From positions 352,001 to 416,000 of the forward strand of contig CAWBKB010000001.1 in the NCBI GenBank assembly GCA_963789265.1: a stretch of DNA of 64,000 bases. Reading direction: 5' to 3'. This document shows positions 1 to 64,000 of this stretch, piece by piece. The first letter of the stretch is position 1. The number at the start of each line of letters is the position of its first letter. The stretch comes from an uncultured delta proteobacterium. Its GTDB lineage: Bacteria; Desulfobacterota; Desulfomonilia; Desulfomonilales; Desulfomonilaceae. A program made the translations under genes and the position numbers. The notes beneath the pieces are model-generated. The model worked only from the letters and a program-made list of their open reading frames with translations, had not been told where the DNA came from and did no database searches.

Positions 1-5
1 AAGGT

Positions 6-52
6 GACCGGCAAGATGCCGGTCCTACTATACCAACCGGCAAGATGCCGGT
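6..52. repeat. Two tandem REP-like palindromes (accggcaagatgccggt)
   Basis: Identical 17-mer at 7-23 and 36-52, each folding as accggca/tgccggt around a 3-nt loop. Confidence 0.75.
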
Positions 53-118
53 GGCTGCTGTAAAATTCGGAGTGAGGTCAAAATCGTGGCACGAATGGGA
101 TTTGCTTATGTCGAAATG

Positions 119-213
119 CCCTCACCCCACCCCCCTCCCAGAGGGAGAGGGAGCATGACCAGAGCGGTTTTGCGCTTCCCTCGCCCTCAGGGAGAGGGAC
201 CGAGGGTGAGGGG
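119..213. repeat. Inverted pair of boxC-like REP elements
   Basis: ccctcaccccacccccctcccagagggagaggg at 119-151 and a reverse-oriented relative at 178-213. Confidence 0.65.
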
Positions 214-431
214 ATTCGTGCTCCGATTTCTGCTCGTTCCACGAATTCTGCAACAGTTTCGCCGGTCCTACCAGCAGTCTCTGGAATGATGATTGCTTGG
301 TCATCGCATTCCAGCTACCATGTTCGTGCTACCGCAAACCGTACATGAAAGTTCTTGCCGGAGGGTCCGGGAACCGGCTTCTTTCAAGAAGCGGGTTCCC
401 GGAATTCTTCCTTCTTCCGCTCCTCCCCATA

Positions 432-1611
432 TCACGGAATTCTTATCTCCAGGACAGAGAAATCATCCTCAAGCGTTTCTGAGCCTGCGATTTGCCGTAC
501 GTGCGCCCACAGATCGTCCATGGTCGATTTGCCCCGGTCACCCGAATCCTCCAAGTAGGCCTTCAGGTCGTCGAACTCCCAACAGGCGCCGTTTTCATTC
601 ATGATCTCATATACGCCATCGCTAAAAACATAGAGCCTAGCCGCAGGTTTGATCTGTACCCGGTCATATTCGAAATCTATGCCGTCCAGAACCACCTATA
701 ATCATGTTCGGCGTTCTCAGTTCCATAATCTCTGAGGCGTTCCCGGCTGTGTCCTGAATCAACAGGGCCGGCGGGTGCCCTCCGCTGGCATAGGTCAAAA
801 GGCGAGAAGAGCCATTGTACACGCCGTACCATATTGTAAAGTACATGCCCTGGTGGTTATCCATGGGAAAAACGGCATTAAGGCCAGCCAGAACTTGATC
901 CGGTTTCCGAAAATCGACATTCTGCAAGTTCTTGGAACGGAGGACATTGAGCACAGACACTGAATGTAGTGCTGCTCCCACTCCATGTCCGCATACGTCA
1001 ATCAGGTAAATCGCGAACGAATCGTCATCGAGCCAGTGGTACCCTAAGGAGTCTCCTCCAAGGCTGGTGCATGGCACAAAACGCCAGTCGGCCTGCAAAG
1101 GTCCCTCCGTGATCGGTTGCGGTAGTATGAACTTGACGTATTCGGCAGCCTCGGCAAGTTCGCTATTGAGCATCCCGAGCACAGTCTCGAGCTTTGACCG
1201 CTGAATTGCCTCAACGTCACGCAGTATCTTTAGCTCCAGGTGGGCCTTAACCCTCGCTTTTACGACAGGAATGCTAAACGGCTTTGTAATATAGTCCACT
1301 GCGCCCAGCTCAAATCCCAGGGTTTCGTCTTCCACCTCGGTTTTGGCGGTTACGAAGATGATCGGGATGTGTTGTACTTGCTCGTCAGCTTTGAGTCTAC
1401 GGCACACTTCGTATCCATCCATCCCCGGCATCATGATATCCAGGAGAATGAGATCGGGCTTCGGTTCTGCCATAGCCATTTTGAGGGCCTTCTCTCCATT
1501 GATTGCCGCCACAATTGTATACTGATCCTTTAACGTCTCCATCAGCACCTGGATGTTTTCCGGCGTGTCATCCACGATCAGGACTTTGGGTTTTCGCCCG
1601 CCTTCCACCAT
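432..1611 (-). CDS. Response regulator, REC + PP2C/SpoIIE (RsbU-like) phosphatase; one frameshift near 693
   Basis: REC motifs (VLIVDD, LLDIMMP, ITKP); PP2C motifs GGD and DVCGHG in 664-1611; FSDG and EDD in 432-695. Removing one G rejoins ...NMIIG-VLDGIDFEYD. Confidence 0.85.
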
Positions 1612-1628
1612 TATCTCCCTTTCCGTAG

Positions 1629-4600
1629 CTATATTTCCAGCTTCTCCGCAATGGTCTCCAAGCTTTTCAAAGCACTGTCCGTATCAAAGCTTTCGACTTG
1701 CTTTTCCAGCCGTTTGAATTCTTCATGAACCGATGAATTCGCCAGGCGGCCATTCAAAGCTTCAAGCCGGTCCATGGCTTGGGTCAGATCGCTTTCCAGA
1801 AGCTGAGCTATTTCCCGGAGCAGAGTTTTTACTACTTCCTTATCGACATGCACCTCAGCTCCGGACTCTCTGGGCATTTGCCGGGCGGTCAGTCTCTCCT
1901 CGACTACTCTTATTCCATCCATCACAACTCTTAACTGAGAACCGAACTGTGTCATGAAAAGATCCAGGTTTTGTTTGCCTTCCCCGATCGCTTTCTCCAA
2001 GTCGGCCGCGGCCTGGTAGAGGTTGTCCCCACCGAGGTTTCCGGAGACTCCTTTTACCGTATGAGCAAGCCGGGCTGCCGTTTCCACATCGCCTGATTGG
2101 AGAGCAGCTTTGATATGCTCGACCGCGTTTTCCTGGCCGTCCTTGAACTTGCACAGGAGCTTGGTATAGAGCTGCTTGTTTCCGCCTACTCGTCCGAGAC
2201 CGGAGGCTATGGAAATCCCGGGTAACTCAGAAGGGAGGACTTCCTCTACCTTCTTACCCTCACTCAACGACTCATACTCGCGCTCCGGCATCTCTCGATC
2301 ACCCGGCTTGATCCATTTTACCAGTGCAGATATAAGCTGATCCGGATCAATGGGCTTTGTTACATGATCATTCATGCCGGCTTCAATACTTTTCTCGCGG
2401 TCACCCGCCATAGCATGGGCAGTCATGGCGATGATCGGCAAATCTTTGAACCTCTCATCCCTGCGAATCTCCTGAGTCGCCTCAAATCCTCCCATTACCG
2501 GCATTTGTATATCCATAAGCACCACGTCAAAATTAGCTGCCCTCACCATCTCCACGGCCTGTTTCCCGTTGTCGGCAATTCGCACAACCAATCCCGCCTG
2601 CTGCAAAATTTCCTCAGCAACCTGTTGGTTGATTTCATTATCTTCGGCCAGCAACACCATTGCCCCTCGAATATTTCGCAGCCTTTCCTCATGACTGTGA
2701 CTAACCCGAGCAATGGCCTCACTCTCGGGAGCTTCCTTTCCAAAAGCGACCATGATTGCGTCAAAAAGCACAGATTGGCCCACTGGCTTAAGAAGAAAGC
2801 CGTCCACTCCCACTTTTTCGGATTTCTGCATGACCTCTTCACGACCGTAGGCAGTTGCGATGATAATTTTGGGCGTCTCAGTCAGGCTCGGGTGCTTCTT
2901 GATCAACGCGGATGCTTTGATCCCGTCCATACCGGGCATTTTCCAGTCCATTACTACCAACTGATAGGGACGGGCTCCGGCTTCCTTTTCCAACTCCGCT
3001 ATGCCTTCCTCGGCAGAAGCTGCCGGGGTCACTTCAAAACTCATGGTTTCCAGCAGAGACTGCAGAATCTCCCTGGATGACGCATTGTCGTCCACCACCA
3101 GGACCCTCATGCCCCGCAAGTCCACTGACGGTTCCAGGTGCCTTCTTGAGAACCATCCTCGCCAAACCGAATTTTGCCGTGAATATAAACTCGCTCCCCT
3201 TTCCAGGCTTCGCTCTCAACCCAGATCTCCCCTCCCATCATATTGACTAACCGCTTGGAGATGGTAAGCCCGAGACCGGTCCCTCCATATTTTCTGGTGG
3301 TGGACATGTCTGCCTGGCTAAAGGCTCGAAACAGTTTCCCCTTCTGCTCTTCAGTCAGGCCGACACCGGTATCTCGAACGCAGAACTGAAGCGTGACCGA
3401 CGTCTCATCTTTCTCCGCCACCTTGGCGGCAATCACAATCTCACCTTCCTGTGTAAATTTCACAGCATTGTTGCTCAGGTTTATCAGGACCTGCCCCAGC
3501 CGCAGCGGATCGCCCACCAGGGCCAGGGGCACATCTTTTGATGTATCCATCAAGAACTCCAAGTCCTTCTCATGCACCTTCACTCCCACCACCGTGGATA
3601 CATTGTCGAGCACTTCGTCCAGGCTGAAATCCACGGACTCCATCTGCAACTTCCCCGCCTCGATCTTGGAAAAATCCAGGATGTCATTGATGATCCCCAG
3701 AAGCGAGTGGGCGGAGCGCTGGATCTTTCTCACGTAGTCCGCTTGTTTGGGTGTCAGCTTTGTCTGAAGAGCCAGATGGGCCATGCCAATCACCGCATTC
3801 ATCGGCGTCCTGATCTCGTGGCTCATGTTGGCGAGGAAATCGGACTTGGCTTTCGTGGCATCCTCAGCTATCTCCTTGGCCCGGCGGATCTGCTCCTCGG
3901 CCTGTTTGCGAGCAGTGATATCTGTGACGAGAGCGAAAGAGCCCGTTTTCTCGTCTTTTTCGTCAAGAAAAGGGGTGGCATTGAACAGACAGGGCACGTT
4001 CACCCCGTCAGACCTTTGCAGCGAAATCTCGTATGCCCCTACCTTTCCTTCCTTTCTTTCTTCGAGTTGGGCAACAAAAATCAGGCGGTTCTCCTCGTCA
4101 ACAAAGTCAAAAATCCTGCGGCCGACGATCTCTTCCTGCCGCCTGCCAAGGATCGTGGACAGCGCGGGGTTGGCGGTCAGGATGACGGTGTCGTTGTCGA
4201 CCAGCAAGAACCCCTCGTTTGCCGTTTCCAAAATCCGGCGCGTTCTGCTTTCACTCTCAGCAAGCGCCTCCACGGCTCGGCGACGTTCGGTGACGTCTCT
4301 AAAGGTAATCACAGCGCCTACAACACCGCCATCCTTATGGATAGGGTTGCTGGAATAGGCTGCGGGAAAGCTCGTACCATCTTTTCGCCACAGGACTTCA
4401 TTATCGACATGGCTTACGGTTCCACCTGAAATGGACTTGTGCATAGGACAATTTTCTTGCGGATATGGAGAACTATCCTCATGAGAATAGTGAATGAGGC
4501 CGTGGAGCCCCTTGCCCTCAAATTCATCCGGTGAGTACCCGAGCACCCGACAAGCAGCGGGATTGACAAAAGTGATCCTGCCGTCCAGGTCCACACCGAT

Positions 4601-5666
4601 GATCCCTTCGCCTGCAGATTCAAGGAGCAGCCTGGTACGCTCTTCCGATTCGCGCAGCTCTTCCGTGCGATCTTTGACCAACTGCTCCAGATGATCCCTG
4701 TATCGTGCGATCTCGCTCCGAGCCATTTCAGCATCCTCGGCCAGGCTCAAAGCAGCGGCCTGGCTGCGACGCAGTTCCTCGGCCCTCCTTTTTATATCCT
4801 CGGTGGCCCGTGAAGCGCGAATTCGATCTAACGAGAGGGAGCCCACGATCTTGGCGAAACCCGACAAAAAGCCAAGAATGCTCGGTAGCTTTGCCTCGTC
4901 CATCATTGGCACTTCCTTGATGGATGCCACATAATCCTCTTCATCGTAACCGAGGTCTCGAGCCTGGCGACGGAAGAAGTCGAGATCGGGTTCCTGTAAG
5001 TGGAACTGGCCGATAAGAATATTGGCCACATGCTTCCCGTCTATGATCAGCGGAGAAGCAGCGTCCGTCAGGCCATTCTTGCATGTATAAATCGTGAAAT
5101 CCTGACCTTCCTTCGAGTCTGGAACCCAGTATTGCGTCGCTTTCGGCACAGCGTTGAGAGGAAATTTCGCCAGCACGATGGAATTGGGTGCAAGCCCGCC
5201 GAAAATTTGCGAATGCCAGCAGGTTGCCGTTGAGGTCCGATATGGCCGAGGCAACTCCGACCGCATCGCAGAAGTGGGCAAGAAGTGTCTGCAAATCCTC
5301 AACATTCAATAAGTCCGCTGCCTCCAAATCTTCAGGTTCCCCTCCTGAGACGGCGTCTCGATCCTTCATGGCCGGGACCGCCTCGTCCAAGGCCGCATCC
5401 TTTTCAATCTGTTCCAGGGATCCGTAAGGCTCGGGCTTGCCGGCAGCCTGGGCCAAGTCGTTAGCTTCTTTTTTCAGATCGAGAATCCGCTGTTCCCTGG
5501 CCATGACCAGGCGATTGAGTCGTTCGAATTCCAGGATTCTTTCCTGCAATTCAGATTGGGCAATGCCGTCCCCTTTCTGCGCCTTGTCGCCGGATTCTTT
5601 CGCTTCAACGGCCGACGGCTCTGTTACAAGAAAGCGATCCTGTTCAGTCATGGTGTACTCCGACAA
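1629..5666 (-). CDS. Hybrid sensor histidine kinase (PocR-PAS-PAS-HisKA-HATPase-REC-REC-HPt); frameshifts near 5112, 3210 and 3143
   Basis: PocR-like CKNGLTDAASPLIIDG; two PAS domains; FLANMSHEIRTPMN; NNAVKFT; DTGVG; GTGLGL; two REC domains; HPt AHTVKG, spread over ORFs 4941-5666, 3107-5305, 3034-3219 and 1629-3125. Confidence 0.85.
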
Positions 5667-5730
5667 TTGTTCGACGATTCTGATGATCTAATGCAAGATA
5701 ATTGGAAATCGCCAAAGTGAGTGTTGCCTC

Positions 5731-5967
5731 ATGAAATCTTATCACGGTTGCGACGGATTACAACGTCAAGCGCTATTGATGGGAGAAGTTCCACGCAGAA
5801 GCGTTGGAGAGATCACCGGCTATCATGAGCGCATGGCGCGAAATGTCATCTCCGATCTCTTGAAAAAGGGATATCTTAAATCTAAAGGCAAACAAAGCCC
5901 TCTGGTGCTCTCCTTCCCGATTGATGCCATAGAGCGTTGGTTTCCAAGGCTCTATACAGCGACTTGA
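5731..5967 (+). pseudogene. C-terminal remnant of a Fic-family protein
   Basis: GEVPR..ITGYHERMARNVISDLLKKGYL..PLVLSFP..ERWFPRLY resembles the C-terminal HTH tail of Fic proteins; no Fic catalytic motif upstream. Confidence 0.55.
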
Positions 5968-5997
5968 TTTACGTTCTGCTAGGAATCAATTATCTTA

Positions 5998-6117
5998 AAT
6001 TCCGGGTACACCATACTCAATTCCCTTTGGGAGTTTCTTTTGGTCCGGGTTTCCGCCTATGAATTCGGGCACACACCATACTTATTTTTTTCGCGTGTGG
6101 CGATAAGATCCTCTACT
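5998..6117. repeat. Two copies of an aattc..acaccatact(c/t)a repeat
   Basis: 5998-6023 and 6061-6087; the second copy plus its downstream cgcgtgtggcgat(a/g)agatc matches 56753-56812. Confidence 0.65.
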
Positions 6118-6320
6118 TGGCAGTGGCAACGTGCGACCGGAAACGTTCTCATTGACCGGAGGCGGTCTGGTGAGTTACGCTCAACAAATTGAAAAAGCGG
6201 GTTTCTTTGGCAAAGGTACGACGTTTTTGTCTCTGCCGGGTCTTGTGGGAGGAGATACAGGAGCCTTTTCGAGGTCAAAGGAACCATCTCTCACCCCTCA
6301 CTGGCACCAAGACGCTTGAA

Positions 6321-8711
6321 ATGGCAAAAGCCTCGCATAATCCCAGTCTAAGCAGGTCAAGTATGCAAAAACATGGTGACCCTTCTTCACCCAGTTCTTA
6401 TAGACCCGACAATGCTACACTATCTCGAGGCGGTTCCACTCCCTCTGGTTCCACTTTCTGGATTTCGTATCTTTTGTGTCTGATCTTTAGTTCACTACTC
6501 TTCACCGGATTGTTCGAGTGGCACATCTATATCGAATTGTTGCACCATGAGGCTATAAGTCTGACTTTCCCTGAACAGGGCGCTCTCTTTTGGCTTTTGA
6601 TCGCGAAATCCATGGTATTGGCCCTTCCGGTCCTAATAGTTGTGGCTGGATTGTTATGGTTGGGATGGAAACGGGCTGCGTCATGGTTTTTCACCGTTAC
6701 CTGGATACTGATTTTCTTTTGGATGATTACGGATCTGCTTTCATTTCGCTTCTCCGGGAGCCATATTGCCGACTATGTTCCCAATATTAAGGACATTCTG
6801 AGTGCTCCCCAGGAACAACAGTGGCAGTGGATGGGTAAAGGCGTTTTGCTTCAAGCTGCTACCGTGTTAGGGGCTGTTTGTCTGATAGCGGGGGGAATGC
6901 TGTTTGTCGTAAAGCGATTTGCGGTTCGGTTCATCAAACGATTCTCGCCTTTGAGAAGTTTCTTAGCCGTCATGGCGCTATACCTATTCATAATTGTCGG
7001 CTTTGTTCCTGCTCTAGCAGCTTTTGCCGGCGATGATTTGCTTCGCATTATTTACGGCCTTTTACCCATGGACACACTCGTGCTGGAGAACAGCGTTGTC
7101 AATGTCAGAGAATTTGAAGGGGCTTCGAACAGTGCCTACGCCGGGACTTCGTCTGAGAAGTCCCAGCTTGGATTGGATGGTCGAAGAAAGAGCGTACGTG
7201 CGCTCACTCTTCAGAACAGAACCAGGGTGACACTGGACTTGACAGGATGGCGACTCCAAGATTCTCTGGGGAGACACTATGATTTGACAGGAATATTGAA
7301 ACCCGGCCAAGGTACACGAGTGTCTCTGTCCGCCCACGAGATCTCCGGTCGCGATTTTCTCGTTATTGACGGTGCCGGCTGGCTACGGTTTCGCGGCAGG
7401 CTAATAGAAGGTGGTTTATTCCCCAAGTTGATCTTGAGCGGACAAAGGTCCGCGGATTGCTTGCCAAATGTAAATGTGGACATTGAGGAAGCGCTATTGG
7501 ACAAGACATGCATTGATGATGCTTTTGATCCGAAGCCCGCGGACTTCTCAGCAGTGCTGTCCAAGAGGCAGCTTCCTAACGTGATCCTTATTACGGTCGA
7601 GAGTTTTCATTTCTCCGCCATTGGACCAGAAATGATGCAAAAGCTTGACCGTATAGCGGACAGAGGTCTGCGCCTCAGCAGGCATTACTCCTCTTCTAAC
7701 ATTTCACAATTGGGCATCTACTCTCTGCTCCACGGCAGAAGCGGGATCACGTACCGCAGCACGCTGCAAAGGAAAACGCCTGCGCAATTATGCTTGTCTC
7801 TCAAACAGTCTGGGTACAGACGTTCGTTCGTCACTAGTGGCGAAATGCGTTCATGGAGACGCATGGACGAAATTTTCAACTCTGTCAATTTTGACAATGT
7901 GGTGAAGCTACCTAACTCTTACGGCAAGAATTGGCTTACAAGCTCGGATGACTGGCCCTCCGACGATCGATGGAAGCTTGGAGAGACATTGCGAATCGTT
8001 TCTCAAAACACTCGGGAACCCAACTTCGTGTTCACATTTTTGATGTCCACGCACTATTCCTACGCGTGTCCTCCCGAGTTCCAAAGGTATACTCCTAATG
8101 ACCTGCCCTCATTCGTGATGTGGTCTCAAAAGGACCTGGGAATACTTCGGAATCGTTACAAGAACACCGCCCTCTTCCTCGAAGATGAGCTGCTCAAATT
8201 TATTAAGAAGTTGGACCTCAAGAAAAACATTGTAATAATAACCGGAGATCACGGCGAGTCTCTTGGGGAAGAGGGGAGCACTGTACACGGTAATCGTAAA
8301 TCCGATGTGCAGTTACGAACACCCCTCGTGATGCTAGGCGGCGACATCCGTCCTCGCAAAGTGCAGTACGCTACAACTCATACGGACTTGCTGCCGACCC
8401 TACTCCATGTTTTGGAAAGGAAGCATGTTCCCGTCGCCCACACGCACGGCCGTGACTTAATCGAAAATGGGCTTAACGAAGATCAGGTCACCGTGACGCC
8501 TTATAAGCATGCGCACAAGGCGGATTGGCTGTTGGTCATAAGTGGCCGGAAGCGCAGTCTTTTCCGCGCTCTCCCAGACGCACCGAAGGGGCCCACAGTC
8601 GGCTTCTTCGTTCATCTGGACGAATCAGGCCGCTCTATGCCCGATTTCTCGTGTGGCAAACGTTCAACAGGGCTGGTCGTACCACTGAAAGAATTGAGAT
8701 CACAGTGGTAA
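6321..8711 (+). CDS. Membrane-anchored sulfatase/alkaline-phosphatase-fold protein (YejM/LtaS-like) with a lamin-tail-like insertion; start uncertain
   Basis: About 5 N-terminal TM segments; PNVILITVESF, STHYSY, TGDHGE and HTDLLPT motifs; LQNRTRVTLDLTGWRLQD...LKPGQ resembles an LTD. Confidence 0.7.
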   Translation: MAKASHNPSLSRSSMQKHGDPSSPSSYRPDNATLSRGGSTPSGSTFWISYLLCLIFSSLLFTGLFEWHIYIELLHHEAISLTFPEQGALFWLLIAKSMVLALPVLIVVAGLLWLGWKRAASWFFTVTWILIFFWMITDLLSFRFSGSHIADYVPNIKDILSAPQEQQWQWMGKGVLLQAATVLGAVCLIAGGMLFVVKRFAVRFIKRFSPLRSFLAVMALYLFIIVGFVPALAAFAGDDLLRIIYGLLPMDTLVLENSVVNVREFEGASNSAYAGTSSEKSQLGLDGRRKSVRALTLQNRTRVTLDLTGWRLQDSLGRHYDLTGILKPGQGTRVSLSAHEISGRDFLVIDGAGWLRFRGRLIEGGLFPKLILSGQRSADCLPNVNVDIEEALLDKTCIDDAFDPKPADFSAVLSKRQLPNVILITVESFHFSAIGPEMMQKLDRIADRGLRLSRHYSSSNISQLGIYSLLHGRSGITYRSTLQRKTPAQLCLSLKQSGYRRSFVTSGEMRSWRRMDEIFNSVNFDNVVKLPNSYGKNWLTSSDDWPSDDRWKLGETLRIVSQNTREPNFVFTFLMSTHYSYACPPEFQRYTPNDLPSFVMWSQKDLGILRNRYKNTALFLEDELLKFIKKLDLKKNIVIITGDHGESLGEEGSTVHGNRKSDVQLRTPLVMLGGDIRPRKVQYATTHTDLLPTLLHVLERKHVPVAHTHGRDLIENGLNEDQVTVTPYKHAHKADWLLVISGRKRSLFRALPDAPKGPTVGFFVHLDESGRSMPDFSCGKRSTGLVVPLKELRSQW

Positions 8712-8720
8712 TGGTGCCTA

Positions 8721-9515
8721 GAGCCGGTTGCAAAACCTCATAAGCATTTTTTCAACGTTACCATGACACATGCGAGTTGGAAGAAAGCAACGAACATACT
8801 GATATGATTCTCATATCTTACAACAATCCGCCGATAGTTCGTGATCTAGCTGAAGGTGCGCTCGACTGTAATTCGTCTCCTGTAGCGATCCCAGAGTCTG
8901 TCATCTTGTCGATTCACATTTCTATGATTCCTGCGATGCGGAACAAGGAGAGTGATCTCAGCCGGCGAGGCAGAGTCGGTATAGCTTCCGAGAGGAACAC
9001 CCTTGCCATCGACCAGTACCAAGCACTTCGATCCCTTTCCCCGCTTGGTCTTCCCGACTCCCGCGCCCCTTTTTTTGCTGGAAAGAAGCTCGCATCCACA
9101 AACACTTCATCCCAGTCCAGGATGCCGTTGTGGTCCAACTCTGAGAGAAAGGCACGCCACATGTCCTTGAGAACATCAGCTTCATACCACTCTCTCAGAC
9201 GCCGCCAACAGGTGGAAGGGTGCGGATACTTCTTTGGAAGATCTTTCCACCGGGCTCCCGTCCTGAGTATCCAGAGTATCCCTTCGAAGACCAACCGATC
9301 ATCCGCCGGGGGCCGCCCTCCCTTGGGATTCTTGGGGCGTTTGGGGATTAACGGCTCGATCTTCCTCCATTGCTCATCTGTCAGATACACCACTCGATCT
9401 TTCACCGGATTTACCTCCGGTGAGTCATATATACAACAAATATCGGGAGAACAACTACTTAATTCATTCGCGATATCGCGCGCTTAACACTGAACCAAGG
9501 TTTTGCAACCGGCTC
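8721..9515 (-). mobile_element. IS5-family (IS427-like) insertion sequence, defective
   Basis: Perfect 18-bp TIRs gagccggttgcaaaacct (8721-8738) and aggttttgcaaccggctc (9498-9515), flanked by TA within a CTAG context. Confidence 0.9.
8738..9405 (-). pseudogene. tnp: IS5 transposase orfA/orfB with -1 slippery site, internal deletion and in-frame stop
   Basis: orfA has LTDEQW, GILWILRTGARWKDLP; A7G4 slippery run near 9066-9076; orfB reads GKTKRGKGSK..VDGKG..VERTFS*..RY with TAG at 8846-8848. Confidence 0.85.
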
Positions 9516-9730
9516 TAGTAAAAAAAAGAACTGTTTCCCGAAGTACACACTTGCCCTCCATAGGAAAATCAGTTTACAATAATGTAATATTGGAAAGTAC
9601 GGTTGGGGGTGTTTCTTAAGGGTTACAATTAGCCGTCATCTCACGTTTTATATATGTTAAGAAATCCCTTGGATGTCCCCCATGTCCAGTCCTAAAGCGC
9701 CTTTTATAGACTGGACCTTGCTGGTTATTG

Positions 9731-9747
9731 TTGGCACATAATTTGCT
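9731..9747 (+). promoter_or_regulatory. Sigma54 (-24/-12) promoter
   Basis: TTGGCAC-ataat-TTGCT with GG and GC 12 bp apart, about 50 bp upstream of ATG 9800. Confidence 0.7.
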
Positions 9748-9799
9748 CTGAACCCGATGAATTAATTTGCCGCCCTGTCCAGGGGCAAGTCAGGGTCCC

Positions 9800-11737
9800 A
9801 TGAAAATACTAGTCAGACTCAATTCGCTGGAAGAATATCCTCAGAAAGTCCCCTGCCGAGACGCATGCCCGGTCCATACCGAAGCGGGAAACTATGCACA
9901 ATCCATAGTTCTGGGCAAAGACGAAGAGGGTTACCGTTGGGCCAGAAAGCCGAATCCCCTTGCCTCGGTATGCGCTAGGGTGTGCGCGGCTCCATGTGAA
10001 GACAAGTGCAGAAGAGGCGTGATTGACAGCCCTGTGACCATACGGGCGCTCAAGAGATTCGTGTGCGAGAAGCACGAACAGACCCTTCCGCAGGAATGCC
10101 GGCCTCCTGGACCAGATGAAATTATTGCCCCCCTCGAAGATAAAGTAGCGGTCATTGGCGGGGGACCAGCCGGAATGGCCTGCGCGGATACCCTGCTGAA
10201 TTGGGGATATCGTGTAACTCTGTTCGAATCTACTGAAATGCTCGGTGGTGCGCTCTGGCAATATATCCCTGAATACAGGCTTCCCAGGTCCATAGTGGGG
10301 CTTGAGGTTTGCGGTTTATTGGAGAAGGGTTTGGATCTTAAGCTTGAGACGGCGCTGAATGAAAAGCTCACTTTGTCTTCTCTGCGTAATGAAGGCTACA
10401 ATGCCTTTTTCCTTGCCTGCGGTGCAACACGGGCCCTAGACCTCGCAATCGAAGGCCGCGACGCAGATGGGGTCTTCAGAGCCATTGACTACCTCTTGAA
10501 TGTGAACAGGGGCTATCGACTGGATCTGGGTGAAAAGGTGATAGTGATCGGCGGCGGTAATGTCGCAATAGACGTAGCTCGAACTGCCTTGAGACCCGTC
10601 GAGATAGAATCGGCCAAAATCGTTCCGCCCTTGGAAGAAGGAGTCGCTGCTCTCTCGATGCACAGCGCTACGGAACGTTTTCGTGATACCGGCATTTTCC
10701 CCGCCTCTGAAGAAGGTCTTGCCGGCCTGGATGCTGCAAGATCTGCTCTCAGGGGAGGTGCTACGTCCGTGACTATGGCTAGCCTGGAGTCGTTTGAACA
10801 ACTCCCCGCGGCCCGCAGCCAGCAGGGGAGAGAAGAACTTGACGAAGCGCTAGAGGAGGGTCTCAAACTCAAGACGTCAGTCGGACCGAAAAGAATTCTG
10901 GTGAAAGATGGAAGAGTTGCCGGTGTGGAGTTCTTGGAGGTGGACCAACTCTTCGACGAGACAGGCAGGTTTGCTCCCACGTTTAAGGCGGGTACGGAAT
11001 CGACGTTAGAGGCTGATTCGGTGATACTCGCCATAGGGCAGGCGCCGGACCTCCCGTTTATTAAGGAAGAGGACAACATTGCCACCACCCTACGGGGAAC
11101 CATAAAGGTAGATCCTGAAACGTTAGAGACATCGGCTCCAGGCGTTTTTGCAGGTGGAGACGTGGCGTTCGGCCCACGAATCATTATCGAGGCCGTCGCC
11201 AATGGTAAGCGTGCGGCATATTCGATCGACCGGTATCTTAGAGGCGTTTCTCTCAGGCAACAATGCAACATTTCCGTGCAGGAGCTGAAGCCCGAGATCT
11301 TCAGGCGGGAACCTCATTATGACATCATATCCAGGCAGGTCCCGCCTTTGGAGTCCACTGAACGTCGTGTAGGCGCAACCGAGGTCGAGAAGGTCTACGA
11401 TGAACAGACTGCCCGCCGACAGGCCTTGCGATGCCTCGATTGTTATATCCACACAATCTACGATTCTGATCTTTGCATCCTCTGTGGAGCATGCGCAAAC
11501 ACGTGCCCGACTCGCTGCCTGACGTTTGTCAGCGCGACCTACCTGGAGAGCGAACACGAACCGACAGGCGTATTCTTGTCCGGGCAAGGCACGACGGGGA
11601 AAACAGCCTTAATCAAAGACGACGATTTGTGTATCAGGTGCGGTCTGTGCGCCAAAGTTTGTCCCACCAGTGCCATGACCATGGAACGTTTTCAGGTTGA
11701 AGAACAAACTCTTGAGGTACGGGAGGTACAATCTTGA
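9800..11737 (+). CDS. FAD/Fe-S NAD(P)H oxidoreductase (GltD/NfnB/DsrL-like) with C-terminal 2[4Fe-4S] ferredoxin domain
   Basis: PCRDACP and CARVCAAPCEDKC; GGGPAG; GGGNVA; GVFAGGD; CLDC, CILCGACANTCP, CIRCGLCAKVCP. Confidence 0.9.
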   Translation: MKILVRLNSLEEYPQKVPCRDACPVHTEAGNYAQSIVLGKDEEGYRWARKPNPLASVCARVCAAPCEDKCRRGVIDSPVTIRALKRFVCEKHEQTLPQECRPPGPDEIIAPLEDKVAVIGGGPAGMACADTLLNWGYRVTLFESTEMLGGALWQYIPEYRLPRSIVGLEVCGLLEKGLDLKLETALNEKLTLSSLRNEGYNAFFLACGATRALDLAIEGRDADGVFRAIDYLLNVNRGYRLDLGEKVIVIGGGNVAIDVARTALRPVEIESAKIVPPLEEGVAALSMHSATERFRDTGIFPASEEGLAGLDAARSALRGGATSVTMASLESFEQLPAARSQQGREELDEALEEGLKLKTSVGPKRILVKDGRVAGVEFLEVDQLFDETGRFAPTFKAGTESTLEADSVILAIGQAPDLPFIKEEDNIATTLRGTIKVDPETLETSAPGVFAGGDVAFGPRIIIEAVANGKRAAYSIDRYLRGVSLRQQCNISVQELKPEIFRREPHYDIISRQVPPLESTERRVGATEVEKVYDEQTARRQALRCLDCYIHTIYDSDLCILCGACANTCPTRCLTFVSATYLESEHEPTGVFLSGQGTTGKTALIKDDDLCIRCGLCAKVCPTSAMTMERFQVEEQTLEVREVQS

Positions 11738-12282
11738 GCATCACCCAAAGCTATGATGGTAGCAGGAGATCTTTCTTGGGCAAATTGGCACTCATCATTG
11801 GAGGAGTGGCAACGGGGGGAAGCGTCTATGCCGCAGTCCGATCACTGGTCCCGAATGTATTGTACGAGCCTCCTAAGACCGTAAAAGTGGGACTGCCGGA
11901 GTTCATACCAGACGGGGTAACCTTTTTCAAAGAAGCGAGAGCCTTCGTTTTCAAGAAAAGTGTGGAAGGAAAGACGAGCTTTTCCTGTATATCCGCGGTT
12001 TGCACGCACTTAGGATGCCTGGTCCAGCACGTGGCCAAAGAAGAAACAGTCTCGACTCCACAGGAGAAGATCCAAGTCGGTTTCTCCTGCCCATGCCATG
12101 GCAGCCGGTTCACCATCGACGGAAAGGTCGTGGGCGGACCGGCCCCCAAGAATCTGCCGTGGCTGGCGTTGGCCGTCTCCCCGGACGATGGGCAGCTTGT
12201 GGTAAACACAGCGGCTCACGTCGAAACGGGCAAGAGTTTGCTGGTTTTGGCCGTGACCGGCCGGGACGTGAGGAAGGTGTAG
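11734..12282 (+). CDS. qcrA: Rieske [2Fe-2S] subunit of a Rieske/cytb complex
   Basis: Tat-like SRRSFL plus TM anchor; CTHLGC and CPCHGS boxes; TTG start overlaps the upstream TGA. Confidence 0.9.
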   Translation: MSITQSYDGSRRSFLGKLALIIGGVATGGSVYAAVRSLVPNVLYEPPKTVKVGLPEFIPDGVTFFKEARAFVFKKSVEGKTSFSCISAVCTHLGCLVQHVAKEETVSTPQEKIQVGFSCPCHGSRFTIDGKVVGGPAPKNLPWLALAVSPDDGQLVVNTAAHVETGKSLLVLAVTGRDVRKV

Positions 12283-12284
12283 TC

Positions 12285-13595
12285 ATGGAAGAATTCTTGA
12301 AAGCACGTCGCTTTTTCTGGTCGTATTCCCCTCAGTCTCCACGGGAAGCGTCTGATTCGGTTGTATTGAATTTCCTTTTGCATGTGTTTCCCGCATACGT
12401 GACAAAGAGTGCTGTCAGCCTTACTTCCACCTTTTGGTTGGGCACGATCACCTGGGTTCTCTTCGTGATTCTCACGATCACGGGGGTGATTTTAATGTTT
12501 CTCTATGTGCCGTCGGTGGAACGTGCATACCCGAGCATGAAGGATTTGGAATTCGTGGTGAGCTACGGGCCCATTATCAGATGCGCCCATAGGATGGCAG
12601 CGCACGGCATGGTAGCTTTCGCATTTCTGCATCTGGTCAGGGTTTGGTATACCAAGTCATACAAAAGCTCACGCACCCTTGGCGGGATAAGAGAGGCCAA
12701 TTGGCTCATCGGCATTGTCCTGTTCGTGTTGACGCTGGCTCTTTCTTATAGCGGCTATCTGCTTCCCTGGGATCAACTCGCTTACTGGGCGGTGGTTATC
12801 GGCGCGAATGTGGCCAAGAATTCTCCTGTAATCGGAGACAAGCTGCGGGAGGTGCTCATAGGTGGTACTGAGATCGGTCAAAACACGCTGATACGCTTTT
12901 ACATTCTCCACTGTGTGGGGTTGCCTATCGTCCTCGGCATAGTTGGAGCATACCATATGTGGCGTATAAGGCGTGATGGTGGACTGGCTGTCACAGAAAG
13001 ACTAATGCTACAAAACGCGGGCGCAGAGGTTAGACCAAGCCCAACCAAAACGTACACCCTACTTGGAATAAAAGAGGGGTCCACGCTTTCGGTTAGGAGC
13101 AGTCTACTGCCAGATTCACTCATGACGAGGGCCAACCCCGAATTGATTCTGAGACTCCTTATAGCTGTGGTGCTTACTCACATTATCATCCTCGCCTTGG
13201 CTCTATACGTTCGGGCACCGTTGGAAGTGGCCGCTAATGCATGGTACCCACCTAACCCGGCAAAGGCACCTTGGTATTTCCTCTGGCTACAGGAACTCAT
13301 TGCAGACACTACGGTTAGAATGGGAAGTTACGTGGTAAATGGAGGGTTCGTGGGGGGCATCCTCATCCCGACGATCGTGCTCGGAGTTTTGGCCGTATGG
13401 CCTTTTCTGGATCGTAGCCCTGATCAAGCCATCGGCACGTGGTTTCACCGGTCGCGTTGGATTCAAAATGTCGTATTCACCATCGGCGCCTTCATCATCA
13501 TTGCACTCATCATAGTGGGGGCGTTTCTCAGGGGTCCTTTCTGGAAATTCTACTGGTTCGGTCAACCGTGGCCCACGGTACCGCCTCTATATTAG
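12285..13595 (+). CDS. qcrB: Cytochrome b (b6-like domain fused to subunit IV-like domain)
   Basis: HRMAAHGMVAFAFLH; SGYLLPWDQLAYWA; RFYILH..H; PNPAKAPWY (PEWY equivalent); start taken at ATG 12285. Confidence 0.9.
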   Translation: MEEFLKARRFFWSYSPQSPREASDSVVLNFLLHVFPAYVTKSAVSLTSTFWLGTITWVLFVILTITGVILMFLYVPSVERAYPSMKDLEFVVSYGPIIRCAHRMAAHGMVAFAFLHLVRVWYTKSYKSSRTLGGIREANWLIGIVLFVLTLALSYSGYLLPWDQLAYWAVVIGANVAKNSPVIGDKLREVLIGGTEIGQNTLIRFYILHCVGLPIVLGIVGAYHMWRIRRDGGLAVTERLMLQNAGAEVRPSPTKTYTLLGIKEGSTLSVRSSLLPDSLMTRANPELILRLLIAVVLTHIIILALALYVRAPLEVAANAWYPPNPAKAPWYFLWLQELIADTTVRMGSYVVNGGFVGGILIPTIVLGVLAVWPFLDRSPDQAIGTWFHRSRWIQNVVFTIGAFIIIALIIVGAFLRGPFWKFYWFGQPWPTVPPLY

Positions 13596-13622
13596 AGAAC
13601 CGAAATTCTTCAACAAGGAGGA

Positions 13623-14833
13623 TTGAAAGAATTGCCCTTAGAAACGTCTCGCGGCCCTCGAGTGATTCTTCTGGCGCTGGTGATCATCCTGGCGGTATGC
13701 GTTGCCCTCGTTATTCGTACGGACTATACGCAGCCGTGGCGCGCTCATCAGAAAAAATTCAAGAGCATCATAGAAAGCAAGTTCGGTGCTGACAAAGCGG
13801 CTCAGATTCAGGTTGGAATCCAGCAGATCTGGATACCCGATCTGAGGGTCACCGACCGGTGCGTAACATGCCACATGGGCGAATCATGGAAAGGACTGGA
13901 GGACCAGGTACATCCCGTATGCCAGCCATTCCCGGCCTAAGCTGATTTCGAAACATCCGTTTGACAAATTTGGCTGCACTTTTTGCCACGGAGGCCAGGG
14001 TTATGCCACCGAACAAGCTGAAGCTCACGGTTGGGTAGAGGACTGGCAAGATCCTCGTACGGATCTAAAACTGGCAGAGAGTTACCTACTCAAAGACACA
14101 AGTGGTTTTCTCCAACTGCGCTGCAATTATTGCCATCGCTATGAGCACGGCGTTAAAGGGATGGAATTCATCGACCACGCTAAGGAATTGGTGCGCGTCA
14201 AAGGATGTCGCGCCTGTCACACGATCAGCGGCTTCGGAGGGAACATCGGACCGGATCTGACCTACGAAGGAGACAAACCCAGGGATCAGTACCGACTTCA
14301 CTTCCGGTGCTGTGGAGTATCCGAGTGTCTTCAACTGGCACATCGCACACTTTAAGAACCCGAAATCAGTTGTTCCCACGTCTATCATGCCTGAGTTTCA
14401 ATTTTCCACTGTTGATCTACAGTCCCTTACCCTGTTGGTTCTGAGTTGGAGAAAGATGATACTCTCCGTTGCGTACATGCCTCACCTTAAAGTCGTCCCG
14501 GTGCGACCTCCGGAAGAAATAGAGAAAGAAAAGATGATGCTTACAGGACCTGGTGCCTTCTTTGTGAAGAAAGGGTGCTTTGTCTGTCATACCATCTCGA
14601 CGTTGAAAGTAGAATCCCCGACCAACATAGGACCCGATCTGGCGCTGGCTGAAAAGAACGTCCCGAAGAAACATAACAATCTGACCGTACCTCAGTTCCT
14701 GCACCATCCGCAGGGCACTATGGCGGTGATCTTCGGAACTCCCAAGTATCATTTGTCTGAGGAAGAGAAGAAGGCTGTAGCCGGACTTCTACAGGAGGCC
14801 TATGACAAGTTGCCTCAGGACAAGAAACAATAA
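13623..14833 (+). CDS. Membrane-anchored pentaheme cytochrome c; frameshifts near 13915 and 14292
   Basis: N-terminal TM; CVTCH, CTFCH, CNYCH, CRACH and CFVCH recovered across three frames; two GPDL class-I c domains. Confidence 0.8.
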
Positions 14834-15188
14834 CGGCAAGGGAGCCTAGCTCCTGCTCCGCAAGGAACGTCATCAGAAATAAACCAGTCTAGTTCGGCGA
14901 GGGTAAGAGTCACACTCATCCGGCGGAAACGGTGGACAGGCGTGACGAGCGACAAGGAAGAGACACCGACTTCTCTTTGCTTGCGCCATGACACCATCAC
15001 CGGCGATGGATGAATTCGGAGGGGGTCGAAAGGAGGGGCCAAGAAGCATAAGCCAACCGCGCTAGCAAACGCGGAGAAAAAGGGGAACAGGCTCTCGTAG
15101 GGACCGGAAAAGTACCTTGTATTATCGCCTGCTGCCGGATACAGAGCCGTGAACAAAGTGGGAATGAAAGTATGGAGGTTGAGCAGAG

Positions 15189-17091
15189 ATGAAAAAATTC
15201 AAGCTTTTGTTGGCCGTCGGGGTTGCGATTTTTGCTGTGGCAGCCATTATCACCGCTCACAGTGATGCGCAAAGGCGTCGAGCGCCGGCAGGAGGGGCCG
15301 CGGGGGTCCCCGCAAAATCGGAAGTTACGGAAAATGCTCTCAAAACCTACGTTCCTCCTGGGGACTTGGATGAGTGCTATGCATTTCTTTCAGGCGGACA
15401 CAGCGGCAACATTTACGTTTATGGAATACCTTCCATGAGGCACATACGGACGATTCCTGTTTTCTCTCGCTATTCCGCGACGGGATGGGGATACGACAAG
15501 AAGAGCAAAGCGATGATGGGAGGACTCACCTGGGGTGATTGCCACCATCCCGGCCTTTCCGAAACCAAAGGAATGTATGACGGGCGCTGGCTCTTTATCA
15601 ACGACGTCGCCGGTGGACGCATCGCCAGAATCGATCTTAGAGACTTCCAATGCAAACAGATATTGGGTCCTCTTCCTAATCTGGCGGGCAACCATGCGTC
15701 GTCATTCGTCACATGGAACACGGAATACATCATTGGAGCAACACGGTTTTCTATCCCAATTCCCAAGGGAACTGTGGCCGATGTCAAGGATTACAAAGAA
15801 AAGTACCACGGGGTTATAAGCGCGACCAAGGTGGACCCCAAAGACGGCACCATGAGCGTGGCCTGGCAGATTGTCATGCCACCTTGGGATTACGATCTGT
15901 CCCGTGCGGGTAAACTTGTATCCGGGGACTGGTTTTTTCTGACCTGCTACAACAGCGAGGCTGAGTTCATCGAAGGCAAGCCTCTTGAGATTACTGCGTC
16001 GGCAAGAGACAAGGATTATATCATCGCAGTCAACTGGAAGGGAGTCGAAAAAGAGGTTGAGAAGGGCAACGTAACCCAAATCGATGGCGTGAAGGTCTTC
16101 GATCCGGTCAAAACACCAGGATATGTCTTTGGGATTCCATGTAAAAAGTCGCCCCACGGAGTGGATGTTACCCCCGATGGAAAACACATCGTGGGTAGCG
16201 GAAAACTTGCGCCGGTAGTTTCAATCTTCAGTTTCGAAAAACTGCTCAAGGCCATCCAGGATAAAAACTTTTCCGGCACTGACATGGGAATTCAGGTTGT
16301 CAAGGCTGAGGCCGTTGAGGAAGCAGAAGTCCCTGTTGGACTGGGTCCTCTGCATACAATCTTCGACGACAAAGGGTTCGCGTACACTTCTTTGTTCGTT
16401 GAGAGTGCAGTCGCCAAATGGCAGTGGCAAGGCGGCCAACAGTGGAAAATGGTGGATAAGATACCTGTACAGGTACAATATCGGTCATATCGCCTCTCCT
16501 GAAGGGGATACTGTGAAGCCTCTCGGCAAATGGGTGCTCGCTCTCAACAAACTGTCTAAAGGGACTCACCTCCGTGTGGGGCCGCATCAGCCTGAATCCT
16601 TGCAACTCATAGATATTACCGGCCCCAAAATGAGGCTTATTTATACGGCGTTCCCGGAACCCGAGCCCCATTACGCACAGATTATCAAAGCGGACAAGCT
16701 GAAGAATGTTATCGAAGTGTACAAAAAAGAGGAAAACAAGGATCCTAACGCAACATGGGATCCAAAGAATGCTCGCATTAAGCGCGATGGCAACACAGTG
16801 AAGGTATGGATGACGGCCATCAGATCCTCAATCATGCCGAATGTCATCCGATGTAACGAAGGTGACAAACTCGAAATATACTTGACGAACATTGAAGAGA
16901 TGACCAACGAGCTTCACGGATTCGGGGTCTGCGGGTACAACGTCTCAGGTGTGCCCGCACCCGGGGAAACAGTGAATATTGAATTCGTGGCTGACAAGCC
17001 CGGAGTATGGCCCTATTACTGCACCAACTTCTGCTCCGCTCTCCATCAAGAGATGCAGGGTTACTTGATCGTGAATCCGAAGCAGAAGTAG
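15189..17091 (+). CDS. nosZ: Nitrous-oxide reductase, clade II (Sec-type); frameshift near 16472
   Basis: Sec signal without twin-Arg; CuZ motifs DCHHP, GNH, PHG, GPLH, IGH, EPH; CuA motif HGF..CTNFCSALHQEM. Removing one G joins KIPVQ-YNIGH. Confidence 0.93.
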
Positions 17092-17109
17092 CCTCGCGGG
17101 GAGAGAACT

Positions 17110-17733
17110 ATGAAAGCGACGGTGGTTGTGAGGTCCTTGCTTTTGATAGGCGCTTCTGTGTTGATCGTGATCAGTTTTAAGTATCCCATGTGGTACATGT
17201 TCCTGGATTCCAACAATTTTCCCAAGGGTCTTGGCATGGCGATATGGGCCACCCATCCAGGGGATACGCCGGACGTGAAAGAACTGGATGGAGGCCTGAA
17301 TGAGGTCAACATACTCAATCATTACATAGGAATGAGGCATATTTCCAGTGCCATGCCCGTCTTTAAAGTGCTGCCGATCGTTCTGGCGAGCATGGCCGTG
17401 CTGTGCCTTGTTGCAGCCTTTGTAAGAAAGCGATGGCTGACGCTCCTAAGTGTAATCTGGTTTGCGCTGGTTTCCGCGGGCGGCATAGTGACTTTGATCT
17501 ATACCGTGTACTCCTTCGGACATGATTTGGATCCTCATGCCCCCATCAAGGTCGCTCCGTTTATGCCGGGCATCTATGGAGAACACCATCTGGCCCAGTT
17601 CACCACGTACTCAGACTTTTATTGGGGAACGTATTTGCTCATCGGAGCGTTTCTCCTCGTCGTGGTGGCATGGGTTCTAGATCTCATCTCATCTCATCGG
17701 CGTGCGGAGCCGCAGCCGAGGGGTGGTGACTGA
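17110..17733 (+). CDS. nosB: NosB-like membrane protein
   Basis: 4 TM segments, EVNILNHYIGM and GHDLDPHAPIK motifs, directly after nosZ. Confidence 0.75.
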   Translation: MKATVVVRSLLLIGASVLIVISFKYPMWYMFLDSNNFPKGLGMAIWATHPGDTPDVKELDGGLNEVNILNHYIGMRHISSAMPVFKVLPIVLASMAVLCLVAAFVRKRWLTLLSVIWFALVSAGGIVTLIYTVYSFGHDLDPHAPIKVAPFMPGIYGEHHLAQFTTYSDFYWGTYLLIGAFLLVVVAWVLDLISSHRRAEPQPRGGD

Positions 17734-17745
17734 AAGGAGTGAGCC

Positions 17746-18135
17746 GTGAAAGAGACTAAAGCCACACGGTGGATCGTGGGCTTGGTTGTTGCGCTGATGG
17801 CTTGCCTTACTGCCCAGATGACTTTTGGGCAGCAAGATTATCAGAAGGCAGCACTGGCAGCGTATGCCAACTGTGAAGCTACAAGGAAGTTAGTGGATGA
17901 CAGCCTCAAAAAGCTGGACCCAAAACTTGGCTCCGCCACCGCTAGCGAGGGTTTTAAACGTGAGGTGGCGGACGCTAAGGAGTGGTTCAAGAAAGCCGAT
18001 GATTTGCTCGCCCAGTCCAAGAAGAAGATGGACGATAAGAAATTTGACAAGGACCTGGTAGAGAATCTGAATCAAGCCTGGCGATGGTACGTGGAAGCAG
18101 GAACGGCGGCCGTACGGGCTGGCATGATGGATTAA
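17746..18135 (+). CDS. Hypothetical secreted helical protein
   Basis: AAGGAG RBS, GTG start, signal peptide, Lys/Ala/Asp-rich amphipathic sequence. Confidence 0.7.
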   Translation: MKETKATRWIVGLVVALMACLTAQMTFGQQDYQKAALAAYANCEATRKLVDDSLKKLDPKLGSATASEGFKREVADAKEWFKKADDLLAQSKKKMDDKKFDKDLVENLNQAWRWYVEAGTAAVRAGMMD

Positions 18136-18214
18136 ATTTCGGTTTAGATGATGCCTTACTTGGTCTGTCCCCCGGACGCCCTGGCCGGGGAACAGATTCC
18201 ACAGGAATGGTCGT

Positions 18215-19675
18215 ATGCTTAGACGACTCACACGACTCGTCCAACCCAATAAATGGCCCAAGACTGTCCTAATCATGGCCCTCTTGGGCCTAACCCTTTT
18301 GCTGTTGGCCTCTAAGACACAAGCCAAGGTGATCACTGTTGGCAAAGTCAACGACGCTTCCACTCTTGGGTCTCCGAAGCTGGCGCTGAAAAAGGCTAGA
18401 CCGGGAGACGTTATTGAGGTTTATAGCGGGACCTATAACGGGAATTGGGTCGTCAAAACGGAGAATATAGTTCTACGAGGCATTGGCCGGCCGGTTATCC
18501 AGGGCGGAAAAACGGGAACCGTCGTTACAGTAGGCGCGAATTCCGTGGTCATCAAGGGATTTGTCATTCGAGGCGGGGGGCGCGAGTCTCTGACCGACGA
18601 TGCGGGCCTGAAAGTAATGAAAGCCAAGGAATGCGTGATAACTGGGAGCCGCTTTGAAGACAACCTTCACGGGATTTATCTCATCGGATCTGATAAATGC
18701 TCGGTCACGAATAACGTGATCCGTGGGCGGTCTTACGATTATCAGGAATATAGGGGAAATGGCATCCACCTTCATGATTCCCCATTCGCCAAAGTAGAAC
18801 ACAACGACATTGCGGACACACGCGACGGTGTATATGTCTCCTTTTCCGGTCACTGCACAATTGATTACAACAAGATTCACAGGCTTCGTTATGGCTTGCA
18901 TTATATGTATTCACACAACAATTCGTTTTCATACAACACTCTCATTGACAACGTGGCCGGTGCTGCGGTCATGTACGCGAGAAATATCAAATTCAACGGA
19001 AACGTCGTGGCCCATAATCGTGGAGCCCGGGCTTATGGAATCCTGTGGCAGGATGTGAGACATTCCGAGTGCTTTGACAATCTCATATTTGATAACACTA
19101 TCGGCCTGTATATGGACCATGCCGGCTTTTCCAAGGTTTACAATAACGCGATTGCTTCAAATGATGTAGCCATTATTATTCTGGAGAATTCAGAGAACAA
19201 TAACATATACGGCAACAATTTCTTAAACAATCTCTCTCTGTTAAGACTTCGGGGAAGAGCGCAAATCGGGCACAACAATTTGTTTTACAAAAATGGCCGC
19301 GGAAATTATTGGAGCGACTATAGAGGCTATGATCTTGACGGGGATGGGATAGGCGACATCCCCTACAAGTTGCAAGGAATCTGGGACTACCTCGAGACCG
19401 AATATCCTGAGTACCGACTTTTCTTCTTTAGCCCATTGACGACAGCTTTGGATATGGCAGAAAAAGCTTTTCCCATAATTGAGACCCCTATAACTGCTGA
19501 GGACAAATTCCCGTTGATGAAGCCGGTCAAGATTCAGGGACCACCTAAGGAAACGCTTGCCAAGACTGGCATGCATCGGCCCGAAATCGGAGAACGATCA
19601 GGTGTGGCATTGGCCTGTCTGTCCCTGATCTGCGGTGCGGTTGCATTTATCCGGAAAGGAATTATGACCCGATGA
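18215..19675 (+). CDS. nosD: NosD maturation protein
   Basis: Beta-helix repeats, RGNGIHL, RYGLHYMY, GNYWSDYRGYDLDGDGIGDIPY. Confidence 0.92.
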   Translation: MLRRLTRLVQPNKWPKTVLIMALLGLTLLLLASKTQAKVITVGKVNDASTLGSPKLALKKARPGDVIEVYSGTYNGNWVVKTENIVLRGIGRPVIQGGKTGTVVTVGANSVVIKGFVIRGGGRESLTDDAGLKVMKAKECVITGSRFEDNLHGIYLIGSDKCSVTNNVIRGRSYDYQEYRGNGIHLHDSPFAKVEHNDIADTRDGVYVSFSGHCTIDYNKIHRLRYGLHYMYSHNNSFSYNTLIDNVAGAAVMYARNIKFNGNVVAHNRGARAYGILWQDVRHSECFDNLIFDNTIGLYMDHAGFSKVYNNAIASNDVAIIILENSENNNIYGNNFLNNLSLLRLRGRAQIGHNNLFYKNGRGNYWSDYRGYDLDGDGIGDIPYKLQGIWDYLETEYPEYRLFFFSPLTTALDMAEKAFPIIETPITAEDKFPLMKPVKIQGPPKETLAKTGMHRPEIGERSGVALACLSLICGAVAFIRKGIMTR

Positions 19676-20583
19676 TAAGCGTCACCGGCATACATAAGAA
19701 GTTTGGCGCAATACAAGCTGTGGACGGCATGGATTTCGAATGTTCACCCGGAGAGATGATGGCTTTGATTGGACCTAACGGCTCAGGGAAATCCACGGCG
19801 CTCAGAATCATAGCGGGGCTGATGCAACCGGACGAAGGGGAGGTCCGGATTCGCGGCGAACTGATGACTATATCTGCGGTTGAACTTCGAAAGAAGATCT
19901 CCTACCTGCCTCAAAGAGTCGCGTTCCCCGAGCAGGTGACTGCCAAGGAACTGCTCACTTTTTTTGCGAGAATCAGGAAAGTTCAGGAGTCAAGGGTTTC
20001 AGAGCTGATCTCCGCTTTCGGATTTCACGATTTTGAAAGAAAGAAAGTCAGTGAGCTTTCGGGTGGAATGTTGCAGCGACTGGCAATAGCCGTAGTGTTC
20101 TTACCCGAGGCGGATCTATATATACTGGACGAGGCAACCAATAATCTTGATGCCGAAGGCTTGACTCGTTTTCACGAAGAAACGCTTTCAGTATTGAGAA
20201 AAGGCGCTGCTTTAGTCATGTCGACGCACATTATTAAAGAAGTTGAAAACCTGGCCCACAAAATCGCGATAGTCGCGCACGGCCGTGTTGTGTTGACAAG
20301 GAGAGTTGAGCAGTTCGTTAAAGACGTGGGCCAATCTCGCAAGATGTGGGTAACCTTGGAAAATCTCTCGAAAGACCACAAAGAGATCGCTCTTAAGGTG
20401 GGTGCTGAAAAGGTGCTTCTAAATTGCGATACCATGACTATTGCGTGCAAGGCGGACTTGCGAATCCCCATATTGAATGCCTTGTTCCAGGCAGGGGCAA
20501 TCGTCAGGGAATTTGGTTTGCAGGAGCCATCTCTAGAGAAAATTTACTATCAATGCCTCAGCGTGGAGGAGTCTGAACAGTAA
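19672..20583 (+). CDS. nosF: ABC transporter ATP-binding subunit NosF
   Basis: GPNGSGKS, LSGGM, ILDE; ATGA overlap with nosD. Confidence 0.85.
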   Translation: MISVTGIHKKFGAIQAVDGMDFECSPGEMMALIGPNGSGKSTALRIIAGLMQPDEGEVRIRGELMTISAVELRKKISYLPQRVAFPEQVTAKELLTFFARIRKVQESRVSELISAFGFHDFERKKVSELSGGMLQRLAIAVVFLPEADLYILDEATNNLDAEGLTRFHEETLSVLRKGAALVMSTHIIKEVENLAHKIAIVAHGRVVLTRRVEQFVKDVGQSRKMWVTLENLSKDHKEIALKVGAEKVLLNCDTMTIACKADLRIPILNALFQAGAIVREFGLQEPSLEKIYYQCLSVEESEQ

Positions 20584-20588
20584 GAATA

Positions 20589-21362
20589 ATGGTTTCAAAA
20601 AAAGCTCAAAACGTGATTCTTTCTGGGATGCTGCTGGCCCTGGTAGCCTGTGGCCGTAGCGGCGAGCCTGTCCCCGTGCCCATATACAAAGGGGAAGACG
20701 TCTGCGACACCTGTCACATGCTCATTAGCGACGTCCGATTTGCTGCGGAATGTGTGATGAAGAAGGGGCGCGTCAAGAAATTTGACGATATGATTTGCAT
20801 GGTTCGTTACTTTGATTCAGCCAAGACCTCAGAAGGTGCCACGAGAGATAAGGTTAGGGCTTACTTCGTAAAAGACTATGATACCACGGACTGGCTCGAA
20901 GCCCCCAAAGCTCATTTTGTCACGGCTGATATCACGACACCAATGGGCTCGGGCACCATTGCCTTTAAAGAAGAAGAAAGGGCCACTATTATTGCCCACG
21001 CGAATAAGGGCAAGTTACTAACCTTTGATGATCTGTGGAACGTGTTTAAGCAAGCGACCGTCAAGCGAGAAATAACAATCAAGAACGGCGTCATGACCCC
21101 TGAAGTCCTTTCGGTGAAGTACGGGGACCTTGTACAAATAAGAATAGACGTTGAAGACAACAAAGAATACAAGCTCGCAATCAAAGGCTATGAGGCTGAT
21201 GGGTTGTTTCCTGCCGCGTTACAAGGCCACCCTGCTTCCTTGAAATTGAAAGCCGATCGACCCGGTGACGACTTTTCTTTCATCGACACACAAACTAACG
21301 CGGAATTAGGGCGCTTCCGAGTAGAAGGAGCGCACTTCCCGGAAGAAATGAAAAAGAGGTGA
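20589..21362 (+). CDS. nosL: NosL copper chaperone lipoprotein with C-terminal cupredoxin-like extension
   Basis: Lipobox LVAC; CDTCHM; FDDMICM; TPMG; extra about 100-aa beta-rich C-terminal domain. Confidence 0.8.
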   Translation: MVSKKAQNVILSGMLLALVACGRSGEPVPVPIYKGEDVCDTCHMLISDVRFAAECVMKKGRVKKFDDMICMVRYFDSAKTSEGATRDKVRAYFVKDYDTTDWLEAPKAHFVTADITTPMGSGTIAFKEEERATIIAHANKGKLLTFDDLWNVFKQATVKREITIKNGVMTPEVLSVKYGDLVQIRIDVEDNKEYKLAIKGYEADGLFPAALQGHPASLKLKADRPGDDFSFIDTQTNAELGRFRVEGAHFPEEMKKR

Positions 21363-21369
21363 GTATCCA

Positions 21370-22207
21370 GTGCAGGCCGGTTCGATTACTGAAATAGCAA
21401 AGGTTGAACTGAAAATCCAACTGAGAAGCAAATGGATGCTGGGTTTTGGCATTCTCTTCGCCCTGATGATCACGGGCGTGTCTTACTATGGGCTTACCTT
21501 TCTTGGTTATGAGGCGGAATTTCAGGATTTCTATCGTACGACCGTGACCATGCTCCACCTGGTTTTCATCATCATTCCGGTAGTGGCGCTGGTGACCGCT
21601 GGTCAGAGTATTTCCAGCGATCCGGGGTACTTTGAGTTTCTCGCCTCTCAACCGGTCGGTCGTGCGGACATTCTTCTGGGAAAAGTGACGGGTCTGTTCC
21701 TGGCTCTGACCATAATGACCGTTCTGGGCTTCGGATTGGGCGGAATGGTTATTGCTTTGAAAAGCAATTCTCAAGGCATTTGGAAATTCTTTATTTTCAT
21801 TGGTACTTCTATCACGCTCGGGTTCATCTTTATCTCCCTGTCTACCCTGCTTTCGGTGCTGTCGAATCGCAAGCCCATGGCGATGATAACTGCTCTGATC
21901 GTGTGGCTGTTTTTCCTGTTCATTTATGATTTTATCGTTCTTGCCGCGTCCTATTACATGGAAGAAGCCTATCTCAGAACCATTTTGTATTTTTCCTTAT
22001 TGGGTAATCCTATTGACATGGCCAGAGTGATAGTCTTGTTAACCGTAGGTGGTGAGGCGGCCCTGGGTCCCGCCGGTGCGGGTTTGCTCAGAAACCTTCG
22101 GGGGAGCAGCTACGTCCGCGATGGCAGCCGTAGGTCTCTTGGCTATCTGGGCGATAATTCCCCTGATCGGTGCGGTTCTCGTTTTCAAGAAACAGGACAT
22201 TGCGTGA
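21370..22207 (+). CDS. nosY: ABC permease NosY; frameshift near 22095
   Basis: Multi-TM; LASQPVGRADILLGK; NPID. The corrected C-terminus ends with a TM helix and KKQDIA* at 22207. Confidence 0.85.
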
Positions 22208-22257
22208 TATGGCTGTTTTCGTAGATGATCTGATCGGACAGGTCGGTCGCAATTCAA

Positions 22258-22534
22258 CTCTCCCGACGTCGGGAGAGATCCCTGCATCGACCGCCCTTGG
22301 CGTCAGAATGTGTCCATCGAAAGCAAAAGTTGGGAAGAGATCGGAGGATGCACAGACTGGCATGTGAAAGGACGGAGGGGAACAGGCCATTGGTGTCAGA
22401 TGGGAAGGGCGACGGTGCTGAATGCGTTTTTCGCGGGAATCTCGGCAAGACGGCTCTGGGATCGCATGGCTGTTTCTCAGGACAATTTCTTGGGCAGGGC
22501 GGACTAAGATCCAGCTCTCCCGATGTCGGGAGAG
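22258..22534. repeat. Two copies of a 20-bp palindrome ctctcccga(c/t)gtcgggagag
   Basis: 22258-22277 (perfect) and 22515-22534; related copy at 25131-25150. Confidence 0.7.
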
Positions 22535-22706
22535 TTCGCCGAGGATCGCAGCGTGTTTTCACCGTGTCGGCCCTAACTTCGGATTCATTTTCAAAACAGT
22601 GATGACTTCGGGTTCTTGGCCGAGATGGGGTGATTTCGAGGACGGCGAAGTTTTCTAGTGACTCCCCGGGGCAGCCTATAATTCGGGCTTATTGGAGGTA
22701 TGAAGG

Positions 22707-22902
22707 TGTCCCCACTTTGTCCCCACTTTTTGAAAACTAGCGGGTCGGAGCGGGTTCTACGGGGATCGAAAGGGCTTGAAAAGACTAAGGTTCGTGGGCA
22801 AGAAGTTGATAAGATTCGCCAATCTCATGGTTCGCAGCACGTGACGGGAAAAGGCCGAAATCGTGCTAAATCTGGACACGGGGATGGTCACAAAATGGTC
22901 AC
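22707..22902. repeat. Tandem repeats with 11-bp period resembling integrase arm-type sites
   Basis: tgtccccactt x2 (22707-22728) and atggtcac x2 (22884-22902), upstream of a tRNA fragment. Confidence 0.5.
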
Positions 22903-23009
22903 TTTTTTTGTGACCAGAAGGGATTGGAAGGGATCGTGAGGGACTAAAAGGCATTGAAATCGTTCAGGCTCAGGTGTAGGTTCCCGTATCTATTTGGTGT
23001 GCCAATGAA

Positions 23010-23054
23010 TTCGGGATGCAGGGGTCGCTGATTCAAATCCAGTCGTCCCAACCA
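23010..23054 (+). mobile_element. 3' half of tRNA-Pro(CGG); putative att site
   Basis: ttcggga (anticodon loop) tgcag gggtc gctga ttcaaat ccagt cgtccca acca; the 5' half and D-arm are absent. Confidence 0.75.
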
Positions 23055-23062
23055 TGAATTTC

Positions 23063-23110
23063 ATGAAAGATCAGGGTGTTATGTTGGAGCACTGCACCCT
23101 GATTTTTCAT
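23063..23110. terminator. 16-bp inverted repeat after the tRNA fragment
   Basis: atgaaagatcagggtg / caccctgatttttcat followed by a T-run. Confidence 0.5.
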
Positions 23111-23485
23111 TTTACAGGGCCTTAAGGGACTTTTTGGGCGTCTTTTTCAGTGCGCTCCTGTTCAGTATCCTCGATTAGATCCAACTCCGTCCATCCACAG
23201 TCGAAGCTCATGTTGTCCACTGCTCTAAGTGTACATTTTCGCTTTGCCGCAAGCCGAACGGTAAGCTTTTCTCAAGAAGGAGGAGATAGGCTTCTTTCAT
23301 CAACGTCTTGACAGTTTGGCCCTGGTCGGGTCTCGTGATAGATCATACGAGAGTCGTTTCGCACCATGAAAATTACCCAGGGGCCTGGTGGCAGCCCTAG
23401 AACCTTCAAGATGACGACGTCACATAATTACCATGAAGAATCAGCGGTATTACCGGGCAAGGCTTTTTTGAAGGAGGAAAGACGA

Positions 23486-25025
23486 ATGCGTGCACGAAAT
23501 CAACTACTGATACGCTTAGCTTTGATTGCTCTCATCACGGTCGCCTCCAGTACCTAGCAGCGGCCAGGGTCTAACGGGTGCCCCCACTGAACCACAGCAC
23601 AAATACTCCACCCCAATGCCGCCCGGCATCGCGTCGCCAAACAAGGTAGAGACTCGCCTCGGGACCCTGAATTTCTTCGACGGATTTCCGGACAAGCCGA
23701 CTGTCGAGAAGCTCTTCGACAACCTGGACTTTCAGCGGGCCGTACAGTCCTACTTGCTGGCGATCCCGGCTGTGAGCCAAGCGGCGAACCGTAACGCGAT
23801 TCGCACCTTGGGCCCCAACAACACCGTTGTACCGATCTTCGAGCAGCTCACGGACTCACGGTCGATATTCCTCACGCTAAACAACAACACGGTTTACAGT
23901 TGGGCGTGGATTGATCTCAGCAAAGGCCCGGTGGTCTTGGAAGTGCCCCCTCAAGTGCTTGGCGAGATCAACGATATGTGGTGCCGCTGGGTCATCGATA
24001 TCGGCATCACAGGACCGGATGAGGGTAAAGGTGGCAAATATCTATTGCTACCACCAGGCTACAAGGGCGAGGTGCCGAGCGGCTACATCCTTGTGCGCTC
24101 TCCGACGGTCAACCTCTGGACTCCGTGGCGCAGCTTCCTCGTCAACGGCGATCCGAAGCCGGGCGTAGACCTTGTGAAGAAGTTTACGCGGATATACCCA
24201 CTATCCCAAGCTACCAATCCGCCGCGTTTGAAGTTCGTGGACCTCTCCGCAAAACCTTTCAACACCGTCGCCCCCGCAGACTACAGTTTTTGGGAGCTGC
24301 TCAATCAGGTGGTGCAGGAAGAGCCGACCGATTCGCTGGACCAGGTCAGGCTAGGCTTTTATGCTTCGATTGGCATACAGAAGGGCAAGGACTTCGCGCC
24401 GGACGAACGCATGAAGAAGATACTCACTGAGGCAGCGGCGGTGGGCGATGCCACAACCCGTGCCATCTGCTTCCACGCCCGCCAGAAGGAGGCTTACTAC
24501 TATTCGGACAGCGCCTGGCAGCCTCTGCTTATTGGTGGCTACAAATTCCAAACCCAGCCTGGGGTCCTCAACCTTGACGCTTATTCGTTCTACTACTTTT
24601 TTGGGATCGGCGTCACACCTGCCATGGAAGAAAAGATGGTCGGTCGCGGCTCGCAATACGCTTGGACCTGCTCCGACGCAAACCGGAATCCTCTTGATGG
24701 AGGGAGGAACTACAAGCTGCACTTGCCGCCCAATGTCCCTGTCAAAGAATTCTGGTCAGTGATCGTGTACAGCGACCAGACGCGCTCAATGCTCCAGACT
24801 GACCAGCGGTTTCCGAGCGTAAGCAGCCAAACCAAGGGACTCTTGGTAAATTCTGACGGGTCGGTAGATGTCTATTTCGGGCCAAAGGCCCCACCCCGCA
24901 AACAGAACAACTGGGTGCAGACTATCCCCGGCACGCGCTGGAACACGATCCTGCGCCTTTACGGGCCGCTAGAGCCGTGGTTCGATAAGGCATGGCGGCC
25001 GGGAGAGATCCTACTCCAGCCGTGA
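23486..25025 (+). CDS. DUF1254/DUF1214 exported protein; frameshift in the signal region near 23545
   Basis: AAGGAGG RBS before ATG 23486; TRLGTLNFFDG, NNNTVY, FWSV, GSVDVYFGP, RLYGP. Confidence 0.8.
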
Positions 25026-25640
25026 CCCGTAAACATCTTTCGTAGGTGGTGCTTCCGAGCGCTGCTGTGTCAATTTTGTTGCATTTGATCGTCTTAAAAT
25101 TTTCGCGGTCAAATGCCCTGTCAGACTTGTTCTCCCGATGCGTCGGGAGACATAGATTTAGTCCGGAATTTTAACTGGGAGTGACTTAGCGGAGCGGTAC
25201 CAGTAACTGATAAACTGTTTGGGACGAGAATCTGCGAAATTTTGATTGACGATGGGGTGAGGTACGGACAAAGCCGGCAAAATCAGGCCCTGTGAACCAA
25301 ATAACGATGGTTTTGCTTGCGTCAGGTCGTTCGGAAATCCAATCGGTGACCTTTCGGGGGTCAGCGGAAGAGCTACCTCCCCGTCACACAAAGCCTCCGG
25401 ACGCTCAAGATGGCTGGGAGGCTGTTGCGTAATCCCGCGTCCGCGGGACGGAACGTGTCCGGGGCACCGGGCTTGCATGGGCGGTACCCACATGCTGCGT
25501 TGCAGCAGGATCGGCCATCAAGAGATCCCCCATGCGGCGCTCCTCGGCAAATAGAGATTAGGAGGAGCCATCGAAATCGATGTGTAGATCCAAATGGCCT
25601 ATTAGTGAATGAGCCAAGCATAGACCTGCCCCCCGCGCAC

Positions 25641-25778
25641 ATTTCACTTTGTCCACTTGGCACAACACCTCAGTTCGAGATGACCGCGTCGAACTTCGAG
25701 TTTTGGACGGTTCAGGGTGGAGCAGCGTATGAATTTAAAAAGGGCTATTCGATTCTTGGGGGATTCATGTGGTCTCAG
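25641..25778 (+). pseudogene. 138-bp internal fragment homologous to gene 27991-29010
   Basis: Near-identical to 28423-28560 (TPQFEMTASNFEFWTVQGGAAYEFKKGYSILGGFMWSQ). Confidence 0.85.
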
Positions 25779-25794
25779 GAGGTAAATGAGCGAA

Positions 25795-27480
25795 TCAAAA
25801 ACTGAAACTCATTGAGCACCGGCTTGCAAAAATATGGTCAATGGTCCGCCCTGGATTAGTGCCCCAGAAGTTTCCGGGTACCGGTACGTTCCAGCCGGGT
25901 ACAGCTCTGTCTATGCAGGCATATCTAAACCATTTTCCAGGTTGCCAGTACCCGACGAGAAATTCGAGATCCAATCCTTCCAGCCACGTCCATTCCAGGC
26001 CCGCATTTATCTCCCAGCCGAGCGCGGTATCCGGAATATTCGGCGAACCGGTCGCGCCGTTTATTGCAAACTGGATGTTTCCGTCGTTTGCTGTGGGTAC
26101 AAACTGCGGCGGCATCGCGGGGTCATTGGGGGCTATGCAGGCCCAGCCGTAACCGTTGGCAGTCCTCTCCGCCCAAAGAAAGGTCCCGAACACATTCAGG
26201 TTTGCTGCCACAGCATAATCCAGTCTCGTCCCGAGCACCCAAGCATCCCGCAAATAGCCGTCCAGAGAGAGGTTATAACCATTGAAACCTCCTCCATAAC
26301 TGTAGCTCAGGATGTAACTGTACGGCCGGAACACATCAACATTACCTAGTAGAGTGTCAAAGCTGGGATGCCACACAAATGCAGCGGATTGTCTGCCTAT
26401 CAAGGCCGAGTTCCTCCGATCGGGTCCAGGCGTCCACGCATAGAGGAATGATAACTTTGCCGGTCCACTCACCACCCCTGTCTCGGCCATGTAACGCCAT
26501 TGCTCGGTGTCTCGCGGGTTGGGGAGGTGAGCGAAAGCATCGGCCCTGGACAACCGATCGTTCCAATAGAGCCACGCAGCCTCTGCATTCAAAAAGAACC
26601 TACCGTTGAAGTACTTTTCGAAAATTGTCCCGTGAAAATATCCCGAATCCTGCCCCAAATCAGGGGCTGCCACCAGGGACGGTGCTGCCGCGCCCAGTAA
26701 TTGCGCCTCCGGGCCAATGTGATATCCCCCGTACGATGCGAGAATACCCGCCTGAAACGGACCGTCGATATATGCCACGTATGACACTATGTCATTGGTG
26801 ATCACACCGCTCTTGTCCGCGTGATTGAAGTAAGGCGCTGCAATAGGATCGTACGGATCGATGGTTATGGTCTCTCCCGGGCTTGTAGGCGTGTGCGAAC
26901 AGAACCCGACACCTATGTCAAACGGGCCGTAAGGAGCGTTCAAAATCATGGACTCAGTCGTAAGAGCATCAGAGCCGTCATACTGAAAGCCCGTTCCGAA
27001 TTTCCATCGTCGCTTCCCTACTCCGAAGGTGCCCCAAGGCAATGAAGCAGTAGCCCAGAACATCGTCAACTTCGCTTTGCTGAAAGCGTTATCAGTGCCA
27101 AGAGCATCTTGGGTAAAGTAATGGCTTATCTGGGGAACGCTCCATTTTTCAAGGCGGAATCTTGCTTGAAGCTTTATAGCCGAATTGATATTTACCACAG
27201 GCTCGAATACTCCATCGATGTACGATATGCCGTGGTCCTGCCCGGTGACGATGTCTTGGGTAAGTCTTGGACCGTTCCACCAGTAGTTGAGATTGGCTGT
27301 TGTCGTACCTACTCCCCTGTCAATATTGTACCGTCCGAAAAGGCCGTTGGAACCTGACTGACTGTAAAACTCGTTGGTCCACGTCAACGAGCCGGTCATC
27401 TGAAATTCCCATCCCGGAGCGGGAACAGCACCAAGGCGCACAACCGCTACCGCTGCCAACACGTGCCCGATTCTAGTCAC
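25795..27480 (-). CDS. Putative outer-membrane beta-barrel/porin-like protein
   Basis: 561-aa ORF, signal-like N-terminus, aromatic/Gly-rich strands, C-terminal Phe. Confidence 0.6.
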   Translation of the reverse strand: MTRIGHVLAAVAVVRLGAVPAPGWEFQMTGSLTWTNEFYSQSGSNGLFGRYNIDRGVGTTTANLNYWWNGPRLTQDIVTGQDHGISYIDGVFEPVVNINSAIKLQARFRLEKWSVPQISHYFTQDALGTDNAFSKAKLTMFWATASLPWGTFGVGKRRWKFGTGFQYDGSDALTTESMILNAPYGPFDIGVGFCSHTPTSPGETITIDPYDPIAAPYFNHADKSGVITNDIVSYVAYIDGPFQAGILASYGGYHIGPEAQLLGAAAPSLVAAPDLGQDSGYFHGTIFEKYFNGRFFLNAEAAWLYWNDRLSRADAFAHLPNPRDTEQWRYMAETGVVSGPAKLSFLYAWTPGPDRRNSALIGRQSAAFVWHPSFDTLLGNVDVFRPYSYILSYSYGGGFNGYNLSLDGYLRDAWVLGTRLDYAVAANLNVFGTFLWAERTANGYGWACIAPNDPAMPPQFVPTANDGNIQFAINGATGSPNIPDTALGWEINAGLEWTWLEGLDLEFLVGYWQPGKWFRYACIDRAVPGWNVPVPGNFWGTNPGRTIDHIFASRCSMSFSF

Positions 27481-27990
27481 TTATCAACCTGCCTAATCAA
27501 ATGCACTTAGTCAAATTTCACTCCATAACGGAACCAGCAGAGATCTCCAGACAAATTGCCGACCCCAAGCTCCGCGACCGCGAGAGCCCACAACGTTGGA
27601 AACTACTTTTTTGTCGTTGGGAACCCTGGATTTTGCCCTTTCTAGACCCTACTTCACTGTTGTCCCAGCGGTCAATCACTTTTTCGTTTTGTTTTTTGAA
27701 ACAACATCCCAGTATTATGTTATTCCCCACCCAACGTGTACCCTGCCTTGCTGACGGTCACGTTCAGCAAAAAAAAACTTTCCCCTTTTGACGCATTCAT
27801 GTAAGATGCTGTCATTCGTAAGTTAATGATTTCATAAGAAAAGAAAACATGGCTCTCCGGGCCGACGATGTCCGCCGCCCAGGTTGATGTCCTCGCCACC
27901 TTTCGGGAGAGCCGGGCTTCCGCCTTGGAGGGCGGTTTTTGTCGCCTTCTTTTGTTCCGAGTGTTTTTGCATTACTGGGGGTATGGATTC

Positions 27991-29010
27991 ATGAAAAAGA
28001 TTTTATTGGTGGTGCTACTGCTGGGGATGCTTTTCCCGTCGGCCCTTTTGGGTCAAAGTATGTCCTCTTGCCTAATTCCTGCGAGTTCCCCGTCTTTACA
28101 ATCAACTTGCGAAGAATCCGGCGGGGGAAGCTTGTTTTCCAACCTTCCATTGCTCAAGACGCTGAAGGCTAAGAAAATCCTACTCAATCCGTCTGTGCAA
28201 ATCGGCTACCAGCACATTGGGGCAAATATGAGCATCCCTATCTCATCCGTTACCGGTACGGCCGCCGGACTGCTTCAGGTCGGCACGGTGGATGTGGCTC
28301 TGCAAAACTTTAATTTCTGGTCGGGAACCGTCGGTCTCAATGTCGTGGCCGCCCCATTCACGTTATTCGGATCCGCAACCGGTTACGCACCGCATATATT
28401 CCAGTTGTCAGGCCAAATCCCGATTACACTTGGTACACTGGGCGCAACGCCTCAGTTCGAGATGACTGCGTCCAACTTCGAGTTTTGGACGGTTCAGGGT
28501 GGAGCAGCGTATGAATTTAAAAAGGGCTATTCGATTCTCGGCGGATTCATGTGGTCTCAGATGGAAGCAGAGTTTGAGAATCCTCGAACTGCCTCCGGGC
28601 CATTACAGAACCAAACGATTCGTGGTGATGTGTTGCTGAAAATAGGGGTGCCTTTTCTCGGGATTCAGTATATGCAAGAGGGTTATTACCGAGCCGCCTT
28701 ACTTTACAGTCCTGTCGCCTGGTCTCAAGGCGCTCTTGACTTCAGGTCCTCCCAGCAAACATTGGCTGACCTGAGTTACTCCTTGAACCAGCCAGGGAAT
28801 TTTGTAGCAGTGACTGCCGAATATTATATTAAGTTCGCCCCTACGGTTAGTTTGAGCATGTGGTTTAACGGCAGCCTGGTCAACATAAGAGGCAGCTCAG
28901 ACCTCGAATTTACAACCGCTGGGCCGGCTACCTTTCGGACAAGGGACGTGACCATAACGAACACGCAATATCTGCTTGGAGGCGGAATTACTTTCGGACT
29001 GATATTTTGA
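27991..29010 (+). CDS. Putative outer-membrane beta-barrel protein
   Basis: Signal peptide, amphipathic strands, ends GGITFGLIF. Confidence 0.6.
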   Translation: MKKILLVVLLLGMLFPSALLGQSMSSCLIPASSPSLQSTCEESGGGSLFSNLPLLKTLKAKKILLNPSVQIGYQHIGANMSIPISSVTGTAAGLLQVGTVDVALQNFNFWSGTVGLNVVAAPFTLFGSATGYAPHIFQLSGQIPITLGTLGATPQFEMTASNFEFWTVQGGAAYEFKKGYSILGGFMWSQMEAEFENPRTASGPLQNQTIRGDVLLKIGVPFLGIQYMQEGYYRAALLYSPVAWSQGALDFRSSQQTLADLSYSLNQPGNFVAVTAEYYIKFAPTVSLSMWFNGSLVNIRGSSDLEFTTAGPATFRTRDVTITNTQYLLGGGITFGLIF

Positions 29011-29209
29011 TCAGCTAAAGAGGCGTCTGTTGTATTGTAGATAGTTTGACAGAATGTACATTTCACATTAAGATTAACAAGACAATTGAATAGAGTTATT
29101 GGCAGTTGCAACTGACAAAACATTGATACCTTCCAGCCGGAAATTGAATTCCGGCCTGTGTTAAAGATTAAGTGTGGTTCTTGAAATCCGGTGATGCAAT
29201 GGGGGAGTA

Positions 29210-31616
29210 ATGGGAAAATCCTGCACGATCATAGTAATTGGGGCCACGTTTCTCCTTGTAGCGGGTGTGTGGACACTTAAGCAGGGTGCCATAGCCACAG
29301 CAGGAGAGATCTCCCGCACCACGTCTTCATCGCAAGGTTATACCGGCTCGTCCAGTTGCCGGAAATGCCACGAGAAGTTTTATCAGTTGTGGGCGCCTTC
29401 GCACCATGGGTTGGCCTTGCAGCCCTATACTGCCGAATTGGCCCGCAACAAGCTCTCCCCCCAGGCGGAAGACATAGTCATCGGAGACTTTAGCTATCAT
29501 GCGGACATCACGGGCCGAGACCGGTTGGGTTGTTGAACGCGGGCCTGAAGGTGAAAAGAAGTACAGGATCGAGCACGCGATGGGCGGCAAAAATGTCTAC
29601 TATTTTCTCACCGCTCTGGATCGCGGACGCCTTCAGACTCTGCCCGTAGCTTACGACGTGAACAAGAAAGAATGGTTCGACATGGCTGCCAGCGGAGTGC
29701 GCCACTTCCCTGGGCACACCGATGAACCCATAAACTGGAAGGACTGGCAGTACACTTTCAACACGGCCTGTTACGCATGCCATGTAAGCCAAGTTTCAAC
29801 AAACTATGACCTCAAGACGGATACGTACCATACAGTCTGGAAAGAGCCCGGAATAAACTGCGAGACCTGCCACGGACCTGCCCGCGAGCACATTCGCGTC
29901 TGTGAAGCCGCGCCAAAGGGGACCGTTCCAAAGGATCTGAAAATCACACGAGGCGGCAGAGATTTCACCCACAAACAGAACAACGCGACATGTTCAAGCT
30001 GTCATGCCAAGGCGGTCGTGCTGACCACCACGTTCAAACCGGGGGACAAATTCTTCGACCATTTTGGTTTGGTAACGCTCGAAAACCAGGACTATTACCC
30101 TGATGGCCGTGATCTGGGAGAGAACTATACGTATACCTCGTGGCTCATGAGCCCATGTGTGAAGTCCGGTAAGCTCGATTGCCTGAACTGCCACACATCC
30201 AGTGGCCGGTACAAGTTCAAGGCAGACGATAAGGCTAACCAGGCGTGCATGCCTTGCCATAAGGACAAGGTCAGCAATCCGACTGAGCACACGCGCCACA
30301 AAGTCGACAGCCGGGGAAGCAAGTGCATCGCTTGCCACATGCCCACAACGGAGTTTGCTCGCATGCGAAGGACCGACCATTCCATGCTTCCACCGGCTCC
30401 GGCGGCCACGACAGCTTTTGAATCACCTAACGCTTGTAATCTCTGCCACAAGGACAAGACTCCCCAGTGGGCCGACGAATGGGTTCGCAAATGGCGCAAG
30501 CGAGATTATCAGGCGGCAGTGCTTCAACGAGCAGGGCTGATCGCCGCGGCACGCAGAGGTGACTGGAGCAAGCTCCCGGAGATGCTCGACTACGTGACGA
30601 GCAAAGATCGTGACGAGATCTTTGCGAAGTCGCTCATTCGCCTTTTCCCGGCTTCCGCAGACCCGCGGGTGGTGCCGGTGCTGCTCAAGGCGATCAAGGA
30701 CTCCTCACCGCTCGTACGTGCTGCAACCGTTCAAGCTCTGCAAAACGTTCCTACGAAAGAATCTGTGCAGGCTCGGGTAGAGGCGGCCGGAGATGAGTAT
30801 CGCCTTGTTCGCGTCCGTGCGGCAGCGTCGCTTGCCGGTTATAGGAACCTCCCGGTGCCGTATGCGGACAACAAAAAAGTCGAAGCTGCAAACAAGGAGT
30901 ACCTGGCTTCGATCCTATCAAGGCCGGATCAGTGGGATTCCCATTACAATCTGGGCAACTACTATCTAGATCGCGGCAATTTTAAGCAAGCAGTTGCCTC
31001 GTATGGGACAGCGCTCAAGATGGAGCCCCGCGGCGTTCTGGCCATGGTCAACGAAGCAATGGCGTATGTCCGTATGGGAGAAAACCAAAAGGCTGTTGAG
31101 GCTTTGCAAGATGCACTGAAGGTAGCTCCCGACAACGCTGCCGCGAATTTTAACATGGGCCTGCTCAAGGCCGAGGAGAATGATCTCGTCACGGCAGAGA
31201 AGCACCTTCGAGCAGCTTTCAAGTCCGATCCTCAGATGGCTCAAGCAGCGTACAACCTCGGCGTAATTCTCTCGAAGGATCGTCTCGACGAAGCAGTAGA
31301 CTTCTGCCGAAAAGCTGCGGAACTCCGGCCGGATCAGCCCAAGTACGCCTTTACTCTGGCTTTCTATCAGCAACAGCAGGGAGACCTTCCTGGCGCTGCC
31401 CGCGTACTGGAGGGCCTCATCACTAAATATCCGGCCTATGCCGATGCGTATGTGCTCCTCGGTGGAATCTATGAAAGGCAGGGGAAAAAGGCCGACGCCC
31501 AGGAAGTGTACAACAAGGCGCTGGCGGCCGACGGCATACCGGACCAGTACAAGGTTCGCATGAAAATGGGCCTGGAAGCCCTGAGGAGGGCCTCTACAGA
31601 CGCGCGAGGGAAGTGA
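29210..31616 (+). CDS. Octaheme cytochrome c with HEAT and TPR repeats; frameshift near 29516
   Basis: CRKCH, CYACH, CETCH, CSSCH, CLNCH, CMPCH, CIACH, CNLCH; DSSPLVRA HEAT-like segment; YNLG-type TPRs. Confidence 0.85.
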
Positions 31617-31763
31617 TTTGTTCCACAACTTCATTTGAGTAAATTCGACAGGAAGGAGGTGAGGAAAAAGGTACAAGAACATTAATGGTCGAATGTTGAA
31701 GATCGTAGGAAATTGATATCCAGACCTTGCTCTTGAGCAAAGTTACGAAAGGACGAGAAAATA

Positions 31764-33437
31764 ATGCGAAGACAACGAATTACAGTAATGGCCTTTGCCG
31801 CAATTTGTCTTGTTCTGGCTTTCATGGCGGCCGAAACGTTTGCGGCAGACAAGAAGCCGAACATCATCATGCTCATGACCGACGATACCGGCTGGAATGA
31901 TTTTGGTTGCTATTCGGGTGGGGGCGCGGCCCTCGGCCATCCGACACCAAACGTAGATCGCATGGCCAAGGAAGGTGCTGTTTTTACCTGCTGGTACGGC
32001 CAGGCGAGCTGCACGGCTGGCCGCGCGTCATTCATTACCGGGCGTATTCCAATCCGCTCAGCGCTCTCGGTCGTGGTGGCGCCGGGCGACCGGAACTTCC
32101 TCAGAAAGGAAACTCCGACTATCGCCGAATTCTTCAAGAAGAACGGCTACCAGACGTACTTCTCGGGCAAGTGGCACCTGGGAGACACGCCTGTGGCCTA
32201 TCCGATCGAGCACGGGTTCGACGAGATGAAGGCCTTTGCTGCGTACTATCCAGGCGTATACACCTATAGCAATACCTCGACGTGGTTTCACCCCTGGTTC
32301 CCGTCCTTCAACAAGGAATACGCAAAGGCGTATTTCGAGGTCGTAAACATGTTCGAGTGGGAGGGCGTTGCCGGCAAGCCTGCCAAGAAGGTAGCGGAAA
32401 TCAACTGGGATTACCTGGCTAACTTTGACGTTCGCCAGGCTGATTTCGCTATCGAGTACATTAAGAAGCATTCGAAGGACAGCAAGCCGTTCTTTATGGA
32501 CATTAACTTTATGAAGATGCACAACCCTAACAACCCGGCTCCAAAATTCGCGGGCAAGAGTCGCCTGGGCCGGTACTCCGATTCCATGCTGGAACTCGAT
32601 GACAACATCGGCCGAATCATGGATGTCATCCGTGCTGAAGCCCCTAACACGATCGTCATTCTGACCGCGGACAACGGCGCGTGGCAGGACGCCTGGCCAG
32701 ATGCCGGGACTATTCCGTTCCGCGGAGAAAAAGGCACGCCATTTGAAGCCGGATTCCGAGTCCCGGGCCTGATGTGGTGGCCGAAGCATATCCCGGCGGA
32801 TGCACGGTACCACGAGATGATGTCCCATATCGACTGCTGGGCGACGCTGGCTACCATGGCCGGACTGACACCTCCGCCGCACGGCGCGTGGCAAGACAAT
32901 AACGGCAAGCCAATCTACTTTGACAGCATCGATAACAGCGCGTACATCCTTGGCAAGGCGAAACACTCCGCCCGCAAATCGTGGATCTATATCAACGGCG
33001 AGGCGCTCGGGGCCGTACGGGCGGACATTGGCGACGATCCCGCCAACCCCGACCTGAACATTGCGTGGAAGTACGTGTTCACGTCAAAGGATACGTGGCT
33101 TGGCCCGACCTTGAATTCGGGCGGTATCGGTGCGCTTTACAACCTCACGATGGATCCGTTCGAGAAGTACGACATGATCTTCAACGGAGCGGTCGCCACA
33201 CGGTCAACGACGACCTCGCCGGGCCGATATGCGGGGATGGATAACGGCTGGGCCTTATCGCTTATCCAGCCGGTCCTCATGGAGTTCGACAAATCCATCG
33301 TGGACTTCCCGAGTATCAAGCGGTTCCCGGGAGGTGCTTCCAACGATCAGATCCCGAATCTGCAGAACCCGGCTAATCCGGTACCGTTGCTGGATATGAA
33401 GAACCCCCCAAAGGTAATGGGCGGTATGGAGGACTAG
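31764..33437 (+). CDS. Arylsulfatase (Cys-type)
   Basis: Signal peptide; MTDD; CTAGR; GKWHLG; DNG. Confidence 0.88.
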   Translation: MRRQRITVMAFAAICLVLAFMAAETFAADKKPNIIMLMTDDTGWNDFGCYSGGGAALGHPTPNVDRMAKEGAVFTCWYGQASCTAGRASFITGRIPIRSALSVVVAPGDRNFLRKETPTIAEFFKKNGYQTYFSGKWHLGDTPVAYPIEHGFDEMKAFAAYYPGVYTYSNTSTWFHPWFPSFNKEYAKAYFEVVNMFEWEGVAGKPAKKVAEINWDYLANFDVRQADFAIEYIKKHSKDSKPFFMDINFMKMHNPNNPAPKFAGKSRLGRYSDSMLELDDNIGRIMDVIRAEAPNTIVILTADNGAWQDAWPDAGTIPFRGEKGTPFEAGFRVPGLMWWPKHIPADARYHEMMSHIDCWATLATMAGLTPPPHGAWQDNNGKPIYFDSIDNSAYILGKAKHSARKSWIYINGEALGAVRADIGDDPANPDLNIAWKYVFTSKDTWLGPTLNSGGIGALYNLTMDPFEKYDMIFNGAVATRSTTTSPGRYAGMDNGWALSLIQPVLMEFDKSIVDFPSIKRFPGGASNDQIPNLQNPANPVPLLDMKNPPKVMGGMED

Positions 33438-33462
33438 CTACCGTTAGCTTGATTTAAAGGTA

Positions 33463-33498
33463 ACTTAGCGGGCGGTCCGCAAGGGCTGCCCGCTAAGT
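33463..33498 (+). terminator. GC-rich hairpin with GCAA tetraloop
   Basis: acttagcgggcggtcc-gcaa-gggctgcccgctaagt after the sulfatase stop; weak U-tract. Confidence 0.55.
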
Positions 33499-33570
33499 GT
33501 CCGTTTTGGCACTGCACTTGTCCGAAGCAATTCATTTAGGGCTGCATATCCCCGCAGAGAAGTCAGAAAG

Positions 33571-34029
33571 ATGATGCGCGTCTTTGTGCTTCTGTCTCTC
33601 GCCCTGCTGGCGTGTTTCTCACTCGAGCCGCAAGGATCACCAGCCGGCAATCCCTCGCTGGAAGGGAGCAGTGCAAAAGATTCTTCAACAGAAGGTCAAC
33701 AGGCTCAAAGTCCGAGGGAGTTTATAGAATCTCGTTTGGGTGGCAAGATAATAAAACTCGAAAGAGATCCTGAGGCATTGCTGAGGGCCGTGTTGTTCGT
33801 CGAACGAAACGGCTCCGTCACCCAACACGTATTGAAAGTAGGCCTGAACTCCAAGACAGATCTGCGGGAGGTGAGGATCGTAACGCCCAACGGGAACTCG
33901 ATAGGGGTCCCACCGTTGGTCGTTATGCCTCGGTCGCTGGTCTCTCCGTGCTGGTCCCGTTGCAAGGACAAATGCGGTCAAGGCACTGATTGTCTTGTGG
34001 CATGCTTGTTTGATTGCATTGTCGATTGA
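33571..34029 (+). CDS. Small secreted protein with C-terminal Cx3Cx3Cx5Cx3Cx3C motif (copy 1)
   Basis: Signal peptide or lipobox-like LLAC; paralog of 39620-40090. Confidence 0.75.
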   Translation: MMRVFVLLSLALLACFSLEPQGSPAGNPSLEGSSAKDSSTEGQQAQSPREFIESRLGGKIIKLERDPEALLRAVLFVERNGSVTQHVLKVGLNSKTDLREVRIVTPNGNSIGVPPLVVMPRSLVSPCWSRCKDKCGQGTDCLVACLFDCIVD

Positions 34030-34156
34030 GATCATGTGAGGGGTGAGCGTCTTCGGGGGCGCTCACTTCTCTGTGATCATTCCACGGCTGCTGCGAGGGA
34101 GGCTGCCAAGACTCCTCGCAGTTGCATTAGACTGTGATAGTGAAAGGAGGATATTT

Positions 34157-35761
34157 ATGGACTTGGCTAAACTGGCAAGAGTTCCTCTGCTCGCCGGACT
34201 GATTGTCCTCAGCTCCTGCCTGGCATTAGGTCCCGCGCTCGCGCAAGAAAAGAAAGCTCAGCCAGCCTCGGCTGATGCCAAGAAACCGAACATTGTCATG
34301 ATCATGACCGATGATGTCGGCTGGGGCGATCTGGGCTGTTACGGGGGAGGAGTGATGCGGGGCGCGCCCACTCCCAATCTGGATCGTCTGGCGGCCGAAG
34401 GGATGCGCTTCGTCAACTACTACGGTCAGGCCAGTTGCACCGCAGGCCGAGCTTCGTTCATCACGGGCCGGATCCCCATCCGGACTTCTCTGTCCTCCGT
34501 CCTAGTCCCGGGGGACCCCAACGGCCTGACCAAAAAGACCCCCACCATCGCACAGTATCTGAAACGGGCAGGGTACACGACGGTGCAACTGGGCAAGTGG
34601 CACCTCGGCGACCGGCCGGAGAATTTTCCCACCGCCAACGGATTTGACGAGATGTATTACATGCTCCCTTATTACGCGGGGGTTTATGCCTACGACTACC
34701 TGCCGCTGCACCCCAACTTCCCGGCAAAAGATGCGAAGTTCATGGCAGCGTGGAACAAAATGAATTTGGCCATGTGGGAAGGAAAGGCGGGAGAACCACC
34801 CAAAATTGTGAAGAAAAAGTTCGGTTACAAGGACTTGGCGACCGGGGATGACGATATGCGGTCCAAGGCTATCCAATGGATCAAGCAGCACGCCAAGGAC
34901 CCCAAACCATTTTTCCTCTATCTCTGCTTCCAGAAGGTACACAACCCCAACAATCCTTCCCCGCGCTGGAAAGGTAAGTCTCCCGGTGGCGGCAATTACC
35001 TTGATGCGCTCATGGAACTTGATGACAACTCGGGCCAGGTCGTTCAGGCGATTCGGGATCTGGGCATCGCTGAAAACACCATTGTCATCTGGACCACGGA
35101 CAATGGCGCATGGATTGACGCTTGGCCCGATGCGGGGTACACGCCGTTTCGCGGAATGAAGGGATCATCATTCGAAGGTGGGTTCCGGGTACCGGCAATC
35201 GCCTGGTGGCCGGGAAAGATCAAGGCTGGTTCCGTGAACACGGACATGTTTTCCCACATGGATTGGTGGCCGACCCTAAGCCGGATTATAGGCATAGAGC
35301 CCCCGCCTAGAGAGTGGAAGGATAACGAAGGTCAACCCATAATTTTCGACGGGATCGATCTCAGCGATTCGCTGCTCGGCAAGGGCCCGGGCAAGCGCGA
35401 GACATTTATCTTCTTCAACGACCAATCCTTCGGCGGGGTTCGTGTGAAGAATTTCAAGGCGCTCTGGACGGCCAAAGACACCTGGCTCGGACCGGATCTC
35501 TTCATGAAGACCCCCGCGATCTATGACCTCCGCTGGGACCCCGGCGAGCAGTACGACATGCTTTTCAACGGAGCCGCTCCAACGCGTGGGGACCTGAAGT
35601 CCTCACCTGGCCGGTTCTCCGGTTCCGATAACGGCTGGATCGCGTTGTTTGTCGGAAGTTTTGCCGCGCCGTTCTTCGAGGAGCTCAAAAAGTTCCCGAA
35701 CATTCCCTATAAACCGTACGGGCCGGGTTTCACCGAGATCATTCCGCGTCAGTACAAGTAG
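34157..35761 (+). CDS. Arylsulfatase (Cys-type), paralog of 31764-33437
   Basis: AAGGAGG RBS; MTDD; CTAGR; GKWHLG; DAWPD. Confidence 0.88.
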   Translation: MDLAKLARVPLLAGLIVLSSCLALGPALAQEKKAQPASADAKKPNIVMIMTDDVGWGDLGCYGGGVMRGAPTPNLDRLAAEGMRFVNYYGQASCTAGRASFITGRIPIRTSLSSVLVPGDPNGLTKKTPTIAQYLKRAGYTTVQLGKWHLGDRPENFPTANGFDEMYYMLPYYAGVYAYDYLPLHPNFPAKDAKFMAAWNKMNLAMWEGKAGEPPKIVKKKFGYKDLATGDDDMRSKAIQWIKQHAKDPKPFFLYLCFQKVHNPNNPSPRWKGKSPGGGNYLDALMELDDNSGQVVQAIRDLGIAENTIVIWTTDNGAWIDAWPDAGYTPFRGMKGSSFEGGFRVPAIAWWPGKIKAGSVNTDMFSHMDWWPTLSRIIGIEPPPREWKDNEGQPIIFDGIDLSDSLLGKGPGKRETFIFFNDQSFGGVRVKNFKALWTAKDTWLGPDLFMKTPAIYDLRWDPGEQYDMLFNGAAPTRGDLKSSPGRFSGSDNGWIALFVGSFAAPFFEELKKFPNIPYKPYGPGFTEIIPRQYK

Positions 35762-35880
35762 GTCTAACGGCTCCGAGCTGACTGCATTCGGGGCAACGGA
35801 CGCTTTGCAACCATACTGTCCATCGTCGGGGAGCAAATCTTTCCCGACGATGGTCTTGCGGATATCCCGCCATCGACAGG

Positions 35881-36903
35881 ATGAACGTCATGAGACCGCT
35901 GCATATTAAGTTGACCACCACGTTGCTGGCGTTCTGGTTCATTGCCACAGTCCAGGCCGCGGACCCTTTGCTATCGTGGAATGACGGACAGGCCAAGCAA
36001 GCGATTATTCAGTTCGTGAAGGACACCACCGACAAGTCCGGTCCCAAGTACGTCCCTCCCGAAGACCGCATCGCCACCTTTGACCAGGACGGCACCCTGT
36101 GGGTGGAGCATCCAATGTACACACAGATGATCTACTGCCTGGAACAAGTCCCGGCGGTGGCCAAGGCTAAGCCTGAACTGGCCAACGTTGAGCCGTTCAA
36201 GACCGTGCTGTCCGGTGACAAGAAAGCGATTGCGAGGTTCACGAAGAAGGACTTTGAGAAGATCCTCGCGGCCACGCTCACCGGAATGACCGTGGATGAG
36301 TTCAACGCCGAAGTGAAGAAGTGGATCCTAATGGCCAAGCACCCGCGCTGGAATCGCCCCTACACCGAACTGGTCTATCAGCCGATGCTCGAATTGATGC
36401 AGTACTTGCGTGCCAACGGGTACAAGACTTACATCGTCACCGGCGGAGCCCAGGACTTTGTGCGCGTCTACTCCGAGGAGGCGTACGGTGTTCCACCCGA
36501 GCAGGTGGTGGGCACCGCAGGTAGGACGAATTACGGTTACGCGAAGGATGGCAGGCCGACACTCACGAAAGAGCCCAAACTCCTACTCAACGACGATAAC
36601 GCCGGCAAGCCCGAGGGAATTCACCTTATGATAGGCCGCCGGCCCCACGCTGCGTTCGGTAACTCGGACGGCGACCGGCAGATGCTTGAGTACACGAAGG
36701 CCGGCGGCGGGGCGCGGTTGTCGATGATTGTGCTGCACGACGATGCGAAGCGCGAGTATGCTTACGGACCGGCCCGAGGGCTGCCTGATACCAAGGTGGG
36801 CACTTTTACACCGGCGCTGTATGACGAAGCCAACAATAAGGGCTGGATCGTGATCAGTATGAAGAAAGACTGGAAGGTCATCTTTCGGTTCGAGATGAAA
36901 TGA
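35881..36903 (+). CDS. Exported HAD-family hydrolase/phosphatase
   Basis: Signal peptide; FDQDGTLW; VTGG; GK; GNSDGD. Confidence 0.85.
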   Translation: MNVMRPLHIKLTTTLLAFWFIATVQAADPLLSWNDGQAKQAIIQFVKDTTDKSGPKYVPPEDRIATFDQDGTLWVEHPMYTQMIYCLEQVPAVAKAKPELANVEPFKTVLSGDKKAIARFTKKDFEKILAATLTGMTVDEFNAEVKKWILMAKHPRWNRPYTELVYQPMLELMQYLRANGYKTYIVTGGAQDFVRVYSEEAYGVPPEQVVGTAGRTNYGYAKDGRPTLTKEPKLLLNDDNAGKPEGIHLMIGRRPHAAFGNSDGDRQMLEYTKAGGGARLSMIVLHDDAKREYAYGPARGLPDTKVGTFTPALYDEANNKGWIVISMKKDWKVIFRFEMK

Positions 36904-39587
36904 GAACTGGATTTTACATGAAACGTTTCCTGAAAACAAGTCTGAAAATTTATGAGCACGAGGTTACACGGTTCACGTGGCTTGCGGTGATCTTCTTTGC
37001 AGTCTTCTTCGTGACGGCGATCTTCCGCAACTACGTGGATACGGCATTTCTCAAGCGGTACGGGCCCAATTACATACCTTGGATGCTGGTAATAGGTGCT
37101 CTTCTGACTATGGTCGTGCTGGGTTTTGCCGATCGCATTGCGAAACGCTTTACGGACACGTATCTGATGACCCTTGTTTTGGCGGGATACGCGGCAAGTG
37201 TTACTTTATGCTGGCTCATGGTCAAGTCCAAATTCACCATCGTTTACCCGATCCTTTACCAGTTCATGGTGTTGCTGGACTCCATATTGCTCGTTTACCT
37301 CTGGAACATAGCCGGCGACTTGTTCGACGCTCGCCAGGGAAAGCGAATTTTTCCGCTTGTGACCGCAGCCCAAGTCTTGGGAACCACGGTCGGCAGTTTT
37401 CTGACCAAGCCGATCACCATTACCATTGGAGAAGATGCAGCGCTTTTGGTCTTTGCAGTGGTCTTTTTTCTCACCGCGCTCTTCATGGTCAAGACTAGCC
37501 GGAACATCGTAGGGGAACCCAAGCCGAAAAAAACTGCTGCCGACACGAGCGTGGAGAAGAAACGTCTGGCCGAAGTTCCCGGCATTATGAAGCAATTCCC
37601 CATAGTTCGCTATCTAATCATTTGCGGATTGATTCCCAACATACTCTTGCCCATATTCTCCTACCAGTTTAGCGTGATCGCCAATCACAGCTTTGCTTCC
37701 GAACAGAGCCTGATCACTTTTCTCAGTGTGTTCCGAGGATCAACCACCCTAGTCACTTTTGTGATCCTCTTTTTCGTGGGACGCCTGTATACGAGGATGG
37801 GGTTGCCGAATGCGTCACTGGTTCATCCCATTAACTTTACAATTACGTTTGGGGCTCTTACCGCCTTTTTCAATATTTACGCGGCGGCTTACGGCCAGTT
37901 CACCGCTATCCTAATCCAGCGGGCCATCTCAGGACCGGTGAACAAGATCCTTTTCAGCGTTGTTCCAAAAGCACTCGCTTCCTGGAGCCGAACCTTCATC
38001 AGGGGCACGGTGCTCAAGATCGGTATGCTTACCGGTTCCTTGCTTATGATTTTTCTGAAACCGGTCATGACACCCCGGGACTTCGCTTACATTGCGGTGG
38101 TCCTTGCCGCTTACTGGGTGTTTGAGACTCTCGTGTTCAGAAAAGAGTACAAACGCATACTCAAGCAGGTTATCGTTGCTGGGAAAATCGATTATGACCA
38201 GATCGAGGCAGTTCGTACCTTCGATGCGGGTGGTGCTCCCATGGGACTTGAATCTCACGCAGTTGAAAGGCCTCTGGAAGAAAGAGCCGAAGAGGAAGCG
38301 AAGCCTCCTGCCCACATGGCTCCGGATTTGGCGTTGAAAATGTTGGACGACTCCAGTCCTAGCGTTCGTATCGAGGCTGCCCTTGCCCTGGCCGTGAATC
38401 CTGACATGAGGGCGGTGAGAAAGCTCATCAAATGTCTGGAAGACCTGGACGACAAGGTTCGAGCCGCCGGGATAGATGCACTCATCGCTTATCCGCGGGA
38501 TATCCTTCCATCTTTGGAGACCTCTCTCCTGGACGCGAGTCCGAGGGGAAAGCAGACCATTCTTGAGGTTATCCGATTATCGCCGAGCATCAGCGATTTC
38601 GAGATGGCCCACCTGTTGGGCCGATCCGTCGAGGAGGCATATGGAAACCTCATTGTGATCAGGCGATTGCAGAGACTGGAACAGCATCCGAGTGTCCAAA
38701 TGCTGAACCAGCACCTTCTGGCGCGAAATGAAGAGATTCTCGGGCTCCTGTTCTATGGCTTGTGGGTTTATCACGCTGACATGCGGCTCATGTACCAGGC
38801 TCTCAAATCTGAGAACGCCTCGGTCGCAATAGAAATGGTCGAGACCTCGATCAGAGGGCAAAACCTTCCCTACCTCATACCCCTCATCGACGACTTACCG
38901 CTGGACGAAAAGATCCAGAAAGGACGCAAGCTTTTCAATCTGGTCTCCAGAGACGATGTGGAGCTACTTCTCACCCAGCTTGCCCATTCGGAAGACCGGT
39001 TCACCAGGATACTGGCCGTCTACGTCATGGGCGATCTCTTGCCCAATCCGGCTTTCATACCGGTGATCGAATCCCGCTTGGAAGACGAGGATCCTTTTGT
39101 GCGGCAGGTTGCGGAATATGCAGCGGCCAAAGCCATGGGAAAGGAGGCTCAAATGCCTGACATAATTGACATCATCAATAAATTAAAGATGTTTTCCCTT
39201 TTTCAGGGACTGGGCAACAGAGAACTCCATGCCATCGCCTCTGTTGCGATGCCACAACAATTGCACGCCGGGGATATCATTATCAGGGCCGGAGAGGATA
39301 ATCCATCCATTTATCTGGTGCTCTCGGGCAAGATCGTCATTTACCAGGATTACGAGACGCCTCAGCAGAAGGAAGTCAGGACGACGGAGGCGGACGGGTA
39401 CCTCAACTTTGTGCCGATGTTTACCAATCTCCCGCCTGCGAACACTTCAGTGGTAATAGAGGATGCTGAGGTACTGGTGCTTCCCCAGGGTCAACTCCAT
39501 GAGATCATGAGGGTGTATCCACAAATCGGCCTAAACATGCTGAAACTTGCGGCCATGATATTCAGGCAATTGGGCTATACGGCTTAA
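36900..39587 (+). CDS. NTT/TLC-like (ATP/ADP translocase-type MFS) membrane domain + HEAT repeats + cNMP-binding domain
   Basis: About 12 TM segments with DLFDARQGKRIFPL; HEAT repeats; C-terminal CAP-like domain; ATGA overlap with the HAD gene. Confidence 0.75.
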   Translation: MRTGFYMKRFLKTSLKIYEHEVTRFTWLAVIFFAVFFVTAIFRNYVDTAFLKRYGPNYIPWMLVIGALLTMVVLGFADRIAKRFTDTYLMTLVLAGYAASVTLCWLMVKSKFTIVYPILYQFMVLLDSILLVYLWNIAGDLFDARQGKRIFPLVTAAQVLGTTVGSFLTKPITITIGEDAALLVFAVVFFLTALFMVKTSRNIVGEPKPKKTAADTSVEKKRLAEVPGIMKQFPIVRYLIICGLIPNILLPIFSYQFSVIANHSFASEQSLITFLSVFRGSTTLVTFVILFFVGRLYTRMGLPNASLVHPINFTITFGALTAFFNIYAAAYGQFTAILIQRAISGPVNKILFSVVPKALASWSRTFIRGTVLKIGMLTGSLLMIFLKPVMTPRDFAYIAVVLAAYWVFETLVFRKEYKRILKQVIVAGKIDYDQIEAVRTFDAGGAPMGLESHAVERPLEERAEEEAKPPAHMAPDLALKMLDDSSPSVRIEAALALAVNPDMRAVRKLIKCLEDLDDKVRAAGIDALIAYPRDILPSLETSLLDASPRGKQTILEVIRLSPSISDFEMAHLLGRSVEEAYGNLIVIRRLQRLEQHPSVQMLNQHLLARNEEILGLLFYGLWVYHADMRLMYQALKSENASVAIEMVETSIRGQNLPYLIPLIDDLPLDEKIQKGRKLFNLVSRDDVELLLTQLAHSEDRFTRILAVYVMGDLLPNPAFIPVIESRLEDEDPFVRQVAEYAAAKAMGKEAQMPDIIDIINKLKMFSLFQGLGNRELHAIASVAMPQQLHAGDIIIRAGEDNPSIYLVLSGKIVIYQDYETPQQKEVRTTEADGYLNFVPMFTNLPPANTSVVIEDAEVLVLPQGQLHEIMRVYPQIGLNMLKLAAMIFRQLGYTA

Positions 39588-39619
39588 GACTTTCACTTAG
39601 TCGTGAGGAGTTCAAAAAG

Positions 39620-40090
39620 ATGCGTACTTATTTACTTCTTTCCGTTGCCCTGCTGACGACTGTCACGTTTCATGCCCAAGGCACATCGAACAACGATAAG
39701 TCTTCCGGGAGAAGCGTTGCAAAAGAGTCCTCGGCAGACCCTGAACAAGCTCAAAGTCCGAGGGAGTACATAGAATCTCGTTTGGGTGGCAAGATAATAA
39801 AACTCGAAAGAGATCCTGAGGCATTGCCGAGGGCCGTGTTGTTCGTCGAACGAAACGGCTCCGTCACCCGACACGTATTGAAGGTAGGCCTGAACTCCAA
39901 GACAGATCTGCGGGAGGTGAGGATTGTAACGCCCAATGCCGATAAGAGGGGATTCCCACCAGTGGTCGTAATCCCCCGGGCACTGATCTCCCCATGCTGG
40001 TTCCGTTGCAAGAACAAATGCGGCCTGGATACTCAGTGCCGCGTACGATGCTTGTTTGACTGCATTGTCTCTAAAGAAGCGGCAAAGTGA
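39620..40090 (+). CDS. Small secreted protein with C-terminal Cx3Cx3Cx5Cx3Cx3C motif (copy 2)
   Basis: GAGGAG RBS; signal peptide; paralog of 33571-34029. Confidence 0.75.
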   Translation: MRTYLLLSVALLTTVTFHAQGTSNNDKSSGRSVAKESSADPEQAQSPREYIESRLGGKIIKLERDPEALPRAVLFVERNGSVTRHVLKVGLNSKTDLREVRIVTPNADKRGFPPVVVIPRALISPCWFRCKNKCGLDTQCRVRCLFDCIVSKEAAK

Positions 40091-40102
40091 AAGGAGAAGT
40101 AT

Positions 40103-40168
40103 ATGAGCAACTTAGTAGTTATCCGGTACGATGATGAGTTCAAGGCGGAAGAGGCCGATCGGCAGTAA
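40103..40168 (+). pseudogene. N-terminal remnant of a DUF1269-like gene
   Basis: AAGGAG RBS then MSNLVVIRYDDEFKAEE, stopping after 21 codons. Confidence 0.5.
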
Positions 40169-40257
40169 CGGCCGGCGGAAGAGTAGGCAGCCCCGCAGGG
40201 GACAGCCAGCGACTTCGAAGGCGACCGAACAACACAACACACTAAAGGAAGCAAACG

Positions 40258-42630
40258 ATGAGACACAGCACAGTTAGGTCTGCGATCAGCCTCGCGTTGG
40301 TTGTTTGTTTTGCGCTGCCGGTGTTCGCGCAAGAAATTCTGCCGTTCCCGCCCAAACCTTCCGGCAGCATTGCCGCGCCCACCATGCAGGAGTCAATTTA
40401 TAGTCCGCTCCCGGCCGTGAAGCATCTGCCTAAGGATGCGCCGAACATTCTCATTGTGCTCATTGACGACGTCGGTCCCGCCCAGACGGATACTTACGGC
40501 GGGGAGATTCATACACCGACCTTGAGCAAGATAGCCGAGGAAGGGATCTCCTACAATTGCTTTCACACGACTGCAATGTGTTCGCCGACGCGCGCGGCTT
40601 TGCTGACCGGGCGAAACCAGCACCGAGTCGCCAGCGGCCAAATCGCCGAATTGGCCAATGATTGGGATGGATACATGGGCACCATCCCAAAGAGCAGCGC
40701 CACAGTAGCCGAGGTGCTCAAGGACTACGGTTATCACACCGGGGCGTGGGGCAAGTGGCACAACACGCCTGCCGTGCAAACTACCGCAGCAGGTCCTTTT
40801 GACAACTGGCCCACCGGCTACGGCTTCCAGTACTTCTATGGCTTTATTGGAGGGGAAGCGTCCCAGTACGAGCCGAACCTCGTACGAAACACGGCCTACG
40901 TCCAGCATCCCCACACTTCCGGTGGTCACAATTACTATCATCTGAGTGAGGACCTCGCAGATGACGCCGTCGGCTGGCTGCGGCAACACAAGGCCTCTGC
41001 CCCTGACAAGCCGTTCTTCATGTATTGGGCGAGCGGGGCCTCTCACGGCCCCCATCAAGTCCCGAAGGAATGGGCGGACAAGTACAAGGGCAAGTTTGAC
41101 GACGGATGGGACAAGTACCGCGAGCGCTGTTACCGACGTGCCAAGCAACTGGGCTGGATTCCGCAGAGCGCACAGTTGACCCCGCGACCCACCACTCTCG
41201 CTTCGTGGGATTCGATACCGGAAGACGAGAAGCCCTTCCAGCGCCGCTTGATGGAGGTGTTCGCCGGGTTTACCGAGCATGTGGACGCGCAAGTCGGCCG
41301 CATTGTCAACGAAATTGACCGCCTAGGCTATGGCCGGAACACCTTGATCTTGTTCATCTGGGGCGACAACGGCGCCTCAGCCGAAGGCCAGAACGGCACG
41401 ATCAGCGAATTGCTCGCTCAGAACAACATCCCAACCACCACGAAGCAGCAGATCAAGGCGCTGGATGAACTCGGTGGCCTCGACGTGCTCGGTTCACCCA
41501 AGACCGACAACATGTATCACGCCGGCTGGGCTTGGGCCGGTGGCTCTCCCTATCAGTACACGAAGTTGATCGCATCGCACTTCGGCGGTACCCGGAACCC
41601 GATGGCCGTGCGCTGGCCGGCGAAGATCAAGGCCGATGCCACGCCGCGCTCTCAGTTCCTGCACGTGAACGATGTAGTGCCGACCATCTACGCTATCTTG
41701 GGCATCACACCTCCCCGTGTGGTCAATGGCATTCCGCAAGACCCGTTTGACGGCGTAAGTTTTACCGGCACCTTCAACGATGCGAAAGCCAAGGAAGTGA
41801 AACGCACTCAGTATTTCGAGGTCATGGGTAGTCGCAGCATCTATCACGACGGCTGGATCGCGTCCGTGGTCGGCCCGCGCATCCCGTGGATTCCCGGTCT
41901 GCCGAAGGGCATCCTCGAATGGACGCCCGACAAGGACAAGTGGGAGCTCTACAACCTCAACGAGGACTGGTCGCAGGCCAACGATTTGGCCGCCAAGATG
42001 CCGGTGAAACTCGCCGAATTGAAGAAACTGTTCCTGGTGGAGTTCGCAATGAACCGTGGCTTGCCCATCGGTGGCGGCCTGTGGGTCCCCATGTTCCACC
42101 CTGAACTGCGCGCGGCGCCGCCCTACACGTCGTGGACCTTTCCGGGCGCGATCACGCGGATGCCTGAATTCGCCGCGCCGGCATTGGGCAACAAGCCCAA
42201 CGTTGTGACCATTGACGCAGACGTCCCGGCCAATGCCAACGGCGTGCTCTACAAGCTCGGTGCTTTCTCCGGCGGCCTCACCTGCTACGTTAAGGATGGC
42301 ACGCTGTCGTACGAGTACAACCTGTTCGAGATCCAGCGCACCGACATTAAGGCCAAGGAAAAACTGCCCATCGGCAAGGTGAAGATCGAAGTCGAGACTT
42401 CGTACGTCCAGCCCAAGCCGGCGGGCCCGCTGAAGGTAGTATTAAAGGTCAATGGCAAGGAAGTTGCCTCGGGCGTGGTGCCCGTCAGCGCGCCGCTGGG
42501 GTTTACCGCCAACGAGTGCCTGGACTTCGGTATCGACCTCGGCTCGCCGGTTGGTCTCGAGTATTACGACCAGGCGCCGTTTAAGTTCAACGGCAAGATC
42601 GAGCAAGCCCACGTGGAATACACCAAATAG
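40258..42630 (+). CDS. Arylsulfatase (Cys-type, long form)
   Basis: PNILIVLIDD; CSPTR; GKWH; GDNG; C-terminal beta domain. Confidence 0.9.
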   Translation: MRHSTVRSAISLALVVCFALPVFAQEILPFPPKPSGSIAAPTMQESIYSPLPAVKHLPKDAPNILIVLIDDVGPAQTDTYGGEIHTPTLSKIAEEGISYNCFHTTAMCSPTRAALLTGRNQHRVASGQIAELANDWDGYMGTIPKSSATVAEVLKDYGYHTGAWGKWHNTPAVQTTAAGPFDNWPTGYGFQYFYGFIGGEASQYEPNLVRNTAYVQHPHTSGGHNYYHLSEDLADDAVGWLRQHKASAPDKPFFMYWASGASHGPHQVPKEWADKYKGKFDDGWDKYRERCYRRAKQLGWIPQSAQLTPRPTTLASWDSIPEDEKPFQRRLMEVFAGFTEHVDAQVGRIVNEIDRLGYGRNTLILFIWGDNGASAEGQNGTISELLAQNNIPTTTKQQIKALDELGGLDVLGSPKTDNMYHAGWAWAGGSPYQYTKLIASHFGGTRNPMAVRWPAKIKADATPRSQFLHVNDVVPTIYAILGITPPRVVNGIPQDPFDGVSFTGTFNDAKAKEVKRTQYFEVMGSRSIYHDGWIASVVGPRIPWIPGLPKGILEWTPDKDKWELYNLNEDWSQANDLAAKMPVKLAELKKLFLVEFAMNRGLPIGGGLWVPMFHPELRAAPPYTSWTFPGAITRMPEFAAPALGNKPNVVTIDADVPANANGVLYKLGAFSGGLTCYVKDGTLSYEYNLFEIQRTDIKAKEKLPIGKVKIEVETSYVQPKPAGPLKVVLKVNGKEVASGVVPVSAPLGFTANECLDFGIDLGSPVGLEYYDQAPFKFNGKIEQAHVEYTK

Positions 42631-42895
42631 CAGAAAGGTTCGTATGCGGTGAATGTCGTCCAACCTACATTGCTCAAATCGGCACTGGGCGCTGTCATCT
42701 CTATGATGACGCTTCCAGCGCCCGCTCTTGAGTGCTGCCGAACAGAAAATTCTCGTGGGAAAGAGCCAGCGGAACAAAGGGGCGAGCGAGTTACTGAAAT
42801 GCAAATCTTGGGCAGCCCAAGGTCGGGCCACCCGCCCATTCCGAGTCTTTCGAAAAGATAGTTTGACCACGACAAACATGAAAGGAAGTCATGGC

Positions 42896-44368
42896 ATGAA
42901 AATGAAGATTACTGTGAGCACAGTTTTGGCGTTTCTGCTAGTAAGTCTTATTGCAGTCCAGCCGGTCACAGCCCAGCAAGCCTCCAAAGTCAACGAGGCA
43001 GAGGCGCACGCCATTGGTGTCCAAGCTTACGTTTATTTTTATTCGCTCATCACGATGGATGTGACGCGAAGGCAGCTCACCAACGTCGAGCCGGGCAAGG
43101 GGTCAATCGGTGGTCCGATGAACATGTTCAACAACATCGCGGCGTTTCCGACCGTGGAGATGAGGGTGGTCGTGCGGCCCAACTTCGATACTCTCTATTC
43201 GTCGGCGTGGCTCGATCTCACCAAGGAGCCCGTGATCGTTTCAGTCCCCGATACAGGCGGTCGCTACTATCTGATCCCAATGCTCGACATGTGGACAGAC
43301 GTGTTCGCGTCGCCGGGATGGCGCACGACCGGCACCAAGGCGAGCAATTTCATCATCGTTCCGCCTGGCTGGCGGCCAGACTTGAAAGATCGGTTGATCG
43401 AGAAGTTCAAACTCCCGAAGGAGACCCAACGCATCGATGCTCCTACCCCATACGTCTGGGTCATCGGCCGAACCAAGACTGACGGCCCACCGGACTACGA
43501 TGCTGTTCACAAGATCCAGGCCGGGTACAAGGTTACGCCGCTCTCACAGTTCGGCAAGGCACCCCGGTCTGTTCAAGTCAAGATCGATCCCACGATAGAC
43601 ATGAAGACTCCGCCTAAGACGCAAGTTGACACCATGCCGGCCGGCAAGTTCTTCGCTTATGCCGCCGAGTTGTTGAAAGTGATTCCCCCACATATCACCG
43701 ATGAGCCGATTATCGCGATGATGAAGCGCATCGGCTTCGAAAAGGGCAAAAGTTTCGACATCAACAAGGTTGACCCTGTGATAAGAAGAGCCCTGGAAAG
43801 TGTCCCGGAGGACGCTCAGAAGCTCATGGAGTGGAAGATCCCCACGCTTGCAAAGGTCGTGAACGGCTGGTCAATGAATACAGATACCATGGGAGTGTAT
43901 GGCAATTACTACCTCAAGCGCGCCATAGTCGCCCAGCAGGGCCTCGGCGCCAACCTGCCCGGAGATGCGATTTATCCTCTGAATCTCGGCGACAAGTCAG
44001 GCAAGCCCCTCGACGGCTCAAACAAGTACACAATCCACTTTGACAAGGCCGCCATGCCACCTGTGAACGCCTTTTGGTCGATCACTCTCTATGACCAGGA
44101 GGGTTTTCAGGTCGCGAACAGCCTTAATCGATTCGCGGTCAGCAGTTGGATGCCATTCAAGTACAACCCGGATGGGTCGCTCGATCTCTATTTCCAGACT
44201 GAGAGCCCGGGCAAGGACAAAGAGTGGAACTGGCTGCCCGCGCCGAAAGGGCCGTTCAATCTGACCATGCGCCTTTATGCGCCAAAACAGGAAGTTCTTG
44301 TCGGGAAGTGGAATCCACCGCCGGTTGTGAGAGTACAGGCACTCCCGAGCGTAACGGGCGGCCAGTAG
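42896..44368 (+). CDS. DUF1254/DUF1214 exported protein
   Basis: Signal peptide; VVRPNFDTLYS; FWSITLY; NWLPAP; MRLY. Confidence 0.85.
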   Translation: MKMKITVSTVLAFLLVSLIAVQPVTAQQASKVNEAEAHAIGVQAYVYFYSLITMDVTRRQLTNVEPGKGSIGGPMNMFNNIAAFPTVEMRVVVRPNFDTLYSSAWLDLTKEPVIVSVPDTGGRYYLIPMLDMWTDVFASPGWRTTGTKASNFIIVPPGWRPDLKDRLIEKFKLPKETQRIDAPTPYVWVIGRTKTDGPPDYDAVHKIQAGYKVTPLSQFGKAPRSVQVKIDPTIDMKTPPKTQVDTMPAGKFFAYAAELLKVIPPHITDEPIIAMMKRIGFEKGKSFDINKVDPVIRRALESVPEDAQKLMEWKIPTLAKVVNGWSMNTDTMGVYGNYYLKRAIVAQQGLGANLPGDAIYPLNLGDKSGKPLDGSNKYTIHFDKAAMPPVNAFWSITLYDQEGFQVANSLNRFAVSSWMPFKYNPDGSLDLYFQTESPGKDKEWNWLPAPKGPFNLTMRLYAPKQEVLVGKWNPPPVVRVQALPSVTGGQ

Positions 44369-44529
44369 GGAATTAGGGAAGACATTGGCGGCGTGCCGTC
44401 ATCCTGGGCCGTGCGCCTAAAGCCCGGATGGTCTAATTAGTGGACGATGGCAAGAATGGGAACCCCTGACCACTGCTTTGTCTTTTTGCTTTCACTCCAT
44501 GCTCTAGTGAAGAAAGGTTTTATCATTTT

Positions 44530-44697
44530 ATGAATTTTGGTGAGCGTGTCCCCTCAATCAATCAAGATTTGGTCAGGTGCGAACGTATTATGGCGCTGGC
44601 TCTTTTGCTTGCCGTGATATGTATCTTTTTGGCCACGTTTAAACTGGCTTTGGGGCTTAACTCGAGAACAATGCCAGGTCAACAAAAGAGCGAGTAA
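44530..44697 (+). pseudogene. Truncated homolog of the PsiE-like membrane gene at 49527
   Basis: MNFGERV.SINQ.LVR.E..ALALLLAVIC matches 49530 onward, then diverges. Confidence 0.65.
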
Positions 44698-44831
44698 GTG
44701 ACCGAAATGCAAATCCGGAGGCGGGCCAACACGGGCCTGCTGGCGTACATTCCGAACGAATCGCCAAATCATGCAAGGAATCGAAGCCGCTGCCCTTTGG
44801 CTGCTCGGGGGATAAAGAAAGGATCAAGCCC

Positions 44832-47327
44832 ATGATGAAAGGAAAAGCAGCAATCTGGACGGTCTTGGTAGTCGCCCTAGCGGTCATGCCGGTGACTCTT
44901 CCTGTAATAGCCCAGCAGATTACCGGCGTACCGGGCTCACCGGATGCGACCACCACCATTGACGGAAAGCAGCTTCCACCGCCAAACCCGAAATTCGGTG
45001 GAGTGATCAAAGAGAAAGCCTCGGAGTCGAAGGCCTGGTGGCCGCCGCGCATCGTGCCGCCGAAGGGCGCACCCAACGTGCTGCTCATCATGACCGACGA
45101 TGTCGGCTATGGTGCGCCGGGCACCTTCGGCGGCGTCGTCCCGACCCCGGCCTTGGATCGCATCGCGAAGAATGGGCTTAGGTACACGAACTTTCAGTCC
45201 ACGTCGCTGTGCTCGCCGACGCGGGCAGCATTGATCACGGGACGCAACCATCACGTGGCGGGCTTTGGGGTCGTGGGCGAAATTGCGACGGGATTCCCGG
45301 GTTACGACTCGTACATCAGGAAGGAGAACGGCACCATCGGCACCATCCTGAAAGAGAACGGGTACGCGACCTCCTGGTTCGGCAAGGACCACAACACTCC
45401 CTTCTACCAGGCGAGTCAGGCCGGGCCGTTCGATCAATGGCCGACCGGGATGGGCTTCGAGTATTTCTACGGCTTCGTCGGCGGCGACACCAGCCAGTGG
45501 CAACCAAACCTGTTCCGCAATACGACGGCCATCTACCCCTTCCAGGGCCACCCAGGCTGGAACCTGACCACGGCCATGGCCGACGAGGCGATTCAGTACA
45601 TGAAGCAACTCAAAGAGATCGCTCCCGACAAACCGTTCTTTGTCTATTACGTGCCTGGCGGCACGCACGCGCCGCATCATCCGACGCCGGAATGGATCGA
45701 GAAGATCGGCGGCATGCACCTCTTCGATCAGGGTTGGAACAAGCTCCGCGAAACTATCTTCGCTAACCAGAAGCGGCTGGGCATCATGCCCAAGAACGCC
45801 AAGCTGACGCCGTGGCCGAAGGAACTGCCGGAGTGGGATTCCCTCAGCAGGGTGGAGAAGAAGCTCTTCATCAAGCAGGCCGACGTGTACGGGGCGTACC
45901 TCGCGTACACCGACCACGAGATCGGACGGGTCATCCAGGCCGTCGAAGACCTCGGCGAGCTCGACAATACCTTGATCATCTACATCAGCGGCGACAACGG
46001 AGCGAGCGCTGAAGGCATGCTCAACGGCACGCCGAACGAGTTCACCACGTTCAATGGCGTTGCCGTGCCGGTCAAGGACCAGTTTCTCTGGTACCCGTTT
46101 TGGGGCTCGGAACGGACGTTCCCGCACTTTGCTGCGGCCTGGGCATGGGCGATGGACACGCCGTTCAAGTGGATGAAACAGGTGGCGTCGCACCGCGGCG
46201 GGACGTCCCAGGGCATGGCCATGTCCTGGCCAGGCCACATCAAGGACGCGGGCGGCATCCGCCGCCAGTTCCACCACATCATCGACATCGTGCCGACCAT
46301 TCTGGAGGCGACTGGCATCTCGGCGCCCGATACGATCAACGGCATCAAGCAGCGCCCCATCGAAGGGGTGAGCATGGCGTACACGTGGGTGAAGGCGAAC
46401 GCCAACGCGCCTACGCGTCACACCACGCAGTACTTCGAGATGCTCGGCAATCGCGCCATATACAACGATGGCTGGATGGCGGTCACGACCCCGGCAAATC
46501 TTCCGTGGGAGCTGAGCACCGCCACACCTCCTGATGTGATCACCGGGTACAACTGGGAGCTTTACAACGTCCAGGAGGACCCCACCGAGTTCAACGACCT
46601 GGCCGCCAAGATGCCTGAGAAGCTCAAGCAGATGCAGGCCCTCTTCTATCTGGAGGCGAAGAAGTACGACGTGCTGCCGCTAGACAACACGACGCTCAGC
46701 CGCTGGAATGCGCCGAAGCCAAGCCTCACGGCGGGACGAAAGGTCTTTACGTATTCAGGCGAATTGACCGGCGTGCCTGCCAGCGCTGCGCCGGACATCC
46801 TGAATAAGTCGTACACAATCACTGCGGAGGTTGAGATCCCGAATGGGGGCGCGGAAGGCATGATCGTCACCCAGGGCGGGCGCTTCGGCGGCTACGGCCT
46901 ATTCCTGAGCAAAGGCGAATTCGGCTTCAACCGGGGCAAGGTGGTGTTCCTCTACAACCTGCTCGACCTCAAGCGCACGATGTGGGAGGGGCCTGAGTTG
47001 AAAGCCGGAAAGCACACCATCGTCTTCGACTTCAAGTCCGACGGTAAAGGTTTGGGAAAGGGGGGCACGGGCGTGCTGTCCGTGGACGGTAAGGAAGTGG
47101 CCCGTAATTCCATGGAACACACCACTCCGATCACGTTCCCGGAGGACGAAACCTTCGACATCGGCGAGGACACCCGCACCCCGGTTGCGATGCTGGAGTA
47201 TCGCTACGATTGTCCGTTTAAGTTCACCGGCAAGATCAACAAGCTAACATTTAAGCTCGGACCGACGCAGCTCACAGAAGCAGAACAAAGACAAATTGCT
47301 GTGGGCGCCGCCGGGTGGCAAGACTAA
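44832..47327 (+). CDS. Arylsulfatase (Cys-type, long form)
   Basis: PNVLLIMTDD; CSPTR; GKDH; GDNG. Confidence 0.9.
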   Translation: MMKGKAAIWTVLVVALAVMPVTLPVIAQQITGVPGSPDATTTIDGKQLPPPNPKFGGVIKEKASESKAWWPPRIVPPKGAPNVLLIMTDDVGYGAPGTFGGVVPTPALDRIAKNGLRYTNFQSTSLCSPTRAALITGRNHHVAGFGVVGEIATGFPGYDSYIRKENGTIGTILKENGYATSWFGKDHNTPFYQASQAGPFDQWPTGMGFEYFYGFVGGDTSQWQPNLFRNTTAIYPFQGHPGWNLTTAMADEAIQYMKQLKEIAPDKPFFVYYVPGGTHAPHHPTPEWIEKIGGMHLFDQGWNKLRETIFANQKRLGIMPKNAKLTPWPKELPEWDSLSRVEKKLFIKQADVYGAYLAYTDHEIGRVIQAVEDLGELDNTLIIYISGDNGASAEGMLNGTPNEFTTFNGVAVPVKDQFLWYPFWGSERTFPHFAAAWAWAMDTPFKWMKQVASHRGGTSQGMAMSWPGHIKDAGGIRRQFHHIIDIVPTILEATGISAPDTINGIKQRPIEGVSMAYTWVKANANAPTRHTTQYFEMLGNRAIYNDGWMAVTTPANLPWELSTATPPDVITGYNWELYNVQEDPTEFNDLAAKMPEKLKQMQALFYLEAKKYDVLPLDNTTLSRWNAPKPSLTAGRKVFTYSGELTGVPASAAPDILNKSYTITAEVEIPNGGAEGMIVTQGGRFGGYGLFLSKGEFGFNRGKVVFLYNLLDLKRTMWEGPELKAGKHTIVFDFKSDGKGLGKGGTGVLSVDGKEVARNSMEHTTPITFPEDETFDIGEDTRTPVAMLEYRYDCPFKFTGKINKLTFKLGPTQLTEAEQRQIAVGAAGWQD

Positions 47328-47341
47328 ACGCGGTTCGACAA

Positions 47342-47478
47342 ATGAAAAACTGCTGCCTTTCGCCGCTGTGGCCAAAGCGACCACGGGTTTGGCGCTGCTG
47401 GTTGTTCCAGCGCTCGGCGGGCGGCTATTGCTCGGCGCCGAGCTTACCGGAATTTCGGTTCCTGTAAGCTCCTGTTAG
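47342..47478 (+). pseudogene. Remnant homolog of the membrane protein at 48990
   Basis: KLLPFAAVAKATTGLALLVVP..RLLLGAELTG aligns with RLLAVVGAGEAFTGLALVIYP..RLLFGAEIAG; broken start and truncated. Confidence 0.6.
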
Positions 47479-47536
47479 CCGGTATCGGCACTCAATCGTA
47501 CAAGAGCTATCATGGTCCTAGCGAAAAGGAGTTGTC

Positions 47537-48955
47537 ATGAGATCGCCATCGAGGTTTTGGAGACTCTGCAAACTGTTGATTTTGGCCACCGCCTGCCTCG
47601 CACTCGTAATTTCCGTGATAAGCTGTGGGGTGGTGAAGGAAGGAGAAGCCTATCTTTATGGCATGGAATCATACGTATTTGGTTATCCGCTGGTGATGAT
47701 GGATGTGTCCCGAGAAGTGCTGACGGCCGCGGCGGCGCCAAACTCGGAGGGCACGGCCGCGCCGATCAACCAGCTCGCCAAGATGCCGCACTACGTCAGC
47801 CCCGATTTCAAGAACGTCGTGCGCATCAGCCTGAACTCCCTGTGGACGACCGGCTGGGTGGATCTCGAGAAGGACGCTATCGTGCTGTCGGTGCCAGACA
47901 CCAAGGACCGGTATTACGTGTTCTCGCTAATGAACATGTGGACCGACGTGTTTGGCTCCATCGGCAAGCGTACGACCGGAACGGGTCCGGGCAACTTCCT
48001 CATCGTCGGACCGAACTGGAAGGGCACTGCGCCGCCGGATGTTAAGCAAACTTTCCGGTCACCGACGCGGTACGCCTGGCTCCTCGCACAGACGCAGGTG
48101 AACGGCCCGGATGATTTCGCGGCGGTGAACGCGCTCCAGGCCCAATACAAGCTGACGCCGCTCTCCGCCTGGCGCAAGCCCTACACGCCGCCGGACAACG
48201 TACCAATCGATCCGAAAGTCGACCTCAACCTCATTCCGCCCGATCAGGTGGCCCGGATGGATGCCGGCACGTTCTTCAACCGCCTCGCGCTCGCGATGAA
48301 GGACAATCCGCCTTACGCTGACGACAAGCCGATGATCGAGAAGCTGAAGAAGCTCGGCATCGAGCCAGGCAAGCCCTTCGACATTGCCAAGGTGGATCCT
48401 AAGATAGCGGCGGGCCTCGCCAAGGCGGTCAAGGAAGTGCAGATCAAGATGGCGGAAGAAATCACCAAGATAAAGAACGTGAACGGCTGGATCAACCTGA
48501 CCAACCTGGGCCGCTACGGCACCGACTACAACACGCGGGCCGGCGTCGCGTACATGGGGCTCGGCGCCAACATGAAGGAGGATACCCTCTATCCCACGGC
48601 GTACTTCGACGGCGACGGCAAGTTGCTCGACAGCGCCAACAGGTACATCCTGCACTTCGAGAAGAACGCGCTGCCGCCGACGAACGCTACCTGGTCCGTG
48701 TCGCAGTACAAAGGCAACTTCTACGAGCGGAACGTCCTCAACCGCTATGTGATCGCCCCCTGGATGCCGCTCAAGTTCAACGCGGACGGCTCGCTCGATA
48801 TCTACCTCCAGGTCGACTCGCCAGGGCCGGAAAAGGAGTCGAACTGGCTGCCGACCCCGCCGGGGCAGTTCAATCTCACGCTACGCAATTATTTCCCGAA
48901 GGAAGCGGCGTGGGATGGCACCTACAAGGTGCCACCGGTCAAGAAGGTGCGGTGA
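47537..48955 (+). CDS. DUF1254/DUF1214 exported (possibly lipo)protein
   Basis: AAGGAG RBS; VISC; YVFGYPLV; WTDVF; NWLPTP. Confidence 0.85.
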   Translation: MRSPSRFWRLCKLLILATACLALVISVISCGVVKEGEAYLYGMESYVFGYPLVMMDVSREVLTAAAAPNSEGTAAPINQLAKMPHYVSPDFKNVVRISLNSLWTTGWVDLEKDAIVLSVPDTKDRYYVFSLMNMWTDVFGSIGKRTTGTGPGNFLIVGPNWKGTAPPDVKQTFRSPTRYAWLLAQTQVNGPDDFAAVNALQAQYKLTPLSAWRKPYTPPDNVPIDPKVDLNLIPPDQVARMDAGTFFNRLALAMKDNPPYADDKPMIEKLKKLGIEPGKPFDIAKVDPKIAAGLAKAVKEVQIKMAEEITKIKNVNGWINLTNLGRYGTDYNTRAGVAYMGLGANMKEDTLYPTAYFDGDGKLLDSANRYILHFEKNALPPTNATWSVSQYKGNFYERNVLNRYVIAPWMPLKFNADGSLDIYLQVDSPGPEKESNWLPTPPGQFNLTLRNYFPKEAAWDGTYKVPPVKKVR

Positions 48956-48989
48956 ATCGGTTCCCATGTCTTCGCGTGGAGAAAAAGAA

Positions 48990-49397
48990 ATGGCAATAAG
49001 AAGGTTGCTTGCTGTCGTGGGAGCAGGTGAAGCTTTCACGGGGCTTGCTTTGGTGATCTACCCTTCGCCGGTCGTCCGGCTGTTGTTCGGAGCGGAAATT
49101 GCCGGCGCGGGGACTGTGATGAGTCGAATGGCCGGCATCGCACTGATCGCGCTGGGGGTCGCCTGCTGGCCGGGCCCACCGCTGGTCGGCATGCAGACCT
49201 ACAGCGCCCTGGCGACAGTCTATCTCGCTTACGTCGGTATCCGTGGCGAATGGGCCGGGCCACTGTTGTGGCCGGCGGTCGCGTTACACGCTGTCTTGAC
49301 GCTCCTTCTAGCAAGGGCGTGGTTTAGGACTAGACGGACTTGGGGGCTCAGCCATGAAAGGGTCGAAACAAAGCTCGAGAAATGGAGGCTTGACTAA
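48990..49397 (+). CDS. Small 4-TM membrane protein
   Basis: Hydrophobic ORF with GPLLWPAVALH. Confidence 0.65.
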   Translation: MAIRRLLAVVGAGEAFTGLALVIYPSPVVRLLFGAEIAGAGTVMSRMAGIALIALGVACWPGPPLVGMQTYSALATVYLAYVGIRGEWAGPLLWPAVALHAVLTLLLARAWFRTRRTWGLSHERVETKLEKWRLD

Positions 49398-49526
49398 TAA
49401 GGCGCTACAATAAAAGATTGCCCCGGGGAGGCAGGGGAAGGCGACCAGGAGGACCATCTTCTTTTCGGGTAATGCCTGGAGAGGCCGGGATATTTGTAAT
49501 CACAGGAAACCCAGCAGAATGACACG

Positions 49527-49925
49527 ATGATGAATTTTGGCGAGCGTATCTCTTCCGTCAATCAACAACTGGTCAGGTGGTGCGAAAGCGTTATAGCACT
49601 GGCTCTTTTGCTTGCTGTGATATGCCTTTTCGTGGGCACGTTGAAAATGGCTTTGGGGCTTGACTGGAGCGCCATGACAACACTGCACGAGATTGGACAG
49701 AGAGTTCTCTTAATAGCCATAGGTTTGGAGCTGGTGCAGCTCTCATTTCTCACGAATTGTCTTCGCTGGTGAATTTGCTGGCTTCTGTCATTGCAAGAAG
49801 GATGCTCGAACCGCAAACCGACTTCTGAGAGTTTCCCACTGGGTGTGAGCGCCTTCGCGGGACTCATGGCTACCAGGCGCTATCTGCTAAATGGAGTGTG
49901 GCAAGACGCCGGCGATAAGGAGTGA
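49527..49925 (+). pseudogene. PsiE-like membrane protein pseudogene
   Basis: IGLELV then a frameshift to LISHEL..VIARRML, an in-frame TGA and a further shift. Confidence 0.55.
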
Positions 49926-49974
49926 ATTGATTGATGAGAAGCTCCCACGTCTATGATGCGTGTAGTAAACGGAA

Positions 49975-51660
49975 ATGGAAAATTTAGTTCGTAGAAATAA
50001 TTTGTCGGCTGTGTGCACCCGTTACTCTGTAATAATGCTATGTCTTTTGTTGTTGTGCGCCCTTACGAACATTGCTGAAGCAGCCCAAGCCGTTCATCCC
50101 CTAGCTCCACCAGACACCTCAAGTCCGAGAGCAACGCTTAGCACGTTTCTAGACGAAATGAACAAGGCCGTGGATGCATACAAGTCTGGCCACAGAGACC
50201 AGGCCAGGAGTTTCCTTGAGAGCGCTGTACGCTGCCTCAATCTCCATGGGGAACCGCCGGCCATCAGGACTGTCCTGGGGTTATATTCTTCACTATTCCT
50301 CAAGGAAACCCTCGATCGGATTGATGTTCCGCCTCTCGACGAGATTCCTGACGCCAAGACCGTTGAAACCCAAAAGCTTACCAGTTGGACCCTTCCCTAC
50401 ACAGAGATCACTATTTCGGCTGTCAAGGATGGGCCTGCTGGTGCGCAATTCCTCTTTTCACCTAAGACGGTAAAAAGATCCGAAGAATTCTACGACAAAG
50501 TCAGGAATCTGCCTTACAAACCTGGGGCACAAGGAGCTCTCTACGAGCAGTTGACTTCTTCGGCCGGGCCACTTGTTTCGAAAGAACTCATGGATCGGCT
50601 GCCGCTTTGGAGTAGGACAAAAATCTTCGGACAGACTGTATGGCAATGGACAGGATTGATTTTGTACTTCTTGGTCGGTGCGTGGGCCGCGATGCTAATA
50701 TATAGGTGTGTCCGCAAGGGGCTCGGCATTCTTGACGCGAAACTCAATTCAAATCTAGACCAATCAGTAGGCGGCCTCGTCATGCCTATCCTACTAATCC
50801 TGTTTGCGGAGACGGGGCTCTGGTTTGTCGTGTACTGTCTTCACCTTCGGGCTGCCGACATGTATTTGGCGATAGCTTTTGTATTCTTGCTGATCTCTTA
50901 TGGCGCGAGGATATGGTTCATCGGCGCTGTCCTCAATCGAGCTGCCGCAGTTGTAATTGCCCTCGGTAGATTTGAACCGGCTGGCATGCGTGCGCAACTC
51001 ATACGTTTCGGATTTGACGTGGTGACTGTCGTAATTGTAGTTGGTGCTTCCATTCGCCTGGGGGCTCGCTTGGGTCTGCCTACGTACTCTTTGGTCACAG
51101 GATTAGGCATCGGTGGGCTAGCCGTGGCCTTGGCAGGACGAGAAGCCCTGTCAAATCTACTCGGCACCATCGCCATTCTTTTGGATCAACCCTTCAGATT
51201 GGGGGATTTCGTTGTATTGGGAGAGGGAGACCGAGGAACTGTCATTGGAATAGGTCTCCGCAGCACTCGCATTGAAAGGCTGGACGGGATACTCGTATCA
51301 ATCCCCAACGCGAATATAGCAAACATGAAGATCATCAACGAGAGTGCTCCAGTGGTCGAAGCCCGGATCAGCGTGCCCGTGGGGGCGGCCTATGGATCGC
51401 CTGTGAACGAAGTTGAGCAGGCATTATTAGCTGCTTCCCAGAGGTGCGAGTACGTGTTGCCTGAACCCGCCCCATCGGTGAGGTTTGTGAGCTTTGGCGA
51501 TTCAGCGCTGGAATTTGAGTTGCTGGTATGGATCATTCAGCCGGAATTCAGAGCAAAGGCAACAGATCAGATCAACCGAGCTATCTGCGAGGAGTTCCAG
51601 AAACAGGGAATCGAGATGCCCTTCCCGCAGCGAGACGTTCACATTCGAACGGAAAAATAG
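49975..51660 (+). CDS. mscS: Small-conductance mechanosensitive channel family protein
   Basis: DTSSPRATL; GLGIGGLAVALA; PFRLGD; IGLRSTRI; PFPQRDVH. Confidence 0.88.
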   Translation: MENLVRRNNLSAVCTRYSVIMLCLLLLCALTNIAEAAQAVHPLAPPDTSSPRATLSTFLDEMNKAVDAYKSGHRDQARSFLESAVRCLNLHGEPPAIRTVLGLYSSLFLKETLDRIDVPPLDEIPDAKTVETQKLTSWTLPYTEITISAVKDGPAGAQFLFSPKTVKRSEEFYDKVRNLPYKPGAQGALYEQLTSSAGPLVSKELMDRLPLWSRTKIFGQTVWQWTGLILYFLVGAWAAMLIYRCVRKGLGILDAKLNSNLDQSVGGLVMPILLILFAETGLWFVVYCLHLRAADMYLAIAFVFLLISYGARIWFIGAVLNRAAAVVIALGRFEPAGMRAQLIRFGFDVVTVVIVVGASIRLGARLGLPTYSLVTGLGIGGLAVALAGREALSNLLGTIAILLDQPFRLGDFVVLGEGDRGTVIGIGLRSTRIERLDGILVSIPNANIANMKIINESAPVVEARISVPVGAAYGSPVNEVEQALLAASQRCEYVLPEPAPSVRFVSFGDSALEFELLVWIIQPEFRAKATDQINRAICEEFQKQGIEMPFPQRDVHIRTEK

Positions 51661-51730
51661 ATCGCAGCCAAAGAAGTTCCTAACTGGTACACTGGCTTGT
51701 TCATTCTGTTGTAAGGAAAGGAATGTTTCC

Positions 51731-52669
51731 ATGCGAAATTCAATGCTGATGATCGTGTTAATTCTAGTGGTGGCCACGGCCTCAGCCTTTGCTGCAGAGG
51801 TCAAGAAGGGCGCGGGCAAAGCACCGGCTTCGGTTCAAGCATCAAGTGCCCAAACTGCCGATGAGAAAGCTGTCCGCTCTACGGCAGCAGCATTCACATC
51901 AGCCTTCGACAAAGGCGACGCTAAGGAGATCGCCTCCCTTTGGACACCTGACTGCGAATATATCGACGAGACCGGTCGGATATTCCGAGGACGTGATGCA
52001 ATCGAGAAAGCATATGCAGCATTCTTTGCAGCAAACCCAGGTCTTAAGATCGTGACCTCTATCTCGTCAGTCAGGATCATAGCGGGTCATTCAGCCATAG
52101 AGAACGGTACGGCGGTCGTCAAGAAGGCGGACGGCGCAGTTTTGTCGCGGGGTTCTTACACTGCAATGCACCTGAAAGAACAAGGCAAATGGCTCATGGT
52201 CAGCGTTCGGGAGCATGCTTCCCCGACGCTGTCCAAGCGTCCAACTTTTCAAGATCTCGCGTGGTTGATTGGAGATTGGAGTGCGACAAAGGACTCGAAT
52301 ACTCTGGACTTCAGTATCAAATGGATCTCGGAAAAGAAGTTTATCGAACTCACCTACAGTGTTCGGGACAAGGGTGCTCTGGTGAGGTCAGGTATTCAGG
52401 TCATCGGCCGCGACCCATCGTCAGGCAACGTAATCTCCTGGAGCTTTGATTCCACCGGAGGCTATGGCCGGGGGCAATGGAGAATCCTGAAAAAAGGGTT
52501 CATAATCGAATCTCGGGGCATGATGCCGGATGGCGCACTAACCGCATCGAGCGACATTGTTTCGAGAATTAATGGGGACAGTTTTTCCTGGCAATCCGTC
52601 GATCGAACCGTAGCGGGGCAAACCTTGAGTGATGAAGAACCCGTGGTACTGAAACGCAAACACCGGTAA
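51731..52669 (+). CDS. Exported SnoaL/NTF2-like (SgcJ/EcaC, DUF4440) protein
   Basis: Signal peptide; AFDKGDAKEIASLW; GRDAIEKAY; LAWLIGDW. Confidence 0.7.
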   Translation: MRNSMLMIVLILVVATASAFAAEVKKGAGKAPASVQASSAQTADEKAVRSTAAAFTSAFDKGDAKEIASLWTPDCEYIDETGRIFRGRDAIEKAYAAFFAANPGLKIVTSISSVRIIAGHSAIENGTAVVKKADGAVLSRGSYTAMHLKEQGKWLMVSVREHASPTLSKRPTFQDLAWLIGDWSATKDSNTLDFSIKWISEKKFIELTYSVRDKGALVRSGIQVIGRDPSSGNVISWSFDSTGGYGRGQWRILKKGFIIESRGMMPDGALTASSDIVSRINGDSFSWQSVDRTVAGQTLSDEEPVVLKRKHR

Positions 52670-52751
52670 GAAAAGATTCTCAATTTTGTCAAAACACTTT
52701 CATCACAAGTTTATGAGGTTCGCACAAGAGAACTTCAACACGAGGTCGAAA

Positions 52752-53918
52752 ATGAACAAGCTAATAGGATTACTGCTGGCGGCGTTACTGGTTACGGCCC
52801 TTCCCCTGGGGGACGCTCTGGGCCGAGGTTTCGGCGGATTCAGAGGCGGCGGATTTGGCGGGGGTGGATTTGACCGAGGTCGTGTTGGAGGCTTCGGGGG
52901 AGGTGGGTTTGATCGTGGGGGTTTTGGTGACCGAGACTTCGGGGGCTTCCGCAGCAACGAGGGCGGATTTAGGTCCGAGCGGGCTGAAACGTTTCGTTCA
53001 GAAAGAGAACGAAAACCTTCGCGCGAAACGTCCAGACCTGCGGCCGGGTACGGTGAAGGCAAATTCCGGGGGTCTGCCGGGGTATCTAGGACTCAGTTAG
53101 ACAAGTTTCTAGGCTTCCCCACCGACGCGGGGGTTGGTCATGTTGCTTCGGCGCACGCTGGCTTTAAAGGAACGCGCGTGACTGCAGGTCGTGTGCAAGG
53201 CCCCAGGGGTGGATCTGCGGCCTTTGTCTCTGGAACACACGTCCGTTACATCCCCCCTGACGTGCGTAGTGCGCGGGGATTGGCAGTGCGACATGCATTT
53301 TACGGACACAACCTGTTCCATCCGGCATGGTTCAGGGCACATCGTGCGGCATGGACCACTGCGGCACTTACTGCGTCTGCTTGGGCTGCTGCAAGCTGGA
53401 GCAGCGCCTCAGACTGGTTGGACTGCGATTCGGAGCCCGAGGACTACGATTACGGCAGCACAGTCCTGTACCAGGGCGGTAATGTGTACGTGGAAGGACA
53501 GCGAGTTGGAACTGACGCGCAGTACTACGATCAGGCAAGTTCGCTTGCAGCTTCCGGCGATGCCAAGGGGCACGATCAAGCCGACTGGTTGCCCCTTGGA
53601 GTATTCGGGATGGTACAGGGCCAGCAGACTGACCCCACCATGATTTTTCAGTTGGCGGTCAACCATAAGGGAATTATACGAGGCAACTTCTACAACACTA
53701 TCACAGATACCACGCTGCCTATTCACGGGGCAGTGGACAAAAAGACCCAACGAGCCGCGTGGACAATGGGGGACAACAAGAGCACAGTGATTGATACCGG
53801 CCTGGCAAACCTCACAAAGGACGAAGGTACAGCTCTCATGCACTTGGGAAAAGATCGAACCCAAGAGTGGCTGCTGGTCAGATTGAAAGGTAAGGCTGAG
53901 AAAAAGAACGATTCGTAA
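52752..53918 (+). CDS. Exported hypothetical protein with GGF/RGG low-complexity N-terminus
   Basis: Signal peptide; GGF repeats; YDYG; WLPLGVF; QLAVN..GIIRG; WLLVRL. Confidence 0.7.
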   Translation: MNKLIGLLLAALLVTALPLGDALGRGFGGFRGGGFGGGGFDRGRVGGFGGGGFDRGGFGDRDFGGFRSNEGGFRSERAETFRSERERKPSRETSRPAAGYGEGKFRGSAGVSRTQLDKFLGFPTDAGVGHVASAHAGFKGTRVTAGRVQGPRGGSAAFVSGTHVRYIPPDVRSARGLAVRHAFYGHNLFHPAWFRAHRAAWTTAALTASAWAAASWSSASDWLDCDSEPEDYDYGSTVLYQGGNVYVEGQRVGTDAQYYDQASSLAASGDAKGHDQADWLPLGVFGMVQGQQTDPTMIFQLAVNHKGIIRGNFYNTITDTTLPIHGAVDKKTQRAAWTMGDNKSTVIDTGLANLTKDEGTALMHLGKDRTQEWLLVRLKGKAEKKNDS

Positions 53919-54349
53919 ATAACACCCATTCACATGATGGTTCAGCCGACCAAGTTAACCGTCCATTTTCGCGTTTTATCTTCCTGCGGAATGGGGAGCC
54001 ACTGGATCGTCCGCGTTAAGGGGAACATACGGCGTTACTACGGGCTCCCCTGTACTGGCCGGATTTCCTCAACGTTTCCTTCAACATCTGGTCTACCGGA
54101 TACGCTTATGACGGGAGTAAAGAGGAGGTTCGTACTGTTGCTCGGCAACATTCCATTCCACAGCAATTGAAACCCTTCCTCGGCAGCTTTTTTCACCCCT
54201 TGCCCGAGTAACGTATTCCCTTCAAGGTTTACCTCGCACCCATTTTTCGAGTCTCTATAAACCAAGCCAAGGTAAGACAATCGGCTCGCTTCCCGAGTTG
54301 TTACAGCAATTTGCCGCGCCTCTTGAAATAAAATAGCCTGTCTTTTTAA

Positions 54350-54379
54350 TTGACTAATATATTTACTTCATGCTATACT
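54350..54379 (+). promoter_or_regulatory. Putative sigma70 promoter (extended -10)
   Basis: TTGACT-18 bp-TATACT, with TG one base before the -10 box. Confidence 0.5.
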
Positions 54380-54462
54380 TAACCATAAGACTTTAGCAAT
54401 TTTCCTAGCATGCGAAGTTTGCGGGACTTTTGGGTGAGAACTTCCAAGGAGTAGAGGTCATC

Positions 54463-55530
54463 ATGTCCAAAATATCTGTGAGCGCCGTGATTAGTGCCAT
54501 TTTGTCTGTTGGGCTGCTCGTAGCAGTAGCTTCAGCCCAGATGAGCCCCTGGGGAGCCTCAGGAGGCTATTCAGCCTACCCGGGCATTGCGCCGCCACAT
54601 CCTCCGGTGAAATGCCGGCCACCAGCTCCGCCAACCTGTTTTCAAAATCCGAACCCAGGTTGTGCCCCGTTCCCGGGTTTCAATCCCTGCCCTTGCCCTC
54701 CGCAGCAGTGTACGCCTGAGCCGTTCATGGAGCCTTCCGTGTACGTAGGGTACCTCTATAAGGATCATGGGGCTGGGGTTAATATTCAGTTCAACAACGG
54801 GGATGTCGTTGGGATAACATCAACGAGAAATGACTTCACCTTGCAGGGTGTTTGGTTGGAACTCACGGCGCCGGTCCGTCTCTGTCAAAATGCTGGGTTA
54901 TTTTTTGCCTTGTCGCATCTGTTTCCAGTGCAGTCCGATGCTTTGGAATCGTATGGGCAAGTGGGTGGTGCTGCAAAACGAGAGTGGAATCCTGATATCC
55001 AATGGTGGGAACTGGACGCAGCCCTCAGTTATCGCCTGTCCCAAGGTGCATTCGGATTGGCTGGTTTCCGATGGTCCTCTTTCGTGGTGGACTTCGGTCA
55101 AGCCACGAATCAGCAGGGCTTTTCTACCTCACCGGATCAGGCCCAGCTTTCGGTAAACGCTTATATCCCTTACTTGGGTCTCGAATTGCAGGCTAACCCT
55201 GACTGCAATAGCAGTTTCAAGGCTACATTCCTGGGGTTCCCGGCTCTTCCCAGCGATGTCGAGTTCCAGGAGACTCTGACCCCGACAGGCCAGGTGTCGA
55301 CAAGATTCTCCGGCACAACAGACTACAAGTCAGGGTACTTTCTCGAGGGTTTGGTAGAATCCTCCGTGAAGATGGCTGCTTGCAGCCTGGGAGCATTTGT
55401 GAGGTTCGACGCTATTCATACTGATCGCACCCGTGATTTCACCGCTCCAGACGGAAGCAGCAGATCGGCTGATATCCAGTTTGACAGAAGAAATTGGATA
55501 TTTGGTGGAAAATTAGGCTTTGTTTTCTGA
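54463..55530 (+). CDS. Putative outer-membrane beta-barrel protein with Pro/Cys-rich N-terminus
   Basis: Signal peptide; PSVYVGY; ends GGKLGFVF; architecture similar to 27991-29010. Confidence 0.6.
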   Translation: MSKISVSAVISAILSVGLLVAVASAQMSPWGASGGYSAYPGIAPPHPPVKCRPPAPPTCFQNPNPGCAPFPGFNPCPCPPQQCTPEPFMEPSVYVGYLYKDHGAGVNIQFNNGDVVGITSTRNDFTLQGVWLELTAPVRLCQNAGLFFALSHLFPVQSDALESYGQVGGAAKREWNPDIQWWELDAALSYRLSQGAFGLAGFRWSSFVVDFGQATNQQGFSTSPDQAQLSVNAYIPYLGLELQANPDCNSSFKATFLGFPALPSDVEFQETLTPTGQVSTRFSGTTDYKSGYFLEGLVESSVKMAACSLGAFVRFDAIHTDRTRDFTAPDGSSRSADIQFDRRNWIFGGKLGFVF

Positions 55531-56013
55531 TAGCGGTTTCAGTCAAGAAGTCAAAAATAGATTACAAGACCTTTTAATGGGTGACCCCGGATTTGCGGAT
55601 TTTTCTCCTAGGACCGGCTTAGATTTATACAAAAGGGGACATAGCTCTTTTGCCGGGAATAACGACACAGTAGGTGAGAAATCAAGACCTGCCGCGGTCC
55701 GCAAAAGAAAAGCGGGAAGTACGAAGAAGTAGCCGCGCGGATTTCAAATTACAAGACCTGATCACAGATTTTCCATACGATTGCTACGCTGTATGACGTG
55801 ATGAGGCATTGCCGGCGCGACCACTCGTGCTACTTGACCCATGGGAGTGTCTTAGAGAATTAGATTCGTTTGCCAACAATTAAGTATGGGGGCCCGGAAT
55901 TATTCCGGAATTACTCGACAGGGGGCCATTTGATGGGTGACCCCTATGCTTGAATAGGCCCAAGGAATGTCTTACAGTACAACATAGATTAATTGGTATT
56001 CCAGGTGGGGATC

Positions 56014-56252
56014 GTGAATGTTAAACGTGTTGGGTTTTATGTCTAGCGTCGGTTTTCTTGCTGATAACGGCGCTCGTATTGGCAACGAACGATAGTTGGG
56101 TAGTTATCAAGGACAAGAATGGGATTTGCAAGTTTATTGAGGCGCAAAAAAAAGATACCCAAGACTATCGCAGGGCGGTTCAAAAACAAAGAAGAGGCAG
56201 AAAAAGCAAAAGTCAAGGAATGTGCAGGGAGGGGTCCACCTCAGCTCTTTAA
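56014..56252 (+). pseudogene. Degraded small secreted protein
   Basis: Signal-like segment, WVVIKDKNGICK and PKTIAG..KEEAEKAK..EC in shifting frames. Confidence 0.4.
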
Positions 56253-56320
56253 CAGTATAGGTGGGGTATCCATGAAGCAGAGGTAGCGACAAGGTGGCAA
56301 TAATAAGCAGGGAGGCAAAA

Positions 56321-56740
56321 ATGGAAGACTTTATTCAACTTGCAACGGAAAAGCTGGGTGTTAGCGACGAATCAGTTAAGTCGGCGATGGGGGCCATTCT
56401 GGGCCTGGTGCAAAAGAACGCGGACGGAGAAGATTTTCAGCAACTCTTAGATAAGCTTCCCGGCGTTGAAGGGCTGCTGGACAATTCCGGCCAAGTGTCA
56501 CCCGAACAAGGCGGTGGAGGCTTGCTGTCAGGTCTGATGCGTGGCGTGGGGGCTATGATCGGCGGGAAAGCTGGGGACGCGCTGGAAGCCGCCTCAGCGC
56601 TGAAGGAATCCGGAATAGGGCTTGATAATCTGGGAAGTCTGGTGACAATGTTCACCGAATTTGCGAAGGAGAGGGCGGGATCGGAACTCGTAGACAAGAT
56701 TCTTGCCGATGTGCCGGGGCTGCCGGGTCTAAAAGAGTAG
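56321..56740 (+). CDS. DUF2780-like protein
   Basis: GGAGG RBS; KLGVS..AMGAILGL; Gly-rich helical pattern. Confidence 0.6.
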   Translation: MEDFIQLATEKLGVSDESVKSAMGAILGLVQKNADGEDFQQLLDKLPGVEGLLDNSGQVSPEQGGGGLLSGLMRGVGAMIGGKAGDALEAASALKESGIGLDNLGSLVTMFTEFAKERAGSELVDKILADVPGLPGLKE

Positions 56741-56752
56741 CTTGCGAGGCCC

Positions 56753-56915
56753 GGAATTCCGTGTACACCATACTCATTTCCCTTGCCGCGTGTGGCGATG
56801 AGATCGTCTACTGGTCTGTCGACGATGTTCGTGGTCCGAGTCACCCCGGTTTCGGTAGGAGCTTCCAACGACCAATGATGACACTGAGAATTAAGTATGG
56901 TGTCCCCAGAACTCC
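56753..56915. mobile_element. MITE/REPIN-like element with about 29-bp imperfect terminal inverted repeats
   Basis: ggaattccgtgtacaccatactcatttcc (56753-56781) and gagaattaagtatggtgtccccagaactcc (56886-56915); no convincing internal gene. Confidence 0.55.
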
Positions 56916-57417
56916 CGAGTCCAAGTCCGAACCGGAGAAACCTGTGACGGATTCCCCGTACACGGCTTCCCGAGCCTCATGACCGACCAGGGGACGTTGA
57001 CCAAGAACCGCATTCACATCAAAAACACCGGTGCAACGTTCGATTTGTATGCCACCCCGACGCCGGTGCAAAGCGGGGCTTTTGAACTCCTGGGCGTTTC
57101 ATCAGGATCGTAGCCACTAACTACCTCGCATCTCTCGACTCAAATCAATCATAAACAAACTCTTACGTAAATCACCTTTTCGAACTTCCGTTTAAACTGC
57201 TGCAAATATCGCCCGGATCATGAACCGGGCATGATGTGTCGTTTCTCAGCATTCCTGTAAAGACTGTTCTCGATATCTGGAAACAACGTTAGCAGGTAGA
57301 CTCGCCCTTTAAGCGACTCAAGCTGCACCTACTCCTCTTTTGCTCATCTTCAGTCAATCTGGTGAAGAGCCACACAGGGGCCGTAAAGATACCTTATCGT
57401 GACTACCGCCGGGAAAG

Positions 57418-58389
57418 TCACCCTTCAAAGATTTTCTTTGGGTTTTCAACCATTATTGTGCGAATCTGCTCATCGGTCACTCCCGACTCCTTGAGCTCGG
57501 GTATGATATTTTTGAAAACATGTGTCGGATACCAATTTCCAACTATTTCTTTGGGCAATATTACATCGCCACCAAGCCAGTTGAGCACCACATCGTGTGA
57601 AAACATCAACTGGCTCGCATATCCCATAGAGATTAGTCCTACGATGCAACCCTTCCTGAAATTATCCGGGCCTGCCGACCACAACTCAGCGTCGAGACCG
57701 AGTCGATCAAAGGCCAGATTTACACCCTTATCAAGAATCCTGGCATGGTACTTTAGATCGGCAGATCCCCCTGCATGACCAATCGCGATTTGCTTTGGGT
57801 TGGCACCCTCGGATACAAGTATATCAACTTGTTCAGGGCCCATGGTTCCCGCCTCTGTATGAGTTATGATCGGAATTCCCGTTCTCTTTTGTGCTCTTCC
57901 TGCCGCCTGAAGGGCCATCTGTTCATAATCTGTGATGGCATTCAACCCTGTGGCCACTTTAATAACACCTGCCTTTATTCCGGTATCTCCTATACCTAGC
58001 TCAATTTCTTTGGCGAACAACTCGGTCAACATTTCAACCCCATTCGTAAACAGACCTTGGAACTTGAAATAAGGGGAACCACCTTGACCTTCAGTATAAA
58101 GCCCTGTCGAGCACACAATATTCACGCCGGATTTTTGAGACACTTCGCTGTAAAACTTCGGATCTCGTCCAGAATCAGATGGTGTCGCATCAACATAGGT
58201 CTTTACGCCACACGCTTTTATGTCGTCCATAGCTTTTAGAGCGATTGCAAGAGCCTTTTCTTTGTCTTGTGGCTTGCTTGTGTGCGCATACCAACCGGCG
58301 TATCCAAATTGTAGATGTTCATGCATCAGTGTTATTCCCATTTCATCTGACGAAACAGGACCACACACGGTGTTAATCATCTTAGTCAT
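57418..58389 (-). CDS. Phosphotriesterase-family (PTE/PLL) metallohydrolase
   Basis: TLMHEH; GVIKVA; ITH; IGH; SHD. Confidence 0.88.
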   Translation of the reverse strand: MTKMINTVCGPVSSDEMGITLMHEHLQFGYAGWYAHTSKPQDKEKALAIALKAMDDIKACGVKTYVDATPSDSGRDPKFYSEVSQKSGVNIVCSTGLYTEGQGGSPYFKFQGLFTNGVEMLTELFAKEIELGIGDTGIKAGVIKVATGLNAITDYEQMALQAAGRAQKRTGIPIITHTEAGTMGPEQVDILVSEGANPKQIAIGHAGGSADLKYHARILDKGVNLAFDRLGLDAELWSAGPDNFRKGCIVGLISMGYASQLMFSHDVVLNWLGGDVILPKEIVGNWYPTHVFKNIIPELKESGVTDEQIRTIMVENPKKIFEG

Positions 58390-58500
58390 TTCCTTTCTCC
58401 TTTTTTCGATAACGATCGAAGATTGGCATTTCGGGAATATTGCATCCCAAAATGATGCTCAATAGCTACGCTGAACAATCTGCAATAAAGATTACTTTGC

Positions 58501-60420
58501 TTATGCTTGCATCCCCGCAAGATAGCCTGTTTCCAGGGCTTCCATGACTTTTCCCACTTTAGCGGCATCACCTACAGTGATCACTGTATAAGGCTTGCCA
58601 TCAAGCTCTTTTTTAAGATCGTTATTGGGCTTGCTACCCGAAGCCACAACAACTGTTTCGGAACTTATTGTCTCAGTTACACTGTCCTTAACTACAACCA
58701 CTCCGTCCACCATCACATCCTTAACTGTAGTATTCACAAGGACTCGTACCTTATTTTTCTCTAAGTCCTGTAACAAAGCCATTCTGTTTATGTTTGGCAC
58801 CTCCGTTGCGATCTCGGACATCATTTCAACCAACGTGACTACCTTACCGTGGTTTGCCAGATGGTTGGCCGTCTCAGCGCCGACCATGCCTCCTCCAATT
58901 ACGACAACCTTAGCGCTAACCGCAACTTTTCCGGCAAGTACTGTATAAGCATGAACAACGTTAGGCTTGTCAACACCCGAGATTTCAGGCAAGACCGGTC
59001 TGCCGCCAGTTGCTAGAATTACGACATCAGGTTTTTCGGAATCAATTAGTTCAGGTGTAACTTCGGCGTTCAGAGTAACATTGACTTTCATCTTGTCTAA
59101 TTGGCCAATTTGCCAGCCGACGAAGTTGCCAATCTCTCCCTTGTTGGGTGGTACGCTGGCCAGGTAAAATAGTCCGCCTAAATGGCCTTCCTTTTCATAC
59201 AAGCTTACTTTGTGACCTGCTTTCGCAGCGGTGATGGCAGCCTCCATTCCAGCAGGGCCGCCCCCTATGACCAAAAGTTTTTTCTTGACGGCCGCCGGTT
59301 TTATAGCTAATTCAGCCTCTTTGCCAAGTGTTGGATTCAAAACACATTTGATCGGTTGATCGGTAAATAGTATACCAATGCACCCCTCGTTACAGGCGAT
59401 GCAAGGGCGAATTTCGTCAAATTCGCCCGCCGCAGCCTTCTTAGGGAACTCCGGATCGGCCAGCGATGCCCTACCCATAGCAACAAAATCAGCCTTGCGA
59501 CCCGCAATAATGGAATCTGCCACGAAAGGATCATTAATTCGGCCAACAGTAATAACCGGCATACTGATGACCTTCTTTACTTCCTCCGCATAACCAGCGA
59601 GCCAGCCATGGGGAGTGGACGAAGCGGGTACAATTTTGTCTGCGCTGGCATAAACACCGCAGGAGACATGCAAGACATCGATCCTCGCTCGTTCCAATAA
59701 AATGGCTATCGCTTTCGTATCCTCTATAGATCTACCGCCGGGAACGAATTCGTCGCAAGAAATGCGGAAACCCAACCCGAAATCGTTACGAGTTTTAGCC
59801 CTGATGTTTGCTACAACCTCGAGCGGGAACCTCATTCTATTCAAAAGATGCCCACCATACTTGTCGGTTCTCTTGTTTGAGTATGGAGACATAAATTCTG
59901 CAATGAGATATCCGTGGGCTCCATGTATTTCAACACCATCAAATCCAGCTTTTTGTGCTCTTAGAGCGCAATCGCCAAATTTTTCCACCATCCTTTCGAT
60001 GTCGTCAATCGTCAGTTCGTCCGGCAATTCTTGCATTGCCGGGCATGGAATCGGGGAAGGAGCCAGCGGTGGGCACATGGTAATCAGATGGCTCGTCTGT
60101 CTCCCGCAATGATATATTTGTGCGAATATTTTGCTTGCGTACTGATGGACTCTTTTCGTCAACTCTGAATGACCTGCAATCTGGCTATCATTCCACAGCC
60201 CCGCGACACAAGAGAAGCCTTTGCCCGTGGGGTCTATCGCATAATCTTCAGTGATGATCAGCCCCCAGCCGCCTTTTGCTTTGGCTTCATGGTATGCTAT
60301 GTACCTTTCTGTAGCCGTGCCATCCTGGTTGCAGTAATCCGTTACCATTGGGCTTACAACCAGTCTGTTAGGAATTTCCACCTTTCCAATCTTCATGGGA
60401 CTGAACAGTTTTTTAAACAT
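58501..60420 (-). CDS. NADH:flavin oxidoreductase (OYE TIM barrel + Fe-S + FAD; 2,4-dienoyl-CoA reductase/BaiCD-like)
   Basis: HGAHGYL; CIACNEGC..C; GGGPAG; GGGMVG. Confidence 0.9.
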   Translation of the reverse strand: MFKKLFSPMKIGKVEIPNRLVVSPMVTDYCNQDGTATERYIAYHEAKAKGGWGLIITEDYAIDPTGKGFSCVAGLWNDSQIAGHSELTKRVHQYASKIFAQIYHCGRQTSHLITMCPPLAPSPIPCPAMQELPDELTIDDIERMVEKFGDCALRAQKAGFDGVEIHGAHGYLIAEFMSPYSNKRTDKYGGHLLNRMRFPLEVVANIRAKTRNDFGLGFRISCDEFVPGGRSIEDTKAIAILLERARIDVLHVSCGVYASADKIVPASSTPHGWLAGYAEEVKKVISMPVITVGRINDPFVADSIIAGRKADFVAMGRASLADPEFPKKAAAGEFDEIRPCIACNEGCIGILFTDQPIKCVLNPTLGKEAELAIKPAAVKKKLLVIGGGPAGMEAAITAAKAGHKVSLYEKEGHLGGLFYLASVPPNKGEIGNFVGWQIGQLDKMKVNVTLNAEVTPELIDSEKPDVVILATGGRPVLPEISGVDKPNVVHAYTVLAGKVAVSAKVVVIGGGMVGAETANHLANHGKVVTLVEMMSEIATEVPNINRMALLQDLEKNKVRVLVNTTVKDVMVDGVVVVKDSVTETISSETVVVASGSKPNNDLKKELDGKPYTVITVGDAAKVGKVMEALETGYLAGMQA

Positions 60421-60444
60421 CGGCCATTCCTCCTTAGATAGGGA

Positions 60445-60760
60445 TTACTGTTTCTTCGGGAACACGCCTGTAGGATCGCATTCTTCTTTAAAAATTCGAA
60501 TAAGCTCAGGCGCAGGTGATTCTGTCTCGTACACATTGGAAGCAATCTTGAGATCCCAACCAGTGTTTTCCTTGATCTGTGCCACCGTTGCTCCAGGGTG
60601 ATAGGAAGCGAGATACATTTCTTTGTTTCGGGCAAAAACAGAGTCATCAAGATCGCTATAATGTAACCTACCGTGCATAAAGCTATTCCCGTGGCCAGGT
60701 TGTACTTGGCCTCAAGCGACCCGAGGACAAACGGGGCAAACGCTGAAAGTAAGAACATTG
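60445..60760 (-). pseudogene. Fused remnants: MFS transporter C-terminus + CoA-transferase beta-subunit C-terminus
   Basis: SAFAPFVLG..YIIAILMTLFLPETK (MFS end) abuts KEMYLASYHPG..IKENTGWDL..DPTGVF (GctB-like end) near 60625. Confidence 0.65.
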
Positions 60761-61243
60761 TCAAGACGATTGATTCGGTCAACAAAGGCCGCGTTTGGCT
60801 GCTGTTCCCCTTGGCCCGCCACTCCGGCACCAGTCCCGAACGGCGCTCGTACGCCATGGAGAAAGGGAACCAAAGTCAAAGGGATGTTCATGATGCTCCC
60901 CAGCGTCACGCTTGGACCTACCGCGCGTCTCACAGCCCCATCCCAATGGAACGCGATTCTATACGGAAAAACTCCCAGAAATTGTTCTTGTCCTCATTCC
61001 TCGATCTGTTGCACGAATAACTATCGGAACACTGATTAAGATGAGACAGGTTAACCTCAAAGCCGCGAGCCACCCGCGAAGCCTCCTTGGGCAAGACTCA
61101 CATTTTGGCGTCTGCTCTGCCCCCTAAGTCTGCCTCGGCCAGATCGGCGGTAAGTGGATGCAGCTAGTCTGACATTCGCCAAGATCATGGCCAATGGAAA
61201 CGTGATTTGACGCGGGGCGCTAGCTTAAGCAGTAGAGTAGGGG

Positions 61244-61262
61244 TTGACAGAATATTTGTCAA
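61244..61262. promoter_or_regulatory. Palindromic operator-like site TTGACA-N7-TGTCAA
   Basis: ttgacagaatatttgtcaa in the divergent intergenic region upstream of the acyl-CoA synthetase and TetR genes. Confidence 0.4.
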
Positions 61263-61389
61263 TAAAAAAATAGATTGGAGACAAATTATGACCCGGCAGC
61301 CCCTGATGATTTGAACGTTGTCTCCCGCCTGTCATGCGGGAAAACAAACGGACCGTCAATGACTGAGCGGTCTAGACTGATGCTTGCCG

Positions 61390-61572
61390 ACCGGCTTCTT
61401 GGGAATCAGAGGCTCCATCTTCCGCCATTGCTCATCGTCAGATACACGACTCGTTTGCTAACCGGCCTTACCTCCGGCGAGACAGATATGTCAAAAATAT
61501 CTGGAACCTAAAGCCTTCAAACTAGCCTGATCTCAAGTGCTTAACAGTAATGAACGGTTTTACAATCGGCTG
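61390..61572 (-). mobile_element. Degenerate end fragment of an IS5 related to 8721-9515
   Basis: ccattgctcatc..tcagatacac..ttacctccgg..gcttaaca..ggttttacaatcggct aligns with about 9340-9515. Confidence 0.7.
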
Positions 61573-61889
61573 TGGGGATTACAGGCAATAGAATATATAT
61601 CAGTGACTAAAATAACTTGACAATGATTATGGCGGCCCGCTATAGAATGGTCACATTGATCAAAAATTGCTTTGGATTTGATGATCTCTGTCGCAAATTA
61701 ACCGGAGGAAGACGAGACTTGGAGGTCGTTGGGCCAATATCTGGAAGTTCGACCAGAATGCTGTGTCTGAACCACTTTGTTCTGGCGTGATCCCTACTGA
61801 GGTTTTTTTTCGATTCCGAAAAGTGGAGCAGTTGACATTGTTCCGGTTTTTTTGACAGCGATTCCCAGCTTAGAAAGGAGAATCGGACT

Positions 61890-63464
61890 ATGAACATTAC
61901 TCTAACACCGATGCGATTTCTCGACAGAGCGTCAACTCTATTCGGATCCAGGACTGCGGTGGTTTGTGAAGGTCGACGCTGGACTTATACCGAGTTCAAT
62001 GAGCGGGTAAACCGCCTTTCCAAAGCGCTGGTGCGGCTGGGGGTACGACCGGGGGATCGGATAGCCTTTCTGGGCTACAATTCACATCAGCTTCTGGAAT
62101 GCTACTACGGTATCCCCAGGATGGGTGCCGTCCTTCTGCCGCTAAACATCAGGCTGATTGCATCGGACTTCGAATATATCTGCAATGACTCAGGGCCGAA
62201 TGTTGTGTTCATCGACCCGGAGTTGCTGGACAAGATCGAGCCTATCCTTTCAAAGATTCCGTCAGTCAAGGGATTTTACCTTCTCGAACCGATGGGAAAC
62301 CCGCCAGACTGGATTACCGGCCAGTACGAGGATCTCCTTGAGGGCGCTTCTCCCGAGCTCGTGTGCACCTCCGCCAACTTCCCGTTCCAGGAAGACGACA
62401 TGGCGGAACTGTTCTACACGAGCGGTACTACAGGGTCCCCCAAGGGGGTGATACTAACTCACCGCAATTTGTATCTACACGCTCTGTGCGCGATGGCCAG
62501 CATGCCCGTCGCGGAAACGGACATTCAACTGCATCTGATCCCGCTGTTTCACGTGAACGGATGGGGTACTCCTCATTATGTGACGGCCAAGGGTGGAGCC
62601 CACGTAATGGTGAAGAAATTCGATCCCGCTGGGGTCCTCGATATTGTCCAGAAGGAGAGGGTTACGAGGTTCTTCATCGTGCCGACAATGGTAACCGCTC
62701 TTCTCGAGCATCCTGCATTCTCCTCTTACGACAAGTCTAGCGTGAAAGAAATTCTCATAGGCGGGGCGCCGCCGCCAACCGGAATGTGTGCTCGGGTGGA
62801 GGAAGCCTTTGGCTGCGTGGTACACGGCGGATTCGGCATGAGCGAAACCTGCCCTCTCATCGCGTTGCCTGAACTGCCCCCCGATCTCGAACGTGAGACT
62901 TCTCGGCATCGTGCTCATGAAACATGGGGTTTCCCTCTTGTGGGTGTGGAATACAAGGTGGTTGATTCCGAAGGTGCTGAGCTGCCGTGGGACGGGAAAA
63001 CTGTGGGCGAATTGTTGGTGAGGGGCGACATGGTCATGAAGGGTTATCTGAATAAGCCTGCGGAGACCCAAAAGTCGCTCAAGGACGGATGGTATCACTC
63101 GGGCGACCTCGTTTCGATGGGACCAGACGGATCTTTATATATCCGAGACCGTATGAAAGACATCATCATCAGCGGGGGCGAAAACATCTCCTCGCTTGAG
63201 ATAGAGCAGGTCCTCTATTCTAATCCGGAGATCCTCGAGTGCGCTGTTATAGCCAAGGTAGATCCGAAATGGGGTGAGATACCGAAAGCGATAGTTGTTC
63301 TTCAACCGGGTTCAAAGTTGACCTCGCAGGACATCGTGAACTTTACAAGGGAACGAATGGCTCACTTCAAGACTCTGAGAGAAGCAGAAATAGTGCCGGA
63401 GCTGCCTAAAGGCGGCACAGGTAAAATACAGAAATCTGTGCTTCGCAAGATGTACGGCAATTAG
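61890..63464 (+). CDS. Acyl-CoA synthetase (AMP-forming, long-chain fatty acid-CoA ligase family)
   Basis: AAGGAG RBS; YTSGTTGSPKG; FGMSET; SGD; DRMKDIIISGGENI; GKIQK. Confidence 0.92.
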   Translation: MNITLTPMRFLDRASTLFGSRTAVVCEGRRWTYTEFNERVNRLSKALVRLGVRPGDRIAFLGYNSHQLLECYYGIPRMGAVLLPLNIRLIASDFEYICNDSGPNVVFIDPELLDKIEPILSKIPSVKGFYLLEPMGNPPDWITGQYEDLLEGASPELVCTSANFPFQEDDMAELFYTSGTTGSPKGVILTHRNLYLHALCAMASMPVAETDIQLHLIPLFHVNGWGTPHYVTAKGGAHVMVKKFDPAGVLDIVQKERVTRFFIVPTMVTALLEHPAFSSYDKSSVKEILIGGAPPPTGMCARVEEAFGCVVHGGFGMSETCPLIALPELPPDLERETSRHRAHETWGFPLVGVEYKVVDSEGAELPWDGKTVGELLVRGDMVMKGYLNKPAETQKSLKDGWYHSGDLVSMGPDGSLYIRDRMKDIIISGGENISSLEIEQVLYSNPEILECAVIAKVDPKWGEIPKAIVVLQPGSKLTSQDIVNFTRERMAHFKTLREAEIVPELPKGGTGKIQKSVLRKMYGN

Positions 63465-63477
63465 ACTGGGAGACGAC

Positions 63478-64000
63478 ATGCAGGCGGTAGGTAGTTATGC
63501 GGGAAACGGTGAGCGTGACATTGGAGACACTAAGGTATCCAGCACCAGATCGCGGATTTTGTGCGCGGCCGAAGAGGTCATGTCAGAGAAAGGGATTGCC
63601 GGATCATCCATTTCGGAGATAGCTCGAAAGGCTGGAGTGGCCGATTCCGTCATCTATCAGTACTTCAAGGGGAAACAGGATCTCCTCTTTTCTGTGCCCG
63701 GAGAGAGGATGAAGGAGGTTTTGGCCATCCTGGAGGAACAGCTCACCGGTATTCAGGACGTGCAGAGTCAGTTGCGAAAGATGATCTGGTTTCATTTGAG
63801 ATACAACGACACCCACAGAGGTTATGCACGACTCTTACTCCTGGAGTGCCGCTCATCCAAGGCTTTTTACGATACACCTGCCTATTCGTTGGTCAGGGAG
63901 TACGCGGGCATTCTCTCTTCTATAATCGAGCGGGGCATCAAGGAAGGCAAGTTTCGAGCGGACGCTCAAACCAAACTCGTCCGAGACGTCATTTTGGGGA
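63478..64000 (+). CDS. TetR/AcrR-family regulator, truncated by the window edge
   Basis: TRSRILCAAEEVMSEKG..ISEIARKAGVADSVIYQYFKGKQDLL in frame with ATG 63478. Confidence 0.85.
   Translation, partial: MQAVGSYAGNGERDIGDTKVSSTRSRILCAAEEVMSEKGIAGSSISEIARKAGVADSVIYQYFKGKQDLLFSVPGERMKEVLAILEEQLTGIQDVQSQLRKMIWFHLRYNDTHRGYARLLLLECRSSKAFYDTPAYSLVREYAGILSSIIERGIKEGKFRADAQTKLVRDVILG

Follow-up and report, generated by a model that had tools for sequence, protein, structure and literature searches.

What feeds electrons to the clade II (Sec-type) N2O reductase of a Desulfomonilaceae bacterium, and what does a cytoplasmic flavoprotein do at the head of its gene cluster? These questions are raised by a locus in a 64-kb stretch of DNA (the window) from a Desulfomonilaceae MAG. 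Our analysis identifies the region as one sigma-54-driven clade II N2O-respiration cluster of this bacterium, in which the first four genes very likely encode a modified Rieske/cytochrome b complex as the dedicated electron supply of the Sec-type NosZ.

Organisation of the cluster

All 11 genes of the cluster lie on the + strand, confirming the co-orientation given in a preliminary description of this DNA. The start of the module in that description, 9731, coincides with a sigma-54-type -24/-12 element (TGGCAC-N5-TTGCT, 9732..9747, + strand), 53 bases upstream of the ATG at 9800, and its end, 22207, is the nosY stop when read through a frame change. The element is the only exact match within the window. 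The same element is found 33-40 bases upstream of the flavoprotein gene in six Desulfomonilaceae-type loci, and 1,289,116 bases of fetched loci gave no + strand match besides these six; the loose end of sequencing runs X2 and X3 shows it too.

The stop of the flavoprotein gene (9800..11737) and the start of the Rieske gene (11734..12282) share four bases (TTGA, 11734-11737), as the overlap previously noted. The cytochrome b gene (12285..13595) begins 2 bases past the Rieske stop and the cytochrome c ORF at 13623 (13623..14833) 27 bases past the cytochrome b stop, both within the 30 bp claimed. The downstream order nosZ (15189..17091), nosB, a 129-aa orf, nosD, nosF, nosL and nosY was likewise recovered with Pfam and NCBIfam. 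No ORF of the cluster matched the NosR/NosX or NapGH-like (Fer4_5) families of Pfam, in agreement with the reported lack of nosR/X and nosG/H; the four Fer4_5 matches genome-wide all fall outside the cluster (C1:821 kb, two at C1:1076 kb, and C3:521 kb).

The nosB-type membrane protein (17110..17733, 207 aa, four hydrophobic segments) was assigned by position and identity to relatives, with 43-64% identity at the same position in five related clusters and 28-38% in other phyla. The next gene encodes a small exported helical protein (17746..18135, 129 aa), conserved between nosB and nosD in five related clusters (38-48% identity). Neither protein gave a family match in Pfam or NCBIfam; for the 129-aa protein the only lead is a weak one, to 'SmbP metal-binding protein' (score 0.82). 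NosD (18215..19675) is supported by Pfam NosD and by TIGR04247 (396 bits, cut-off 300), the ABC ATPase NosF (19672..20583) by Pfam ABC_tran and conserved position, NosL (20589..21362) by Pfam NosL (55 bits), with a C-terminal cupredoxin-like stretch (Cupredoxin_1, E 1e-3), and the ABC-2 permease NosY (21370..22207) by Pfam ABC2_membrane_2. A fragment of an IS5-family transposase (Pfam) lies just upstream of the cluster. Compared with the clusters of relatives, the present copy carries assembly frame changes and lacks the cluster-linked sigma-54 regulator and downstream accessory genes, including a TlpA-like gene and a second NosL; nor does it have the FtsX/ABC genes found on the flanks of those clusters.

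Conservation and distribution

The order flavoprotein-Rieske-cytochrome b-pentahaem c-nosZ-nosB-orf-nosDFLY is kept in five related genomes (G010, G013, G014, G033 and G034), in all of which cytochrome c (414-436 aa) and NosZ (633-665 aa) are intact. Among 41 relatives, nosZ occurs in six, exactly those with a full-length flavoprotein ortholog, a 6/35 co-occurrence count in which kin among the genomes are not independent. The cluster is present in none of six congeneric genomes.

A wider survey, in which loci were chosen via the pentahaem cytochrome c and which covers nos clusters having this cytochrome, found 93 relatives, of which the best 80 were kept. Among these best 80 of 93 loci, 54 have the flavoprotein upstream and nosZ downstream, three have nosZ and a flavoprotein gene truncated where the contig ends, four have neither gene, and none has nosZ with a covered upstream side but no flavoprotein. 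Two loci (L088 and L098) have the flavoprotein without nosZ, and there its gene still precedes those for Rieske, cytochrome b and cytochrome c. The other 17 comprise 16 without upstream cover (10 with nosZ) and one with the flavoprotein but without downstream cover. The full layout is found in 54 of 54 loci having nosZ and a contig covering the upstream side; they span at least nine phyla (phylum per database record), with Acidobacteriota accounting for 22, and most of the hosts belong to heterotroph lineages. The full module is carried, for example, by an Anaeromyxobacter MAG (L035), a Gemmatimonadaceae MAG (L049) and a Desulfomonile tiedjei MAG (L025), and the flavoprotein of a complete 6.5-Mb D. 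tiedjei record is 71% identical. Trees of flavoprotein, cytochrome b and NosZ from 41 of the 54 loci (13 were dropped for partial or broken matches) have 15-22 of 38 splits in common, against a permuted mean of ~0.2. The four-gene module and nosZ are one conserved unit, whose adjacency extends far beyond this genome, so that the refuting case named in the preliminary description, adjacency in this genome alone, clearly does not hold.

The original drawing of such an atypical nos cluster is reportedly due to Sanford and colleagues in 2012. The impression in the preliminary description that the full combination is unknown does not stand, as many bacterial phyla share this layout, which is regular in a large group of clade II nos clusters and is already drawn in published maps: Fig. 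5 of He et al. 2024 (PMC11096178) shows 'atypical'/clade II nos clusters as Fe-S, Rieske (S), cy-b, cy-c, nosZ, nosB and nosDFYL, with the same gene order and parts as here. The first gene is there called simply an iron-sulfur protein; its product is identified here as an FAD/NAD(H) protein of the NfnB/GltD type.

Frame changes in cytochrome c, nosZ and nosY

The pentahaem cytochrome c of the preliminary description does have five CxxCH motifs, but its gene occupies three frames in the assembly (13623-13907, 13909-14290 and 14294-14833, with changes at 13907 and 14292). Similarly, nosZ and nosY are present but split, at 16472 and ~22093-22096, respectively, breaks left unmentioned in that description. 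Three-frame translation gave a membrane-anchored cytochrome, the pieces of which tile the intact 414-436-aa orthologs without loss. The 437-aa and 264-aa ORFs of nosZ match positions 1-376 (528 bits) and 378-578 (281 bits) of TIGR04246, while its orthologs are intact with 633-665 aa. The cluster thus contains four single-base insertions in 12.4 kb (two in cytochrome c, one each in nosZ and nosY), apart from which all frames are open and the cytochrome c and nosZ pieces tile their orthologs residue for residue.

These four changes are probably assembly errors, because frame changes recur across the coding DNA of the genome, about one every 6.3 kb and often at CAGTAC. Outside the cluster, comparison with the congener G006 revealed 27 of them, spread over 22 of 136 orthologous ORFs; this background predicts 2.0 for the module, with P(>=4) = 0.14. 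The motif CAG(G)TAC is found at six of 26 frame-change junctions in the genome, against a random expectation of 0.53 of 26, and at three of the four in the cluster. In contigs of relatives, one base is missing at 13907 and 14292 (both in X2 and X3, 14292 in X6) and at 16472 (X2, X3 and X6), and at nosY the loose end of the X2 relative reads AA where the assembly has AAA. In run X1, which is 99+% identical, the base at 13907 is missing, contradicting the assembly; at 16472 (depth 4.3) the deletion was not seen in this run, so that the nosZ break may be real in the strain.

The reading of the locus as a decaying remnant, with real breaks in cytochrome c, nosZ and nosY and loss of N2O respiration from the strain, would fit this result of X1, the presence of four insertions in 12.4 kb, the missing accessory and flanking genes, the transposase fragment upstream and the absence of the cluster from the six congeneric genomes. 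It is nevertheless improbable, given that the frame-change rate equals the genome background, that the changes are tied to one sequence motif, that X1 contradicts the assembly at 13907, and that the frames are otherwise open, with pieces matching their orthologs throughout.

The flavoprotein

The first gene encodes a cytoplasmic FAD/iron-sulfur flavoprotein (Pfam Fer4_20, Pyr_redox_2 and Fer4) of 645 aa from the ATG at 9800, or 656 aa from a TTG at 9767, in which no hydrophobic segment and no signal peptide were found. Its N-terminal FeS domain is of the NfnB/GltD kind and is followed by domains for FAD and NAD(H) and, at the C-terminus, by a 2x[4Fe-4S] ferredoxin domain. In 12 of 12 orthologs the Cys, FAD and NAD motifs are unchanged. 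Sequence matches in PDB include NfnA (9n5u, 9bov/9bp5) and NfnB (4ylf and 5jca) and, for the C-terminal part, FwdF (5t5i). The N-terminal two-cluster domain and the FAD and nucleotide Rossmann domains are shared with NfnB, GltD and dihydropyrimidine dehydrogenase (4ylf, 5jca, 2vdc and 1h7x), the last of which also has an added C-terminal 2x[4Fe-4S] domain. However, the flavoprotein stays below all NCBIfam equivalog cut-offs, and differs from this group in a 20-60-residue insert in the nucleotide domain, three more invariant Cys before the ferredoxin domain, and a Leu-Glu pair where the Arg-Arg pair of the NfnB-type NADPH site stands. Glu330 is kept in at least 90% of 12 orthologs. Judged by the residue rule for NAD versus NADP, a textbook generalisation, the nucleotide site looks NAD(H)-type.

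The Rieske and cytochrome b subunits

The Rieske [2Fe-2S] subunit (Pfam Rieske), encoded by the single Rieske gene that a search with this query recovered from the genome, carries a twin-arginine motif (RRSF) and the boxes CTHLGC and CPCHGSRF. The cytochrome b of 436 aa (Pfam Cytochrome_B, 126 bits) is a fusion of a b6-like N-part with a subunit-IV-like C-part, with invariant His33, 102, 116, 209 and 224. Its best NCBIfam matches are ExtP (226 bits, residues 29-234) and ExtQ (56 bits, residues 283-424) of the Geobacter ExtO/ExtP/ExtQ system, both below the family cut-offs (290 and 150, respectively). The Geobacter extHIJKLMNOPQS cluster encodes a Rieske protein and multihaem cytochromes c (Jahan et al. 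2018, PMC5877670); as described there, ExtP and ExtQ are separate proteins, unlike the fused cytochrome b here, and the gene list given contains no flavoprotein gene.

An insert of 26-30 residues with a (T/S)KTYxLLG motif in the cytoplasmic D-E loop is present in 15 of 15 flavoprotein-linked cytochromes b and in none of six flavoprotein-less homologs; since the latter form one clade, this contrast counts as a single evolutionary event. Of 106 residues invariant in the flavoprotein-linked proteins, 100 are also kept in all six flavoprotein-less homologs, suggesting that the haem and quinone core has not been remodelled. No Cys was invariant in the 11 cytochromes b compared, so nothing points to the covalent haem cN of the anammox models.

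Comparison with Wolinella and anammox systems

The clade II system of Wolinella succinogenes is said, in work of Hein, Witt and Simon from 2017, to comprise NosGH, NosC1/C2, NosB and a separate Rieske/cytochrome bc complex. Clade II NosZ with NosB and the dependence on a Rieske/cytochrome b complex are common to both systems, whereas the present cluster lacks NapGH-like genes and NosC cytochromes, and itself holds the genes of the Rieske/cytochrome b complex, that of a flavoprotein included.

The likeness to anammox NAD(P)-linked Rieske/cytochrome b complexes that had been pointed out earlier holds at the level of domain architecture, set against the published description of Kuste4569-4574 and Kustd1480-1485 of Kuenenia stuttgartiensis (Hauser et al. 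2025, PMC12954380). As described there, these operons likewise encode, beside Rieske and cytochrome b, a multihaem cytochrome c and a cytoplasmic NAD(P) oxidoreductase, whose fold relatives NfnABC (9bp5) and FwdF (5t5i) belong to the same PDB families as the matches of our flavoprotein, and b6-type spacing in cytochrome b helix D is shared. By the same description, the anammox cytochrome b is split rather than fused, its models use haem cN, for which no conserved Cys is present here, the cytochrome has six or eight haems rather than five, and the partner is an HAO-like protein instead of NosZ; the nucleotide site of our flavoprotein, moreover, looks NAD-type.

Electron flow and the role of the flavoprotein

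It is proposed that the complex comprises the Tat-exported Rieske protein, the fused b6/subunit-IV-type cytochrome b, the membrane-anchored pentahaem cytochrome c and, in the cytoplasm, the NfnB/GltD-like FAD protein, which would hold four or five Fe-S clusters. The genes after nosZ supply NosB, the small periplasmic protein and the NosDFLY maturation system. Menaquinol would be oxidised at the outer quinol site, with one electron passing via Rieske and pentahaem c to CuA of NosZ. On the cytoplasmic side, the flavoprotein may dock on the family-specific D-E loop insert, so that the b haems and inner quinone site would be wired via the Fe-S chain to FAD and NAD(H). With NADH as donor, menaquinone would be reduced at the inner side by the entering electrons, and the complex would form a complete NADH:N2O chain of its own in which the Q-cycle runs normally.

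For the direction of flow we favour, tentatively, this NADH input, which the preliminary description had itself given as its alternative, over quinol-driven NAD+ reduction. The replacement of Arg-Arg by Leu-Glu with retention of Glu330, the apparently unremodelled cytochrome b core and the heterotroph lineages of most hosts would all suit it; against it, a plain NADH dehydrogenase would need no attachment to a Rieske/cytochrome b complex, physical coupling being mandatory only for bifurcation. Bifurcation was the main reading of the preliminary description and is also the anammox proposal: the first menaquinol electron would pass via Rieske and pentahaem c to NosZ, and the second via the b haems, Fe-S chain and FAD to NAD+. 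The NADH could then go into biosynthesis, or complex I could re-oxidise it and so raise the proton yield per N2O. This scheme, which we consider possible but rather doubtful, draws on the tight operon and the loop insert, which suggest the attachment it requires, and on the architecture reported for Kuste4570/Kustd1483 (NfnABC-like and FwdF-like Fe-S domains plus FAD) together with the measured potentials of +303 and +335 mV of the Kuenenia Rieske proteins (PMC12954380). The Ser/Phe pair of Rieske box II is the same as described for Kustd1480, but the Ser does not discriminate, because flavoprotein-less homologs have it too. Furthermore, presence or absence of the flavoprotein makes no difference to the cytochrome b core, the low-potential electron would face competition from an intact inner quinone site, the cytochrome b is fused and shows no sign of haem cN, and most hosts, as heterotrophs, have no obvious need for NADH from quinol. 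The unchanged core and the seemingly NAD(H)-type site lean the data slightly away from bifurcation.

The flavoprotein might instead be a soluble enzyme serving NosZ, not a subunit of the complex, keeping the copper sites reduced in a NosR-like manner or supplying reduced sulfur/thiols for CuZ assembly. The cluster has no nosR or nosGH, which leaves some activating function to be explained, and NfnB/GltD-like proteins act in many soluble systems. We regard this role as very unlikely, however: the flavoprotein has neither a signal peptide nor a membrane segment while NosZ is periplasmic, its gene retains its place before Rieske, cytochrome b and cytochrome c in the two loci without nosZ, its stop overlaps the Rieske start, and the cytochrome b D-E loop insert goes with its presence.

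Organisation of the nos cluster

All long ORFs between 9.7 and 22.2 kb of the window are oriented on the + strand, and the gene identities were assigned from Pfam, NCBIfam and PDB sequence searches. The first gene (9800-11737, +) encodes a flavoprotein of 645 AA residues, with a two-cluster Fer4_20 domain, Rossmann domains for FAD and the nucleotide, and a ferredoxin domain of the 2x[4Fe-4S] type at the C-terminus; no membrane segment was found in it and the protein is soluble. It is followed by the genes for a Rieske protein (11734-12282, +), a cytochrome b (12285-13595, +) and a cytochrome c with five CxxCH motifs and an N-terminal membrane anchor (13623-14833, +), and then by nosZ (15189-17091, +), a four-segment membrane protein in the conserved nosB position (17110-17733, +), an exported protein (17746-18135, +) and nosD, nosF, nosL and nosY, in this order and on the same strand, ending at 22207. 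The ORF coordinates agree with the preliminary description, in which the flavoprotein stop overlaps the Rieske start and short gaps separate the following genes. Its statement that nosR/nosX and nosG/nosH are absent was borne out by Pfam, which gave no NosR/NosX-type or NapGH-type gene in the cluster; Fer4_5 matches elsewhere in the genome lie at least 400 kb away or on another contig. Genes, order and spacing were therefore described correctly, while frame changes in the cytochrome c gene, nosZ and nosY had gone unmentioned.

The exported protein between nosB and nosD is all-helical, comprises 129 AA residues and matches no family. It is conserved across Desulfomonilia, with weak matches in one Calditrichota and some Kryptoniota loci, and the protein atlas gave a weak lead only, to SmbP-like metal-binding proteins (score 0.82). 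At its C-terminus, NosL (20589-21362, +) has a stretch resembling cupredoxins (Cupredoxin_1, E 1e-3). Downstream of the cluster, at 23526-48955, five sulfatase genes and three DUF1254/DUF1214 genes form a run, and a further sulfatase-domain membrane protein is encoded at 6189-8711. A 705-AA protein (29499-31616, +) contains HEAT and many TPR repeats in addition to multihaem cytochrome motifs of a c3/c7/c554-like kind.

The two pieces of NosZ align with positions 1-376 (528.1 bits) and 378-578 (281.3 bits) of TIGR04246, the profile of clade II (Sec-dependent) nitrous oxide reductases with a cut-off of 625 bits, and the intact ortholog of a related locus (L014) scored 834.7 bits on this profile versus 461 on the Tat-type model. 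The N-terminus contains a hydrophobic segment (residues 4-22) and no RR, indicating a Sec-type protein without a twin-arginine motif. The profile match, the Sec-type signal peptide, nosB directly downstream and the lack of nosR all place the gene in clade II; its reading frame is interrupted in the assembly, with a frame change at 16472. Unlike the NosGH/NosC1C2 module of Wolinella, which has NapG/NapH-like Fe-S proteins and NosC cytochromes in the cluster, no such gene is present at 9.7-22.2 kb. Clade II nos clusters of this kind are known and widespread, and the present one adds a new member from Desulfomonilaceae.

Conservation within the family

In a sample of 41 relatives, full-length flavoprotein orthologs are confined to this genome, three further genera of its family (74-80% identity) and two genomes from a different family in the same class (45-48% identity); the six congeners lack the gene. 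nosZ occurs in 6 of the 41, which are exactly the genomes with a full-length flavoprotein. The gene order is common to all five related genomes, each with an intact cytochrome c and NosZ, and runs from a sigma-54 response regulator through flavoprotein, Rieske, cytochrome b, pentahaem cytochrome c, nosZ, nosB, the orf, nosD, nosF, nosL and nosY to three closing genes, one TlpA-like, one unknown and one for a second NosL. Of these, the regulator and the genes for the TlpA-like protein and the second NosL are missing from this genome (best matches 40%, 30% and 29%, respectively), and the place of the regulator gene, directly upstream of the cluster, is occupied by an IS5-family transposase fragment of 163 AA with the DUF4096 domain only (8914-9405, -). 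The TlpA-like protein of the relatives is a thioredoxin and their second NosL is a double-domain protein (L014:18898-19842), both encoded downstream of nosY.

A sigma-54 -24/-12 element at 9732-9747 (+) is the sole exact match in the window. The same element is located ahead of the flavoprotein gene in six related loci, which account for all + strand matches in 1.29 Mb of loci, indicating that the flavoprotein gene is the first of the operon in Desulfomonilaceae-type loci. No sigma-54 match was found in the 355-base gap before nosZ, and a scan for sigma-70 promoters and terminators over 8.7-23.6 kb gave sites no commoner than in shuffles.

The iron-sulfur gene encodes a putative NAD(H)-type flavoprotein

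Alignment of 12 flavoprotein orthologs from at least eight phyla revealed that six Cys in the cluster domain at the N-terminus, the FAD motif GxGPAG, the GGGxxAxD nucleotide motif with the family-specific insert behind it, and two CxxCxxCxxxCP motifs with three more Cys preceding them are invariant. This set of Cys residues would suffice for four or five clusters. Among PDB entries, the body of the protein is related to NfnA/NfnB, 9bov/9bp5, GltD and dihydropyrimidine dehydrogenase, and its tail to FwdF (5t5i). In GltD/NfnB equivalogs, the second strand of the nucleotide fold ends in an Arg pair that forms the NADPH 2'-phosphate site; by the textbook rule, its replacement by Leu-Glu points to NAD(H) rather than NADP(H). 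Pairwise alignments with 9bov and 4ylf place Leu-Glu of the flavoprotein opposite their Arg-Arg, and the orthologs hardly vary in the Glu; the nucleotide site thus looks to be of the NAD(H) type. The flavoprotein falls under each NCBIfam equivalog cut-off (TIGR01317, 197 against 447.7; TIGR01316, 255 against 471.75; PRK12771, 391 against 516), and its database names are generic, such as 'FAD-dependent oxidoreductase' and 'glutamate synthase beta subunit-like'.

An NfnB-like FAD/Fe-S oxidoreductase gene within a Rieske/cytochrome b operon is a feature shared with the anammox-type complexes. According to the available text of Hauser et al. 2025 (PMC12954380), the anammox subunit Kuste4570 has 9bp5 and 5t5i as fold relatives and is modelled with four clusters leading from the membrane to FAD; the likeness of our protein to Kuste4570/Kustd1483 is judged solely via these shared PDB relatives. 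Clade II clusters have been drawn with 'iron-sulfur (Fe-S) proteins', Rieske (S), cy-b, cy-c and nosB (He et al. 2024, PMC11096178, Fig. 5 legend). In the full-text literature searched, including the Nitrospina genome paper, no paper was found that names the Fe-S gene of the clade II cluster a flavoprotein or discusses NAD(H). The same cluster drawing is reportedly given by Sanford et al. 2012. From these comparisons, the 'Fe-S' gene of the nos cluster is predicted to be an overlooked NAD(H)-type flavoprotein with an anammox-like architecture.

Natural fusions were considered as a sign of binding, as ORFs joining flavoprotein and Rieske (P0271, 833 AA; P0273, 826 AA; and shorter ones) and Rieske and cytochrome b (P0274) exist. 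They were given no weight because they are singletons, the middle of P0271 is out-of-frame and one indel at the 4-base overlap suffices to create such an ORF. In two loci from another family of Desulfobacterota (L092:5649-7934 and L028:1594-3837), the flavoprotein bears an N-terminal extension of ~110 residues with the look of a receiver (CheY-like) domain.

Distribution of the module

The four genes form a conserved unit that is tied to nosZ. A profile of the pentahaem cytochrome c, searched against one-genome-per-species contigs, retrieved 93 relatives, of which the best 80 were kept and classified; since the loci were picked via this cytochrome, the counts cover only nos clusters possessing it. 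The flavoprotein lies upstream and nosZ downstream in 54 of the best 80 loci, and in three others nosZ is present and the flavoprotein gene is cut by the contig end. Ten have nosZ and an uncovered upstream side, six an uncovered upstream side with nosZ not seen, and one a flavoprotein with the downstream side uncovered. Four, of the WOR-3 type and covered on both sides, have neither gene. Two, L088 (Terriglobia) and L098 (Leptospirales), contain the four-gene module without nosZ, with nothing respiratory adjoining and a shorter cytochrome c. None of the best 80 has nosZ and a covered upstream side lacking the flavoprotein. Adjacency in this genome only, which the preliminary description had named as a refutation of its reading, is thus dismissed by the presence of the flavoprotein in 54 of 54 nosZ loci with a readable upstream side.

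By record titles, the 54 loci span at least nine phyla (Acidobacteriota 22, Thermodesulfobacteriota 9, Myxococcota 5, Bacteroidota 3, Kryptoniota 3, Gemmatimonadota 2, and Calditrichota, Latescibacterota, Zixibacteria and Bacillota 1 each). The flavoprotein, cytochrome b and NosZ trees, which cover 41 of the 54, have 15-22 of 38 splits in common, and shared ancestry of the hosts may lie behind part of this agreement. The cytochrome c profile matched 2517, 1283 and 352 of 1.84 billion representative proteins at E 1e-3, 1e-10 and 1e-30, respectively, which, given their widely varying lengths and lack of genomic context, is a rough size of the wider family only.

Rieske protein and cytochrome b

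The Rieske protein (Pfam Rieske, E 5.5e-10) contains both cluster-binding boxes, CTHLGC (CxHxGC) and CPCHGSRF (CxCH), and the Tat motif RRSF. Its box II has Ser in all sequences and a Tyr/Phe position that varies in both groups, and does not separate proteins linked to a flavoprotein from those without one. The cytochrome b comprises 436 AA residues, with an N-terminal half resembling b6/ExtP models and a C-terminal part resembling the subunit-IV-like ExtQ model (Pfam Cytochrome_B, 126 bits). In 11 of 11 sequences the haem-ligand pairs His102/116 and His209/224 of helices B and D are invariant, along with a fifth His close to the N-terminus. On helix D, the spacing of the ligands is 15 residues, as in the b6 type. 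PEWY is the canonical motif of the outer quinol site; here A-P-W-Y (residues 328-331) stands in its place, again invariant in all 11. No invariant or nearly invariant Cys was found in the 11 cytochromes b, giving no sign of a covalent haem cN. The anammox complexes differ in this respect, having a covalent haem cN and a split cytochrome b6 plus subunit-IV-like protein, whereas a single protein without conserved Cys is present here.

Fifteen flavoprotein-linked cytochromes b were compared with six homologs that have no neighbouring flavoprotein gene. Of 106 positions invariant in the former, 100 are conserved in all six of the latter. A stretch of 26-30 residues in the cytoplasmic D-E loop, containing (T/S)KTYxLLG, is present in 15/15 linked sequences and missing from 6/6 flavoprotein-less ones, in which the position of Gly232 is Glu. 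Located on the correct side of the membrane, this stretch is a candidate docking element for the flavoprotein. The six flavoprotein-less homologs form one clade, sister to a flavoprotein-linked sequence, and the loop difference is therefore a single evolutionary contrast.

Proposed direction of electron flow

Most probably, flavoprotein, Rieske protein, cytochrome b and pentahaem cytochrome c form one complex, in which menaquinol would be oxidised at the outer site, the high-potential electron would pass from Rieske via the pentahaem cytochrome to NosZ, and the cytoplasmic side would be wired to FAD/NAD(H). For the flavoprotein we tentatively favour an input of electrons from NADH over the bifurcation put forward in the preliminary description, because the cytochrome b core is the same with and without flavoprotein, the nucleotide site looks NAD-type and the hosts are mostly heterotrophs. 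Quinol:NAD+/N2O bifurcation, in which each menaquinol would deliver one electron to N2O and the other to NAD+, with the NADH re-oxidisable by complex I, appears the less probable course and somewhat doubtful. It alone explains the need for the flavoprotein to sit on the complex, and its energetics are possible according to the anammox measurements in the available text of PMC12954380. However, the unchanged cytochrome b core suggests that the inner quinone site is probably intact and would capture the low-potential electrons, and the heterotrophic life of most hosts also speaks against it. A role of the flavoprotein outside the Rieske/cytochrome b complex seems improbable.

No biological sink other than NosZ is known for the greenhouse gas N2O, and carriers of clade II nosZ are dominant in soils and wastewater. 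How much energy N2O respiration yields in Acidobacteriota, Gemmatimonadota, Myxococcota, Bacteroidota relatives and Desulfobacterota would depend on the direction in which the flavoprotein works. We know of quinol-to-NAD(P)H bifurcation as a proposal, so far, for hard-to-grow anammox bacteria only, where the idea is disputed. If bifurcation held here, it would raise the energy yield of N2O respiration and operate in at least nine phyla with cultivable carriers, e.g. Anaeromyxobacter, Gemmatimonas and Desulfomonile, and the module would offer a genetically tractable test of the anammox idea. The cluster type has neither NosR nor NosGH; in the accessible part of a 2026 review (PMC13685413), the electron supply of clade II is described as NosHG and cytochromes only.

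Frame changes in the assembly

The cytochrome c gene has its five CxxCH motifs distributed over three frames, nosZ is in two ORFs (437 and 264 AA) and the terminal part of nosY is in a different frame; the pieces tile the intact orthologs residue by residue. Alignment of public contigs and runs to the window showed one base fewer at 14292 and 16472 in X2, X3 and X6 (relatives of ~90-95% identity), and at 13907 in X2 and X3. A fourth change near 22093 has AAA in the window versus AA in X2. In X1, which is 99+% identical to the window, the base at 13907 is absent, 14292 is not covered and the deletion at 16472 is not shown.

The background rate was obtained from 400 kb of a congener (G006) with 217 ORFs of at least 250 AA, of which 136 with clear orthologs (top match at least 70% identical and at least 60% covered) were kept and 81 dropped. 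Among the 136 compared, 22 (~16%) carry 27 frame changes, or one per 6.3 kb of coding DNA. This rate predicts 2.0 changes for the 12.4-kb module, and the four seen (P = 0.14) are thus not unusual. The changes tend to fall at one sequence: CAG[G]TAC accounts for two of the four and CAGTAC[C] for one, with the motif at 13905, 14287 and 16470. CAG(G)TAC also occurs at 6 of 26 junctions elsewhere in the genome (6.06 Mb, 9 contigs), compared with 0.53 expected and a maximum of 4 in 2000 random draws. CAGTAC is not depleted genome-wide (1601 sites versus 1587 expected), suggesting that only a fraction of sites is affected, and CAGGTAC is in mild excess (658 versus 556).

Programmed frameshifting at CAGGTAC was rejected because the genes of relatives are plainly in-frame and the same motif breaks unrelated genes. 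The frame changes of the nos module are most likely artefacts of a systematic indel error in long-read assembly, perhaps at a modified (methylated) motif. A real break of nosZ in this strain is unlikely, and is given what little weight it has because X1 does not show the deletion at 16472. With about one ORF in six broken by motif-linked indels, 'pseudogene' calls from this metagenome-assembled genome are unsafe. Further assembly frame breaks are those of a PocR/PAS histidine kinase (3107-5687, -), split within its PocR domain with profile positions 1-66 and 70-159 in successive ORFs, and of a SpoIIE response-regulator phosphatase (664-1683, -), which ends at profile position 109 of 192.
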